From an uncultured Gemmatimonadales bacterium (lineage in GTDB: Bacteria; Gemmatimonadota; Gemmatimonadetes; Gemmatimonadales; GWC2-71-9), in assembly GCA_963821525.1 (NCBI GenBank), contig CAWGED010000006.1, positions 1 to 64,000 of the forward strand: 64,000 nucleotides of DNA, in the 5' to 3' direction. A program made the position numbers and the translations under genes. Positions within the stretch are counted from its first letter, which is position 1, and every line of letters starts with the position of its first letter. The notes under the pieces are model-generated. The model had not been told where the DNA came from. It did no database searches and saw only the letters and a program-made list of their open reading frames with translations. Below, piece after piece: positions 1-64,000 of the stretch.

Positions 1-13
1 GGCGATAAGTTTT

Positions 14-195
14 GGGAGACGGGAGACGAGGAGACGGGAGACGAGAGACGGAGAGAGACGGAGAACGGGAGAACGGAGGAGTAGGGAAAACACCTCATCC
101 CGAGGAGCGAAGCGACGAGGGATCTAACGTCCTTACCTCGACCTCCCGGGCTCGGATGCTAGATCCCTCGCTGCGCTCGGGATGAGGTGCCGCCT
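14..195. repeat. GGGAGAC heptamer run followed by an inverted pair of REP-like palindromes
   Basis: (GGGAGAC/GGGAGAA)n at 14-78; CCTCATCCCGAG..CGAGGGATCTA at ~93-126 with its reverse complement at ~159-188. Confidence 0.85.
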
Positions 196-329
196 TCACT
201 CCCCGTTCGCGGTTCCCGTCTGTCCGCCGGTCCGTCGGTTCGTCGGTTCCCCGTTCCGCCTTCCCGCTGTATTCTCCTGCTCTGCCCCGACACCGCACCC
301 CTGACACCTGATCCCTGACACCTAACACC

Positions 330-2565
330 TTGTCCGACCAACTCTCCCGTCTCACCACCGCCCTCTCCTCCCGTTACGCCATCGAGCGCGAACTCGGCCA
401 GGGCGGGATGGCCACGGTCTACCTCGCCGACGACCTCAAGCACCACCGCAAGGTGGCGATCAAGGTGCTGCGGCCGGAGCTGGGCATGCTGCTCGGTGCT
501 GAGCGGTTCACCCGCGAGATCGAGGTCGTGGCGGGGACTGACCCATCCCCACATTCTTCCGCTCTACGATTCGGGTGACGTGCTCGGAGGTCCGAGCCTC
601 AGGCTCTCTTCTACGTCATGCCCTACGTCCGCGGCGATTCGCTGCGGCATAAGCTGCTCCGGGAGAAGCAGCTTGTCGGTGGACGACGCGATGAGGATCA
701 TTCGCCAAGTCGCCTCGGCGCTCGATCATGCCCATGCCCGCGGCCTGATCCACCGCGATATCAAGCCGGAGAACATCCTGCTTAACGAGGACCAGGCGAT
801 GGTCACCGACTTCGGCATTGCTCTCGAGGCCGCCGCGGTGCCGGAGAAGCGGCTGACCCGGTCGGGTGTCATGGTCGGGACGCCGTCCTACATGAGTCCG
901 GAGCAGGCTGCCGGCGAGAGGACGCTCGACGGTCGCAGCGACATCTACGGCCTGGGCGTCATGCTCTATGAAATGCTGGCGGGCGAGGCGCCCTTCACCG
1001 GGCCCACCGCGCAGGCGGTGATTGCCAAGCGATTCACCGATCCCGCCCCTTCGATTCGGCGGTTGAGACCAGCGGTGCCGGCTTCGGTGGACGAGACAAT
1101 CAAGAAGGCGCTTGCCAACGTCCCCGCCGACCGCTTCCCGAGCGGTGCCGCCATGGTCGCTGCACTCACGGCACCGGTCATTGCCAAGTCTCCCTCGGTC
1201 GCGGTACTCCCGTTCCTCAACTTCAGCGCCGATCCGGAGAACGAGTTCTTCGCCGACGGGATCACCGAGGACGTGATCGCCCAGCTGGCGAAGATCCGCT
1301 CGCTCAAAGTCATCTCCCACACCTCGGTGATGCCGTTCAAGAAGCGGGAGCTGAGTCTCAAGGAGATCGGGGCGCGACTGAATACGGGGACCCTGCTCGA
1401 GGGAAGCATCCGGCGAGCGGGGAATCGAGTGCGGATCGTCGCCCAGTTGATCGACGCCGAGACCGACCGTCACCTCTGGGCCGAGACCTATGATCGGGAT
1501 CTGACCGACATCTTCGCGATCCAGAGCGATGTCGCGCTGCGGATCGCGGGAGCACTGGAGGCGGAACTTTCCCACGAAGAGACGACCCGGATCAAGAAGC
1601 AGCCCACCGCTGACGTGCAGGCCTACCAGTTGTACCTCATGGGGCGGCATTGCCTGGCGCGGTGGACCGGTGAAGGGATGGATCAGGCCATCAAATACTT
1701 CGAGCAGGCGGTCGCCCGGGATAACGACTATGCCTTGGCGTATGCCGACCTGGGATACGCCTACACCGAGATTGGGATTGGAGTAGCCGGCTCCCTTCAT
1801 CCGGGTGAGGCATTTCGGAGGGCGAAGGCCGCGGTGGCGCGTGCTCTTGAAATCGACCCGGATCTCCCCGAGGCGTTCGCCGTGCTGGCCCATCTCAAGG
1901 TCGCGGTCGACTACGACTGGGCCGGGGCCGAGGCGGACTACAAGCGGGCGATCGAGCTCAACCCCAACAGCGGCGTCGCGTACGACGCTTATGGTCTGAT
2001 GCTGGCCTCCCTCGAACGCTACGACGAGGCGATCGAGATGCAGCAGCGGGCTCACGAGCTTGATCCGGTGGCGCACCGCATGGACATCGCGACGACGTAT
2101 TTGAGGGCGGGCCGGTACGAGGAAGCGATGCACGCCATTCTGGAGTGTCTCGAGATGGATCCTCATCTCGCCCTCGCCCATGCGACCGCGGGCTGGGCCT
2201 ATATCCTCAACGGAAAGCCGGAGCAGGGAATCGCGTCGTTGCGGAAGGCCTTGTCACTCTCGCCGGACAGCACGCTCTACCTGGCGCAACTGGGTCAGGC
2301 CTTGGCGCGAGCGGGCAAGATCGACGAGGCCCGGGACATCCTGCGGCAGCTTGAGGACCTCTCGAAGCAGCGTTACGTGTCGCCCTATCACATGGCGTAC
2401 GTCTACACCGGGCTCGGCGAGAACGACCGGGCGATGGATTTCCTGGAGAAGGCGCACGAGGTGAGGTCGGGGGGGATATTTGGGGTGAAGGGGTCGTTCT
2501 TGTTTGCGTCGTTGAGGGGGGAGCCGAGGTTTAAGGCGTTGTTGAAGAGGATGAACCTTGCGTGA
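330..2565 (+). CDS. Ser/Thr protein kinase with TolB-like domain and TPR repeats (frameshifts near 535-670)
   Basis: ELGQGGMATVYLA and VAIKVL (ORF 330) continue into HRDIKPEN, DFGIA, GTPSYMSPEQ, SVAVLPFLNFS and TPR helices (ORF 496). Confidence 0.93.
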
Positions 2566-2735
2566 GACGTGAGACGTGAGAGGTAGCAAGGGAGACGGGG
2601 AGCGAGAGCAACACCTCATCCCGAGCGCAGCGAGGGACCTAGCCTCCTAACCCAGGCGCCAATACCCAAGACATCAGATCTCGGCGTTCGCCGTTCCCCG
2701 TCTCCCGTCTTCCGTCTTCCGTCTCCCGTCTTCCC
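2566..2735. repeat. Intergenic repeat cluster (GTGAGAC and CCGTCT(C/T) heptamers plus a REP-like unit)
   Basis: Heptamer runs; CCTCATCCCGAGCGCAGCGAGGGACCTA at ~2614-2641. Confidence 0.8.
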
Positions 2736-2745
2736 AGAGGTCCAC

Positions 2746-3408
2746 ATGGGAATCTCTGACGCTCCGCGCGATTATCGAACGCTCATTGCCGCAGCCAGTC
2801 TCATCGGGGGCCCGCTTCTGATGAGCATCGGGGACCTTATTCACCCCGAAGAGCGAATGAACTCGGCTGAGCAGATTGCAATCCTCGTAGATCACGCCTC
2901 GCGCTGGTACCGAGCACACCTGCTCCTCTTCATCGGCATGATGCTATCGATTCCGGGGCTCCTCGCGCTCAGCAGCATCACGGCAGAGCGCAAGCCGGCA
3001 GCCGGCTATGCGGCACGCATCCTTACTCTGATCGGGGCCGCCGCCCTCGCCTCTATTTTTGTGGCCGAGATGCTGATCGGGCGGCTGGTGGCGGACGGCG
3101 GTGACACCGCTGCGGCTACACATCTGCTGGACATCACGTTATCGGGGCCGATAGTCGCCGCCGTCATTCCAGGTCTGCTGGCATTTTTCGTTGGCATCGC
3201 TGTCTTCGCCGGTCCCCTGCTGAAGGCCGGCGGCAAACTGCGCTGGATAGCCGCGCTCTATTCGATCGGAGCCCTGCTGATTCTGGCGGAGATCGTCTCC
3301 GCCCAGGTCCTTCTCAGCCAAATCGGAAACATCCTGATCTTCTGTGGGGGCACGGCGACGGCTTGGCTGATCCTTCGGGGGGAGATTCGTCTGCAGATCG
3401 CGGTGTAG
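2746..3408 (+). CDS. Hypothetical integral membrane protein (several TM segments)
   Basis: Intact 220 aa ORF, GAGG RBS, multiple hydrophobic stretches. Confidence 0.75.
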   Translation: MGISDAPRDYRTLIAAASLIGGPLLMSIGDLIHPEERMNSAEQIAILVDHASRWYRAHLLLFIGMMLSIPGLLALSSITAERKPAAGYAARILTLIGAAALASIFVAEMLIGRLVADGGDTAAATHLLDITLSGPIVAAVIPGLLAFFVGIAVFAGPLLKAGGKLRWIAALYSIGALLILAEIVSAQVLLSQIGNILIFCGGTATAWLILRGEIRLQIAV

Positions 3409-3591
3409 GGCGGAGAGGGGGAACGCCAGCGAGGACCGGCCGTCGGTGTGGTCGTACCGCTCCCTATTTTGTCATGCGAGGTCCCGCGGGGCCGAGCAAT
3501 TTGTCCGGTGTCCTTTTAAAAGTGCACAGTAGCCGCTGAGATTCTTCGGTCCGCCCGCTCCCGCAATGTCCGCCTCTCCGCCTCGTGACGC

Positions 3592-3713
3592 CCCGACCTA
3601 TGGGGTCACAAAATGCAGCCCATCCCTCAGATTCTGTAACTCCCGGTAGTAGTAGTAGGGCCGTCGGTTGCCTGCCCTTGAACCGGAGTGGCTTGAGAAA
3701 CGCGATTTCCTCC
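3592..3713 (-). repeat. Diverged duplicate (copy A) of the last ~120 bp of the XRE regulator gene
   Basis: Aligns to 6051-6171 with ~6 substitutions and 1 indel; encodes ..FLKPLRFKGRQPT..YYYRELQNLRDGLHFVTP*. Confidence 0.92.
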
Positions 3714-5588
3714 GCTCATACGGGAGCCGCGGGTCGACCGGAACGCAGCCGGCATACGCAGGTGACGCCGGCTCCGTTCGTTTCCGGCTACAGGGGATCC
3801 CCGAGAACAGCGTGCACTGGTTGCGAGGCCTGCCAGTTCGCGCAGCCGTGCCGTTCCGGACGCGTCGCCCACCTGAAACGGGACGAGCGCAACACGCCGT
3901 GCCAGGTCGTTCGTCACTCTGCGGATCAGTGCGACTTCGGCATCGGCCCGTTGCCTTAGCACGGGATCCGTCGGCCGTGCTGCCCACAGGCTGGCGTTGA
4001 TGACCCATGCGAACGGTTCGATTCCCGCACGGCGCACGTCCTCTTGCAGCGCCTGCGCCTCGAGCACCGGGGTCGTCTCCGGAAGCGTGACGATCAGCAC
4101 CTTTGTCAGATCGGCATCACGCAGCATCATGAGCGGCGTAACGACGTTCGGCTGGCCACGCGTTGGCTCGTGTGGCACCAGCTGTCGATGGAATGAGCCG
4201 GCCGCGTCGAGCAGCCGGAGCGTGTGGCCGGTCGGCGCGGTGTCAACAACGACCAGCTCCCGTTTCGCGCGGAACACGATCTTCGAGAAGGCCACGAACA
4301 CTGCGATCTCGTCATAGCACGGGGACTGAAGTTCCTCGTACACGAGGGCACGGTGTTCGGCATCGAGGCCTTGCGATCTGTTGGCAAATGCCTTCTCCCG
4401 ATACTGGCGAGCCTCCGCTTCAGGGTCGATACGGCTGACGGTCAACCCTGGTACATCCATGCCTAGCGTGTCTACCAGATGTGCAGCCGGATCAGTCGTC
4501 GTCAGCAGCACGGAACGGCCGCGATCTGCGATCGCGAGCGCGATCGTGGCGGCGATCGTCGTCTTGCCCACCCCGCCCTTGCCCATGACCATCACCAATC
4601 CGTGATCGCGCCCAGCGAGTACCTCGATGAGGGCCGATAACGATGGTATTGCGGGGACCTCGACTTCCCCCGCTCCGCCCGGTGTCCGCTGTCGCCCCCC
4701 ATTCGGCTCGGCCAACAAGGCCCGCACTGCCTGCAACCCCACCACGTTGAAGCCGCGCATCGGCACTTCGATACGCGGTAGTGCGCGAAGGCCGGCCGGC
4801 ATGTCAGCCAGGGCCTGCGCGGCCCGCCTCTCGACGGCCAGCGCGACCTGATCGGAGCGGTCCGCCGCGCGGAACACGGCGTTGACGACCAGGAGCGGGC
4901 TCTCCATGCCAAGCGCGCCGAGCTCGGTGCGGGTACGTTCGGACTCCAGAAGCGCCACGCGATCGGGCCTCGTGACGAGCACGAGGGTAGTCGCGTGCGC
5001 ATCGCCCAGCGTTCGGACGGCCTCTTCGTAGCGGGCCTGCTGGGCCTTCAGCCCGGCGAGCGGCCCCAGGCAGGAGGCACCGGTTGCGCTCATGTGAAGA
5101 AACCGACTCCACGCGGCCGGCAGTTGCAGGAGGCGCAGCGTGTGACCAGTGGGCGCCGTGTCGAACACGACATGGTCCACCGATTGCATCAGCTCATCCT
5201 GGCCGAGCAACACGGTGAATTCGTCGAACGCAGCGACTTCGACCGTGCAGGCCCCGGCAAGTTGTTCCTCGAGCTGGGCGAGTTCTGCTTCAGGCACCGT
5301 GCCCCGGTAGGGGGCCATCGTCCGCTCGCGATACTCCCGCGCTGCCGCCTCCGGATCGATGTTCATCGCAAGCAGGCCTGGCACACCCGGAACGGGCATC
5401 GGCGTATTGCCGAGCGGCACCTCAAGCACTGCATCGAGGTTCGAGGCGGGATCGGTGCTCACCAGGAGCGTGCGTCGCCCCCGATCGGCTAGGCCGACCG
5501 CAGTGGCACAGGCCAAGGAGGTCTTGCCGACGCCGCCTTTCCCGGTGAAAAAGAAGAATCGGACCGGGTGCTCGAAGACGCGGCTCAT
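3627..5588 (-). CDS. arsA: Arsenical pump-driving ATPase ArsA; true stop probably ~3790 (the ORF reads through into copy A)
   Basis: Two GKGGVGKT P-loops, two DTAPTGH motifs, Cys in GACT, SCLGP and SPCY. Confidence 0.93.
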   Translation of the reverse strand: MSRVFEHPVRFFFFTGKGGVGKTSLACATAVGLADRGRRTLLVSTDPASNLDAVLEVPLGNTPMPVPGVPGLLAMNIDPEAAAREYRERTMAPYRGTVPEAELAQLEEQLAGACTVEVAAFDEFTVLLGQDELMQSVDHVVFDTAPTGHTLRLLQLPAAWSRFLHMSATGASCLGPLAGLKAQQARYEEAVRTLGDAHATTLVLVTRPDRVALLESERTRTELGALGMESPLLVVNAVFRAADRSDQVALAVERRAAQALADMPAGLRALPRIEVPMRGFNVVGLQAVRALLAEPNGGRQRTPGGAGEVEVPAIPSLSALIEVLAGRDHGLVMVMGKGGVGKTTIAATIALAIADRGRSVLLTTTDPAAHLVDTLGMDVPGLTVSRIDPEAEARQYREKAFANRSQGLDAEHRALVYEELQSPCYDEIAVFVAFSKIVFRAKRELVVVDTAPTGHTLRLLDAAGSFHRQLVPHEPTRGQPNVVTPLMMLRDADLTKVLIVTLPETTPVLEAQALQEDVRRAGIEPFAWVINASLWAARPTDPVLRQRADAEVALIRRVTNDLARRVALVPFQVGDASGTARLRELAGLATSARCSRGSPVAGNERSRRHLRMPAAFRSTRGSRMSGGNRVSQATPVQGQATDGPTTTTGSYRI

Positions 5589-5675
5589 GGCATCAGTCAC
5601 GAGACGCCCGGCTGTCGCGCCAACATTCGGAGGCATTGGGGCCAAGCGGCTTTCTGGGCTGTGTCATAGCGATCA

Positions 5676-5850
5676 TCAGAGCGCAGATGCCGGGGCTCTT
5701 GCGGGTGAGACGCGAGCACCCCGTTCGTACCAGCCGCGGGTGCGGCTGACGATCCGGACGACTGAGAGCATTACTGGGACCTCGATCAGGACGCCCACCA
5801 CCGTGGCGAGCGCCGCGCCGGGTCATCGGCATGTCGGGTGCTGCAGCCAT
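5676..5850 (-). pseudogene. acr3: Internally deleted Acr3 arsenite permease (start codon region fused to the C-terminal ~47 codons)
   Basis: RBS plus [10 protein letters not shown], then out of frame [32 protein letters not shown], a typical Acr3 C-terminus, directly upstream of arsA. Confidence 0.8.
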
Positions 5851-6056
5851 CGCTTTCTCCCTCTATCAGGTGCCAAGGTCGCCGCGGGACCGGGCTCGTA
5901 TCAACTATTAGGTGCGACCCGCCAGGGGCCGAAGCAATCTCTCCCGGTGTCTTTACCAGGAGCGCTCTCTGCCAGGTTGAGCGGTTGAGATTGCTTCGCT
6001 CGCTCGCGCTCGCTCGCAATGAGAGGATCCCGTTCCCCGTTCCCCGTTCCCCCGAC

Positions 6057-6918
6057 CTATGGGGTCACAAAATGCAGCCCGTCCCTCAAATTCTGTAACT
6101 CCCGGTAGTAGTAGAGGGCCGTCGGCTGCCTCCCCTTGAACCGGAGCTGCTTGAGAAACGCGATTTCCTCCTGCGGTCGCCGTGCTGCTCATGGCAGGAT
6201 TCTCCAGGAACTCGTCCAGCCCCGGTTGCCCGGCAGACAGCTCGTCGGCCGTCCGCTCAACAAACTCGAATCGCCTCACGTGCTCGGAGACCACCCTGGG
6301 GTTGAGGACGATGTCCAGGGCAAACGTCGTGAGGTCGATGTCCCAGGATTCGATCAGGGGATCCAGGAACGAGTCGCACTGGTCCCGGGACAGGTGGAAG
6401 ATGTCGGTGTCGAGGAACTCGAGGACGATGACGCGGATTTCCTCGAAGCTTCGGCCACTCAGGTCCGCCACCTGGCGGAGCCAGGAGTCGTTGGCCAATT
6501 CTTGCCTTGGCCACCGTGCCGTGAGCACGTCCAGGAGCCGCTGGGTAACCAGCCGCTCCAGCTCGCCGAAGGGCTGCCGTTCGAAGATCGCGCGGACGTG
6601 GGCTTCCCTGTCGGGGTGGACCTTGCGAAGGATCAACTGGCGGACTTCCCGGAACAGGGGTGCGCGCTCGTCGCTCAATTCCTGCTTCAATTCCTCCCTG
6701 CGCTGAATCTCCGCCAACCGCGCCAGCTCCCCGCTGGGCAGCTTCAGGAACCGGTCCATCTTGGCATAAATGTCGGTCCGGCTCGGCGCGGGAGGCGCCT
6801 TCTTCCGGGTGAGCAACTGAGAGATGTACGACTCGGTCACCCGCGCGGCGCGCGCGAGCTCACGCTGGTCCAGGCCGAATGCCTCCAGCCGCTGCCGAAT
6901 CACCAACGAGACATCCAC
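6057..6918 (-). CDS. XRE-family helix-turn-helix regulator (one frameshift ~6175)
   Basis: QRELARAARVTESYISQLL HTH; GGAGG RBS; corrected C-terminus EEIAFLKQLRFKGRQPTALYYYRELQNLRDGLHFVTP* ends at TAG 6057-6059. Confidence 0.85.
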
Positions 6919-6946
6919 GGCGTGCCTCCCAGGAGCGGAATCACGG

Positions 6947-7019
6947 TTAACTCATGTGGGTTAATTATAATGCAATGATATGATATTGACTTGACAAATG
7001 CAGTACAGTCGGGTAGGTT
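6947..7019 (+). promoter_or_regulatory. Divergent control region: sigma70-like promoter and an operator-like inverted repeat
   Basis: TTGACA(6991)-17 bp-TAGGTT(7014); TTAACTCA-TG-TGGGTTAA at 6947-6964; AT-rich island. Confidence 0.6.
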
Positions 7020-7079
7020 CGATCCGGTGGATCAGTGCGGTCACTGCCACGTAAACCGAAGTACCGCAAGGAGTTCAAT

Positions 7080-7394
7080 ATGTACGCACGGAATGTGTCA
7101 ATCAGTCTCAAGCCCAACACCGCCCCCGAGTTTACCCAGACGTTCGAGAAGGACATCCTGCCCATGCTGCGCAAGCAGAATGGCTTCAAGGATGAGATCA
7201 CGTTCGTCAGCGCCAGCGGCAAGGAAGCGTTCGCCATCAGCTTGTGGGATCGCAAGGAGAGCGCGGATCAGTATGGCCGCGACACCTATCCTCAGGTGCT
7301 CAAGGGTCTGTCGAAGGTGGTAGAAGGCACGCCACAGGTGAACGGCTACGAAGTTCTGAACTCGACCTTCCATAAGATCGCCGCTCACATCTAA
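7080..7394 (+). CDS. Small ABM-like (dimeric alpha+beta barrel) protein
   Basis: AAGGAG RBS; ILPMLRKQNGFKDEI..AISLWD..SADQY pattern. Confidence 0.7.
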   Translation: MYARNVSISLKPNTAPEFTQTFEKDILPMLRKQNGFKDEITFVSASGKEAFAISLWDRKESADQYGRDTYPQVLKGLSKVVEGTPQVNGYEVLNSTFHKIAAHI

Positions 7395-7465
7395 GCCCGA
7401 CCGGTTTCTGACGAGGGGGCGGACCCAGTCCGCCTCTTCATCAGTCCATTGAAGGAGAGGTATGT

Positions 7466-7990
7466 ATGGTATACGCAACTACCCTGACCGCCCCCGCTTT
7501 TTCGCTACGGCGGCAGATCGATCGCCTGTTGGAGGACACTCTCGGAAACGGCCGCGCCGGGCAGGGCGATTGGATTCCGGCGGTGGACATCTGCGAGACC
7601 GAAGGGGCGCTGACCTTCTCGGTGGAGCTACCCGGTGTCCGGCCGGAAGATGTCGAGGTGACGGCAGAGGAAGGGATCCTGACGATTCACGGTGTGAGGA
7701 CCGCCGTGCGGAGCGAGGGCGAGGACGAGCGCTATCATCTGGTTGAGCGCAGTTACGGGTCGTTCCTGCGCCGATTCCAACTCCCTCAGGGAGTGGACGC
7801 GGACAAGATCGAGGCCGACGTCAAGGAGGGTGTGCTCCAGGTGCGCATCCCCAGGCTGGCACTGCCCGAGCCGAAGCGGATTCAGGTCAAGGCTCGCGTG
7901 GAAGCGGTCACCCTGCCGTCAAAGGCGCTCGCTGCCGAGAGCCGTCCGGGTTCGCCGAAAAAGCTGAATGGCGCAGGGCGGGCGAAGTAA
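7466..7990 (+). CDS. Hsp20/alpha-crystallin small heat-shock protein
   Basis: PAVDICE, VELPGV, ERSYGSFLRRFQLP, GVLQVRIP. Confidence 0.93.
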   Translation: MVYATTLTAPAFSLRRQIDRLLEDTLGNGRAGQGDWIPAVDICETEGALTFSVELPGVRPEDVEVTAEEGILTIHGVRTAVRSEGEDERYHLVERSYGSFLRRFQLPQGVDADKIEADVKEGVLQVRIPRLALPEPKRIQVKARVEAVTLPSKALAAESRPGSPKKLNGAGRAK

Positions 7991-8042
7991 TCCAAGGAGT
8001 GGGGCAGGAAGAGCGGAGTGCAGGAAAGGGGTTGAGAGCTGA

Positions 8043-8500
8043 ACCTCATCCCGAGTGAAGCGAAGCGAGAGCCTGCCCCGAGCATGGCGAGAGGGATCTA
8101 CTATCCGATGGTGGGAGAGTAGGTCCTTCACTGGTACTCGGCGGCACCGGCGGACCGGCGGACAGACAGAGCGGACCGGCGGACGGGCGGACGGGGACCG
8201 GAAGAGCTGTCATTCCGAGCCGCAGCCCTGAGCGAAGCGAAGGGGCGCGAGGAATCTCGATGCTGGGTCTTTGAGGGGGCGTAGGATCCGGATTCCTCGG
8301 CGCTTACGCCAAGTTGATGTACTTATCCCCTCCCTTCGGCCGCTTCGGGCCTGCGGCCCTTAGCGTGACGGCGGCCTCTAAAGATGGGTGCGGCCTTCGG
8401 CCGGGTCGGCTTGCCTTACCGTCGGGTGTCGGTTCACACCGTCCGCCGATCCGCCGGTCCGCCCCCTCGCTTCGCTCGGGGCAAGCTTGTCCGCCCGTCC
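8043..8500. repeat. Composite intergenic repeat cluster (REP-like palindromes, CCGGCGGA octamers)
   Basis: CCTCATCCCGAG, GTCATTCCGAG..GAGGAATCTC and CGTGACGGCGGCC..GCGGCCTTCGGCCGG units recur elsewhere in the window. Confidence 0.8.
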
Positions 8501-8503
8501 GCC

Positions 8504-8940
8504 CTATTTGAGGTCCGGGTGGGCCCGCTTCAGCCATGCAGCGACTAGCGCCTGTAACTCCCTGACTGCCTTGATCAGTTCATCTGTTCTGCCCGCGACA
8601 CTCGATCAACTCCCTCGTAGGTGATGTCGTGCCTCATGGTTCGGCAGTGATCAAGAAAGGCAACGAGCTCGCTGGCTTTGTCTCCAAGAATGAGCTCGAG
8701 GGCTGCGATGGTAAGATAATGTTTGTTTCACGAGTCGCGCGATAACCCTCAGCAGCCAAGGCCAGGTTGCATAGGTGTAACGCCGCGTTGTAGCGATGTT
8801 GAAACTCCAGGCGGCCGACAACCCTTTCGTGGCTGCATTCTGGAGATCCGACTTCGCAGCCTCAAAAAGCTGCCTGATTTCGGAGGGCGAGGTCCATGAC
8901 CCTGAAGCCAGCCGTTACTCTGCCAATCCTTCAGCGTCAC
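8504..8940 (-). CDS. HEPN-like toxin, partner of the MNT protein (several frameshifts)
   Basis: Pieced across frames: VTLKDWQSNGWL..SEIRQLFEAAKSDLQNA..HYLTIAALELILG..FLDHCRTMRHDITYE..AWLKRAHPDLK*; GTGA overlap with the upstream gene. Confidence 0.65.
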
Positions 8941-9501
8941 TCTCGGTCCCCACAATCATCAGGCGCGGATTGGCGAATACCCTGGACAGGAAGTGATCGC
9001 GTCGGCGCCGCCTCGTCAGCCCATTCCTTCTTGGTCCACACGACCGGGTTGATGTCTCGACCCAGTTGCTCCTGAGCCTGACGAAGAGGCCCCACCACCG
9101 CCCTCAGTCCCGCACTGCCGACCACCATAAGATCGATGTCACTTTTGGCGCCGCTGGTCCCTGACGCGGCCGACCCGAACACGAAGGCCAAGGAAGTCCG
9201 TCGGATCCAAGTGCTTCTCGCAAGAGCGGAACGATGCCCGCGGTCTTGAGCACAATCTCGCGCAGCGGCAGGAAGAGTGGGTGTCCTCGCGCCGCACGCA
9301 GGTACTTCTGTTGCCATCACGTCGATCGCTGAGGACCCCGGCCTGGACCAGCCGGTCGAGTTGGACCTGGATGCTACGAGGGGCCATCCCGGTGGCCCGA
9401 ACCAGCTCGCGGAGGTAGAACTCCCGATCCGGCTCGAGATGGGTCCGGGCCAGGATGGCTAGGCCCGCCTTGGAGCGGAGCAAGGGAGTTGGTGGCAGCA
9501 T
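8937..9501 (-). CDS. wHTH + minimal nucleotidyltransferase (MNT) antitoxin (frameshifted)
   Basis: FYLRELVRATG HTH; AFVFGS..SDIDLMVVG NTase motif; LGRDINPVV. Confidence 0.82.
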
Positions 9502-9506
9502 TATTC

Positions 9507-9542
9507 TATGCTAATAGCATACAATTGTATGGCAATGGCATA
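9507..9542. promoter_or_regulatory. Overlapping operator-like palindromes upstream of MNT
   Basis: TATGCTA-A-TAGCATA (9507-9521), CATACAATTGTATG (9518-9531), second TATG-N7-CATA box at 9528-9542. Confidence 0.6.
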
Positions 9543-9549
9543 CGTTATA

Positions 9550-9848
9550 CCTAACCCCCTGCCCCCGGCCCCCTCGCTTCGCTCGGGGCGACTTCGTCGC
9601 CTATTGGGGAAGGGGGGACGCGCCGAGGAGTCCAGCGACGAATGGTTGTCATCCCAAGCGGAGCGAGGGATCTCGACCTCATCTTTCCGGTTCACCGTTC
9701 GCCGGTCTCCCGTTCTCCGTCTCCCGCTTCTACCTCACCCCCTGTCCCCCTCTCCGTGAGACGGAGAGGGGGAACGCCAGCGAGGAGTCCGTCCGCCGGT
9801 CCGCCCCCTCGCTTCGCTCGGGGCAAGCTTGTCCGCCGTGTCCGCCCT
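9550..9848. repeat. Composite repeat cluster between the two TA modules
   Basis: CCTAACCCCC..TATTGGG(G)AAGGGGG unit; ~85 bp unit shared with 10604-10690 and ~11350-11435; 45 bp identical to 8451-8495. Confidence 0.85.
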
Positions 9849-9870
9849 GTCCGGCGCGTGTAACAATCCC

Positions 9871-9900
9871 TTGTCGCCCTATAACGATATCCGTTATAAT
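9871..9900 (+). promoter_or_regulatory. higBA promoter with overlapping operator
   Basis: TTGTCG-18 bp-TATAAT; perfect IR TATAACG-ATATC-CGTTATA at 9880-9898. Confidence 0.75.
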
Positions 9901-9907
9901 GGTTCAC

Positions 9908-10201
9908 ATGATAAGGAGCTTCGCGGATCAAGGGACGGAAGACATTTACCGCGGGCTCGATACCAAGGCCGCCCGGAAGGTCTGCCCGCGGCAGATCTGG
10001 AACGTGGCTTGGCGAAAGCTCGACATGTTGAACGCGGTCAGCCGATTGCAGGACCTGAAGGTTCCCCCATCGAACCGGCTGGAGAAGCTGGCGCGCGATC
10101 GGGCAGGGCAGTGGGCCATCAGGGTGAATGACCAATTCCGCCTCTGCTTTCGCTGGGAAGGCACCGACGCTTTTGAGGTGGAAATCACCGACTACCACTA
10201 A
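9908..10201 (+). CDS. higB: HigB (RelE/ParE family) toxin
   Basis: MIRSFAD..DLKVPPSNRLEKL..GQWAIRVNDQFRLCFRW..VEITDYH. Confidence 0.93.
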   Translation: MIRSFADQGTEDIYRGLDTKAARKVCPRQIWNVAWRKLDMLNAVSRLQDLKVPPSNRLEKLARDRAGQWAIRVNDQFRLCFRWEGTDAFEVEITDYH

Positions 10202-10260
10202 CCCCCGGTCGGGGTCGGTGTATGCAGGAAGATCACGGGGCTATACATCAGGTGGCAAAA

Positions 10261-10574
10261 ATGGCCACAACGTTGCCGAGCGCCCGGGAGCCGACGCATC
10301 CGGGAGAAATGCTCAACGCGGAGTTCATCGAGCCGCTCAACCTCACGCAAACCGATGTTGCCCGTCGGCTGGGGATTTCCTTCCCCAGGCTGAATGAGAT
10401 CATCAACCGGAAGCGCGCGGTCACCCCGGACACGGCGCTACGCCTGGAGCAGTTGTTCGGGGTGGCTGCGGATTTCTGGTTGACCCTGCAGCTGCATTGG
10501 GACCTCTGGCACGCCATGCGGAGCGACGCCGCGAAGGCCATCAAGCGGATCAGCGGATCCGGCAGACCGCATAA
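10261..10574 (+). CDS. higA: HigA antitoxin; true stop probably TAA at 10572-10574 after a frameshift
   Basis: PTHPGEML..LTQTDVARRLG..RLNEIINRKRAVTPDTALRL..FWLTLQ..WDLW. Confidence 0.9.
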
Positions 10575-10603
10575 CCACACGGGCCGGTCCGCCGGTCTGC
10601 GCG

Positions 10604-10757
10604 TCTCCCGCCTTTACCTCACCCCCTATCCCCCTCTCCGTGAGACGGAGAGGGGGAACGCCAGCGAGGAGCCCGTCCGCCGGTCCGCCCGCTTTTGTCC
10701 GCCGCTTTTGTCCGCCGCCTTTTGTCCGCCGCCGCCTTTGTCCGCCCCGTCCGCCGG
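10604..10757. repeat. Direct-repeat unit plus GTCCGCC simple repeats
   Basis: Near-identical to 9720-9808. Confidence 0.85.
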
Positions 10758-10874
10758 ATTACCCTAAAGTCCACTGTGGCCCCCCTGCGCCAGCCGGTAT
10801 AGTACCCCCCGTCCCCACACCTCTCCGGTGAAGGCCCGTACGACGACGCTGCACGGCGACCCATAAGCCCTCAG

Positions 10875-11120
10875 ATGCCAATACGAGACACGCTCCAGCG
10901 CGAAGTACTGCCGATCCCCGACCGTAAGCCGGCCGATCGCACCGACGACCTTCGACGCGAAGGATCCGGACACGAAGTACCCACCGATCCACCCGATCCG
11001 TCCGCCGCCAGGCGCACCGAACGTGCTGGTGGTGCTGATCGACGACGCTGGCTACGGATCATCCTCGGCGTTCGGTGGTCCGTGCCAGACACGTAACCCC
11101 AGTTGTCCCGGCGGCCTCTA
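10875..11120 (+). pseudogene. N-terminal remnant of an arylsulfatase
   Basis: REVLPIPDR..TTFDAKDPDTKYPPIHPIRPPPGAPNVLVVLIDDAGYGSSSAFGGPCQT across one frameshift, then truncated. Confidence 0.8.
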
Positions 11121-11247
11121 GTACCCGCCGATCCCGCCTGGGGACGCCGGATCCGTACGTGCCACCTAAGACGATTGCAGATTGAAAGATTGCAGATTGC
11201 TGATTGGCCATTGTGAGGCCCCCTTCGCGAGCGGGGCGAGGGTAATA

Positions 11248-11475
11248 CCTCATCCCGAGCGCAGCGAGGGACCTAGTCTCTCAGCCTAAACGCCAAGGCA
11301 GGCCGCCTCTTTTTCCCCGTCTCCCGTCTCCCGTCTTTCCGCCTTCCGTCTCCCGCCTTTGACCTCACCCCCTGTCCCCCTCTCCCTCGCGGGAGAGGGG
11401 GGACGCCAGCGAGGAGTCCGTCCGCCGGTCCGCCGCCTTTGTCCGCCGCCTTTTGTCCGCCCGTCCGCCCGTCCG
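11248..11475. repeat. Composite repeat cluster downstream of the ABC operon
   Basis: CCTCATCCCGAGCGCAGCGAGGGACCTAG, CCGTCTC heptamers and a third copy of the ~85 bp unit. Confidence 0.85.
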
Positions 11476-11476
11476 C

Positions 11477-12569
11477 TCACACCCTCTCCCCCGTCCCCCG
11501 ATCGAACAGGTGGAGCCGGTCGCGGCGGAACCAGATGCCGACGGCCGCACCCTCGGCCGGCGCGTCTTCAGGGGGAACCACCACCCGCAGCAACTCACCC
11601 TTCGAAGACCCGGCCAGTGTCAGGTGCAGTAACACCTCCCGGCCGAGCGGTTCCACTACCTCAACCTCACCGCGGGCGTCCGGAACACCCTGATCGGGGG
11701 CATCGAGCCGGATGTCGGAAGGGCGCACGCCGAGCCACAGGTCGGATTCGGGTGCGGCCGGCGGGGACTTGCAGCTGGTTCAGAGAAATGCCCGGTCCCT
11801 CGATGCGAATGGCACCGGCATCTCGCCGCAGCGTAGCCGGCAACAGGTTCATCGCGGGTGAACCGACAAACTCGGCGACGAATCGGTTGGTCGGCCGGTG
11901 GTAAATCTCCAGCGGCGGTGCCACCTGTTGCAGTCGTCCCTCGTGCATGACCGCCACTCGGTCGCCCAAGGTCATGGCCTCTTCCTGATCGTGAGTGACA
12001 TACAGCATGGTCGCGCCGAGGCGCCGGTGCATCCGGGCCAATTCGGCGCGGGTCTCGACCCGGAGCCTGGCATCGAGGTTGGATAGCGGCTCATCGAGCA
12101 GGAAGGCCTGGGGCTCGCGGATCACGGCGCGGCCGAGGGCGACCCGCTGGCGCTGTCCACCAGAGAGTTGGCTCGGCTTCTGATCGAGAAGCGTGGCCAG
12201 GCCCAGAGTCTCCGCCACCCGTTGTACTCGTTGAGCGATCACAGCCTTCTCGATCCCGCGCATCCGCAGCGGAAAGGCGAGGTTCTCGGCCACGGTCATG
12301 TGGGGGTACAGCGCGTAGCTCTGGAACACCATCGCGAGGTCCCGTTCCTGCGCCGGCAGCTCGGTCACTTCGCGATCGCCGATCCAGACCCGCCCCGCGG
12401 TCGGGGTTTCGAGGCCCGCTACGACCCTGAGCGTCGTGCTCTTGCCGCAGCCTGACGGTCCTACCAGCACCACGAACTCCCCGTCGGCGACCGTCAGATC
12501 CACGCCGCGGATCGCCGCGTGACCACCGGTGTAGACCTTCTCGATCCCTTCGAGGCGAATCTGGGCCAC
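11477..12569 (-). CDS. Sugar ABC transporter ATP-binding subunit (MalK/SugC type; frameshift ~11740)
   Basis: GPSGCGKST, LSGGQRQRVA, LLDEPLSNLDA; TOBE-like tail VVEPLGRE..LHLFD. Confidence 0.93.
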
Positions 12570-12572
12570 GGC

Positions 12573-13390
12573 TCAGCCCTTCACCGCGCCGGCGGTGAGG
12601 CCCTGCACGATCCGTCGCTGAAACGCCAGAACCAGGAGCGCCACCGGGATGGTCGCCACCACGGCGGCGGCGAGGATCTGTCCCCACGGGACCTGGTACT
12701 GGCCGCGAAACAGAGCGATGGCGACCGGCACCGTCTGGCGCTCCGGCCCCAGCGTGAAGGAGAGGGCGAACAGGAACTCGTTCCAGCAATACACCAGGGT
12801 GAGAATCGCGGTGGTGGCGATGCCGGGCAGCGAAAGCGGCAGAGTCACTTCCCAGAAGGTCCGCAGCCGCCCCGCGCCGTCCATCTGCGCGGCCGCTTCC
12901 AACTCGACCGGCAACTGGCGGAAGAATCCAACCAGCAGCCACACCGTGAGCGGCATGGCGAAGGTGAGATAGGGGAGAATCAGCCCGGGATACGTGTTGA
13001 TCAGACCCAGCTCCCGCAACAGCAGATAGAGCGGGGAAATGATGGCAATCTGGGGGAACATGGTCACGGCGAGGATGAAACCGAGGATCGCGGTCTTGCC
13101 GCGGAACTCGAGCCGGGCGATGGCATAGGCGCACAGCGAACCCAGGGTCACGCAGAGCAGCGTGGTGCTGCCGGCCACCACGAGGGAATTCCGGATCGGC
13201 ATCCAGAAGTCTCGTTGGTCGAACAGCGCCCGATAGTGATCGAGGACCAGCTGACGGGGCAGGAGGGACGGCGCCTGGAACAGGCGGGATTCCGGCGTCA
13301 GCGAGGAAACCACCGCCCAATAGAAAGGAAAGGCGAAGGCCAGGAGCAGGAGCCCGATGCCGAGTCCCCAGACAGGGTGCGCCGGCTCAT
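12573..13390 (-). CDS. Carbohydrate ABC permease (MalG/SugB type)
   Basis: ELEAAAQMDGA EAA loop, WNEFLFAL, GLTAGAVKG; ATG overlaps the upstream stop, small frameshift near the start. Confidence 0.92.
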
Positions 13391-14280
13391 TCGGTCGCCC
13401 TGGTGAGCCCGGCACCCAGCCACCGGATGTAGGCCATTGCGAGTCCGAAGGTGATCAGAAAGATGATCACCGACAGCGCCGACCCATACCCGAACCGCAG
13501 GTTCTGCAGCAGGGAGCTGAAAGTGTAGAGGGCGATCGGCTCGGTCGTGGTGCCGGGCCCGCCTCCCGTCATGACGTAGACCAGATCGAACACGCGGAAT
13601 GCATCGAGGGTGCGAAAGATCAGGGCGACGAGCATCGCGGGCTGCAGCAGCGGCAGGGTGATGTGGCGGAACCGGTGCCACGCGCCTGCTCCGTCCATCC
13701 GCGCCGCTTCGTACAGCGCGGCATCGATATTCTGCAAACCGGCCAGCAGGAGCAGGGCGACGAATGGGGTCGTCTTCCACACATCGGCCAGGATGAGGGG
13801 GATCCAGGCCGCGGTGGCGTGGGTGAACCAGACGAGCGGTGTGCGGAGCAGGCCCGCGTCCACCAGGATCACGTTCGCGATACCGGCCTGTCCGTCGAAC
13901 ATGAAGCGCCACAACAAGGCCGCCACTACGGTGGGGATGGCCCAGGGCACCAGCACCAGCGCCCGAACCAGGCCGCGTCCCCGGTAGACCTGGTTCAGGG
14001 CCAGGGCGAAGATCGTCCCGATCACCAGTTCCGGAATGACGCTTCCGATCGCGAAGACGGCGGTGTGCGCCAACGCCTCCCAGAACCGCGAGGTCCGCAG
14101 CAGCTCGGCGTAGTTGTCCAGGCCGACGAAGGGCCGGCCGAGCCACGGCATCCGCAGGTCGTGGAGGTGGAGAGATTCCCAGACGGTCCAGAGCAGCGGG
14201 AAGAGGGCGATGAGTGCGATCACCAGAAGGGTCGGGGCCGTGAGCCCGAGGGCGAGACGCGCCTCCTGCTTATTGGACAT
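13387..14280 (-). CDS. Carbohydrate ABC permease (MalF/SugA type)
   Basis: FVGLDNY, WKTTPF, LYEAARMDGA, TGGGPG. Confidence 0.94.
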   Translation of the reverse strand: MSNKQEARLALGLTAPTLLVIALIALFPLLWTVWESLHLHDLRMPWLGRPFVGLDNYAELLRTSRFWEALAHTAVFAIGSVIPELVIGTIFALALNQVYRGRGLVRALVLVPWAIPTVVAALLWRFMFDGQAGIANVILVDAGLLRTPLVWFTHATAAWIPLILADVWKTTPFVALLLLAGLQNIDAALYEAARMDGAGAWHRFRHITLPLLQPAMLVALIFRTLDAFRVFDLVYVMTGGGPGTTTEPIALYTFSSLLQNLRFGYGSALSVIIFLITFGLAMAYIRWLGAGLTRATE

Positions 14281-15591
14281 GAGCGGTCTCCGGCCCGAGC
14301 CCGACTCGGGTGAGCAGCTCCCGCATCTCCCGGGCGGCGCGATGCAACGCGTCGGCGGGATCGGTCTGCCCGGTGAGGGCGCGGTGCAGCCAGATCTGGA
14401 GAATCTCCGACAGCTCGGTATAGACCGGGGTCACCGGCCGAGGGATGGCGCGCTCTATCAGGGCCCGTACCTGTTCCGGTGGAATCGCGAGGGCCCGGGG
14501 AAGCGTCGAATCACCATAGACCTCGGGCCGGGTGGGGTACTGCCCCGCGATCGCCGCACGCTCGAGCATCTGGGCCGGTGCGGTGAGATAGGCAATTAAG
14601 GCATAGGCCAGATCGGGATGGCGGGTGTGCGCGTTGATCGCGAGCTGCGCACCGCCGAGTGCCGCGGTAGGGGCGCCGCCCGGGCCCGCGGGCATCGGGG
14701 CTACCGCGAACCGGCCAGCGATCCGGGACTGGCTCGAGTCTTCCATTAGTGGGAAGGCATAGGGCCAGTTCCGCATGAACACCGCGCTGCCGTTCTGGAA
14801 GGCGAACCGCACCTGCTCCTCCTGCCATGCCAGGACCGCTGGGGGAGATATGCGAGTGGCCTGGAGGGCATCCCGCAGAAAGGTGAGCGCCCGCACGCCG
14901 GGCTCGGCATCGACCGTCACTCGGCCCGACGAATCGAGAATGGCACCGCCGAAGCCGCCCAGTACTTCGAGAAAGACCGTCACCAACCCCTCGTACCTGG
15001 CACCCTGCCAGACGAACCCCATGGTGACGCCATGGGCTTCGCCCACGGTCTCCGCCTGACGGACCAGCTCGTCGAGTGACGCCGGCGGATGGGGCAGCAG
15101 GTCGGTGCGCCAGTAGAGCATCCCCACGTCCACGAACCAGGGCAGGGCGTAGAGCCGGCCGTCCCAGGTGTTCGCCCGGATGGTGGCGGGGAAGAAGCTG
15201 TCAACCGGAGGGCGAAAGCGATCCAGCGGCAGGATCCAGCCCGCGGCGGCGAACTCCGGAGTCCAGATCACGTCGAGCTGGAGGATGTCCGGCTCCGGGG
15301 CGCGCGCATTCAGCCACTGCACGTAGAGCTGGTGGCGCTGGTCCGCCGCGTCGGGCGTGGCTCGCTGCACCACGGTGACGCCCGGATGGCTCGCCTCGAA
15401 CCGCGCGATCTGCCGGCGTAGCACCGTTGCCTCGGCGCCGACGGCACTCGCGGGGAAGGTGATGACGGTGCCGGTGGAAGCGGAGTGGGTGCAGGCGAGG
15501 GCTAGGAGGAGGAGGACACCTAACCCCCGTCCCCGGCCCCCTCGCTTCGCTCGGGGCGACTTCGTCGCCTATTGGGAAGGGGGGACGGCAT
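14270..15591 (-). CDS. Sugar-binding lipoprotein (trehalose/maltose-binding type); start reconstructed
   Basis: DILQLDVIWTPEFA, YEGLV, FMRNWPY, RPVTPVY; in-frame upstream lipobox VLLLLALAC; ATG at 15591 needs one base restored. Confidence 0.88.
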
Positions 15592-15610
15592 CCGACTAGT
15601 CCGTTGTCGT

Positions 15611-15936
15611 TCCGGCCGAAGGCCGCATCCATTCTACCCCGGCGGCTGTCACCCTGAGCGCAGCGAAGGGGCCGAAGGGGTAGCTGCAGTACAAGCGCTT
15701 GGCTTGCTGCCGGTGAGGCCGGTATCGCGCGATTGGTCGAATGCCTCCAAGCCCAGAATGGGCGCCGAATCGGAATCCCGAAATCGTTCTTCGAGAGCGC
15801 CTCTCCGTCGCTTCGCCCGGCTTGCGTACTCATCCGTCCTTCCGGCCGCCTCGGGCCTACGGCCCCTTCGCTTCGCTCAGGGCAGGCTCTCAGCGTGACG
15901 GCGGCCTTAGAAGAGAGGTGCGGCCTTCGGCCGGGA
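15611..15936. mobile_element. MITE/REPIN-like element: inverted terminal repeats around ~170 bp of cargo
   Basis: CCGGCCGAAGGCCGCA..GTCACCCTGAG at the left end and CTCAGCGTGAC..TGCGGCCTTCGGCCGG at the right end. Confidence 0.6.
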
Positions 15937-16044
15937 CCGCCCTGTCCGCCTTGTCCGCGTCCGCCTGTCCGCCGTGCCCGCCCCGTCCACCCCCCGTCCG
16001 CCGCCTTTGTCCGCCGCTCTTGTCCGCCGCTTTCGTCCGCCCCT

Positions 16045-16721
16045 CTACGGAGGCGTCGAGCTCAGATACTCCCGATACACATACCCCACCGGCCGGCCAT
16101 CGATCAGGACCCGGTACCACTGCTGCTCTCAGGGAGTCGACCAGGACCGGTTCACCGGGCTTCAAGACCCGAACGAGCGAAGCGTCGGGACGGCGACCCG
16201 ATCGCACGTTGACCCACACCTTGGCCTAGCGCTGCAACAATTCGTTGCCCGGAGGCGGGGCGGGGGATGGAGCCGACGGGGCAGGGGCGAGTGGTGTCGA
16301 CCCGCGAGACGGGTGGTTTGGCGGCTGGTGGTTTTACGACCGGTGGAGCTGGTGTGACTGGGCGAGCGGTGTCGGTGCTGGGAGCGGGTGCCACCGGGCG
16401 AGCGCTGTCAGCGAGCTTGGTGGACTTTTCGGCGGCTGGCTGGGATGGCTTTGACGGCGCCGAGTCGACGGGTGCAGCCGGTGGTGGGGTCAAACCTTCC
16501 TTCGAACCGGCTCGGTACAAGACTACCGCAATTCCCACGAGCACAACGACCACAGCCAACAGAACCCCGGCGACCTGCAGCCGCCGCCGCAGCCTGGGGA
16601 CTTCCTCTTCAACGACGGGGTGCTTGGGATGCTCCGCCGTGAAGTCGAGACCGCAATGAGGGCATTGGGTCGCGACGCTCAGGGCTCTGTGGCCGCACTT
16701 GGGGCACTCGACGTAGGACAT
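16045..16721 (-). CDS. Membrane-anchored protein: double zinc ribbon, TM, Pro-rich linker, SH3b-like domain (frameshifts)
   Basis: CPKC..CPHC; VLLAVVVVLVGIAVVL; WVNVRSG..VRVLKPGEPVLVD..WYRV..GYVY. Confidence 0.7.
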
Positions 16722-16834
16722 GCCGGATGGTCTTGGGGTCGAAAGTCTAAGGTCTAAGGTCTCGAAGCGTGGTCCTGAAGGAAAATAGTCGGCGGAAGGG
16801 GGTTGGACCCAAAATACGGACAGGCGGAGCCGCA

Positions 16835-16970
16835 GTCATTGCGAGGCGCCCTGAGCGAGCGAGGGGGCCGAAGCAATCTCACCCGCTAGAGGAGGCACCG
16901 TCTCATTTTCCGGTCCGCTTTGTCCGCCGGTCCGCTGTCGGCCCGTCCGCCGGTCCGCCCCTCCGCCGGT
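16835..16970. repeat. GTCATTGCGAG..GAAGCAATCTC REP-like unit plus GTCCGCC repeats
   Basis: The same unit appears inverted at ~37297-37346. Confidence 0.8.
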
Positions 16971-17009
16971 CTGGTGCGAAGCCTGCCCGGCCGGCATCTT
17001 ATTGCAGAA

Positions 17010-17939
17010 ATGCCCCCCACATCCAACGAGCTTGACACGCGACTACGGTAGCCGCGTTCGAGGCCCTCCGCCGGCTGACTGAGCCTACGGGGGAACCGTC
17101 ATGCGGGATCAGATGAAGGCGGGGTTCCGGTTTGAGGGTGAACGAATCCCTTTGTGTTGCGGGACCAGAGGCAATCTGGAAGCCTGGCCTACTCGGTCGT
17201 AGCGGGGCGGCCTTTCCATTACTACCGCTTCGATCCGACGCGGTGTCACACCCCGGTACGATGATCAGATAACGTACGACCATGGCTGGTTCGAGTACCG
17301 GTACCAGGGAGACGACACCTCGGCTCCCGATAATGTCGCGTTGCGGCGGGCGCTCGAGAATGGTCGGCCGCTGATCTACTCTGACCGGGTGGGCCCAGGG
17401 AAGTACGAGGCGATCTACCCGGTCTACGTGGTAGGAGACGAGCCGGCTCGCCTCACCTTCAAAGTTGCGGCCGATACGACGGGTTTGGGTGAGTCGAGGC
17501 TACTGAATGGTGGAGCTGAGCCGCTCCTTAAGGCCTATGCGACCGCGGTGGCTAAACGCCGGCTGCATCAACACCGATTCCGAGAGCTGGTGGTCGCAGC
17601 CTATCGGGAGAGTTGCGCTGTGTGCCGGCTTCGGCATCCGGAGTCGCTCGATGCCGCGCACATCCTGGAGGACCGAGATGAGCGGGGGAACCCGGAGGTG
17701 CCTAACGGTCTGGCCCTCTGCCGAATTCATCATGGGGCGTTCGATACCAACATCCTTGGCATCAGCCCCGAATATGAGATTCACATTAGGAGCGACATTC
17801 TCGAGGAGAAGGACGGACCGATGCTGAAACATGGGCTTCAGGCCATGGACGGGAAGCTGATCCAGGTGCCGGAAGTGCTGACCTCAAGCCGCGCAAGGAG
17901 TATCTCGGGGAGCGGTTTGAGAGGTTCAGAGCAGCGTGA
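17010..17939 (+). CDS. HNH endonuclease with SRA-like N-terminal domain (frameshifted)
   Basis: IWKP..FEYRYQGDD..DNVALRRA..YEAIYPVYVV; RLHQHRFR, CAVC, LDAAHI, NGLALCRIHHGAFD. Confidence 0.82.
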
Positions 17940-18858
17940 AGGCCTTCGTTGCCGTCACGGACAACGATTGGTTCGACTTTCTACGCCGGCACCGTGAGTT
18001 AACCGAGATCAACTTCTGGCAGCCCGGTGGCGGGCGGCACTTTCGTGCCCTTGCGCCAGGCCAACCGCTTCTATTCAAGCTCCACTATCCACAGAACTTC
18101 ATCGTAGGCGGTGGGTTCTTCGCTGCTTTCTCGCTCATTCCGTTGAGTCTGGCATGGGACACATTCGGGATTCAGAACGGAGTGCCGAACCTCGAAGAAC
18201 TTCGCCGGCGCACGGCAAGGCTGCGTCACCAAGAACTGGATCCAAGGCGAGACTACGAGATCGGCTGCATTATTCTCGAGGACCCGTTCTTTCTTGACGA
18301 AGCATATTGGGTCCCTGCACCGGCGGATTTTTCCAAGAACGTCGTCGTGGGGAAGGGTTACGACCTGAGGACGCCTGCCGGCAAGGCCCTCTGGGACAGC
18401 GTTCTGGCGGCGAGGGGGCTGGCAGGACCACCGAGCTGCAGACGCGGGTTCAGGTCCAGTGTATGGCGAACCAACTGTCTTCCGGCCCCAGGCTCGGCCA
18501 GGGAGCATTCCGCATTGTGGTGACCGACGTCTACGATCGACATTGTGCCGTGACCGGAGAGAAGACACTTCCCGTGCTCGACGCGGCCCACATCCGACCG
18601 GTCGCCAACGGTGGGGTCCACCGTATTGACAACGGACTACTCCTCCGGTCGGACGTCCATACTCTCTTCGACCGAGGATACGTTACCATCACACCGGATC
18701 ATAGGTTTCGGGTAAGTGCGCGACTCAGAGCCGACTGGGATAACGGCAAGCCATACTATGAACTGAATGGCAACAGAATCTGGGTACCCGGTTCCGAGTC
18801 CGAGCGACCGGAGAGGGAGGTGCTCCAGTGGCACGCCGACACGATCTTTCTGGGATGA
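17936..18858 (+). CDS. HNH endonuclease with PUA/EVE-like N-terminal domain (frameshift ~18450)
   Basis: VAVTDNDWF..INFWQPG..LFKLH..IVGGGFF; RLGQGAFR, CAVTG, LDAAHI, NGLLLRSDVHTLFD. Confidence 0.85.
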
Positions 18859-19244
18859 CATCTGACGCCACTCCAGCTCCAGATCGGCTCGACTCCCTCA
18901 TCGCCGAGCTCCGGGCCTTCGTGTGCGAGCGAGACTGGGAGCAGTTCCACGACCCGAAGAACCTGGCAATGTGCTTGGCCTCAGAGGCGGGAGAGCTACT
19001 TGCTGAATACCGATGGGTGAAGGCCGATGCTTCCGATGCACTCTCCGGTGACCAGGAACGCATGGAGCGAGTCCGGAAGGAACTGGGAGACGTGGCGATA
19101 GCGCTTCTTCTACTTTGCGATCGCCTGGGCCTAGATCTGGTCAACATGGCAAGAGACAAACTCGCGCTCAATGCGCTGAAGTACCCGGTGGGACTCGCAA
19201 AGGGTCGGGCTGATCCGCCCTTGGAGACTAAGATCATCCCCTGA
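18855..19244 (+). CDS. MazG-like nucleotide pyrophosphohydrolase (DCTPP1/RS21-C6 type)
   Basis: ERDWEQFHDPKNLA..EAGEL..ELGDV..KLALNALKYP; ATGA overlap. Confidence 0.88.
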   Translation: MTSDATPAPDRLDSLIAELRAFVCERDWEQFHDPKNLAMCLASEAGELLAEYRWVKADASDALSGDQERMERVRKELGDVAIALLLLCDRLGLDLVNMARDKLALNALKYPVGLAKGRADPPLETKIIP

Positions 19245-19261
19245 GAGATCCAGAGGGCTCA

Positions 19262-22200
19262 TTGCCGAAGCGTTCTAGTTCCACGGGTAGCGAGCTCTTC
19301 ATCGTCGACAACAGCGACTCGGGCTGGACGGCCTCCGCTATCTCGCAGGAGTGGTGCCGAGCATCGCGAAGGCGTTCGACATCGCCACCGGCTACTTCGA
19401 GATCGGCGCGCTGCTGGCGCTCGACGGCGAAGTGGCAGAAGCTCGACAAGATCCGGATCCTGATGGGCGCCGAGGTGACGCACCGCACGCAGAAGGCGCT
19501 TCTCGAGGCAGTGCGCTGCACGAGCCGAGCGACGCCTCGACGAGAGCCTCGAGGCCGAGAAGGACGACGAACCCGTTCCTCGACGGCGTGCCGGCGATCG
19601 TCGAGGCGCTCCGGTCGGGCAAGATCGAGTGCCGCGTCTACGACAAGGACAAGTTCCACGCCAAGGCGTACATCACGCACGCCAAGCTGGAGGTCGTCGG
19701 CTCGCAGGCGCTGGTCGGCTCCAGCAACTTCACCGCGCCCGGGCCTGACCGAGAACATCGAGCTCAACATCCAGATCCAGAGCGCGCGCGAGGTCGCGCA
19801 GCTCCAGGAGTGGTACGAGGAGCACTGGAACGAGGCCGAGGACGTCACCGACGGACGATCCTCGAGACGATCGAGCGGCACATCGCGACGTACACGCCGT
19901 TCGATGTCTACGCGAAGGCGCTCCAGGAGTTCTTCCGCGGCCACGAGCTGACGGCGACCGAGTGGGACGAGACCCGCTCGAAGATGTTCCCCGAGCTCGA
20001 CCGCTATCAGAAGGAGGCGTACTGGGCGCTGATGAAGATCGCCCGCCAGCACGGCGGCGCGTTCCTCTGCGACGGCGTCGGTCTCGGCAAGACCTTCGTC
20101 GGCCTGATGCTGATCGAGCGGCTCGTCCTGCACGAGGGCAAGCGCGTCGTGCTGTTCGCGCCGAAGGCGGCCAAGGAGGGCGTCTGGGAGCCGCACCTGC
20201 GCGAGTGGCTGCCGCACATCGGCGGCGTCGGCGGCGGCGCGGACTTCAGCAACCTCGCCGTCTTCAGCCACACCGACCTCGGCCGCAAGGGCGACTTCCC
20301 GGAGCGCTTCCGACGCATCGCCGAGCTCGCCGACGTCGTGATCATCGACGAGGCCACCACTTCCGCAATCCCGGGCGACGGGGCGACGACGACGGACAGG
20401 ATCGAGCCGTCGCGCTACTACCGGCTCTACGACCTGCTCGACAACGCGGTGCGCCCGAAGACGCTCTTCATGCTCACGGCCACGCCGATCAACAACCGGC
20501 TGAGCGACTTCCGCCACATGGCCGAGCTGTTCACGCGGCGCGACGAGGCCTACTTCGCCCGCACGCTCGGCGTCAACAACCTGCGCGCGCACTTCAACAA
20601 CATGGAGAAGGCGCTGCGCAGCGCGGTCGGGCACGACGTCGACCGACGTCGCCGAGCACATGGCCGAGGCGCAGGAGATCCTGGCGACGACGAGATCTTC
20701 CAGCAGCTCGTCGTCCAGCGCAGCCGGGCCTACGCGCGCGAGAGCCAGATCCGCGAGACCGGCAAGGCCGCCGTCTTCCCGGAGCGCAAGCCGCCGCAGG
20801 TCGCCGAGTACTCGATCCGCAAGACCTACGGCCGGCTGCTCGACATGTTCGAGAAGGCCTTCACACGCAAGAACCCGCTCTTCACGCTTGCCGATGTACT
20901 ACCCGCTGGCCTGGTACAAGGGGCCGGACAAGAGCATCGACCCGTTCGAGGAGAACCGGCAGAAGCAGGTCGTCGGCCTGATCCGGACCAACTTCCTCAA
21001 GCGCTTCGAGAGTTCCGTCGCCGCATTCGAGCTCTCCTGCGACCGCCTGCTGCAGAAGCTGCTGGCCTTCCTCGAGGTCCACAGCGAGACCGACGCCGAG
21101 AAGAAGCGGCTGGAGCGCTGGAAGACCCAGAACGCCGAGATCCTCGGCTACGCACGCAAGCGCCAGCTCGAGCTCTGGGGCGAGGACGGCGACGAGCCGA
21201 GGACGAGGACATCGTCCCGCAGGAGATGCTCGACGCCGTCGAGCGCCTCGACCGCGAGGAGTACGACGTCGACGAGATGATGACCGAGACCTTCCTCGAC
21301 CTCGACCAGATCGTGCACTTCCTCGACGAGGCCCGGAAGTTCGAGCCGAAGCACGACGACAAGCTGCAGAAGCTGATCCGGCTGCTCAAGTCCAAGGAGC
21401 TCGCCGGCCAGAAGGTGCTGATCTTCACCGAGTTCGCCGACACCGCCCGCTACCTGCAAGCGCCAGCTCGACGAGGCCGGCATCGACGGCGTCGCGCAGG
21501 TCGACAGCGCCACCAAGGGCAACCGCGCCGACGTCATCCAGCGCTTCTCGCCCTACTACAACGGCACGTCCTCGGCCGACGCTCGCCGCGAAGGGCACGC
21601 ACGGAGATCCGCGTCCTGATCTCGACCGACGTCCTCTCCGAAGGCCTGAACCTCCAGGACGCCTCGCGGCTGATCAACTACGACATCCACTGGAACCCCG
21701 TGCGCCTGATGCAGCGCATCGGCCGCGTGGACCGGCGCATGAACCCGGAGGTCGAGAAGCGGCTCGTCGCCGACCATCCGGAGGTCGCGTCGTCCGCGGC
21801 AAGGTGAGCTTCTGGAACTTCCTGCCGCCCGACGAGCTGAACGCGATCCTCACGCTCTACACCAAGGTCACGCAGAAGACCCTGCTCATCTCGAAGACGC
21901 TCGGCATCGAGGGCAAGAAGCTGCTGACGCCCGAGGACGACTACGAGGCGCTCAAGGAGTTCAACCACGCCTACGAGGGCACGAAGACCGCGGTCGAGGA
22001 CATGCACCTCGAGTACCAGGCGCTGCTGCAGGCCGACCCGGAGCTCGAGGCGCGCCTCAAGCGGCTTGCCCGGCGCCATCTTCAGCGGCCGCAAGCGCCC
22101 GGCGAAGGGCGTCCGCGGCGTGTTCTTCTGCTACGCGCTCCCGGCGCTCGACAAGGAGGCGGGCGAGTTCACCGAGGAGGCCGGCACCACCCGCTGGTAC

Positions 22201-22429
22201 CTCTACGACCTCGACCGCGACGCGATCCTCGAGGAGCCCGGCGAGATCGTCGCCAGCATCCGCTCCAAGCCCGAGACGCCGCGCAAGTGCACGACCGAGG
22301 AGAAGACCCTCGTCGAGCTGCGCGCGCAAGGTCGAGAAGCACATCAAGAACACCTACCTGAAGCGCGTCGACGCGCCGGTCGGCGTCAAGCCGGCGCTCA
22401 GGTGCTGGATGGAACTGAACGAGGGCTGA
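19262..22429 (+). CDS. Phospholipase D-like nuclease domain fused to an SNF2-type helicase (many frameshifts)
   Basis: DIATGYF, FHAKAY, VGSSNFT; CDGVGLGKT, IIDEA, LTATP, STDVLSEGLNLQ, WNPVRLMQRIGRVDR. Confidence 0.88.
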
Positions 22430-22433
22430 GCCG

Positions 22434-25400
22434 ATGCCGACCGACCACCGCGCCGAGCTCGCGAAGATCCAGACGCTTCGACCAGCTCGTCGCCTACCTG
22501 CGCGACGAGATGGGCTGGCCCATCGACGCGCGACGACTTCGAGGAGCTGACCTTCGACTACACGCCCGAGGAGCTCGGCATCGACGCGAAGACCGCCGCC
22601 AAGATCCAGGAGATCAAGCGCCTGCGCCCGCTCTCGCCGAACCAGCCCTGGGGCATCTTCTTCGTCAAGTTCGAGCCGAAGAAGCTCCCTGTCGTCGCTC
22701 TGCGCCGCATCCTGAGCCAGGTGGCGCTCAAGAAGCGCGCCTCCGCCAACAGCGCCGAGCGCGCCGCCTGGGCCGCGGACGACCTGCTCTTCGTCTCCAA
22801 CTACGGCGAGGGCGACGAGCGCCAGATCAGCTTCGCCCACTTCTCGCAGGCCGCAGGACGGCCACGACCTGCCGACCCTCAAGGTGCTCGGCTGGGACAA
22901 CCTCGACACGGCGCTGCACCTCGACGCCGTCGCCGAGGAGCTGACCGAGCACCTCGCCTGGCCCGACGACGACACCGACGTCGAGGCCTGGCGCGAGCGC
23001 TGGCGCGCCGCCTTCACCCTGCGCCACCGCGAGGTCATCACCACCTCGAAGGAACTCTCGATCCGCCTGGCCGAGCTGGCCCGCGCCATCCGCGACCGCA
23101 TCAAGACCGCGCTCGCCATCGAGACCGACAACGGCCCGCTCACCAAGCTCATGAAGGCGTTCCAGGAGGCGCTGGTCCACGACCTCGACGCCGACGGCTT
23201 CGCCGACATGTACGCGCAGACCATCGCCTACGGCCTGCTCTCGGCGCGCATCGCCGACCCGCACAAGAAGACGGCCGACGACTTCGCCGCCCACATGCGC
23301 ACCAATCCCTTCCTGCGCGAGCTGATGGAGACCTTCCTCAAGGTCGGCGGGCGGCGCGGCAAGGCGGGCGGGCCGGGCATCGACTTCGACGAGCTGGGCG
23401 TCAGCGAGGTCGTGGAGCTGCTCGACGACGCCAACATGGAGGCCGTCGTCCGCGACTTCGGCGACCGGAACCCGCAGGAAGACCCGGTCATCCACTTCTA
23501 CGAGCTCTTCCTCAAGGAGTACGACGCGAAGAAGCAGGATGCAGCGCGGCGTCTTCTACACCCCGCGCCCGGTGGTCTCCTACATCGTGCGCTCGGTGGA
23601 CGAGCTGCTGCGCACCGAGTTCGGCCTCGCCGACGGCCTCGCCGACACCACCACCTGGGGCGAGATGGCGAAGCGCCACAAGGACCTGAAGATCCCCGAG
23701 GGCGTCTCACCCGACCAGGCCTTCGTCCAGATCCTCGACCCCGCCACCGGCACCGGCACCTTCCTCGTCGAGGTCATCGACCTCATCCACAAGACGCTGG
23801 TCGCCAAGTGGAAGGCGCAGGGCCACGGCGAGAAGAAGATCGACGCGCTCTGGAACGAGTACGTGCCGAAGCACCTGCTGCCGCGCCTGCACGGCTACGA
23901 GCTGCTGATGGCGCCCTACGCCATCGCGCACCTCAAGATCGGGCTCAAGCTCTACGAGACCGGCTACCGCTTCGGCAGCGACGAGCGGGCGCGGATCTAC
24001 CTGACCAACGCGCTGGAGCCGGCGCACGACTTCTCGGGCAGTTCGAGTTCGCGATTCCCGGCGCTCGCGCACGAAGCGCAGGCGGTCAACGAGATCAAGC
24101 GGCAGCAGCGGTTCACCGTCGTCATCGGCAATCCGCCGTATTCCGAGCATCTCGGCAAACTGACGAGACGCGTGCATTCTCGAGCCTGCTCGAAGACTAC
24201 AAGCGACGGCGCTCGGATGAACGAACGCAATTCAACGCTTGCAGGACGACTACATCAAGTTCGTTCGCTTCGCCCAGCATGCAATTCGAGCAGCGCAGGC
24301 GTTGGCGTTCTCGGAATCATCACCAACCACGCATATCTCGACGGCCCGACCTTTCGCCGGATGCGCGAGCATCTCTTGACAGTCGTTCTCCGATCTGCAT
24401 GTTCTGGACCTGCACGGCAGCTCGAAGAAGAAGGAACAGCGCCGGACGGGCTACAGACGAAAATGTCTTCGACATTCAGCAGGGCGTTGCAATCTGCTCT
24501 TCTGCGCGTGCCCCAACGCCAGACCGCAGCGTTCACCTACGCAGACTGTGGGGCACGCGCGAGACAAAGTATCGACTGGCTCGCAGCGACGCTCGATCGA
24601 CGACATGTCGCACTGAAGCCCAATCCGCCCTACTATTTCTTCTTCCTCGCCCAGGACTGATATTCCAAGTCGAGCTGATCGAGCACTCATCGGTCACGGA
24701 TGATGCCATGCCGCTGAACTCGGGCTTGCAGAACGCACGAGACGACTTCGTGATGTCGTTTGACTCGAGACGAGCTCTCGACGATGCGATGCGCCAGTTC
24801 TACTCGCACGAAGTCGGACGTCGAGCTCCGAGAGCAGTATCAGGTCGGCGACGATCGGACTGGAAGTTACGACATGAGGCACGCCGTCGTGACGACGAAG
24901 TCTGCGAAGCGAGTCATTCGCGATGCCTTTACCGGCCGTTCGACGTTCGATGGCATCTACTTACGAGCCGAATCTCACGAGTCGCCCGGCTCGAACGTGA
25001 TGCAGCACATGCTGGGAGGGACGAACCTTGGCCTGATTGCGTCACACGGCAATCACCCAACGCGTGGACATCGCATGTCTTCGCGACGCGATCCGTTCGA
25101 GCGACAAGATCTTGCTGTCGCTACGACGACGAGCAATCCACGTTTTTCCTCTCTATCTTTCGACGATCGACGAGCTCGGCTTCGGCATCGGCAGACCAGC
25201 GCGCCGAACTTTCACCGCGCCTTTCTGCAAGGCTCTCGCCGACGCTTGGATTCGCCAAGAAGGCCGCACGGCCTGCCCGACCGGCCTGACGCCCGAAGAC
25301 ATCTTCCACTACGCCTACGCGGTGTTTCACAGTCCCGGCTACCGGAGCCGCTACGCGGAGTTTCTGAAGATTGATTTCCCGCGCCTGCCGTTGACCGGGA

Positions 25401-25885
25401 ACCTGGAGCTGTTCCGCGCGCTGGCCCGGCTCGGCGGCGAACTCACCGCCCTGCACCTGCTGGAATCGCCCAAGCTCGACAAGCCCATCACCGAGTTCAT
25501 CGGCGGCCGCAATCCCGAGGTCGAAAAAGTCTCGTGGTCGAAGAACACCGTCTGGCTCGACAAGGCGCAGACCACCGGCTTCAAGGGCGTGCGCGAGGAC
25601 GTGTGGAACTTCCACATCGGCGGCTACCAGGTCTGCGAGAAATGGCTCAAGGACCGCAAGGGCCGCACGCTCTCCAAGGACGACATCGCCCACTACCAGA
25701 AGATCGTCGTCGCCCTCTCCGAAACCATCCGCCTGATGAAGGAGATCGACGAGGTCATCGAGAAGCACGGCGGCTGGCCGGGCGCGTTTGCCGTGAAGGC
25801 AGCGACTGATCCACCGGCAGCCGCGACACCATTGCGAAAGGTCGCCGAGGAACCTCGGGTCCCATCCAGGGGAAACAAGAAGTGA
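22434..25885 (+). CDS. N6-adenine DNA methyltransferase with type ISP-like C-terminal specificity domain (many frameshifts)
   Basis: GVFYTP, ILDPATGTGTF, VIGNPPY; IFHYAYAVFHSPGYRSRYAEFLKIDFPRLP; FHIGGYQVCEKWLKDRKGR. Confidence 0.88.
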
Positions 25886-26003
25886 CCGCCTCTGTGCTCT
25901 TGTGGGGAAACTCCCTACTCACCTTTACCGTCAAGCCGCCCGAACAGGCCTTCCCAAGAGGCGGCCAGATGAACACGCCGGCGTAACAATAGCGAGGAAG
26001 ACG

Positions 26004-27731
26004 ATGCCGAAGATCGATACAACCGTTAAGGAGCTGGTTGATATGGTCGGGAGGGGGGAACTTCGTCTTCCTGAGATGCAACGCCGTTATGTGTGGCCTG
26101 GTACCCGCGTGCGTGACCTCCTCGACTCCCTATATCGTGGTTACCCATCCGGATCCATTCTCGTGTGGGAGACAGAACAGGAAGCCCCCACTCGTGATTT
26201 GGCGGTCGCTCTAACAAGCCAATGCATTCATGACTCAAAAACTTCTCCTCGACGGGCAGCAAAGGGTCACGTCACTGTGTGCTGTCATGAACGGCGAGCC
26301 AGTGAGCGTGCGGCGCCGCAAGAGACCGATTGAGATACTCTTCAATCTCAATCACCCTGACGGCCCGCCCGTCGATATCACCGAGGTGGAGGGACGACCT
26401 AGAGTTTCCCGCTTTGGAGCCGGGGGACGATGACCCTGAAGAAGACGACGAAGAGGATGGCACGTCGATCCAAGAGCGGTTAGGGCGCCGTACGTTCGTG
26501 GTCGCTTCGAGGCAGCTGACTTTCCATCCCGACCTGGATTCGCGTTTCTGAAGTATTTAAAGGCGGCAAGTCTGAATGGGCGATACTAAAGCCGCTCGGG
26601 CTCCAGCCCGATGACCCTGAGTACGAGAAGTATGCTCAACGAATACAACGACTACGCCAGATACGGGATTACCCTTATGTGATGCAAGTTCTTGAACGTA
26701 ATCTCACTTATGAGGAGGTAGCAGAGATATTCGTCCGCGTGAACTCACTTGGCGTTAAGCTGCGCGGCTCGGATCTCGCGCTCGCTCAAGTTACCGCACG
26801 GTGGCCGAAATCATTAAAGTTGTTCGAGGAATTTGCGGAGCAATTGGAGGAGTCCTGGTTTACGCTCGACGTCGGTCTGTTGGTTAGAACGATGGTGGTG
26901 TTGGCGACCGGTCAGAGTCGGTTCAAGACTGTACAGAATATTTCTGTTGACAAGATGAAAGCGAGCTGGACCGAGGCTAAAGGAGGGCTTCAGTTTGCAG
27001 TGAACTTCCTCAGGACCAACGTCCAGGTCGAAGATGAGTCTTTGCTTAGCAGTCCTTTGCTGGTTGTCGCTCTCGCTGCTATTGGCCACAAGTGGAAGAA
27101 CCAATTGTCGAAGAAGGAGGAGGAGAGTCTGCAACGTTGGCTGCTGATCGCCAATGCCCGCGGGCACTACAGTCGTGGCTCAACGGAGACGATTCTCGAC
27201 CAGGACTTGAGCATCATTCTTCGAGGCGGGTCGATTGACGATCTCATCCTCCACCTCGAGCAGCGCCTTGGACGCCGAACGTGGAAGCCCAGGACCTGGT
27301 CGGTCGCGGAGCCCGGAGCCCGCTTTTCTCGACAGCATATCTCGCGTACCAAGGCACGAGGCGCGAAAGATTGGAAGAGTGGGTTAGGCCTTTCATTAAC
27401 CCATCAAGGCAAGATGCACTACATCGAGTACCACCACATCTTTCCCAAGTCCCTCTTGGCCCACCACGGATACGAGAAGGCAGAGATCAACGAAATTGCG
27501 GAACATGGCATTCATTAGTGGAAAGGCCAACCGCGAAATCACCAATAAAGAGCCAGGGAAATACCTGCCGAGTATCATCGAGAAACGGGGCAAGAGGCAC
27601 TAGAAGCGCAGCTTATTCCGACTGACCCAGCATTGTGGCAGATGGACGCCTACCGAGCATTCTTGGACTGGCGAAGAGCACGGCTGGCGGAAGCCGTGAA
27701 CCGCCTCCTCGGAACCCTGCAGCTGACCTAA
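26004..27731 (+). CDS. GmrSD-like protein (DUF262 + C-terminal HNH/DUF1524) (frameshifts)
   Basis: LPEMQRRYVW, LLDSLYRGYPSG, LLDGQQR, IFVRVNS; EYHHIFPK..ISGKANREI. Confidence 0.85.
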
Positions 27732-27801
27732 GCCGTGGAGAGACCGATGCTATAGAAGCGGTTTCCGACCCTCGCGCTTCCATTCGGGAATATGACCTGA
27801 A

Positions 27802-30800
27802 ATGCAAAGCCTGAACGGCAAACTCATCTTCTCCGCCACCGACCTCAGCAACTTCCTCGCGTGTCCCCACCTCACCCTCCTCAGCCGCCGTACTGCGCTC
27901 GGCGGCCCCAAGCCACCTTTTCGGTGAGGATCCCGGCCTCGACGTCCTGCGCCAACGCGGCCTGGTGCACGAACACAGGTTCTTGGATGGCCTTCGCGGC
28001 AGCGAGCAGACCATCGCTGATCTCACCGGTGCCCGCGAAGGACAACCGGGGCTGAACCGCTACGAAGGCCACGCGAGGGCAACCGCTAAGGCGATGCGGG
28101 ACGGTGCCGATGTCATTTACCAGGGATGCCTCTTCGATGGATCCTGGCTGGGGTATCCCGATTTCCTGCGTAAAGTCGCCAAGCCGAGCGGGCTCGGTGA
28201 CTGGTCGTATGAGGTGGTTGATACCAAGCTGGCGCGTGAGGCCAAGGGCGGTGCGCTGCTGCAGGTCCTGCTCTATGCCGAACTATTGGAGGCGGTCCAG
28301 GGCACCGCTTCTGAGTTCGTTCATCTCGCACTGGGTGATCCCGACGCTGGCCCTGTGAGTTTCCGAATCAAGGACTACGCGGCCTACTTTCGCTCAATCC
28401 GTAAACGCTTCCTGGAATGGGTTGCTGCCGCCCCGGCCGAAATGCCGCGGGCGGTTGATCCGGTGGCGCACTGTGACATCTGCGCCTGGGACTACGGGTG
28501 TACCAAGGAGCGCCGCGAGGTAGACCATCTCTCCTTCGTCGCCGGCATCAGCCGGCAGCAGCGGCGAGCGCTGGGTGACCAGGGGATCAATACCCTGGAG
28601 GCCCTGGGCGACCTCGACCTCACCAGGATCCCGTCCATCGAGGGGGTGAAGCCCGGGGCGATGAGCCGCATTCACCACCAGGCCAGAATTCAGCTGGAAG
28701 CCCGGCGCCAGAAGCGAATCCTGCATGAACTGCTTCAACCCATCGTGGCCGATCAGGGTCTGGCCGCGCTCCCGCCGCCCTCCGAAGGCGATCTCTTCTT
28801 CGACCTCGAGGGCGACCCCTACGCCTTCGACCTCGGCATCGAGTACCTCTTTGGCGTCGCGGACGCGAAAGGCGAATACGTCGGCCGCTGGTCGCTCGAC
28901 AGCGTCAAGGAACGGGAGACCTTCGAGTGGTTCATGGATTCTGTGATGGACCGGCTCAAGCAGCACCCGGATCTCCATGTCTATCACTACGCCCCCTATG
29001 AACCGACGGCGTTGAAACGCCTGGCGGGACGATACGATACCCGGATCGATGAGCTGGACCGGCTGCTTCGCGGCAAGGTCTTCGTCGATCTGTACCGGGT
29101 GGTTCGTCAGGGACTTCGCGCGTCGGTCGAGAGCTATTCCATCAAGAAACTGGAGCCGTTCTACCAGTTCGAGCGGCAGGTCGATCTGCGCGAGGCCAAC
29201 AGCGCACTGGCCAACTTCGAGGCTTGGCTCCAGCTGGGCGGAGTGGAAGGGGATCAAAATGTCCTGCTCAAGGACATCGAAGGTTATAACAAGGATGATT
29301 GCATTTCGACTCTAAGACTTCGGGACTGGTTGGAGCAACTGCGAGTCCAGCTCGGCAAAGAAACGGGGGTTGAAGTCCCGCGACCGAGCGCACCTGTCTG
29401 CCGAGGCGCCCGAGGAACTGGCCGAGAAGCTCAGGGAGGTCCGGGCCCTGATGGAGCGGCTCATGGCCGGCGTGCCGGAGCTTCCCGAGCAGCGCACGGC
29501 GGAGCAGCATGGCCGCTGGCTGCTGGCCCAGATGCTGGAATATCACCGCCGAGAGAACAAGTCGATGTGGTGGCGATACTTCGAATGGTTGAAGCTGAGC
29601 GACGCCGAACTAGTGGAGGACGGCGCCGCTCTGGGAGGGCTGGAATACATCGAGGTGGTGCGATACAGTGAAGAAGTCGAGCATCCATCGCTATCGCTTC
29701 CCGCCTCAGGAACACCAGATCGAGGTGGGGACAAAACCCACGACCCAGAACCGGCAATTCGGCTGGGGAAATCGTTGCCCTCAATGAAGGCGCGGGCACC
29801 ATTGACTTGAAGCGTGGAAACACGAGCAAGGTACCTCATCCCACGTCGCTCATCCCCTACGAGTACGTCCCTGACGAGGTACTCCGTGAGAGCCTGTTCC
29901 GCTTGGGGTCTGCTGTCGCTGAGCGCGGTCTGCTACGGGAAGATCCCTACCAGTCTGCGATCGACCTTGTCTTGGCAGCGCGGCCCCGGATCGGTCAACA
30001 GCCCGATGCCCCTCACCGCTCTCGGCGAGGAGTCCGCGGACGCGGCTATCCGGGTGGTAGGGTCGCTCGACCATTCGGTCCTTCCGATACAGGGGCCGCC
30101 GGGTCCGGGAAGACCTATACCGGTGCCCGAATGATCCTGGCCCTCCTCAAAGCCGGCAACAAGGTCGGCGTCACCGCGACTAGCCACAAGGTGATCGCCA
30201 ATCTTCTTAAGGAGGTGTGCGAAGCGGCCCAGGAGAGTGGTCAGGAGATTCAGGGATGCAGAAGGCGAAGAGGAGGAGTGGTGCAAGGCCAAGGAGATCG
30301 AAGCGATCAACGATAATGACGCGATCCAGGACGCCCTGAAGAGCGGCGAGGCTCGGCTCGCCGCCGGCACGTCGTGGCTCTGGAGCAGGGAAGAGATGCA
30401 GGCGTCGGTTGACGTGCTGTTCATCGACGAGGCCGGGCAGTTCTCCTTGGCCAATGCGCTCGCCGTCGCCCCAGCCGCGAAGAGCCTGGTGCTCCTCGGC
30501 GACCCTCGGCAGCTTCAGCAACCGCAACAGGGTCTGCATCCGCCGGGGACTGACGTCTCCGCCCTGGACCATTTGCTCAGGGGTCAGGCGACCATGCCAC
30601 CGGATCGCGGTCTCTTTCTGGATCAGACCTGGCGGCTGCATCCTGATATCTGTGCTTTTACTTCGGAGATGTACTACGAAGACCGGCTTCGCTCCCGGGC
30701 GGGGCTTGAGGTTCAGCGGGTCGCGGGATCTGGGCCTAACACCGGAAGCGGGCTCCGCTGGCTCTCGGTGGAACACAACGGGAATCAGAACGAATCGCCC

Positions 30801-31350
30801 GAAGAGGTCGCAGCGATAGCCTCCCTGGTTCAGAATCTGCTCAGCGCTGATCTCTCCTGGATCAAGACATGGCGGGAATCCAAGAAACTGGGATTGGGCG
30901 ATGTCCTCGTGGTCGCGCCGTACAACGCACAGGTGTCCGCCATCGAGCAGGCGCTACCTCGGAGCGAGAGTAGGGACGGTGGACAAGTTCCAGGGCCAGG
31001 AGGCCCCAATCGTGATCTATTCGATGGCCAGCTCGAGCGCCGAGGATGCGCCGCGCGGAATGGAATTTCTCTATAGCCCCAACCGGTTGAACGTGGCCAC
31101 CTCCCGGGCGAGGTGTCTGGTCATCCTGGTCGCCAATGGGCAGCTCTTCCTTCCGGAGTGCCGCACCCCGGAGCAGATGCGGCTGGCGAACGGGCTGTGT
31201 CGGTATCTGGAGCTGGCAAGAAGGCGGGCGGATGAGCGGCCGGCGTTGTTACGACCGGTCAACAGCCGATCGCTAGCCTCCTTCGGCCGCCTTGATCCGG
31301 CTGCGAAGCTTGGCTCTCCGCCAAGGAAGTGGAGCCGATCACCGTCATGA
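27802..31350 (+). CDS. TM0106-family RecB-like nuclease + RNase H-like domain + SF1 helicase; true end may be ~31235
   Basis: SATDLSNFLACPH, GYPDFL..VVDTK, FFDLEGDP, SYSIKKLE, YNKDDC, IQGPPGxGKT, FIDEAGQ, GDPRQL, TVDKFQGQE, RLNVATSRA. Confidence 0.9.
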
Positions 31351-32329
31351 AGGACGATGAAGCGACCGCTTTGACGGCGCGAGCAGATTCTTGAGTCGGG
31401 CCATCTCGCGGGCTTAGAGCCCGGCTGAACCGCCTTTGAGCTGGACGACATAGAGTTCGATCTGATCGGCAGCTCTAGGCTTGATTCGTAGCAGGCCGGC
31501 ATCGGCTATTCCCGTCCGTGGCCGCCCACTCGCAGCGTCAAGAAAGACAACATGGAAGCCGCGGCCTTAGCCCAGGTTTGAAGGCGGTCTTTGATAGAGT
31601 TTCTGACCGCCGCGCCTTCCAGACTGGCCCCCGCATCGTCTTCCACGCCTTTAAAGCTGCGCCGGAGGCCGGGTTGAGGCGTCGATGGTCCCCGATTAGG
31701 GCAAAGCTCCGCCGCCTTGTGTGTCAATGCCTTCACCTGCCGACCTGCCCGACGGCGGTCGCTGCGCGGGCAATCTTGAGCATCCCGGACCACATCGTGC
31801 AGGGGATACGCACCAGACGATCAGTACCGCCCCGAGTACTAGCGCCGCCGCTTCCGGCAGAGTGTCCATTGCCGGGCGTGCTCGTCCTTCGACCTCGATA
31901 CGTGCGCCCCGTAGCTCCTTCACTATCTTATAGAGACGCTCAGCCGTCGGTCGTGATCGTAAGGTCGGAGGCTAAGAATCCAGGCGTAGTCAACTTGACC
32001 CTGCAGATCCTTGGGCGCTGCTGTTGCGGCGCTACGACCCGCGCCTCTACGCAGCGGGTCCAGGACGCCAGCAGCCGCAAACAGCCAGTTTGACCACCCC
32101 GTCAGCTCTAGAGGCGGCCTTGGGAGGCCTGCAGGGTCCGATCCACTGCCCGGAGGCGGATCGAATCGTCGCGGATCCCCCCGGCCGCTGGGTGCGCCTG
32201 GCAGGAGCCAGAGGGTCGTGTCACCACCTCGCCACCCGGCGTTCTATCCGTGGATCCGTGGCCATCGCCACGCACGACGGCGTCCCACCAAGGACGGGCG
32301 CGGAGGCATCGCTTCCGACGACGGTCCGG

Positions 32330-32540
32330 CGTCGATTCGTGAACTCTCGACCCGAACGAACGTCACGAGTCCGGGCGAGAGACTCGAGAGGCGCGGCGTC
32401 AGGAAGGGCACGCGGATCATCCTCCGCCGCAGTCCACGTTGACGAGCGTATTCGCCCTTGAGGTCCCCGTAGGACACCTGGTCGGCGCCGCCGATCTCGA
32501 ACACCCGGCTCCCCTCGAACGACGACGTCCAGCGCGACGG
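32330..32540 (-). pseudogene. Internal fragment of an atypical SDR/NAD-binding (YbjT/DUF2867-like) gene
   Basis: GSRVFEIGGADQVSYGDL..YARQRGLRRRMIRVPFLTPRLSSL..GLVT with no N- or C-terminus. Confidence 0.65.
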
Positions 32541-33213
32541 ATCGTCCTGGGCGAGCCACGAGCCATCCACAGCTGGCTCGGTTAGTCGCCTCATGATGTC
32601 GACTTCCAGTCCTTCGTCGACCATGACCGGCACGGCGCTCGACAAGTCGCGACGACTTTGGTAAAGAGCACGGCTCCCCCGGACCGACCACTCTGGAGAG
32701 CCGACCTCTCGGCGAGAAATCGAATCGCGTACATCTCGCCGACTTCGTGAACTGGTGCTTCGAGGTTACGTGTCACGAGAAGCGCCCGCGTCAATATGCC
32801 TCCGGCGACGATCCACTCCCGCCGCAGAGCTCGCCTCCTGTGGAGTCACGAGCTTTCCCGTTTGGCGATACCCTCGGTACCTCGATACGTCGCGTGGAGA
32901 TGTCGCCGCTCTCGCCGAATACTGCCGCGCCAGCCCACGAATTCGAACCTCATACCGAGGGGTCGCCCTCGACCGACCTGGAGCAATCAGGTCCGACACG
33001 CGCGGACCCAGCCCGCCGCGCCTGGAGTCGCATCCGCTACTGCCCGTTCACCAGGGGCTGACGTCGCCTCAATGTGGCTCAAGCGTCCGAGGATCGTCAA
33101 AGCGCGATCATGCATGCCGTGAACCCACCTCCCAGAGGGTTGAGCGCGAGCTCTGCAGGTCTTGGGTCGTACCGAGGCTTCAGGTAGGTCAGGAAGAGAT
33201 CCTCGATCGGCTG

Positions 33214-33255
33214 GCTTCATCGCCCGCGCTTCACCTGCGGGCGACGAGGTTAAGT
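33214..33255 (-). other. Degenerate, shortened attC-like site
   Basis: ACTTAAC overlaps the HD gene stop codon, followed by GTCGCCCGCAGGTGAAGCGCG, resembling the right arm of the neighbouring sites; R' is decayed. Confidence 0.45.
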
Positions 33256-33837
33256 AGCAGTACGGACAAGCTGGCCGACTAGATGATCCAATTCATCCAG
33301 CAAGGGCCCGCAGAATCCGGCTTCCTTGTAAGCGGCTAGGGCACTCTGGTAGTACCACAGCTGATCTGCTTTGCCGGCGTTGAAGCGGCTCCATAGCGAC
33401 TCGCCAACCCGTTGGTAGTCCGCTAAGAGCGCTCGGGCATTGTCGACCTTATCGGCTACTGTAACACGCAAGTTCGAGGGCTGGGCTTGTCGGACATGCT
33501 CGAGGTATCGCTCCTTGCGTTCTCGCCAGGGTGGCTTGGGGCCGCCCGTGTAGTCTGGAGGGGTGTCGGTTGCCAGTTGAATCAGGGCGAGGACACGCGG
33601 GCCAAAGCGCTTAGCGAGCAGCGCTGGATTGGTCTCAGCGGGTTTGTCCTCCAGCGAATCATGGAGGAGTGCTGCAATTGCTTCATCCTCGTCGCCGCCA
33701 TCCTGCTGGACGAGAGCGCAAACGCTGAGAAGGTGTGCGAGGATCGGGACTTGGGTCTGCTTCCGAGCGTCCCGGCCGTGAAGCTCGATGGCATAATCCA
33801 GTGCTTCCTGGAGTCTGACGCTCAAGAGATCGGCCAA
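33250..33837 (-). CDS. HD-domain protein (RelA/SpoT hydrolase-like, Mesh1/SAH type); putative gene cassette
   Basis: ALDYAIELH..RK..P..AHLLSV..DEDEAIAALLHDSLED..ADKVDNAR; GGAG RBS before TTG at 33837. Confidence 0.85.
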   Translation of the reverse strand: MADLLSVRLQEALDYAIELHGRDARKQTQVPILAHLLSVCALVQQDGGDEDEAIAALLHDSLEDKPAETNPALLAKRFGPRVLALIQLATDTPPDYTGGPKPPWRERKERYLEHVRQAQPSNLRVTVADKVDNARALLADYQRVGESLWSRFNAGKADQLWYYQSALAAYKEAGFCGPLLDELDHLVGQLVRTAT

Positions 33838-33986
33838 AGCTTCACAGTCTCCGTTTGGATGCTGGTGCCGAACACACCGCGTTCCCCTGCGGGCGACCAG
33901 TAAGGACTCACACAACCTTGCGTTCCCTTAAGACCGCCCAGAGGTAGGTCGATGGGACGCTTCCCAGGAAGCGCCCGACACGTGCA

Positions 33987-34069
33987 GCCTAACAACACCC
34001 TGCGACATCGTGAGCGCCAAGCGGAACTCCGGCCCGCCTGGGTTTGTCGGCTGCCTTTGCGGGTTAGGC
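33987..34069 (-). other. attC-like site
   Basis: Minus strand GCCTAAC ... GTTAGGC, 83 bp, starting 11 bp after a stop codon. Confidence 0.65.
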
Positions 34070-34080
34070 GGCAGTTTGCA

Positions 34081-34521
34081 TCAGGGTCCAACCGGCAATG
34101 CTTCATTCAAGGACCGATGCTGGTCCGCGCTAGCTTCTGTCATACCGGTCGGTACCGCTTCTAGTCCCGGTACCGTCAGTCTGGACGGAGCGATATGCGG
34201 TCGCTCCAGCCGCAAGAAGGCCATGTTGGTGGGGCCTCGATAGCCGAGTTCCCGGGCCAGTTCACGAATACCTGGTGCGGTGCGGTTGGTCCAGAGAAGT
34301 TCGCCCTCCGAGGTGGCGCGCAGCCTCCCCGCTCCTAGCACGTGCGCAAGGGCACCCGGAGCTTCCCTCCAGATCAGCCAGACACTGTCCCCCGGCAAGG
34401 GCTTAACTCGCCGAGCACCCGGCGGGTACCAGATCGCGTGCATGGGACTCTCAAGGAGTCCCTGGGTGTTGTCAGCGGTTACTGGTGGGGTCCCACAATA
34501 GATCAGCGCTCGTTCGGGCAT
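34081..34521 (-). CDS. Hypothetical protein; putative gene cassette
   Basis: Intact 146 aa ORF with GAGGAG RBS lying between two attC-like sites. Confidence 0.7.
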   Translation of the reverse strand: MPERALIYCGTPPVTADNTQGLLESPMHAIWYPPGARRVKPLPGDSVWLIWREAPGALAHVLGAGRLRATSEGELLWTNRTAPGIRELARELGYRGPTNMAFLRLERPHIAPSRLTVPGLEAVPTGMTEASADQHRSLNEALPVGP

Positions 34522-34559
34522 CTCCTCGCTCCCCGTCTTTCAACGAGCTTCGTGCTGCC

Positions 34560-34658
34560 GCGTAACTCGCGCGTAACCTGCAGGCGACAGTCGAACCTCC
34601 ACAAGGTTGGCTCCTTCAGATAGCTAGCCCACCGTACAGTTGCAAGCTCTGGTTAGGT
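34560..34658 (-). other. attC-like site
   Basis: Minus strand ACCTAAC CAGAG CTTGCAACTG ... GTCGCCTGCAGGTTACGCGCGA GTTACGC, with complementary flanks CGTGCTGCC/GGCAGCACG. Confidence 0.65.
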
Positions 34659-34683
34659 GGCAGCACGCTCGCGCCTCGTGGTC

Positions 34684-35145
34684 CTATCGCGTGAGCAGCA
34701 GCGAATTGTGGTTCGCCACTAGCGCCAGCGCCCATCCTTCATGACCCAAACGCGTGTGAACCGATTGTCGCGTGGCACGGTCTTGCCCCTGTCCTGTCCG
34801 ACCATCGTGGAGCGGCCGGTTTCCACGGCAGTGTTGCCGTAGACTCGCACGAGAACGTCACTGGTCGTGATGGACTGGTACGTCAACGCGTGCGATGTGA
34901 AGTCGGCGACGACCTCCGACTGTTCCGCACGACTCCGGTGGGCCTGATACCGAGGAAGTCGTCAGCAGAGATCCGGCGAAGCGCGATGGTGTCGGCAGCA
35001 ATCGGAGCGTGAATCCGCGCCTCATCCTGTTGCCGGACAGTCGCTCGGCCTCGCGGTGGCCCGCTGGCCTGTCGCTCTGTGCCTCCGCGATGACGCCCGA
35101 TACGACCGAAAACAGAAGAGCTGCAACGATCGAGGCGCGCTTCAT
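34684..35145 (-). CDS. Secreted NTF2/DUF4440-like protein (frameshifted); putative gene cassette
   Basis: Signal peptide MKRASIVAALLFSVVSGVIAEAQ; DVLVRVYGNTAVETGR..RFTRVWV..GRW..LVANH. Confidence 0.7.
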
Positions 35146-35246
35146 GAGATGCTCCGTGCAGGCGTGATTGAACTTGCTGCCAGTCGAGTGGCTGCGGGCT
35201 ACCACGGGGCCCAACGGGCGGCCGCTGTGCAGCTCGCACTAGGACC

Positions 35247-35347
35247 ACCTAACTAGTACATGAGCTGCGGGTGGACTCAGCTTCCATGACCCGGACCTCG
35301 TCCTCCTTCTTCACGCCTCGCAGAATCAGATCAACCTAGGGTTGACG
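35247..35347 (-). other. attC-like site (right arm clear, left arm degenerate)
   Basis: Minus strand ..CACCCGCAGCTCATGTACTA GTTAGGT; possible R'' CGTCAAC ~100 bp upstream. Confidence 0.5.
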
Positions 35348-35543
35348 CACACTAAGCGCGCGAACGATGGTAGCCATCGTGTCAGCCCACGTGGTCGGAG
35401 GTTGTACGCCGCTGATCGTACGGTGTAGCCAGCGTCATCGCAACTGCTCATTTTCTCCCCGCCCCGACTGTCACACCCTCCACCCTATCCTGGATAGCTC
35501 TCGGCACCCCTCGCCGACGAGCCCAAACCGGAAAGGATCACCC

Positions 35544-36798
35544 GTGAAAGCCACCACCTCCGTCAGCACCACCTTCGCCGCCACCCACGACCGCCACCGG
35601 GTGGGCCTCCTCGTCTCCCTCACCGGCGATGTTTCGGTCAAGCGACCGCCGATCAACGTCGCCCTGGTGCTCGACCGCTCCGGCTCCATGGCCGGCGAGC
35701 CGCTGGCCCACGCCCGGGAGGCGGCGCTCCGCTTCGCCTCCTTCCTGTCGGCGGAAGACCGGCTCTCGGTGGTCGCGTTCGATGACGAGGTCCGGCTCCT
35801 CTTCGGTCCCGGCGCCGGCAACGATCCCTCGGCCCAGCACGCGATCCGCCAGATCTACGATGGCGGAAGCACCAACCTCTCCGGCGGCTGGCTCGAAGGT
35901 CACCGTCAGGTGGGTCAGGCGATCGTGCAGGGGACCAACCGGGTCCTGCTCCTGACCGATGGCCAGGCCAACCAAGGCATCACCGACCCAACTGCGCTTC
36001 GCGGCATGGCCGGCGGTGCGGCCAGCAACGGCGTCTCCACCTCCTGCATCGGGTTCGGGCCCGGGTTCAACGAGGACCTGCTGCGTGCCATGAGCGAGTC
36101 GGGCGGCGGGCACTTCTGGTACGTCGAGGCGCTGGACCAGATGACCGGCGCGTTCGAGGGCGAGATCGAAGGCCTGGTGAGCCTCGCGGCCCAGAACCTG
36201 GTGCTGGAGGTGACGCTCACCCACCCCGGTGTCGCCGGCGTGAGCCTGATCCCGGACGTCCCCGCGGAACGGACCGCCGAGGGCGCCTGGCGCATCAGGC
36301 TGGGAGACCTGTATGCGGTTCAACCCCGGTCGCTCGGCATCATCTTCCACGTCGAGAACGTGACTCAGCTGGGCGACGTGGAGCTGGGCCAGGTCCGGCT
36401 CCAGGCCGACCTCATCAAGCCCGAGGGCATCGAGCACCAGACCATCGTCCTGCCGGTGATGGCGACCTCGATGGGCAGGATCACGTGGTACCCGAAGTGG
36501 AGACCAGCTTCCTCCGCTTCGCCGCCGCGCAAGCGCGTGAGGAGGCGATCCGTCAGGCCGATCAGGGCCAGTTCGAGCAGGCCGCGAACACCCTCCGGGA
36601 AGCAGCCACCAGTTTCGGCTCCTGCGACGACATGCCCGAGCTATGCGAGACCCGCGAGACCTGGTCGCCGAGGCCGACCGCCTCGCCCAGCGGATCTATC
36701 GGTCCGAGGACCGCAAATACCACATGGCTCGCTCGGCGATGGTGCTGGACGGGCGGGTGGCGCAGGAAGAGAAGTTCAGCCGGCGGCGGAAACCGTAA
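35544..36798 (+). CDS. von Willebrand factor A domain protein (frameshifts in the C-terminal part)
   Basis: LVLDRSGSM MIDAS, GSTNLSGGW, LLTDGQAN; GAAAGGA RBS. Confidence 0.88.
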
Positions 36799-36805
36799 AC
36801 CGCAC

Positions 36806-37380
36806 CCTAACCCCCTGTCCCCCTTCCCTATTGGGAAGGGGCGGCCGCGCGTCCTTAGCTACTGCGTCCAGAGGAGGAATCCCGGCCGAAGGCCGCGGCC
36901 ACTTACCAAGGGCGCCGTCAGCTGCTGAGCGAAGCGAAGCGGCCAGAGGCTTGAGTGCGCTACAGAAGTGGGGTTTACTGTCAGCGGCCCAAGCTGATTG
37001 TGTACGAGACTGGGCTCCAGAAATCCGTGACTGACTCAGGGGCACCGGCCTACTCGGTTACTGGCTGCATGCCCCATGCGCGACAGAATCCTGAAGTCGT
37101 TGGTTAGGATTCGCATTGAGCCTCGGCTTCGCCGACCGAACGTAGCAATCCCAACCCTTCGACCCCTCGCTTCGTTCAGGGAGACGGCGGACAAGTGGAT
37201 GAGGGGCGGTTGAGGCAGATCCCCTGGGACGCGTGCCCCCTTCCCAATCGGGAAGGGGGACAGGGGGTTAGGTAGGAAGCGGAGACGGGACAGCGGGTGA
37301 GATTGCTTCGGCCCCCTCGCTCCGCTCGGGGTGCCTCGCAATGACAGAAGTCGCGGGCGACCGCCGGTCCGCCGGTCCGC
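36806..37380. repeat. Nested inverted repeat cluster around ~200 bp of unique cargo
   Basis: CTAACCCCCTGTCCCCCTTCCCTATTGGGAAGGGG at ~36808 and its inverse at ~37236-37272; inner CCGGCCGAAGGCCGC unit. Confidence 0.8.
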
Positions 37381-37430
37381 AGAGGGGACTGCTATTGTTG
37401 TAGGGGACCTAGTTCACGCTACGGACGCCA

Positions 37431-38393
37431 ATGGGTAAAGCGGAGTACTCGGAGCTCCGGACCATGATGAAACTCGACTCCATATTCGTGCCGCTTGATG
37501 GTTCTGCCTTTGCCGAGCAGGCCGTCGCCTGGGCGGCGGAGCTTTGCCGGGCGGCGCAGGCCAAACTCCGTCTGGCGCTGGTCCATCAACTGCCACCTCC
37601 TCCAGGGACGGCGGACGCGAAGAAACTCTACACCAAGGTGGAAATCCTGCTCCGCCGGGTGCAACGCGACTACCTAAACAAGGTCGCAAAGCGGCTCCAG
37701 GATGGCGGCCTTTCGAAGGTGGGCAGAGTGGTCCTGACCGGGGAGCCAGGTCCTGCACTGGTCGAAGACGCCGTTCAGTGGGGCGCGTCGCTGGTAGTGA
37801 TGAGTACTCACGGACGAGGGCCGCTGGCGCGCACCTGGCTCGGGAGCGTGGCGGATCATGTGGTGCGCCATTTGCCAATACCTGTCCTCCTCATCCGCCC
37901 GGGTGACGAGCACTCGAAGCCGGGGCCGGTCGACTTCGCGGGGGAGATTCTGGTTCCGCTCGACGGTTCGGTGCCGGGCGAGGCAGCACTGGAGCCGGCC
38001 ATGGCTATCGCTCGGCTCTTCGACATGCAACTCAGCCTGCTCCAGGTGGTTGAGCCCATCTCCACCTCACTCACTGGAAATCTGGCCGTGCCGTCGGTCG
38101 AAGACGCCCGGCTGACCGAGCTTTTTCGCAAGGAAGCGGAGGACTACCTGAAGGATGTCGCGAAGCGGGTAGAGAAGGAGGGTCTGCGAGCGGCGTCGAC
38201 CGTGGTGCTGGGTCCGTTCCCGGCTACGTCGATCATCGTCGCCGGGGAGCGTGACTCGGTGAAACTCGTGGCCATGTCGACTCACGGGCGGAGTGGCGTC
38301 CGCCGCTTTGTGATGGGCGGAGTGACCGACAAGGTGGTCCGGAGTCTCAACCGACCGGTCCTGGTCTGCCGCCGAAAACCCAGTCGTCGCTGA
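37431..38393 (+). CDS. Tandem-domain universal stress protein
   Basis: Two I(F/L)VPLDGS..MSTHGR..G(S/G)V(A/T)D.VVR domains. Confidence 0.92.
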   Translation: MGKAEYSELRTMMKLDSIFVPLDGSAFAEQAVAWAAELCRAAQAKLRLALVHQLPPPPGTADAKKLYTKVEILLRRVQRDYLNKVAKRLQDGGLSKVGRVVLTGEPGPALVEDAVQWGASLVVMSTHGRGPLARTWLGSVADHVVRHLPIPVLLIRPGDEHSKPGPVDFAGEILVPLDGSVPGEAALEPAMAIARLFDMQLSLLQVVEPISTSLTGNLAVPSVEDARLTELFRKEAEDYLKDVAKRVEKEGLRAASTVVLGPFPATSIIVAGERDSVKLVAMSTHGRSGVRRFVMGGVTDKVVRSLNRPVLVCRRKPSRR

Positions 38394-38442
38394 TCGGAGA
38401 GGAGGACGCACCGAGATTCCTCGGTCGCTGCGTTCCCCCGAC

Positions 38443-38703
38443 CTACTTCACGGCAGACTTCTGCGCCTCCTCATAGAGCGTTTCCGGAGCGACATCGGCA
38501 CCGTTGGGCCATTCGATGACCCCACACTCAGGGTTGACGTACACTTGGGCAAACAGCTTCGGGTCACGGAGCGGGGCGTAAAGGCCAGTGTCGCGCTCGT
38601 ACAGCCACGTTGTGCAGTCGACCACCCCGCTCATACCGTCATCGAACGTCACCGCTAACCGGTATCCCGGTAGGGCCTGCACGGAAGTCGCGAGTGGATC
38701 CAT
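38443..38703 (-). CDS. DUF2442-family protein (antitoxin-like)
   Basis: YRLAVTFDDG..PLRDPKLFAQV..IEWPNGADVAPETLY. Confidence 0.85.
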   Translation of the reverse strand: MDPLATSVQALPGYRLAVTFDDGMSGVVDCTTWLYERDTGLYAPLRDPKLFAQVYVNPECGVIEWPNGADVAPETLYEEAQKSAVK

Positions 38704-38774
38704 TGCTCACTCCAGTGGAGCGATTTGTAAGGGAGCCTAACTTGGGCTCCTCGGCGCTGAGCGTGGAAGAGGGC

Positions 38775-39028
38775 GGGGAACAGGGAACGGGGAACTATGA
38801 TTCCGAGCGAAGCGAGGAATCCAAATGTTTAGGTCTTCCTGGGCTCTTACGCATCCGGATTCCTCGGTTGCTGCGCTCCCTCGGAATGACAACTCTGTCG
38901 GACACGGTCCCCCCTTCCCAATAGGGAAGGGGGACAGGGGGTTAGGTAGGAAGCGGGCCTCGCAATGACAGCTCTCTCGGTCGCGGTTCCCCCTTCCCAA
39001 TAGGGGAAGGGGACAGGGGGTTAGGTAG
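38775..39028. repeat. Repeat cluster (GGGAAC heptamers, ATTCCGAG..CTCGGAATGAC inverted pair, two CCCCTTCCCAATAGGG units)
   Basis: Units shared with the other intergenic clusters. Confidence 0.82.
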
Positions 39029-39186
39029 GCTCGCTGACTAGGGGTTACCTAGCTAAACAGACTGCGAAGGTGCTGCTTGCATTAATCAGATTTAACCACA
39101 GGTTAAGCGTACCTTCATCACAACCGCCTACCTTCGGTCACGTCTGCAGCTCCGTCCCCCAATTGGTATCTCTGGTGAGGCTCCCC

Positions 39187-41981
39187 ATGACCGCCGAACA
39201 TGAAAGACTCGCCGAGGCCCGTGAGAAGGCCGTGGCCTGGAAGAAGTGGGGCCCGTACCTGAGCGAGCGGCAGTGGGGCACGGTGCGCGAGGACTACAGC
39301 CCGGGCGGTGACGCCTGGAACTTCTTCACCCACGATCATGCCCGCTCGCGGGCCTACCGCTGGGGCGAGGACGGCATCGCCGGGATCTCCGACGACAAGC
39401 AGAAGCTCTGCTTCAGCCTGGCCCTCTGGAACGGGAAGGACCCCATCCTCAAGGAGCGGCTGTTCGGCCTGACCAACAGCGAGGGGAACCATGGCGAGGA
39501 CGTGAAGGAGTACTACTTCTACCTCGACAGCACGCCGACCCATTCGTACATGAAGTACCTCTACAAGTACCCGCAGGCGGCCTTTCCCTACGAAGACCTC
39601 ATCACGACCAATCGCAATCGGACCCGGGAGGAGATGGAGTACGAGCTGCTCGACACCGGGGTCTTCAACGAGGACCGCTATTTCGACGTGTTCGTGGAGT
39701 ACGCCAAGGACGGTCCGGAAGACATCCTGGTGAAGATCACGGCGCCCAACCGGGGGCCGGAGCCGCCGAGCTGCACCTCCTGCCGACGCTCTGGTTCCGG
39801 AACGACTGGGCGGCGTGGATCTCCGAGTCCAACCGGTCTCCCGAGAAGCCGAACCTCCGGCAGGTCCCGGCCCGGCGGGCACCAGCGCGGTCGCGGCGAC
39901 GCATCCGCTGCTGGGCGAGTGCATCCTGTACCTGCGAAGGCGAGGTGCCGCTGCTCTTCACTGAAAACGAGACCAACAACGAGCGGCTCTTCCCCGGCCA
40001 GATGAATGCCAGCCCATACGTCAAGGACGGCATCAACGACTCGTGGTCCAGGGCAGGAAGGCCGCCGTCAATCCCAGCGGGCAGGGCACCAAGGTCTCGG
40101 CGCACTACCGGACGACGGTCCCCGCCGGGAAGTCGGCGACCGTTCGGCTGCGGCTGACCGGCAGGCCCCGGCCGGACAGCGCAGGCCGAGCGCCGTTCGG
40201 CCCGGAGTTCGACAAGATCCTGGCCGCACGGCTCCAGGAGGCGGACGAGTTCTATCGCGCGGTCACCCCGCCCTCCGTCTCGCGCCGACGAGGCCAGGGT
40301 GATGCGGCAGGCGCTCGCGGGGATGCTGTGGAGCAAGCAGTTCTTCTTCTTCGACGGCGACAACTGGCTGCAGGAGCACCACTCCCACCCGCTCCATTCC
40401 GGCTACCGCAACTGCGCGGAACTCGGAGTGGTTCCACATGCTGAACGAGGACATCATCTCGATGCCCGACAAGTGGGAGTACCCCTGGTACGCCGCCTGG
40501 GACCTGGCCTTCCACTGCCTCCCGCTCTCGATCGTGGATCCCGACTTCGCCAAGCAGCAACTGGAGCTGATGCTGGCGCGGTCTACCTGCACCCCAGCGG
40601 CCAGATGCCGGCGTACGAGTGGAACTTCAGCGACGTGAACCCGCCGGTCCATGCCTGGGCGACGCTGTTCCTGCACTTCACCGAGAAGGCCCAGCGCGGC
40701 GAGAGGGACGTCGAGTTCCTCAAGACGGCGTTCAACAAGCTGGTGCTGAACTACACCTGGTGGGTGAACCGCAAGGACCGCTTCGGCAAGAACCTCTTCG
40801 AGGGCGGATTCCTCGGGCTGGACAACATCGGCGTCTTCGACCGCAGCGCCCCGCTGCCCACCGGCGGCCATCTCGAGCAGGCGGACGGCACGGCGTGGAT
40901 GGCCCTGTTCACCCAGAACATGCTGGATCTCGCGTTCGAGATCACCCTGCACGACCGCGCCTTCGAGGACATGATCGTGAAGTTCGCGGAGCACTTCCTA
41001 CTACATCGCCGCGGCCATGAACCGCCCCGGTGACGACGGCATGTGGGACGAGGAGGACGGGTTCTACTACGACGTGCTGCGGCTCCCCGACGGCAGCGCC
41101 ACCGGCTCAAGGTGCGCTCGATGGTCGGGCTCCTGCCCCTCTGTGCCACCACGGTCATCGAGGCGAGTGCCCGGGAGAAGGTCCCGAGCGCGATGGCTCA
41201 GATCGCCCAGCGACTGTCCCGGATGCCCGAGCTGAAGAACACCATTCACCCCACCGGCCCCGGGCATTTCGGCGTGGCGGACCGGGGAATCATGGCGCTG
41301 CTCACGCCGGAGCGGCTCCGCCGCATCCTCACCAAGATGCTGGACGAGAACGAGTTCCTGGGCCCCTACGGCATCCGCTCGCTGTCCAAGTTCCACGAGG
41401 CGCACCCGTACGTCCTCCACGTGCAGGGCCAGGAACACCGGGTGGACTACCTGCCGGCCGAGTCGAACACCGGCATGTTCGGTGGCAACTCCAACTGGCG
41501 GGGCCCGGTCTGGATGCCGGTGAACGCCCTCATCATCCGGGCGCTGCTGAACTTCTACCTGTACTACGGCGACAACTTCAAGATCGAATGCCCCACGGGG
41601 TCGGGGAAGCTGATGAACCTCTTCGAGGTGAGCCAAGGAGATCTCCGACCGGCTCACCCGGATATTCACCCGCGATGAACAGGGCCTGCGGCCGGTCTAC
41701 GGCGGCACCGAGAAGTTCCAGTCCGATCCCAACTGGCGCGACTACATCCTGTTCTACGAGTACTTCCACGGCGACAACGGCGCCGGCCTCGGCGCCAGTC
41801 ATCAGACCGGCTGGACCGGGCTGGTGGCCAAGCTGATCCAGCTCTACGGGAGCCCTGGATGCCGAGCAGATGCTGAGGAGCGGGCAGGCACGCCGCATTC
41901 GTCAAGGCCGGTCCCACCGGAGCCGTGAAAACGGAGGGAGCGCCACGAGCCAAGAAGCGGCCCGCGCGGCCCGTTGCCTGA
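39187..41981 (+). CDS. MGH1-like/GH63-related glycoside hydrolase (many frameshifts)
   Basis: [82 protein letters not shown]. Confidence 0.9.
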
Positions 41982-42007
41982 GGACAGACACGACACCGCG
42001 ACGCCAC

Positions 42008-42330
42008 CAACCCCCTGTCCCCCTTCCCTATTGGGAAGGGGGAACCGTGACCGACAGCTCCTCGTGGCTTCATCACCAGCGGGAAAGCGAACCCTCGGAC
42101 GCCGTCCCCTTCCCAATAGGGAAGGGGACAGGGGGTTAGGTGAAAGAGGTGAATGGCGAACGGTGAACGGTGAACGGGACCTGTAGAGCGTTGCAGGGAC
42201 CGGGTATTCGGCCCCCTCGCTCTGCTAGGGGGCCTCGCAATGACAGTCTGTCGGACGCGTCCCCCCTCTCCGTTTCACGGAGAGGGGGACAGGGGGTGAG
42301 GCGAAGCGGGAAGGGGGGCGGGGGTTAGGT
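42008..42330. repeat. Repeat cluster with an inverted CCCCTTCCCTATTGGGAAGGGG pair
   Basis: Copies at ~42010-42043 and ~42106-42140; CCCCCTCTCCGTTTCACGGAGAGGGG at ~42262. Confidence 0.82.
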
Positions 42331-42399
42331 CCAAAGCGAGACGGAAGACGGGGAAGTAGGCTTCGAAGCCTAGCATCTTCCCCTCTCCGGTGACCGCCC

Positions 42400-45121
42400 G
42401 TGGCCCCACGCCGACGCGCGCTGATTCTGCTGCTTGCCGCTATTGCAGTGCTCTTCGCCTTCTTCCCGGCTTTCACTGCTCTTCTCACCGACTGGTGGTG
42501 GTTTCGAGAGATCGGGTACCAGATCGTCTTTACCCGAGAGCTGACCACCCGAGTGCTGCTCTTCCTGGCGGTGGGCGGCATCACCGCCGGTGTGCTCTAC
42601 CTGAATCTGCGGATCGCGCAGCGTGGGGTCGTCCCCTACCCGATCGTGCTGCGGTTGGGGGAATCGGCGCCACGGGTGGATGTCACGAGGGCGCTGCCCC
42701 GTCTGAGTCTGCCGGTCTCGCTGATTCTGGGCGTGCTGGCCGGCTTGGTTGCCACCGGGGCATGGGACTTGGTTCTCCGAGTGATCTACCGGACGCCGTT
42801 TGGGATCACCGACCCGGTCTTCTCGCGCGACATCGCATTCTACGTATTCACGCTGCCCGGCCTGGCGGCGGCGCTCGGGTTCCTGTCCACCCTCACCACC
42901 ATCTGTCTCCTGCTGCTGGTGCCACTCTACTGGTTGCGCCGCGATCTCGTCCCGGGCCCCGGCCTGCTTCGGGTCGAACCGTCGGCGGGCCTGCACCTCG
43001 CCGTCTTGCTGGCGGTGCTGTTCCTCCTCACCAGCCTCAGGCTATGGCTGGTGGACATCCCGAGTCTCCTCTATTCGAATACCGGTCCACTGATCGGTGC
43101 CAGCTACACCGATCTGCACGCCCGGCTCCCGGCTCTGCGACTCACGGCAGTTCTGGCACTCCTGGCCGGCGCCGCCATCCTGATTGGTGGGGTGCGGGGG
43201 CAGCTGCTCCGCTACGGACTCTTGGGCGTGGGGGGCTACCTGGCGGTGGCCTTCATCGGACGGGGACTCTTTCCATCGGCGATGCAGAAGCTGGTGGTGG
43301 CACCGACCGAGCTGACCCGCGAGACGCCCTACCTGCGGTATCACATCGCCGCCACCCGCCAGGCCTGGGGGCTCGACAGTGTGGAGACCCGCGAGCTGAG
43401 CGGCGAGGCCGACCTCACGCTGGCCGATCTGCGCACCAATGCGCCGACCATTGAGAACGTGCGGCTGTGGGACCGGGAGCCGCTGCTGCAGACCTTCGGG
43501 CAGCTCCAGGAGATCCGCACTTACTACGATTTCGTCTCGGTGGACGACGACCGGTACTGGATCGACGGGAAATACCGCCAGGTCTTGCTATCGCCGCGGG
43601 AGCTCAACGTCGGGTCGCTTCCGACCCGGACCTTCATCAATGAGCACCTGACGTTCACCCACGGAATGGGGCTCACCCTCGGACCGGTCAACCAGGTGAC
43701 GGCTGGCGGCCTCCCCGTGTTGTTCGTCAAGGACCTGCCGCCGGTCTCGACGGGGTCGCTGACCATTACCCGTCCCCAGATCTATTACGGCGAGCTCGCC
43801 AACGAGTTCGTGTTCGTGGCGACCCGGCAACGCGAATTCGACCATCCCTCGGGCGAGGAGAATGTTTACGCCGCGTACGACGGCACCGGTGGGGTCCGGG
43901 TTGGCAACCTCTTACGGCGCCTCTTGCTCGCCGTCCGCTTCGGCTCCTCGAAGATTCTGCTGTCCCAGGACATCACCAACGACAGCCGGGTGCTCTATTA
44001 CCGCGACATCATGGATCGGGCGAAGCGGGCGCTGCCCTTCCTTCGGTTTGATCACGACCCCTATCTCGTGATCAGGGCCGACGGGAAGCTGCAATGGATT
44101 CTCGATGCCTACACCGGGTCAGACGGCTACCCGTACGCTCAGCGGCTCGGCGACGGCACCACCTACCTCCGGAACAGCGTCAAGCTTGTCATCGACGCGT
44201 ACAACGGGTCGCTCGCTGCCTATGTGAGTGCCCCGTCTGATCCGCTGATCCGCACCTGGTCCCGGATCTTCCCTGGAATCTTCGCTCCGTTGGACAGCAT
44301 GCCGGCCGACCTGCGGGCCCACATCCGCTACCCCGACGACCTCTACCGGATCCAGACCAGCCTCTATACCACCTACCATATGGATGCGCCGGAGGACTTC
44401 TATCACCGGGAGGACCAGTGGCAGATCCCGGTCGTGCCGGAGGCCGACGCAGTCGGTGCCGTTCATGCGACACATCATCATGCGGCTTCCGGAAGAGGAG
44501 AAAGCCGAGTTCATCTACATGGTGCCCTTCACGCCGAGGGGCAAGGACAACCTGGCCGCCTGGATGGTGGCGCGGAATGACGGTGATGAATACGGCAGGC
44601 TTCGGGTGTACCGGCTCTCGCGGCAGAGCCTGGCCTACGGCCCGCAACAAGTTGAGAACCTGATCAACCAGAACACCCAGATATCCCAGCAGGTCTCTCT
44701 GTGGGATCAGCGCGGCTCCCAGGTAATCTGGGGCGACCTTCTGGTGATCCCGATCGAGAAGTCGCTGCTTTACGTCCAGCCGCTCTACCTGCAGGCGGCA
44801 GGCGGCCGGATTCCTGAGCTGAAGCGGGTGGTCGTGGCCTATAAGAATCAGGTGGTGATGCAGGAGACCCTGGATGGGGCCCTGACCGAGCTCTTCGGCG
44901 GCTCGACGAGCGCGGCTCGGAGTCAGCCTACCTCGTCCGACACTACCCGAGCGACCGGCGAGTCGGAGCTCCGCGCCATCCTCGCCGAGGCATGGCGCCG
45001 ATATCAGGCTGCGGTCGCGGCGCAACGGGCAGGCGACTGGGCGCGCTACGGCGAGGAAATCCGGCGGGTGGGCGAGTTGCTGGAACGGCTCGGCGGTGCA
45101 GAACAGGGAGGGCCGCGGTAG
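42400..45121 (+). CDS. UPF0182 family membrane protein (frameshift ~44450)
   Basis: TDWWWF, DPVFSRDIAFY, NVRLWD, QLQEIRTYYDF, HLTFTHG, DPYLV, GDLLVIP..LLYVQPLY..PELKRV. Confidence 0.93.
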
Positions 45122-45125
45122 ACGC

Positions 45126-45411
45126 AGGGAGACGGGAGACGGGAGACGGGACGACCGTGGTCGAACGGTTGATCCGGCGACGAAACGTAGGGGCGACCTC
45201 GTGGTCGCCCGGCGGCGGAAACCGTAAACAACGGGAACAGGGAACAGGGAACAGGGTTGAGCGTGGGGAGTGAAGGCGGCACCTCATCCCGAGCGCAGCG
45301 AGGGATCTAGTCTCCGAACCGAGACACCAAGACACGGATTCGTGGCTTCCCCCTCGCTTCGTTTGGGGCCTCGCAATGACAGCGGTTGACCATCGACCAT
45401 CGACCATCGCC
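45126..45411. repeat. Repeat cluster including a GTAG-type REP
   Basis: GTAGGGGCGACCTCGTGGTCGCCC at ~45187-45210; GGGAGAC, GGGAACA and ACCATCG heptamers; CCTCATCCCGAG unit. Confidence 0.8.
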
Positions 45412-45415
45412 GACC

Positions 45416-45970
45416 TCACCCCACCACCGCATCGAAATACCCCTCCAACTCCAGCACCCACGCCGGGTGCCGATCGTCCGGCTGCCATTCCAGTCGCTCC
45501 GCCAGAATCTCCGGTCGCTCATCTCCGGGACGCCAGCGCTCCACCACCCTGGCGTCGATGTCGATAATCCAGTACTCGACGCCTTCGCGCTGGTAGACTC
45601 GGCGCTTGGTGAGACGATCGTACCGTGCGGTGCTGGGGGACAGGATCTCTACTGCGAGAAGGAGACGCTGGATCTCGGACCAGTTCCGGATCCTCCGGCC
45701 CTCGTTGAACGGCACCACGAACAGGTCGGGCTGCACTAAGGTGCGCGGGTCGAATTCCACGTCGGACGGTGAGAAGAACACTTCTCCGATGCCCGTCGCA
45801 CGGACGTACTCCGTGAGGCGGAAATGGAGTTCTCCGAGGGCGCGCTGATGGGGCGTGCGCGGGGAGGGCGTCACCAGCAGCTCCCCGTCCACCACCTCGT
45901 AGCGCTTCCCGTCGTCTGGCAGCGCTCGCACCCGCTCCGCGGTCCAGTCCGTTGCAGCAGGCATGGACAT
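45416..45970 (-). CDS. Uma2-family (PD-(D/E)XK) endonuclease
   Basis: RYEVVDGEL..P..HQ..VQPDLFVV..AVEILSPST..D..KRRVY..GVEYWIID. Confidence 0.92.
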   Translation of the reverse strand: MSMPAATDWTAERVRALPDDGKRYEVVDGELLVTPSPRTPHQRALGELHFRLTEYVRATGIGEVFFSPSDVEFDPRTLVQPDLFVVPFNEGRRIRNWSEIQRLLLAVEILSPSTARYDRLTKRRVYQREGVEYWIIDIDARVVERWRPGDERPEILAERLEWQPDDRHPAWVLELEGYFDAVVG

Positions 45971-46162
45971 AACTTGGGCTCCTCGGCGCCGAGTGGGCAA
46001 GATCGCATGGCCGAGGATAGGGACCGGTGGCCGTGCGATCAGACATACATGTCTTCTGGCGGACGAGGCGGGGAAAACGCGGGAACAGAGGCTCCGCCGT
46101 TCCCCCTTCCCAATAGGGAAGGGGGACAGGGGGTTAGGAGGAAGGGGACAGGGGGTGAGGCC

Positions 46163-46588
46163 TTACCTCACCACCTGCACATACACCGGGTGGCCCTCGG
46201 CCGCTGACTTCGCCACTGCGTCGGTGATTGCCGCCTGCCAGGTCGCGACCGATGCTGAATCAGGAACCAGCAAGGACGTCGCTCCTTCCGCTCCTACGGC
46301 TCCTTCCGCGCAGGTCACCCGAATCTCCATCGGGGTATAGATCCCCAAGGTCAGGAACCCGACCAGCTCGTTCGCGAAGCTGTGTTGGGTCTCGACTCGG
46401 GACACACCCGTGGTGCACTTCGCAGCCGTCTCGACGGTCTTGGGAGGGACCAAGCCGTAAATCCAGCCGGAGGCCCATGTGTTTACGACCGTGACGTTGG
46501 AGGGCTTGGCACCGGTCTCGATGGTTGCGTGGTAACAGCCGGCAACTACGAGAGCGACTGCCAGGAAGACGTAGGATCGCGAGCGCAT
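46163..46588 (-). CDS. Bor/Iss-like lipoprotein
   Basis: Lipobox VVAGC; WIYGLV, C..GVSRVETQHSF..LTLGIYTP..VTC. Confidence 0.8.
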   Translation of the reverse strand: MRSRSYVFLAVALVVAGCYHATIETGAKPSNVTVVNTWASGWIYGLVPPKTVETAAKCTTGVSRVETQHSFANELVGFLTLGIYTPMEIRVTCAEGAVGAEGATSLLVPDSASVATWQAAITDAVAKSAAEGHPVYVQVVR

Positions 46589-46793
46589 ATCGATTCCTTT
46601 CGATAAGGGGTGGGTCATTGGCAGCGTGGAGGGCCGTGGTATGCTAAGGCTCATACCGAGGGATCAAGACCGCGTCAAGTATGGCGAGGGTGAGGTGGTG
46701 GGCGCCGGGGACAAGCGTCGACGAAGCGCAGGGTGCGCCACGAGGGTGACGTCCGCCTCTCCGATGACAGGGAGAGGGGGACAGGGGGTGAGG

Positions 46794-47539
46794 TCAGTGC
46801 TTATGCACCCACACCTCCTCCGCCTCCCAAAAACATGTTCACATGCACCATCCATCCGAACATGCGGGGCAGGAACACGCCGCCGGCGGCATCGCATTCC
46901 TCCTTCGTGTTGATGCTCCCACGGGGGCCGAAGCGAGAGTCCATCCGGGCAGAACCCATCTCGTCTCCGGCACCTCTCAACTGAGCTTCCAGGCGGCAGG
47001 CAGATGCTGGTGTGCTGGTGCCATTGCGCGATGCTGAGCGGGAGCCGCTCGTCGAGCTGGTCGAGTGAGAGATCGGGCGGAGCGGTATACATCGCCCCGA
47101 TCAGCCGGAGGCTCCCATCGCGCTGCGGCTGATACAACAGCGCACTGGGTCGAGTGACGTCGAACTCCCTTCGAGCACGGACGGCGTTCGACCGGTTGCT
47201 GTAGTGATAGACGCCCTGCTTCTTGATCCTGGCCGCGAACATGTGGTACCCATCCGCCTCGGCGACTCTGACATCCTCGTAGCGGGCCAGTGCCTGCCGA
47301 GCGACTTCCGAGACGCTATCGGCGCGCTCCCTGTCACCGGGGCGCTCCGGCCAGTGCGGCGTAAGCCTGAGGTGGCGGCCCATATCCATGCTGTCGCCCA
47401 TCATCATCTCGTCGCCCTGATCCCCCATCATCATATGGTCGTGCCCGCCCGGGTCTTGGACCGGCGCCTGGGCCGCGATCCGCGTGGCACCGAACCCCAA
47501 TAACAATCCCAAATGCCAGGCTACCTTGCCCGCTCGCAT
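46794..47539 (-). CDS. Secreted hypothetical protein with His/Met-rich N-terminus (frameshift ~46970)
   Basis: Signal peptide ..IAAQA; HDHMMMG..EMMMG; PSALLY..LIGAMY..WHQH..C; corrected tail FGWMVHVNMF. Confidence 0.7.
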
Positions 47540-47597
47540 CGTGCGCTCCGATTTGGCTGGTTGGGAGGTAAGACGGGCGAGGGGGGAGGGCGTTAAT

Positions 47598-47915
47598 CGC
47601 AGGGGCGACCCTTGTGGTCGCCCGGCCGATCAGGGATTCATCTGCAGGGGCGACCCTCGTGGTCGCCCGCCCGATCAGGGAAGAAGCGGGGAACGGGGAA
47701 CGGGGGCGTGGATCAGTGCCAGGGATGTAAGAGGAAACACCTCATCCCAGAGCGAAGCGACGAGGGACCTAATCTCCCGACCTTGGCGCCAAGGTCGGAG
47801 ATTAGGTCCCTCGTCGCTGCTCCCCTCGCAGCTCGGGGCAGGCTCGGGATGAGGTGCCACCGTTCACTCCTGCGCCGTCTCCCGTCTACCCCCGTTCCCT
47901 GTTCCCCGTTCCCTT
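47598..47915. repeat. Two GCAG/GTAG-type REPs and a long near-perfect hairpin
   Basis: GCAGGGGCGACCC..GGTCGCCC twice; GAGGGACCTAATCTCC-CGACCTTGGCGCCAAGGTCG-GAGATTAGGTCCCTC. Confidence 0.85.
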
Positions 47916-47933
47916 TTCCCGTTTTCTTACGGC

Positions 47934-49048
47934 ATGCCTCCCGTCCGCCCCCCCATCGAGCCCATGCTCGCCAAGCTCTCCGACGAGCTCCCCCCCGGCG
48001 ACGGCTATCTCTTCGAGCCCAAGTGGGACGGCTTTCGCGCGATCGTCTTCCGAGGTTCCCCCTCTCCCGCTAGGAAGAGTTCCCCCTCTTCCAGAGGACG
48101 ATCCTCTTCATCCAAAGCCGAGATCTCAAACCCCTCGACCGCTACTTCCCGGAGCTGCACGAGGCGCTGCTGAAGCTGCTGCCGGAAGGTTGTGTGGTGG
48201 ACGGGGAGATCGTGATCCCGACCGAGCGGGGACTCGACTTCGAGTTGCTGCAGATGCGGCTCCATCCCGCGGCATCGCGGGTGGCGAAGCTTTCAAAGGA
48301 GATCCCGGCCTCGTTCGTCGCGTTCGACCTGTTGGCGGCCGACGGCGAGAGTCTGATGGAGGAGCCGCAGGCGAAGCGTCGCGCCAGGCTGGAGAAGTTG
48401 CTCAAGAAGGCTAGGCCGCCGCTCTATCTCACTCCGATGACCCGGGACCGCGACACCGCGGCCGAGTGGCTCAAGGTGTTCGAGGGCGCGGGACTCGACG
48501 GCGTCGTGGCGAAGCGGGAGAAGAGCGCCTACCTGCCGGGTAAGCGTGAGATGATCAAGGTGAAGCACGCCCGCACCGCGGAGTGTGTGGTCGCCGGGTT
48601 CCGCTGGTACAAGACCGATCCCAAGGTGGTGGGTTCGCTGCTGCTCGGTCTCTATGATGACGATGGCGTGTTGCAGCACGTCGGGGTGACTTCTTCCTTC
48701 AGCATGGCGGAGCGAAAGAAACTCGCCGCCGAGCTGGAGCCGCTACGGAAGAATGCTCTGAAGGATCATCCGTGGCGGGAATGGGGCGGGGCGGGGGAAG
48801 GCGAGGGAAAGCGGATGCCCGGGGGACAGAGTCGCTGGAGTGCGGGGAAGGATCTCTCCTGGGAACCGCTCCAGATCGAGCGGGTGTGCGAGGTGAAGTA
48901 CGATCATCTCCAGGGCAGCCGCTTCCGCCACGCCACGACGTTTCTCCGCTGGCGGCCCGACAAGCCGCCCGAGGATTGTCGCTACGATCAGCTGGAGGTG
49001 GCGAAGGCGTACGCGCTGGAGAAGGTGTTCTCGACGGGTCAAACCTAA
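47934..49048 (+). CDS. ligC: ATP-dependent DNA ligase, LigC type (frameshift ~48100)
   Basis: PMLAK, EPKWDGFR, VDGEIV, FVAFDLL, GLDGVVAK, KVKH, GSLLLGLY, FRH..RWRPDK. Confidence 0.9.
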
Positions 49049-49258
49049 CCCCCTGTCCCCGGCCCCCTCGCTGCGCTCGGGGCGACTTCGTCGCCTATTG
49101 GGAAGGGGGGACGCGCGACCGACAGATCCAGCTGTCTTTCCGGCCGAAGGCCGCATCCTTTCACCAAGGCCGCCGTCACCCTGAGCGAAGCGCAGCGAGC
49201 GAGGGGGCGGAGTTCGGGGTGGCGTACGCAAGCCGGGCGTTAGCCGAAATGCTGGCAA

Positions 49259-49478
49259 GCCCTCATTGGCGAAGAGGCCTTCTCGCAGCGACACCGGCAC
49301 TCGCTTCGAAGCCCTCAGTCCACTCATTGTAAGAGGCCTTCGTCGCACGGACACCGGCACTCGCTTCGAAGCCCTCAGTCCACTCATTGCAAAGAGGCCT
49401 TCGTCGCAGCGACCCGACACTCGCTTCGAGCCCTCAGTCCACTCGAATGAGGCCTTCGTCGCACGGACCTCCGCTTCG
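49259..49478. repeat. Tandem repeat, ~60 bp unit x ~3.5
   Basis: GCCCTCAGTCCACTCATTG..GAGGCCTTCGTCGCA..GACACCGGCACTCGCTTCGAA repeated head to tail. Confidence 0.9.
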
Positions 49479-49659
49479 CCGAGCTGGTGTCTTACCCTAC
49501 CCCTTCGGCCGCCTCGGGCCTGCGGCCCTCAGCGTGACGGCGGCCTTTATGAGAAGGTGCGGCCTTCGGCCGGTTGGGCAGGCGTCTCGGTCGCGGTTCC
49601 CCCTCTCCCGCAAGGGAGAGGGGGACAGGGGGTGAGGTCAGAGGGAGGGGGACAGGGGG

Positions 49660-50975
49660 TTAGGTCGAAGGCTCACGTGTCCACCCCTCCGGCCACTTTG
49701 GCTCCTCGTCCGGATCCAACGCCTCCTGAACCGGCCGCAACTCCTCCGGCACGTGCTGCAGGTTCACCCGGATCCGATACCACGCCGAGGAGCGGCCCCG
49801 CATCTGATCCACCAGCACATCCGCCGGCTCCAGATGCGACGCCGCCTCGGGGTGACGCGCCTTCCAGCGTTCCATCCCCGCCAGCGCGTCTTCCTTCTTC
49901 AGTGCTCGACCAATCTCGATCAAAGGAAACTTCGAGGTCCGCCGCTTCGACGGTTGTACCCGCGGCGGCTCGCCCCGCTGCTTCCTATAATGTGGAGGCC
50001 ACGGAGCGTCGCCCTGTCCCTCGCGCTCCTGTTGGGCCGACAGCTCGAGCAGCCGGTCGAGTGATCCCGCTTCCTTATCTATCCCCGCGTGCCGGTCGCC
50101 CACCTTGGCAAACCGCCCCGGCATCGTCGCCAGGGTAAAGTCGCCCAGCTCGGCGCTGTCCACTTCGTCCCAATCGAGCGGCGCCGACACTCGCGCGTCG
50201 GGAGTCGGCCGCACCGAGTAGGCCGACGCCACGGTGCGGTCCTTGGCGTTCTGGTTGTAGTCCACGAACACTCCCTGCCGCTCCTCCTTCCACCACTTGC
50301 TGGTCGCGATGCCCGGCGCCCGCCGCTCGACCTCGCGCGCCAGGGCCAGCGCCGAGCGTCGCACCTGATCGAAGCTCCAGCGTTGTTCGATGCGGACGAT
50401 GACATGCATGCCGCGCGAACCCGAGGTCTTGGGCCAGCCGACGAGCCCCATGTCCTTCAGGGTCGCGCGGACCAGGTGAGCGACCTCTCGCACCTGGGTC
50501 CAGGGAACTCCGGGGACCGGATCGAGGTCTACCCGCAGCTCGTCGGGATGATCGAGATCGTCGGCCCGAACCGGATGGGGATGCAGCTCGAGACAGGCGA
50601 GGTTGGCCATCCAGGCGAGAGTGGCGGCGTCTCGCGGCACCACTTCATCCGCCCGGTTACCCGAGGGAAACTTCAGCGAGACTACTTCGATCCACGCCGG
50701 TCGTGAGTCGGCGCCCGCTTCTGATAGAAGTGTTCCTCCCCGATGCCATTGGGATAGCGCACCAGCATGTTGGGTCGCCCACCCGCCCCGCGCAGCGCCC
50801 CCTCGGCGACCGCGAGGTAGTAGTTGACCAGGTCGAGCTTGGTGTAGCCGGGGGTGGGGAAGAGGACTTTGCTGGGGTTGGTGATGGAGACTTCGTGGCC
50901 GGCGACCGTGAGGGATTCGGGGCCGGTCTTGGGCTTTGAGGGGGACTTTTTGTCTGAGGCGGGCTTCCGGGGCAT
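49660..50975 (-). CDS. Stand-alone LigD-type primase-polymerase domain protein (frameshift ~50715)
   Basis: ITNPSKVLF, TKLDLVNYY, RYPNG..FYQK, PDELRVDLDP, KTSGSRGMH, KEERQGVFVDYNQN, YSVR. Confidence 0.9.
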
Positions 50976-51009
50976 AGGATTTCAACCTACCCCCATCGGC
51001 ATTCCAGAT

Positions 51010-51298
51010 CTAACCCCCTGTCCCGCAGTCCTGGACCTAACCCCCTGTCCCCCTTCCCTATTGGGAAGGGGGAACGCGTTCTACGCAGTTCGAGTGAAGC
51101 CACACCCGACGAATCGCCGTCATTGCCGAGGATTCCGAGGATGTGCCGAAGCATTTGGATTCCGTCGCTCCGCTCGGAATGACAGCTATCGCCGACGAGC
51201 TCACCGCGGAACTGATCGCAGCGCGTTCCCCCTTCCCAGTAGGGAGATTGCCGGCGGACCGGGGGCTCGCGCGTCGGACAGGGTGCCTCGCAATGACC
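51010..51298. repeat. Repeat cluster upstream of the protease operon
   Basis: CTAACCCCCTGTCCC twice, CCCTTCCCTATTGGGAAGGGG, GTCATT..GGAATGAC and CCTCGCAATGAC units. Confidence 0.8.
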
Positions 51299-51463
51299 CC
51301 ACCGCGTCTGGATCGAATCTAGACCCAAAATAGTCCTTGCCTACACCGCGTCAGCCTCCAAAAGTTGCCAGTCACCGCGCCTCGTAAGGCGTCCAAACTC
51401 GCTACTAGAGAATCCCGGGTTGCTGCGGACTCATCGCGGTCGTAACCCGGATAAGAGCCGATC

Positions 51464-53018
51464 ATGGCTCATTCCGATCAGGAACTATTCGACATCGCCC
51501 GCCGCGCCGCGAAAGCGTTCGCCCACCTGCCCAACGTGCACTCCGTCGGGATCGGTGGACGGGAGCGCGCGGGTAAGCCCACCGGAGAAGTCGTCCTCAA
51601 GGTATTCGTTCGCCAGAAGCTCCCTGGCGATCGGCTCGATCCCGCCGCCGTCATCCCCGCGTCCTTCGAAGGAATCCCGACCGATGTAATCCCGGCCGGC
51701 GATCCCAAACGTCTCGCCCTGGTTTCGGGGGTCGAACCCAAGACTCAAGCCGAGTTCGATGCGGGTTTAGATGAGAGCCGGGAGCGGCCCCTCATGGGTG
51801 GCACCGAGATCGAGCCGGACGATGAGTCCGGCTTCGGGACTCTGGGCCTCATCGTCGAGGCATTAGAGGACAATCGCATGGTGTTCGCGGTGACCGCCTA
51901 CCATGTGGTGTTCAACACCCCGCTCCAGGAACGTCCCGCCGAAGTCGGCCAGCCCACCCCCAGCCATAGCTGCACCGCCTGTTGCCGTGGCGTCATCGGA
52001 AAGTTCTTCGGAGGCTATCACTCGGGGATCGTGGAGCCTCCGCCCGGTCCGAAGAAGCTCGACTACGCTCTGATCCGCCTCGATTCGGGGCTCGAGTGGC
52101 TGAACGAGATCAAGGAGATCGGGGTTCTCTTCGATTTCTACGAGCTCAAGGTGAGTGACGTCGTGCCGCTCACTTATCAGGTGCGAAAACGGGGATGCAT
52201 CACCCACCTGACCGGCGGCATTGTCCAGGCGATCGGCGTCGCCCGGCCCAGCAGAACCGGTGATCCCGCCTGGAGCCACCGCTGACGAAATCGATTCCCT
52301 CATGTCCGAACTCTTCAACGAGGAGTCGATCGCGATTCGGCCCAACCCTATCGCTGCCAATCCCGCCGCACCAGTCATCTTCGCGACCCACGGAGATTCG
52401 GGATCCGCCCTGGTCAATGATGACAATAAGGTCGTAGGACTGCTCTGGGGCGGACATCCAGAAGGACACACCGCGCCCACGGACCGCTTCGGCTACGGCT
52501 GGGGCGTGCCGATCACGTGGATAACAGACGACTGCAAGCAGCGGCTCGGCCTGACCATGCGAATTGTGCCGACCGCCGGCACCGGCATCGTCAACACGGT
52601 GCCTGAATTCGCCGAGGCAGGTTCCACCCTCCGCGCCGAGACCAGCCTGGAGCGGGATCTGGATCAGAGCGAGCGCGGCCGGTTGTTCCTGCAAGCCTGG
52701 CTCCGCCACTCGGACGAATTGAACGCAATCATCCAGAGCCAGCGTCGCGTCGCCACCGTCTGGCAGCGACACAACGGCTCGGCGCTGCTGCGGCTGGTGG
52801 CCCGCGCCCCGTTAGAGCCCAACCTGCCGTTGCCGACCGAAGTAGACGGACTCCCGGTACGCGAAGGACTCCAGGTCTTTCTCGATCAGATCGAGCGCTA
52901 TGCGAGTGATGAGCTCAAGCGGGATCTGAGCCGGCACCGCTCCCTGCTGCTCTCCTTGCCCGGTCACAGCTACACCGAAGTTCTGAGTCATTTGCATGGT
53001 GGAGACATTCTGCAATGA
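51464..53018 (+). CDS. Trypsin-like (S1/Nal1-like) serine protease 1 with N-terminal prodomain-like region and C-terminal helical domain (frameshift ~52240)
   Basis: Triad motifs TAYH, LDYALI, GDSGS; N-terminal VHSVGIG..LKVFVRQK..IP..FEGIPTDV; no signal peptide. Confidence 0.8.
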
Positions 53019-54471
53019 AGCGGGCCGATGCCGAGTACCGGGACCTGGTGAAGCGAGCAGCGGCGCGATTGGGGAAGCTGCCGGGGGTTCACAACATCGG
53101 CATCGGGGGGCGGGAGAGAGCAGGGCAGCCGACCGGCCAGCTGGTCCTCAAGGTCTATCTCGAGAAGAAGCGAAGGCCGGAGGAGATCAATCCTTCGGAG
53201 ATGATCCCGAAGGAGATTGAAGGCCTGCCGACCGATGTGGTGGAGACCGGACCGTTCCGCTTGAGCGCCGCTCAGGGCGTACCTCCCTTCCCGGAACAGG
53301 ACGCATACAAGCAGGGGGACTTCGGTCGCAAGCGTCCCATCAAGGGTGGGACCCAGCTCGGTGCCGAAGGGAGGACCGGCGATGCCGGGTACTCTGGGAT
53401 TCATGGCCCGCGTCACCGGCGACCCCAAGCGGATCATGGCGGTGACCTGCTTCCATGCGGTCTACCCTACCGGGGTCTTCGAGCTGAATCGAAAGTGCGG
53501 TCAGCCCAATCCTGAGGAGAGTTCTACCAAGTGCTGCGACAATAAGATCGGTCTCTGTGTGGCCGGCCACTACGACGCTCAGCTCGATGGGGCGCTGGTC
53601 CGGGTGGACGGAGGCCAGGAATGGGTGGCGGAGATCCATCAGATCGGTTTCATCAAGGGTCCCCACACCATTACAGCGGACGAGGCGGCCAGCCTGACCT
53701 TCGAGGTGCGCAAGCGGGGCCGGACCTTGCGGCTGACGGGAGGAACGGTGCAGAGCATCGTCGGCAACGGCACGATGAACGATCCGAATATGCCGGCCCG
53801 GCCCTTCACCAACGGCATTATCGTCAAGCCCAATCCATCGGACGTCAGCACGAATCCCTGGTTCCAGCAGGAAGGAGACTCCGGTGCAGCACTGGTGAAT
53901 GACAACAATGAAGTGACCGGAATGCTGTTCGGCCGCAACGCTCAGGGCTGGGGAATGGCGGAGCCGATCCAGGACATCATCGACAAGTTCCGCACTGACG
54001 ACGGGATCACCCTGGAGGTGGCCACCGCGACCAAACTGGGGCAGGTCCAGACCGTGCCCGCGGCCGCAGCCGACGACGCCGGGTCGGGACTCGAGATTCC
54101 TCCCGCTCTGCGCCGGCTGCAGCGCGATCTCGATCGGACCGACGAAGGGCGCGAGCTCATCTCCATCTGGCTGGAGCACTCGCGCGAGTTGAACCATCTG
54201 GTCCATCACGAACCCCGAGTTGCGGCGACCTGGCGACGCGCCGACGGACCTGGATTGTTTCGCCTGGTCATCAACCTGGTGGATGCGCCGGATCGTCCGA
54301 TGCCTCGGGAAATTCGCGGGGTGCCGGCCGAGCACGTGCTCGATGAGTTCCTGCGCGAGGTAGAGCGTTACGCCAGTCCGGAGTTACGGCAGGATTTGCG
54401 GCGGCATCGCCCGCTTCTGACCATGCCTGCCAGGTCGATCCTACGACGATCTCATGAATCAATTGCACTAG
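53015..54471 (+). CDS. Trypsin-like serine protease 2, paralogue of the preceding gene (frameshifts ~53375 and ~54435)
   Basis: TCFH, LDGALV, GDSGA; same N- and C-terminal domains; ATGA overlap. Confidence 0.8.
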
Positions 54472-54496
54472 AGGGGCAGGAGACGGGAACGCAGTC

Positions 54497-57400
54497 ATGG
54501 CGGGTCAAGCTGGTACACTGGAGCAGATGGCACTCGAGCTGGCCGGGATTCTCGGCCAGGTCGGTACCCGCATGCGCAGTTCCAATGTCCGGCAGACGCT
54601 GGGACTGCTCGGCGTTTACTTCCCCGAGCAGCTGCTGGCCAACGCGGGCTTCGTAACCGCCACTGATGCGACCGCGACAGCTGCCCAGGCTATCGAGCCC
54701 GAAGTAACGGCGCTGCTGGCAGCCATCGACGCCGACGATACCGTCCAGATCGCCGCACGAGTAGCAACCGTCCTGGCCAAAACCACTCAGACCCTCGCGA
54801 GCTTCGCCGACGTCGCCAACCAGCTGCAGGCAGTAGGACCCACACTCCCCGGCGTCACGGCCCAGCAAGTCAACGATCTGGTTGCCGGTTTTCCCCGGAA
54901 ACTCCTCGACCTCTTCATCGCTGAATCGCTCGACATCATCCCCGCCGTCGGGGGCACGCTCACCCTGCTCGGCGTGGTCGACAAGGTGGAGATCCCGGGA
55001 GACCCGGCGAATCCGACCAAGCCTACCTTCGACAAGACGGAAGTCCAGTTGGGCCGGCTGCTCGATCTGGCCAGCAAGCCCGGGCAGTATTTCACCACCC
55101 GCTTTGGATGGGGCAGTCCCGGCTTCGATGGAACCGTGCTCTTGCAGGCGATCGACCGGCTCTTCGAACGCCTGGATCTGCCGTCCACCTACTTCCCTCC
55201 GTCCGGCGGTCAGCCCGCCAAGCTCGACGCCTTTGCGTTCGACGTCACGGTGGATACCACCGTGTCCCCACCCGGTCTTCGCTTCGATGTCTTTCTTCCG
55301 ATCGGCGGAGACGTCGACCTTCCGATTCCGGGTCCGACTTCGGCCTGGGTGTTCCACGCGAAGTTCGATGGAAAGCTCGAGGCCGGCACCTCTGCGACGT
55401 TACGGCCTCCATCCACGATGGAGATCACCTCCAACGCGGAGGTCTCCGGTGAGGCGAAGCTGCTAATCGAGGGTCATCCCGCCTCGCCTTTCATCCTGTT
55501 CGGGAAAGCGGGTGGGAGCCGGCTTGAAGTTGCCAAGGTGGATGGCGAGGTCGGCGTTCGCTTCGACTGGAACAGTGTGACCGGGAAAGCGGCCGTGGAG
55601 CCGGAGATCGGCGCCTCGGTTAGCGGGGGCCGCCTGCTGGTGGATGGCAGCGAGGGTGACGGATTCCTCGCCCGGATTCTTTCCGGCATCAAAGATCGAC
55701 GCGCCATTCGATCTCGGGTTTACCTGGAGTCTGGACGGTGGGGTGCAGTTCAAGGGCAGTGGCATGCTGGAGATTCAGATTCCGCTCAACCTCTCGCTGG
55801 GTCCGGTTGACTTCATTCGCGCCTATCTCGGCGCCGGCATCAAAGACGGTACCGTTCCCGTAGAGCTCTCCGCGGCGATCTCGGCCGAAATTGGGCCGGT
55901 GACTGCGGTGGTAGACCGGCTGGGTCTCCTCGCCACGCTCTCGCTGCCTCCCGGCGGCGGCAATATCGGGCCGCTGCAACTCGATCTCGCGTTCAAACCT
56001 CCCACCGGTGTCGGGCTGGCCATCGATGCCGGGCCGATCAGCGGTGGCGGTTTCATCGCCTTCGACGAACCCAACGGCCGCTACGCCGGAGTGCTCGCGC
56101 TCGAAGTCTTCAGCGTGAAAGTGAGCGCGATCGGGCTCATCGACACCAGGCTGCCCGACGGACGCCCGGGATACAGCTTCCTCATCATCATCTCGGTCGA
56201 GTTCTTCCCCATCCAGCTCGGCTTCGGCTTCACCCTGAACGGCGTCGGTGGAATCTGCGGCATCCATCGCACCATCAATGCAGAAGCGTTGCGGCTCGGT
56301 GTGTACGCGGGAAGTCTCGATTCGATCATGTTCCCGCGCGATCCGATCCGGAATGCACCCCAGATCATCAGCGACTTGAGCCGGATCTTCCCGCCCGCGG
56401 AAGGCCAGTTCGTCTTCGGCCCGATGGCCAAGATCGGATGGGGCACGCCGACCCTGGTGGAGATTTCCCTGGGCAATCGTCATCGAGCTGCCGGACCCGA
56501 TCCGCATCGCGCTGCTGGGGCAGATCGCGGCGTTCTTCCCCGACCGCAGTGTCGCCCTGATCGAGATCCACATCGACTTCGTCGCGATGATCGATTTCGG
56601 GGCGAAGTTGCTTTCGCTGGACGCCACGCATCCGCGATTCGAGAATCGTGGTCTGGACCCTGACCGGAGACATGGCATTCCGGCTCTGTTGGGGCGATCA
56701 GCCCAACTTCGCCATCGCCTTGGGCGGGTTCCACCCGCACTTCCAGCCGCCTCCCGGTTTTCCCGCGCTTCGCCGCCTCACTGTCGGTCTGGGCGCCGGC
56801 GACTGGATCCGCATCACCTGCTCCAGCTATCAGGCGCTGACCAGCAACAGCCTGCAGTTCGGAGCCCGGGCCGAGCTCTACATCAACGCCGGTGTCTACG
56901 TCAAAGGCTGGATCGGCTTCGACGCCCTGATCATCTACTCACCGTTCTCGCTCGAGGTGGACATCTCCGCCGGATTGGAGATCGGCGCCGGCGGTGTGAA
57001 GATGGCCGGTGTCCATCTCGATGGCACGCTCACCGGCCCCACGCCGTGGCGGGTACGGGGAGAGGCGACGATCTCGCTCTTCTTCTTCGACATCTCCGTC
57101 GACGTAGACAAGAAGTTCGGAAGCGAAGAGAAGGCGACTCTCGACCCGATCGATCCCTGGCCTCCGCTGCGCGCCGCTCTCAAGGATCCCCGCAACTGGA
57201 CGGCGGTGCCGGCGACGGGAACGCTCAGTGTCGTCACCCTGGCACTGCCTCCGGGGGCCACCGCCACGGTGATCGATCCATCCGGCAAGATGACCTGGAA
57301 GGAATCGGTGGCGCCGCTCGACCGGACCCTCACCCGCTTCGGCAACAGCACTACGCCGGCGCCGGTCAAGTTCAGCGTCGACCAGGTGATCGTCGGCGTT

Positions 57401-57908
57401 GATCCCGCCGAGTACAGCGCGGTGAGCGACTTCTTCGCGGCGGCCCAGTTTGAGGAGCTGACCGACGCCGAGAAACTGTCCCGCGCTTCCTTCGAGAGAA
57501 TGCAGGCGGGCGTCGAAGTGGCGAGTGCCTCGGTACGAGCCGGTCCTTCCATCTCGGCGCCCCTCACCTACGAAACCGAGTATCGCGATCCGGAGCACGG
57601 ACCTGTGCTGGCGCCTCTGTTCACGGTGCCGCTCTGGATGCAACAGGGATTGTTGGCGAGCGGCGCCTCCCGTCAAGCCGGCATCATCGCAGCAGGGACC
57701 CGGGCCTACGCGGCTCCGGCCCAGCTGGCCCAGGTCGGAAGAGCAGTTCGTCGTCGTCTCGACCCTGGACCTCTCCATCAAGGGCGAGGTGACGGTGCCG
57801 ACCACCAAGGGCGCGGCCCTGCAGGCATTGAAGGAGTATGTCGCCGGGCGCCCGGGAGAGCGTGAGCAGTTCCAAGTCGTCCCGATGCACGAACTGGAGG
57901 AAGTGTGA
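54497..57908 (+). CDS. Large DUF6603-like protein (~1130 aa; helical N-terminus, long Gly-rich beta region)
   Basis: FKPPTGVGLAIDAGPISGGGF, PIQLGFGFTLNGVGG, GPMAKIGWG, GGFHPHF, ALTSNSLQFGA, FDALI, GPTPW across ORFs 54497/55644/56648/57525. Confidence 0.75.
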
Positions 57909-60900
57909 CGCTCACCGTCGGTCAGTTCGCCTATCTGCCGTGGCTCAGGACCGGTGTCGGCGCGGAGATCGCCCGGGTAGATGGCACCCCGGGCTCCGAG
58001 CCCCGGGTCACGTTGCCGATTCGGTGCGGTTCAACGGCGATCCCGGCCTGAGTGATGGCGTCACCCTGGAGCTGTTCGGTCCGGGCGAGGTCACCGGCTT
58101 CGATCCGAGGACCGTGGTGCGCACCTGGCCTAGACCAGGAGTCATGGATGCCGAGTGCAACTATTTCCCGATCATCGAATTCGATCAGGCCGATTTGCCC
58201 TGGCGCTTCACGCCGGCTCGGGCCACGACCGGAGACCGGCTTACTCCGTGGATCACTCTCATCGTTCTGGAAGACAGCGAGATCAAACGGCTGGTGCCGC
58301 CCAGTGGTGACGGGCATCTAGGCTCGGTCGAGATCAAGGATGCCAAGGCGCTGCCGCGCAGCCGGCAGCTCTGGGCCTGGGCGCACGTGCAGGTAAGCGG
58401 AGAAACCAGTGTGGATGCAGCCAAGGCTGCGCGCGCTGATGGCGGCCCGCTCGCCGGCAATCAGGTCGCGGCTGATCGCTCCGCGGCGGATGCAACCGAA
58501 TCACGGCTACACTGCGCTCCTCGTTCCCACTTTCAAGCGCGGCGTGCTGGCGGGTATGGGCCAGGATCCGGGGACCACCGATGCGCTGGCGCCGGCCTGG
58601 AGCGACTCGCCCGGCGGTCCGCTGACGTTGCCGGTGTTCTATCTCTGGCGCTTCGGTACCGGTCCCGATGGAGACTTCGAATCGCTGGCGCGGCTGATCG
58701 AACCCTTCGAGGCGCCCGACTCCATCGGGATTCGCGACATGGATGTATCCGCCGCCTCACCGGCATTCCCTCCGGCGAATACCGGCCCGCTTGGCCTGCG
58801 CGGCATGCTGACCGCGCTCAATACCCCGGATACGCGTGTGGAACCCTGCGGCCCGGCAGACTTGGATCGCCAAGTTGAAGGCGCTGCTGAATCTCCCCGC
58901 TGACCGGGCGGCGATTCCCAACACGCCGCGCACCGTTACCCCTCCACTCTACGGTCAGTGGCCGGCGGCCACCGACCGCTGCGAGGCCGACGTTCAACCG
59001 GAGCGACCGCTCTGGTTCCAGGAGTTGTCGGTCGATCCGCGGCTCCGGGTCGGCGGTGGTCTCGGCACTCGGGTGATTCAGGCCAATCAGGAAGCCCTGA
59101 TGGCGAGTGCATGGGATCAGGTGGAACGGGTGCGGCAACTGAATGAGGAGCTGCGGCAGGCGCAGCTCGCTCGGGAGCTGGCGCTGCGGCTTGCGTCTCG
59201 CCATGTGTTTGTCGACGGGACGCAAAATGTGCTCTATCTCTCCGCGCCGTTACATGCCAGAGTCATGGCGAGCCCAACCACCATACGCGCGGTCCTGAAT
59301 CAGAGTCCGGTTCCCCACGGCGTCCTTGAAGGTGCGTTCCGCCGAGTGTCCAGACCGCTGGGACCGATGGGTCGCCGTCAGGGTCGGCCGGAACAGTCGC
59401 CTCTGGTTCGTGGCTCACTGCTCGGTCGTCTGAACCGTGGCGACCTGAAAGCTGCCGAAGCCACCGGTTACATCACCCACTCTTCCCAGCATGAGCCGGG
59501 TGGCGGATCAGCCGATACCGGGTGGAGTGACCGACGCCGAAGTGCAATCCGCCCAGCAGCGGGCAAAGGGGATGCGGTTATTCGCCTGGCTGGTGCTGCT
59601 CGTGGCACTGGTGCTGCTCGTGTTCGGACTATGGGCCGTGGCGCTCGCTGTCGCCGCGGATCGGCGGCGGGCTTCAGGTTGCCGCCAATCGCCAGGCCGC
59701 CGCAAGCCAAGGCGCTCGCCGAACAAAAGTCGCGTGAAGACGCCGACCGCCATCGGAGAAGCGAGCGTTCAGCAGGGGCGGCTCTCGGGGGACCTGGTCC
59801 GCGACGTGGTGCCTCCGGCCAATTACGCACCTCTCGAAGCACCTGCCACCGGTGCGCCGCGCACGCTGCCGACGATTCCAGCCGGCTCGCCGGCTCCCTC
59901 GCCTGAGATCCTGGCCAAGCTCCGCCAGGCGTACGGCACCATGCTCGATCGCATGGCGCGGCCCACGACGCCGATCGCGACTCTGGTGGAAGCCGATCTG
60001 GACGGTATCGCAGCGACCCTCAAGACCAAGCTCGACCCCACCCTGACCATCGCGCAGGCATACACCGGACGCTACGCCCTCGCCGGCGCTGCAATCTGGG
60101 AGCCGTTCGATCCGCTGGAGCCGCTGCTCGCCGCGCCCGAATTTCCCCAGCCGATGTACCGGCCGCTGGCTCAGCTCGACAACGAGTGGCTGCTGCCGGG
60201 ATTCGACAAGATCCCGCCCAACTCCGCGACGCTGCTCAAGACCAATCAGCGAATGATCGAGGCGTACATGGTGGGCGTGAATCACGAAATGGCGCGCGAG
60301 CTGCTTTGGCGGGAGTACCCCACGACTCAGCGCGCGACCTATTTCCGCCAGTTCTGGGATACCGCAGGGTACGTCGCGCCACCCGGCGGCGGTCTCACTC
60401 CGGAGCAGCTCAAGGACATCGTTCCCATCCATACCTGGCGGCCGCCAAGCGATCTCAAGGAACACAGTCCCCGTCCCCCGGTGCCGGGCGGCGACTCCGA
60501 CTATCTGGTCCTCTTCATCCGGGGCGACCTGCTGCGACGCTACCCGAACACCGAGGTCTACGCCGTGAAGGCCAAGTGGGGTGGGCAGGTTGACGGCCGA
60601 GTCATCGATGACCCTGCCAACGATGTCGAGGCCAAAGAGAAGATCGCGCATCCGCTCTTCTCCGGCTTCATGGATCCGGACGCGAATTTCTTCGGCTTCG
60701 CTCCTTACTAAGGAAGAGGTGTTGGGCGATGGGATTCGGGACGGCGCCAAGCCGGGCTGGTATTTCGTCCTCGCCGAGCCTTCGGGGGAACCGCGCTTCG
60801 GACTGGACGAACCAGAACCGGATACCCCTGACTCCCAATTCGGTCTGCCGGTGAGTGGCGGCTGGAACAATCTCGGCTGGGCGAACCTGGCCGGCAGCCG

Positions 60901-61099
60901 GGCCACGTTGAACGATTTCCTGAGCCTGAATCTGGATGCTTCACTCCCCGACACAACGCTGGTCTCCGACTCCACGACGACGCGATGGCATGCGGACTCG
61001 GGTCCCGGACAACACGGTAGCCGCTCGTCCGATCTCGCCTACATCACGTTGCAGCGGCCCATGCGGATCGCGATCCATGCCTCGGAGATGATTCCCTGA
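57905..61099 (+). CDS. Large hypothetical protein (~1060 aa) with a central hydrophobic segment
   Basis: YLPWLR, IEFDQADLPWRFTP, LWAWAHVQ, GDFESL, ASAWDQ, NHEMARELLWREYPT..FRQFWD, RGDLLRRYP, PRFGLD; GTGA overlap. Confidence 0.75.
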
Positions 61100-64000
61100 T
61101 GGCTGCCACCCCGGTTGATCACCAGCGCGCCCTGCTCGAGGATGCGCGACGCGAGCTCCGTCGCGCCAGGGTCGCTGTCGCTGACGCAGCGGCAAAGTTG
61201 GAGGCGATCAGGCGGGACCGGGATCAAGACCTCCGCCGCCGCGGTGGAAGCCGCCCAGGCGAATGAGGAACGCGCGGCATCCGCGCTCGGCGCCATCCGG
61301 AGAAGAACCAGGGAGGAGTTGGCTTCGCTCGCGGTGGATCTCGGAAACTTTCTCACCCCGACGCCCGAGCAGGAAGTCGCGCGACTCTCCGCCGGCTATC
61401 CCATCGTGCTGCTTCCAGTTCGGATCGAGACCCGCTTTACGGCGGACCAGCTGCTGCTTCGGGTGTATCCCGACGACATCGTAGCCGACAGCTTCGAGCC
61501 GGAGCTGACCGACGAAGAAATCGCCGACGGTCAGGCCTATTGGGACGGGGCATGGCCCGGTGAGGCCGAAGAAAAGCTGGCGTGGAGGGCCATCGTTAAG
61601 AAGCTCGGTGTACCTCGGGGATCCTGGGTGGTCGAGGCGATGACTCCGAGCAATCTCGACAGCCGTCCGGCCGGTGCTCCCGCCTATCTGCCGCCGGCGC
61701 GGCGTGAATCGAGTTGGACTCGGCCGGCGGAAGCCCAGCTGCTTCCCGATCGGTGGCATGTCCTGCTCGATACCGGCGACGGCGAGCGAATCGTTTCGGG
61801 CTCTGCGATTCACGAGCCGCTGGCGCTCACCTTCTCTCCCGATCCCGCCGATCCAACCGATCCGCTGGGGGATGACGGACTCCGTCTCTCATCCGACGTG
61901 CGCTGGACGGTGGACTTCGATCAGGCCGAAAAGGTCGGGATGGGGATCCGGATTCCGCTTTCCAACGCCGAGCGCGGGATGGGCTTTACCCGAGTCATCG
62001 TGTTTGGCGTGAAGTCATCGCTGGCTCCCGACGTCAGTGCCGGCGGAATTCAAGAGCTGCTCGGACACCATCGCCATGGCCGCGGCTTCGCGTTGCTGCC
62101 CCAGGGAACACCGACCAATAACACCTCCGCCGCCACCACTCCGTTTCCACCCAGTGACGGCGACGGCCAGCGAAGCTTCGCGGTCGAGCGAACCGGACTA
62201 CCCGTCGTCGCCGGGCGCGACGGCCCCCGGCTGATCACGGCATTCGGATTGGCGAGCGACACCGCAATCCATCTCGATGGCGCCGACGGACGGGAAGCCG
62301 AGCGGGGCGCTGCCATGGCGCGGGCGCTCTGGCCGGTGACCTGGGGCTACTTCCTGACCGAGCTCATGAAGCCGGTGTTCGAAACGGACGACATCCAGAC
62401 CGCTCAAAGCTTCTTCGTGAATCATGTGAGAGGGCGGGGACCCTACTCCGCGTTTCGGATCGGCGGCACGCCGTATGGAGTACTCCCCGTGTCGAGTCTG
62501 CAGAGCTGGCAAGCGGCGCGGCAGAGCGATGCCGTTGACCGCGCGCTACCCTCGACCCTGCGCACGCTGAGAGCGATCTGGCTCCAGCAGAGCGGTCAGG
62601 TTCCCAGAGTGGGCCGGACTGGCGATCCCGATCAGGATCTGCTGGAAATCCTCGGTCTCGACGCGAGCACCCGCGAGGTCCGAGTCCGGCCGGTGCTGGG
62701 AGAAGATGCGACCTGGAATCTCTTCGGACTCTGGGGCTGGAACGAGCGCATGGACCGCCTGGCTGGATGCCGGTCAGGCCTTGGCCAACCAGGTCTTCAC
62801 CCTGATCGGTCATCCGGAATGGAGACCTCGAATTGCTCAGCTCAACTTCGACCCCAACGCCTGGCCGTTCCGCTATCAACTGGTGACCGAAGATCCGGTG
62901 TCGGAGACGCTGGGTCTCACCCCGAACTACATCGAGTGGATCCGCACCGCTTCGGTGCCGGACCTGATCGCCCAATCGGTTCCCGCCGACTGGGACCGGC
63001 CGGTCTCATTGCTGTATCGTCTGCTCCGCCACGGCGGCCTGCTCGAGTATCAGAACGCCTCCTATCTGCTCGGCGTCCGGTTCCAAACCGTTGAAGTGGG
63101 AGCCGCGGTGGAGCGGGAGATCGTCGGACTGCCCGGCACGGCGCAAGGTCCGAACCGGGTCGAGCAGATGATGCAGCCGATCGGACAGCTCAGCGGCTCG
63201 GCTCCGCTGCACACCTTTCTCTCCGATCCGGCCAACACTGCCATCATTCGCAGTCTGCTGCCCGATGAGCCGGTCGTCGGGTTCCGGGATGCGTTGGCCG
63301 CGCTGTCGGGCGCCAGCACCGCGGAGCTGGAGCGGCTGCTGGGAGAGACGCTGGATGTATCCTCCCACCGGCTCGATGCCTGGATCACCGGACTCGCGGC
63401 CAAGCGACTCGAGCAAATGCGCTCGGCTCGGCCACTCGGCTGTCATATCGGCGCCTACGGATGGGTTGAGAATCTCCGGCCCCGCCCCGCCTCGAGCGCG
63501 CATCCGGTCCGGCTCTCCGACGGGAGCATGGCGGCGCGGCAGGACGGGAACGGCGGCTACGTGCATGCGCCGTCGATGACCCATGCAGCCGCCGCGGCGA
63601 TTCTTCGAAACGGGTATCTCTCTCGAACCGGAGACGATCGCAAGAAGTACGCGGTGGATCTCTCGTCGGCCCGAGTTCGCGCCGGCCGGTTCGTGCTCGA
63701 TGCGGTGCGGGAAGGGCAGCCAGTCGGCGCGGTCTTCGGCTATCAGATGGAGCGGGGGCTGCACGATCATAATCTCGACAAATGGATCGCTCCGCTTCGG
63801 GCTCGCTATCCGCTGGTGGCCGGGAAATCCGGTGACCCCGAGGATTTCGATCCCAACGATCCGGATCAACCCAAGGAACACATCGCCGCCCAAAACGTGG
63901 TGGATGGTCTGGCGCTGCGCCGAGCCTATCAGGCAGGGGAGATCCCGTGGGGCCAGTTCGGTCTGCCCAATGGCGGGGCCGACCAGGCGGGCGTGGAAGC
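61099..64000 (+). CDS. Very large hypothetical protein (incomplete, runs off the window); N-terminal coiled coil
   Basis: TGATG overlap; LLPVRIETRF, LLRVYPDD, LLPDRW, WTVDF..AEKVGM, QGTPTNNT, GTPYGVLP, SHRLDAW, GGYVHAPS, AAILRNGY. Confidence 0.75.

Follow-up and report, generated by a model that had tools for sequence, protein, structure and literature searches.

What do two serine proteases do at the head of a run of giant proteins? The window analyzed here, a 64,000-nucleotide stretch from an uncultured Gemmatimonadales bacterium (contig CAWGED010000006.1, positions 1 to 64,000), ends within co-oriented genes that a first-pass annotation had read as a multi-protein machine matured or triggered by its own proteases. 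Our analysis confirms the operon and brings it to six genes, of which genes 1 to 4 and part of gene 5 lie in the window:

51464..53018, + strand: gene 1, NAL1-type trypsin-fold serine protease, about 516 residues (profile against NAL1)
53015..54471, + strand: gene 2, paralogous NAL1-type protease, about 488 residues, about 40% identical to gene 1
54497..57908, + strand: gene 3, core, about 1,140 residues, a helical N-terminal part followed by a Gly-rich beta meander with DUF6603
57905..61099, + strand: gene 4, core, about 1,062 residues, beta-rich N- and C-terminal parts flanking a long helical arm
61099..64000 in the window, continuing to contig position 65795, + strand: gene 5, core, about 1,565 residues, with a coiled-coil-like N-terminus
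65797-67578 of the contig, beyond the window: gene 6, core, about 590 residues

The junctions described in that annotation are all present: an ATGA between genes 1 and 2 (53015-53018), a 25-bp gap between genes 2 and 3 (54472-54496), a GTGA between genes 3 and 4 (57905-57908), and a TGATG between genes 4 and 5 (61097-61101); the downstream sequence then completes gene 5 and adds the sixth core gene. A promoter and terminator scan gave results at or below chance, and two metatranscriptome runs yielded shallow contigs over 17 of 30 and 23 of 30 bins, whose source may be DNA or relatives.

Is the operon intact? Indels split every one of its genes in the present assembly, including gene 1 (one frame break) and gene 2 (frame breaks). 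The gene pieces nonetheless tile their family profiles end to end, and the genome has a single copy of the operon. In the sister genome L015 (94-96% DNA identity) genes 1, 2, and 4 are whole frames, and contigs assembled from short reads of two metagenome runs (soil or rhizosphere) disagree with the window at ten of these breaks, with 12 of 35 indels listed; at nine of the ten, L015 departs from the window as well, at the same site or a few bases away. We conclude that the frameshifts are mostly assembly errors; because of L015 and the short-read contigs a true pseudogene is disfavored, though not for every break. Between the window and L015, the proteases are 88-92% identical and the first 400 residues of gene 3 are 90% identical, while the remainder is 95-99% identical.

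Genes 3 to 6 form a conserved core consisting of DUF6603 and three families without a Pfam match. All four core genes lie on one strand in the order 3-4-5-6 in 58 of the 59 loci that span 18 kb or more, and relatives of the core occur in 12 bacterial phyla and in haloarchaea, with monoderms and diderms both represented; the gene 6 family alone comprises 5,599 clusters at 50% identity. The spread is patchy: of 201 genomes from the phylum 3 are clear cases, the only same-genus genome searched has none, and several copies are plasmid-borne, close to integrases. Natural fusions join genes 3 and 4 (P0001, P0276) and genes 4 and 5 (P0281, P0273), each a single sequence that could be a read-through artefact. 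Synteny, coupled junctions, and these fusions point to a multi-protein machine, and no characterized system matched the large proteins, which had been described as lacking any assigned function; the core proteins do not appear to be paralogs of one another (profile-profile probabilities 0.1-27%). No lysis, secretion, or immunity gene is conserved in the 2-4 kb flanks, a point against the released particle favored below, which would need both an exit route and self-protection.

What, then, are the proteases? Their landmarks are as follows:

51893..52406, + strand: gene 1 His, Asp, and GDSG-Ser motifs (51893, 52058, 52392), from an alignment of relatives
51971-51985, + strand: gene 1 Cys cluster
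52647..53018, + strand: gene 1 helical C-terminal tail domain, about 120 residues, no Pfam family
53445..53888, + strand: gene 2 His, Asp, and GDSG-Ser motifs (53445, 53583, 53874), from an alignment of relatives
53526-53537, + strand: gene 2 Cys pair
54108..54471, + strand: gene 2 helical C-terminal tail domain

Genes 1 and 2 encode bacterial proteins related to the rice protease NAL1 (NARROW LEAF 1); their triads are intact, and each has a helical tail in addition. Specifically, i) both sequences contain a chymotrypsin-fold domain with a His-Asp-Ser triad, and the motif columns are invariant in all 21 aligned relatives, bearing out the earlier call of trypsin-like proteases with intact motifs; ii) the protease family profile matches NAL1 (7Y77) at E 4.6e-24, compared with 3e-6 for the best non-NAL1 match; iii) the match runs from the NAL1 ABD region, starting at residue 115 of chain 8HAS, through the protease domain, so that an ABD/NAL1_N-like domain precedes the protease domain; and iv) relatives match NAL1_N at up to E 5e-7, the match of gene 1 itself being weak (E 0.065). 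Gene 1 thus reads as an N-terminal pro/ABD-like domain, the protease domain, the Cys cluster, and the helical tail. A counterpart of the NAL1 N-terminal domain (residues 1-88) is absent, about 30 residues preceding the matched part. The likeness to NAL1 (PDB 7Y77, 8HAS, 8PMG; PMC12012508) lies in the domain span and the triad, whereas the bacterial proteins add the Cys cluster and tail and belong to a giant-protein operon; the paper describes NAL1(88-458) as a trimer and longer NAL1 forms as hexamers. A literature query on bacterial NAL1, with subscription papers and supplements outside its scope, found no paper, and the plant family here gains a bacterial context.

Subtilases that accompany this cassette also bear the gene 1-type tail. 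It is not a CFI-box-CTERM, since NF041770 matched none of 14 tails and the profile-profile probability was 3.5%. Of 51 metagenome contigs that were informative, 44 have a tailed protease immediately before gene 3, in keeping with the linkage proposed earlier, and 4 have one that lacks a downstream core gene.

Are such proteases obligatory? We surveyed the position before gene 3 in 80 loci, 67 of them assignable; because the 80 were the best-scoring of at least 578, the set is biased to close relatives. The 67 slots hold NAL1-type proteases (13), PhoD (12), M64 (11), S8 (7), galactose-oxidase-like proteins (6), tyrosinase (3), PLD (2), M14 (2), and unassigned proteins (11); that is, besides the NAL1-type, 20 other peptidases (S8, M64, M14) and 23 non-peptidase enzymes, namely phosphatases, copper oxidases, or phospholipases. 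The proteases could be dedicated maturases that cleave and activate the large proteins, as first supposed, and their intact triads, translational coupling, frequent place directly before gene 3, and the four peptidase families filling 33 of 67 slots would all suit that role. It is nevertheless hard to reconcile with the 23 loci whose slot enzyme is no peptidase, several of which carry unrelated regulators, reductases, or copper-chaperone genes further upstream (about 4 kb upstream is visible), and we consider it very improbable. The multi-protein machine proposed earlier is supported, but maturation or triggering by its own proteases is not supported as a general rule: since NAL1-type enzymes fill only 13 of 67 slots and non-peptidases 23, genes 1 and 2 look like cargo. 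Most slot enzyme families are normally exported; here only 1 of 39 slot proteins has a signal-like N-terminus by a crude hydropathy test, and a Tat motif was found in none of the 39. A proposed kinship between one slot protein (L022) and the N-terminal extension of P0138, a gene 6 protein, was rejected (E 0.69).

How might so varied a cargo be held? Gene 3 offers a candidate:

54497..56150, + strand: gene 3 N-terminal part, about 550 residues, whose phylogeny tracks the class of the enzyme encoded upstream; a candidate adaptor for cargo
55788..57469, + strand: DUF6603 (PF20248) domain in two pieces (Pfam)

The earlier description of gene 3 as long and DUF6603-like is borne out by a two-piece match (E 4e-56 and 2e-54; 191 and 186 bits against a gathering cut-off of 27), and whole relatives match at E about 1e-133. 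Gene 3 is therefore a member of a Pfam family without a described function; ESM Atlas returned only unnamed or DUF6603 clusters, and literature queries for DUF6603/PF20248, for the CFI-box, and by a description of the system, with subscription papers and supplements outside their scope and another name possible, found no paper. In a tree test on 45 loci with 12 enzyme classes, for which 11 changes are the minimum, 13-15 were needed by windows inside the first 600 residues of gene 3, compared with 19-22 for later gene 3 windows, 20-22 for gene 4 windows (the near-identical L029 being used in place of L030), and about 31 for shuffles. By these trees the N-terminal half of gene 3 appears to be exchanged together with the cargo class, a new observation which would suit a cargo adaptor but which DNA linkage alone explains equally well. 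When protease 2 and residues 1-430 of gene 3 (both from L015) were modeled together, without controls, the median score was 0.23 against a mark of 0.32, which counts neither for nor against docking. Some gene 3 relatives reach 1,450-2,740 residues through N-terminal beta-rich extensions that look tandem-repeat-like by eye, and actinomycete gene 3 bears a C-terminal Kelch propeller.

What would such an assembly touch? The hydrophobic stretch noted earlier in gene 4 is there, as is the coiled-coil-like start of gene 5 (by eye):

59575..59658 (approximate), + strand: gene 4 hydrophobic stretch at the tip of a helical hairpin; exchangeable slot

The hairpin, with basic residues on either side, occurs in 46 of 58 gene 4 proteins. 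From comparison of the copies, it appears to fill a slot held elsewhere by lectin or FG-GAP domains, which is new here: longer relatives carry FG-GAP propeller repeats (P0275, P0285, P0289, P0298, P0304, L009), P0291 carries two F5/8-C galactose-binding domains, and in others the slot is empty. Gene 6 relatives bear a ConA-like lectin insert (P0230) or Ig-like or lamin-tail domains. FG-GAP, Kelch, and Ig domains are also found intracellularly. The Cys content of the core proteins is low (0.13-0.35%), and gene 4 has no Pfam, NCBIfam, PHROG, or PADLOC family match. Models of gene 4 (built from L015, 98% identical; pLDDT 78) and gene 6 (from L023, 44% identical; pLDDT 77) had no whole-chain Foldseek match in the PDB at E<=0.001; the best VIA Z was 6.1 for gene 4 (a helical hairpin, 92 residues, rmsd 4.6) and 5.8 for gene 6 (SAM-like helices, 63 residues, rmsd 2.6), and gene 6 matched no viral model. 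Because these searches used whole chains, new folds for genes 4 and 6 are unproven.

One possibility is that the assembly stays on the producer, fixed in its membrane by the gene 4 hairpin, with the gene 3 beta meander as a groove or bridge and the leaderless enzymes exported or kept at the cell's own surface for nutrient capture or envelope remodeling. Such an export conduit or display scaffold would accommodate the prevalence of the basic-flanked hairpin, lengthened gene 3 relatives resembling a length-adjustable rod, a cargo list resembling an exoenzyme set, and flanks free of immunity genes; but an essential anchor would not be expected to be missing from 12 of 58 proteins and replaced elsewhere by binding-type domains, the same core occurs in monoderms, diderms, and haloarchaea, and no core protein matches the AsmA/TamB families. 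We regard it as unlikely.

The reading that we tentatively favor, at slightly less than even odds, is that genes 3 to 6 encode a particle that has no leader sequence, is released, binds surfaces, and carries enzymes that can be interchanged. It starts from a conserved four-gene order, an upstream enzyme that varies, a gene 3 N-terminal half swapped with that enzyme, and swappable tips. The four core proteins would bind each other to build one large particle, which would leave the cell without a signal peptide, by lysis or another route; the enzyme, here two NAL1-type proteases, would dock, possibly by way of its helical tail, at gene 3's N-terminal half; the gene 4 arm would contact an outside surface, its hairpin inserting into a membrane here and lectin or propeller domains binding elsewhere; and the enzyme would attack or digest the bound target, whether competitor, prey, or polymer. 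Should this be true, it would represent a widespread, unrecognized route for exporting and aiming folded enzymes without signal peptides, and it is directly testable, as cultured strains hold whole copies. Plasmid 1 of Gemmatirosa kalamazoonensis KBS708 (L011) has a twin-protease copy, although some of its frames look split too, and Chitinophaga filiformis (L036) has a PhoD copy.

Proteases and PLD are also common immune effectors, and the core might work inside the cell, where it would detect invasion or damage at the inner membrane and activate a variable effector (protease, PLD, phosphatase). The absence of signal peptides (hydropathy test), the patchy spread, and the plasmid copies near integrases are as a defense complex would have them. 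Yet PADLOC, which covers known anti-phage systems, matched 0 of 10 proteins, no NTPase, nucleotide-signaling, or sensor domain was found in the core, and tyrosinase, copper radical oxidase with its copper chaperone, M14/M64 cargo, and lectin tips fit poorly, making such a complex quite improbable.

How does the favored particle compare with known systems? Phage tails and contractile injection systems are not evident: PHROG matched 0 of 10 core proteins, the one viral-contig match lies at a contig end, and Pvc16 adjoins the core only in three Chitinophaga loci. The present system would work much like the Tc (ABC) toxin complexes (PMC10847048), whose very large subunits come with an element that contacts the membrane, accessories that bind glycans, and an enzymatic payload that can be exchanged, and which are released by lysis. 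Genes 3 to 6 nevertheless lack sequence matches to the TcA, TcB, and TcC families or solved chains (no TcA, TcB (SpvB), or TcC (RHS) Pfam domain in 28 core proteins, and no meaningful PDB sequence match for the four profiles); the payload is a separate whole gene rather than an autocleaved RHS tail, and the flanks have no lysis cassette. Streptomyces umbrella toxin particles (PMC11062931) are likewise multi-protein, with trypsin-fold proteins, coiled coils, and variable lectin tips and enzymes, and the present system would work in a similar manner; however, its core proteins do not match the ALF-repeat family, their N-termini show no Tat signal by eye, its range extends beyond actinomycetes, and its trypsin-fold proteins keep the catalytic triad and are themselves the variable part. 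It is possible, though less likely than not, that this is a new class of prokaryotic delivery particle with no relation to Tc toxins, contractile injection systems, or umbrella toxins. Its four giant subunits would have folds not described before, enzymes of eight or more families would be loaded through an exchangeable adaptor in the gene 3 N-terminal half, and exchangeable membrane-inserting or lectin tips would aim it; it would occur in thousands of lineages, soil bacteria and haloarchaea among them, and be loaded here with bacterial relatives of the rice yield protease NAL1.

Five co-oriented genes and the four junctions between them, reported in a first-pass annotation of the window, were all confirmed in the sequence: two NAL1-type serine proteases (genes 1 and 2), a DUF6603 member (gene 3), and two further proteins (genes 4 and 5). 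The window is the opening 64 kb of its contig in a 4.3 Mb host genome; gene 5 runs past the edge to contig position 65795, and the operon continues there.

65797-67578 of the contig, beyond the window: gene 6, the sixth gene of the operon, after gene 5

All operon genes are fragmented in this assembly. The breaks are for the most part assembly errors, because i) the fragments cover the family profiles end to end and, by profile comparison, occur once in the genome; ii) in L015, the locus of a sister genome (an uncultured Gemmatimonadales MAG, 94-96% DNA identity), genes 1, 2, and 4 are unbroken, while genes 3, 5, and 6 have breaks of their own; and iii) at ten of the window breaks, short-read contigs from two independent runs read differently. 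Three neighboring genes in the window also look frameshifted.

42400-45121: membrane-protein gene
47854-49048 (+): gene which we take to resemble an ATP-dependent DNA ligase
49660-50985 (-): gene convergent with the last, presumably like a LigD-type primase-polymerase

Searching GTDB genomes with an alignment of gene 4 yielded at least 578 relatives out of 597 candidate stretches. The 80 best were retained, and these represent 12 named phyla. The same gene set occurs on plasmids of haloarchaea, Streptomyces, Rhizobium, and Nocardia. Among the best 80, genes 3, 4, 5, and 6 lie on one strand and in that order in 58 of the 59 loci of at least 18 kb, so that the gene 3-4-5 order whose conservation had been put forward as a check is indeed kept, with gene 6 added; the sole exception, L040, has a rearranged core. 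Spread is patchy: within the window's phylum, 4/201 genomes gave a match, and one of these four is marginal and lacks the other core genes. The gene 6 profile matches 5,599 clusters at 50% identity. Single natural fusions join genes 3-4 and genes 4-5. Two other rearranged copies were seen: in L164, genes 6 and 5 come right after three proteases, and a Nocardia plasmid (L225, 21949-25659) has a subtilase after gene 6 and a short gene 3. Genes 4-6 have no match in Pfam, NCBIfam, PHROGs, PADLOC, or PDB sequences, and a literature search under DUF6603 or PF20248 turned up no paper. AlphaFold models of genes 4 and 6 are fairly confident, gene 4 forming a long helical hairpin between beta-rich ends; gene 6 residues 1-47 are highly conserved yet unresolved in the single-chain model, as might be expected if they fold on a partner.

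Genes 1 and 2 are ~40% identical, and their family profile matches rice NAL1 far better (E 4.6e-24) than any other solved structure (next best 3e-6). Excerpts of PMC12012508 describe NAL1 as functioning in the form of a hexameric cage and as made up of three parts, namely an N-terminal domain (1-88), an ABD (89-172), and a protease domain. Its bacterial counterparts share the ABD and protease domain but lack the N-terminal domain described there, and carry an extra helical tail of ~120 residues. This tail has no Pfam family and is also found on subtilases occupying the same position upstream of gene 3. At least three cysteines within 10 residues were counted in 72/99 tailed proteases (11/11 subtilases included), some frames not being trimmed to their start. 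A metagenome search based on the tail rather than the core gave at least 128 loci, 123 of them confirmed by profile; among those listed, 54 loci (51 contigs) extend at least 1 kb downstream, and gene 3 starts <100 bases behind the tailed protease in 47 of them (44/51 contigs), a count biased upwards because the search motif came from cassette-linked proteins. Of the other seven loci, one is followed by genes 6 and 5 in place of gene 3, two break off within a further protease, and four show no link to the core. Stand-alone tailed proteases occur at L123 (7581-8756) and L146 (2798-4933), each behind an uncharacterised beta-rich gene without Pfam hit; both L015 proteases (1313-4323, corresponding to genes 1-2) match the phage family phrog_20754, annotated protease (E 7e-28 and 7e-31); and a NAL1-like frame recognized by eye ~14 kb downstream of gene 6 (contig 81649-82464, beyond the window) lacks the tail, whose profile matches only genes 1 and 2.

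The protease position proved to be an exchangeable slot, assigned in 67 of the best 80 genome loci (seven close relatives by likeness rather than by scanning); the other 13 have no assignable upstream gene.

Table. Slot proteins in 67 loci
Peptidases: NAL1-type 13, M64 11, subtilases 7, M14 2
Non-peptidases: PhoD-like phosphatases 12, galactose-oxidase-like 6, tyrosinases 3, PLD 2
Unassigned proteins: 11

Since 23 of the 67 slots hold no peptidase, the proteases probably do not serve as obligatory maturases, and the first-pass idea that they mature or trigger the assembly loses ground; that they are dedicated maturases we consider very improbable. In a crude hydropathy test of 39 slot protein N-termini, one alone was signal-like (a conserved PhoD strand), and none of the 39 has a Tat motif. 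Galactose-oxidase-like slot proteins in L038, L044, L076, and L093 end in a CFI-box-CTERM domain (two at cut-off, two just under), and DUF1326 and PpoB2 copper-chaperone genes lie upstream of those in L038 (scanned for DUF1326 only), L039, and L044. The C-termini of slot proteins in L006 (5936-8680) and L045 (2321-4324), one locus being haloarchaeal, weakly resemble the BTH_I2691 T6SS effector family (both well short of the cut-off, at E 3e-10 and 4e-8).

The N-terminal half of gene 3 travels with the enzyme. For 45 loci that fall into 12 enzyme classes, a tree needs at least 11 class changes. FastTree trees built on 200-residue windows required 13-15 of them within gene 3 residues 1-600, 19-22 from residue 500 onwards, and 20-22 for gene 4, against ~31 on average in shuffled controls (30 per tree); an IQ-TREE repeat agrees (17 vs 24), as does a smaller locus set including gene 6. 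L015 and the window are 88-92% identical in the proteases, 90% in the first 400 residues of gene 3, and 95-99% beyond. Three plasmid copies without a directly upstream enzyme gene have a shorter gene 3, leaving 345-577 N-terminal profile positions unmatched; in a fourth (L008) gene 3 is full-length. These results place a swap point within gene 3 and suggest that its N-terminal half may be an adaptor for the enzyme, although plain DNA linkage would give the same pattern.

Other parts of the core also vary. The hydrophobic hairpin of gene 4 is present in 46/58 proteins and kept in 5/37 longer hits; its place is taken by FG-GAP repeats in five longer proteins and L009, and by two F5/8-C galactose-binding domains in the single relative P0291. 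Accessory domains in gene 6 relatives are ConA-like, Ig-like, or of the lamin-tail type; a Kelch propeller forms the C-terminus of many actinomycete gene 3 proteins; and in gene 3 relatives of 1,450-2,740 residues the N-terminus is extended by a long, beta-rich stretch.

The most economical reading, which we hold tentatively and at somewhat less than even odds, is a released particle: genes 3-6 would assemble into four subunits, a leaderless enzyme would be loaded through gene 3, the gene 4 arm and accessory binding domains would contact an outside surface, and release would occur through lysis or along some other route. All of this, from assembly and docking to release and target, is inferred. 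No gene for lysis, secretion, or immunity turned up repeatedly in the flanks of the core loci, and viral contigs almost never carry the system. Of the rival readings, an export or display scaffold anchored on the producer seems unlikely, and an intracellular defence complex distinctly improbable.

Individual neighborhoods do contain genes of note. Just downstream of gene 6 in the present genome (contig 68729-71427) we named by eye a small trypsin-like protease, a LuxR-type regulator, and an alpha/beta-hydrolase-LuxR fusion, a trio that was not seen again next to other copies; in three Chitinophaga genomes (L033, 18644-19273; L036; L051), gene 6 is followed by a Pvc16-type contractile-injection gene; and in a Chlorobium MAG (L064, 1996-2559) the slot gene is closely preceded by an SpvB/TcB-like fragment.

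The undescribed multi-protein machine of the first-pass annotation thus survives, shorn of obligatory protease maturation, as an uncharacterised conserved core: the system is real and widespread, it has no known relative at system level, and its function is a proposal. Sequence-level comparison placed it with neither Tc toxins nor umbrella particles, and comparison at the level of folds covered genes 4 and 6; the working that we propose is nonetheless similar to that of both Tc toxins (PMC10847048) and umbrella particles (PMC11062931), as excerpts of those papers describe them.
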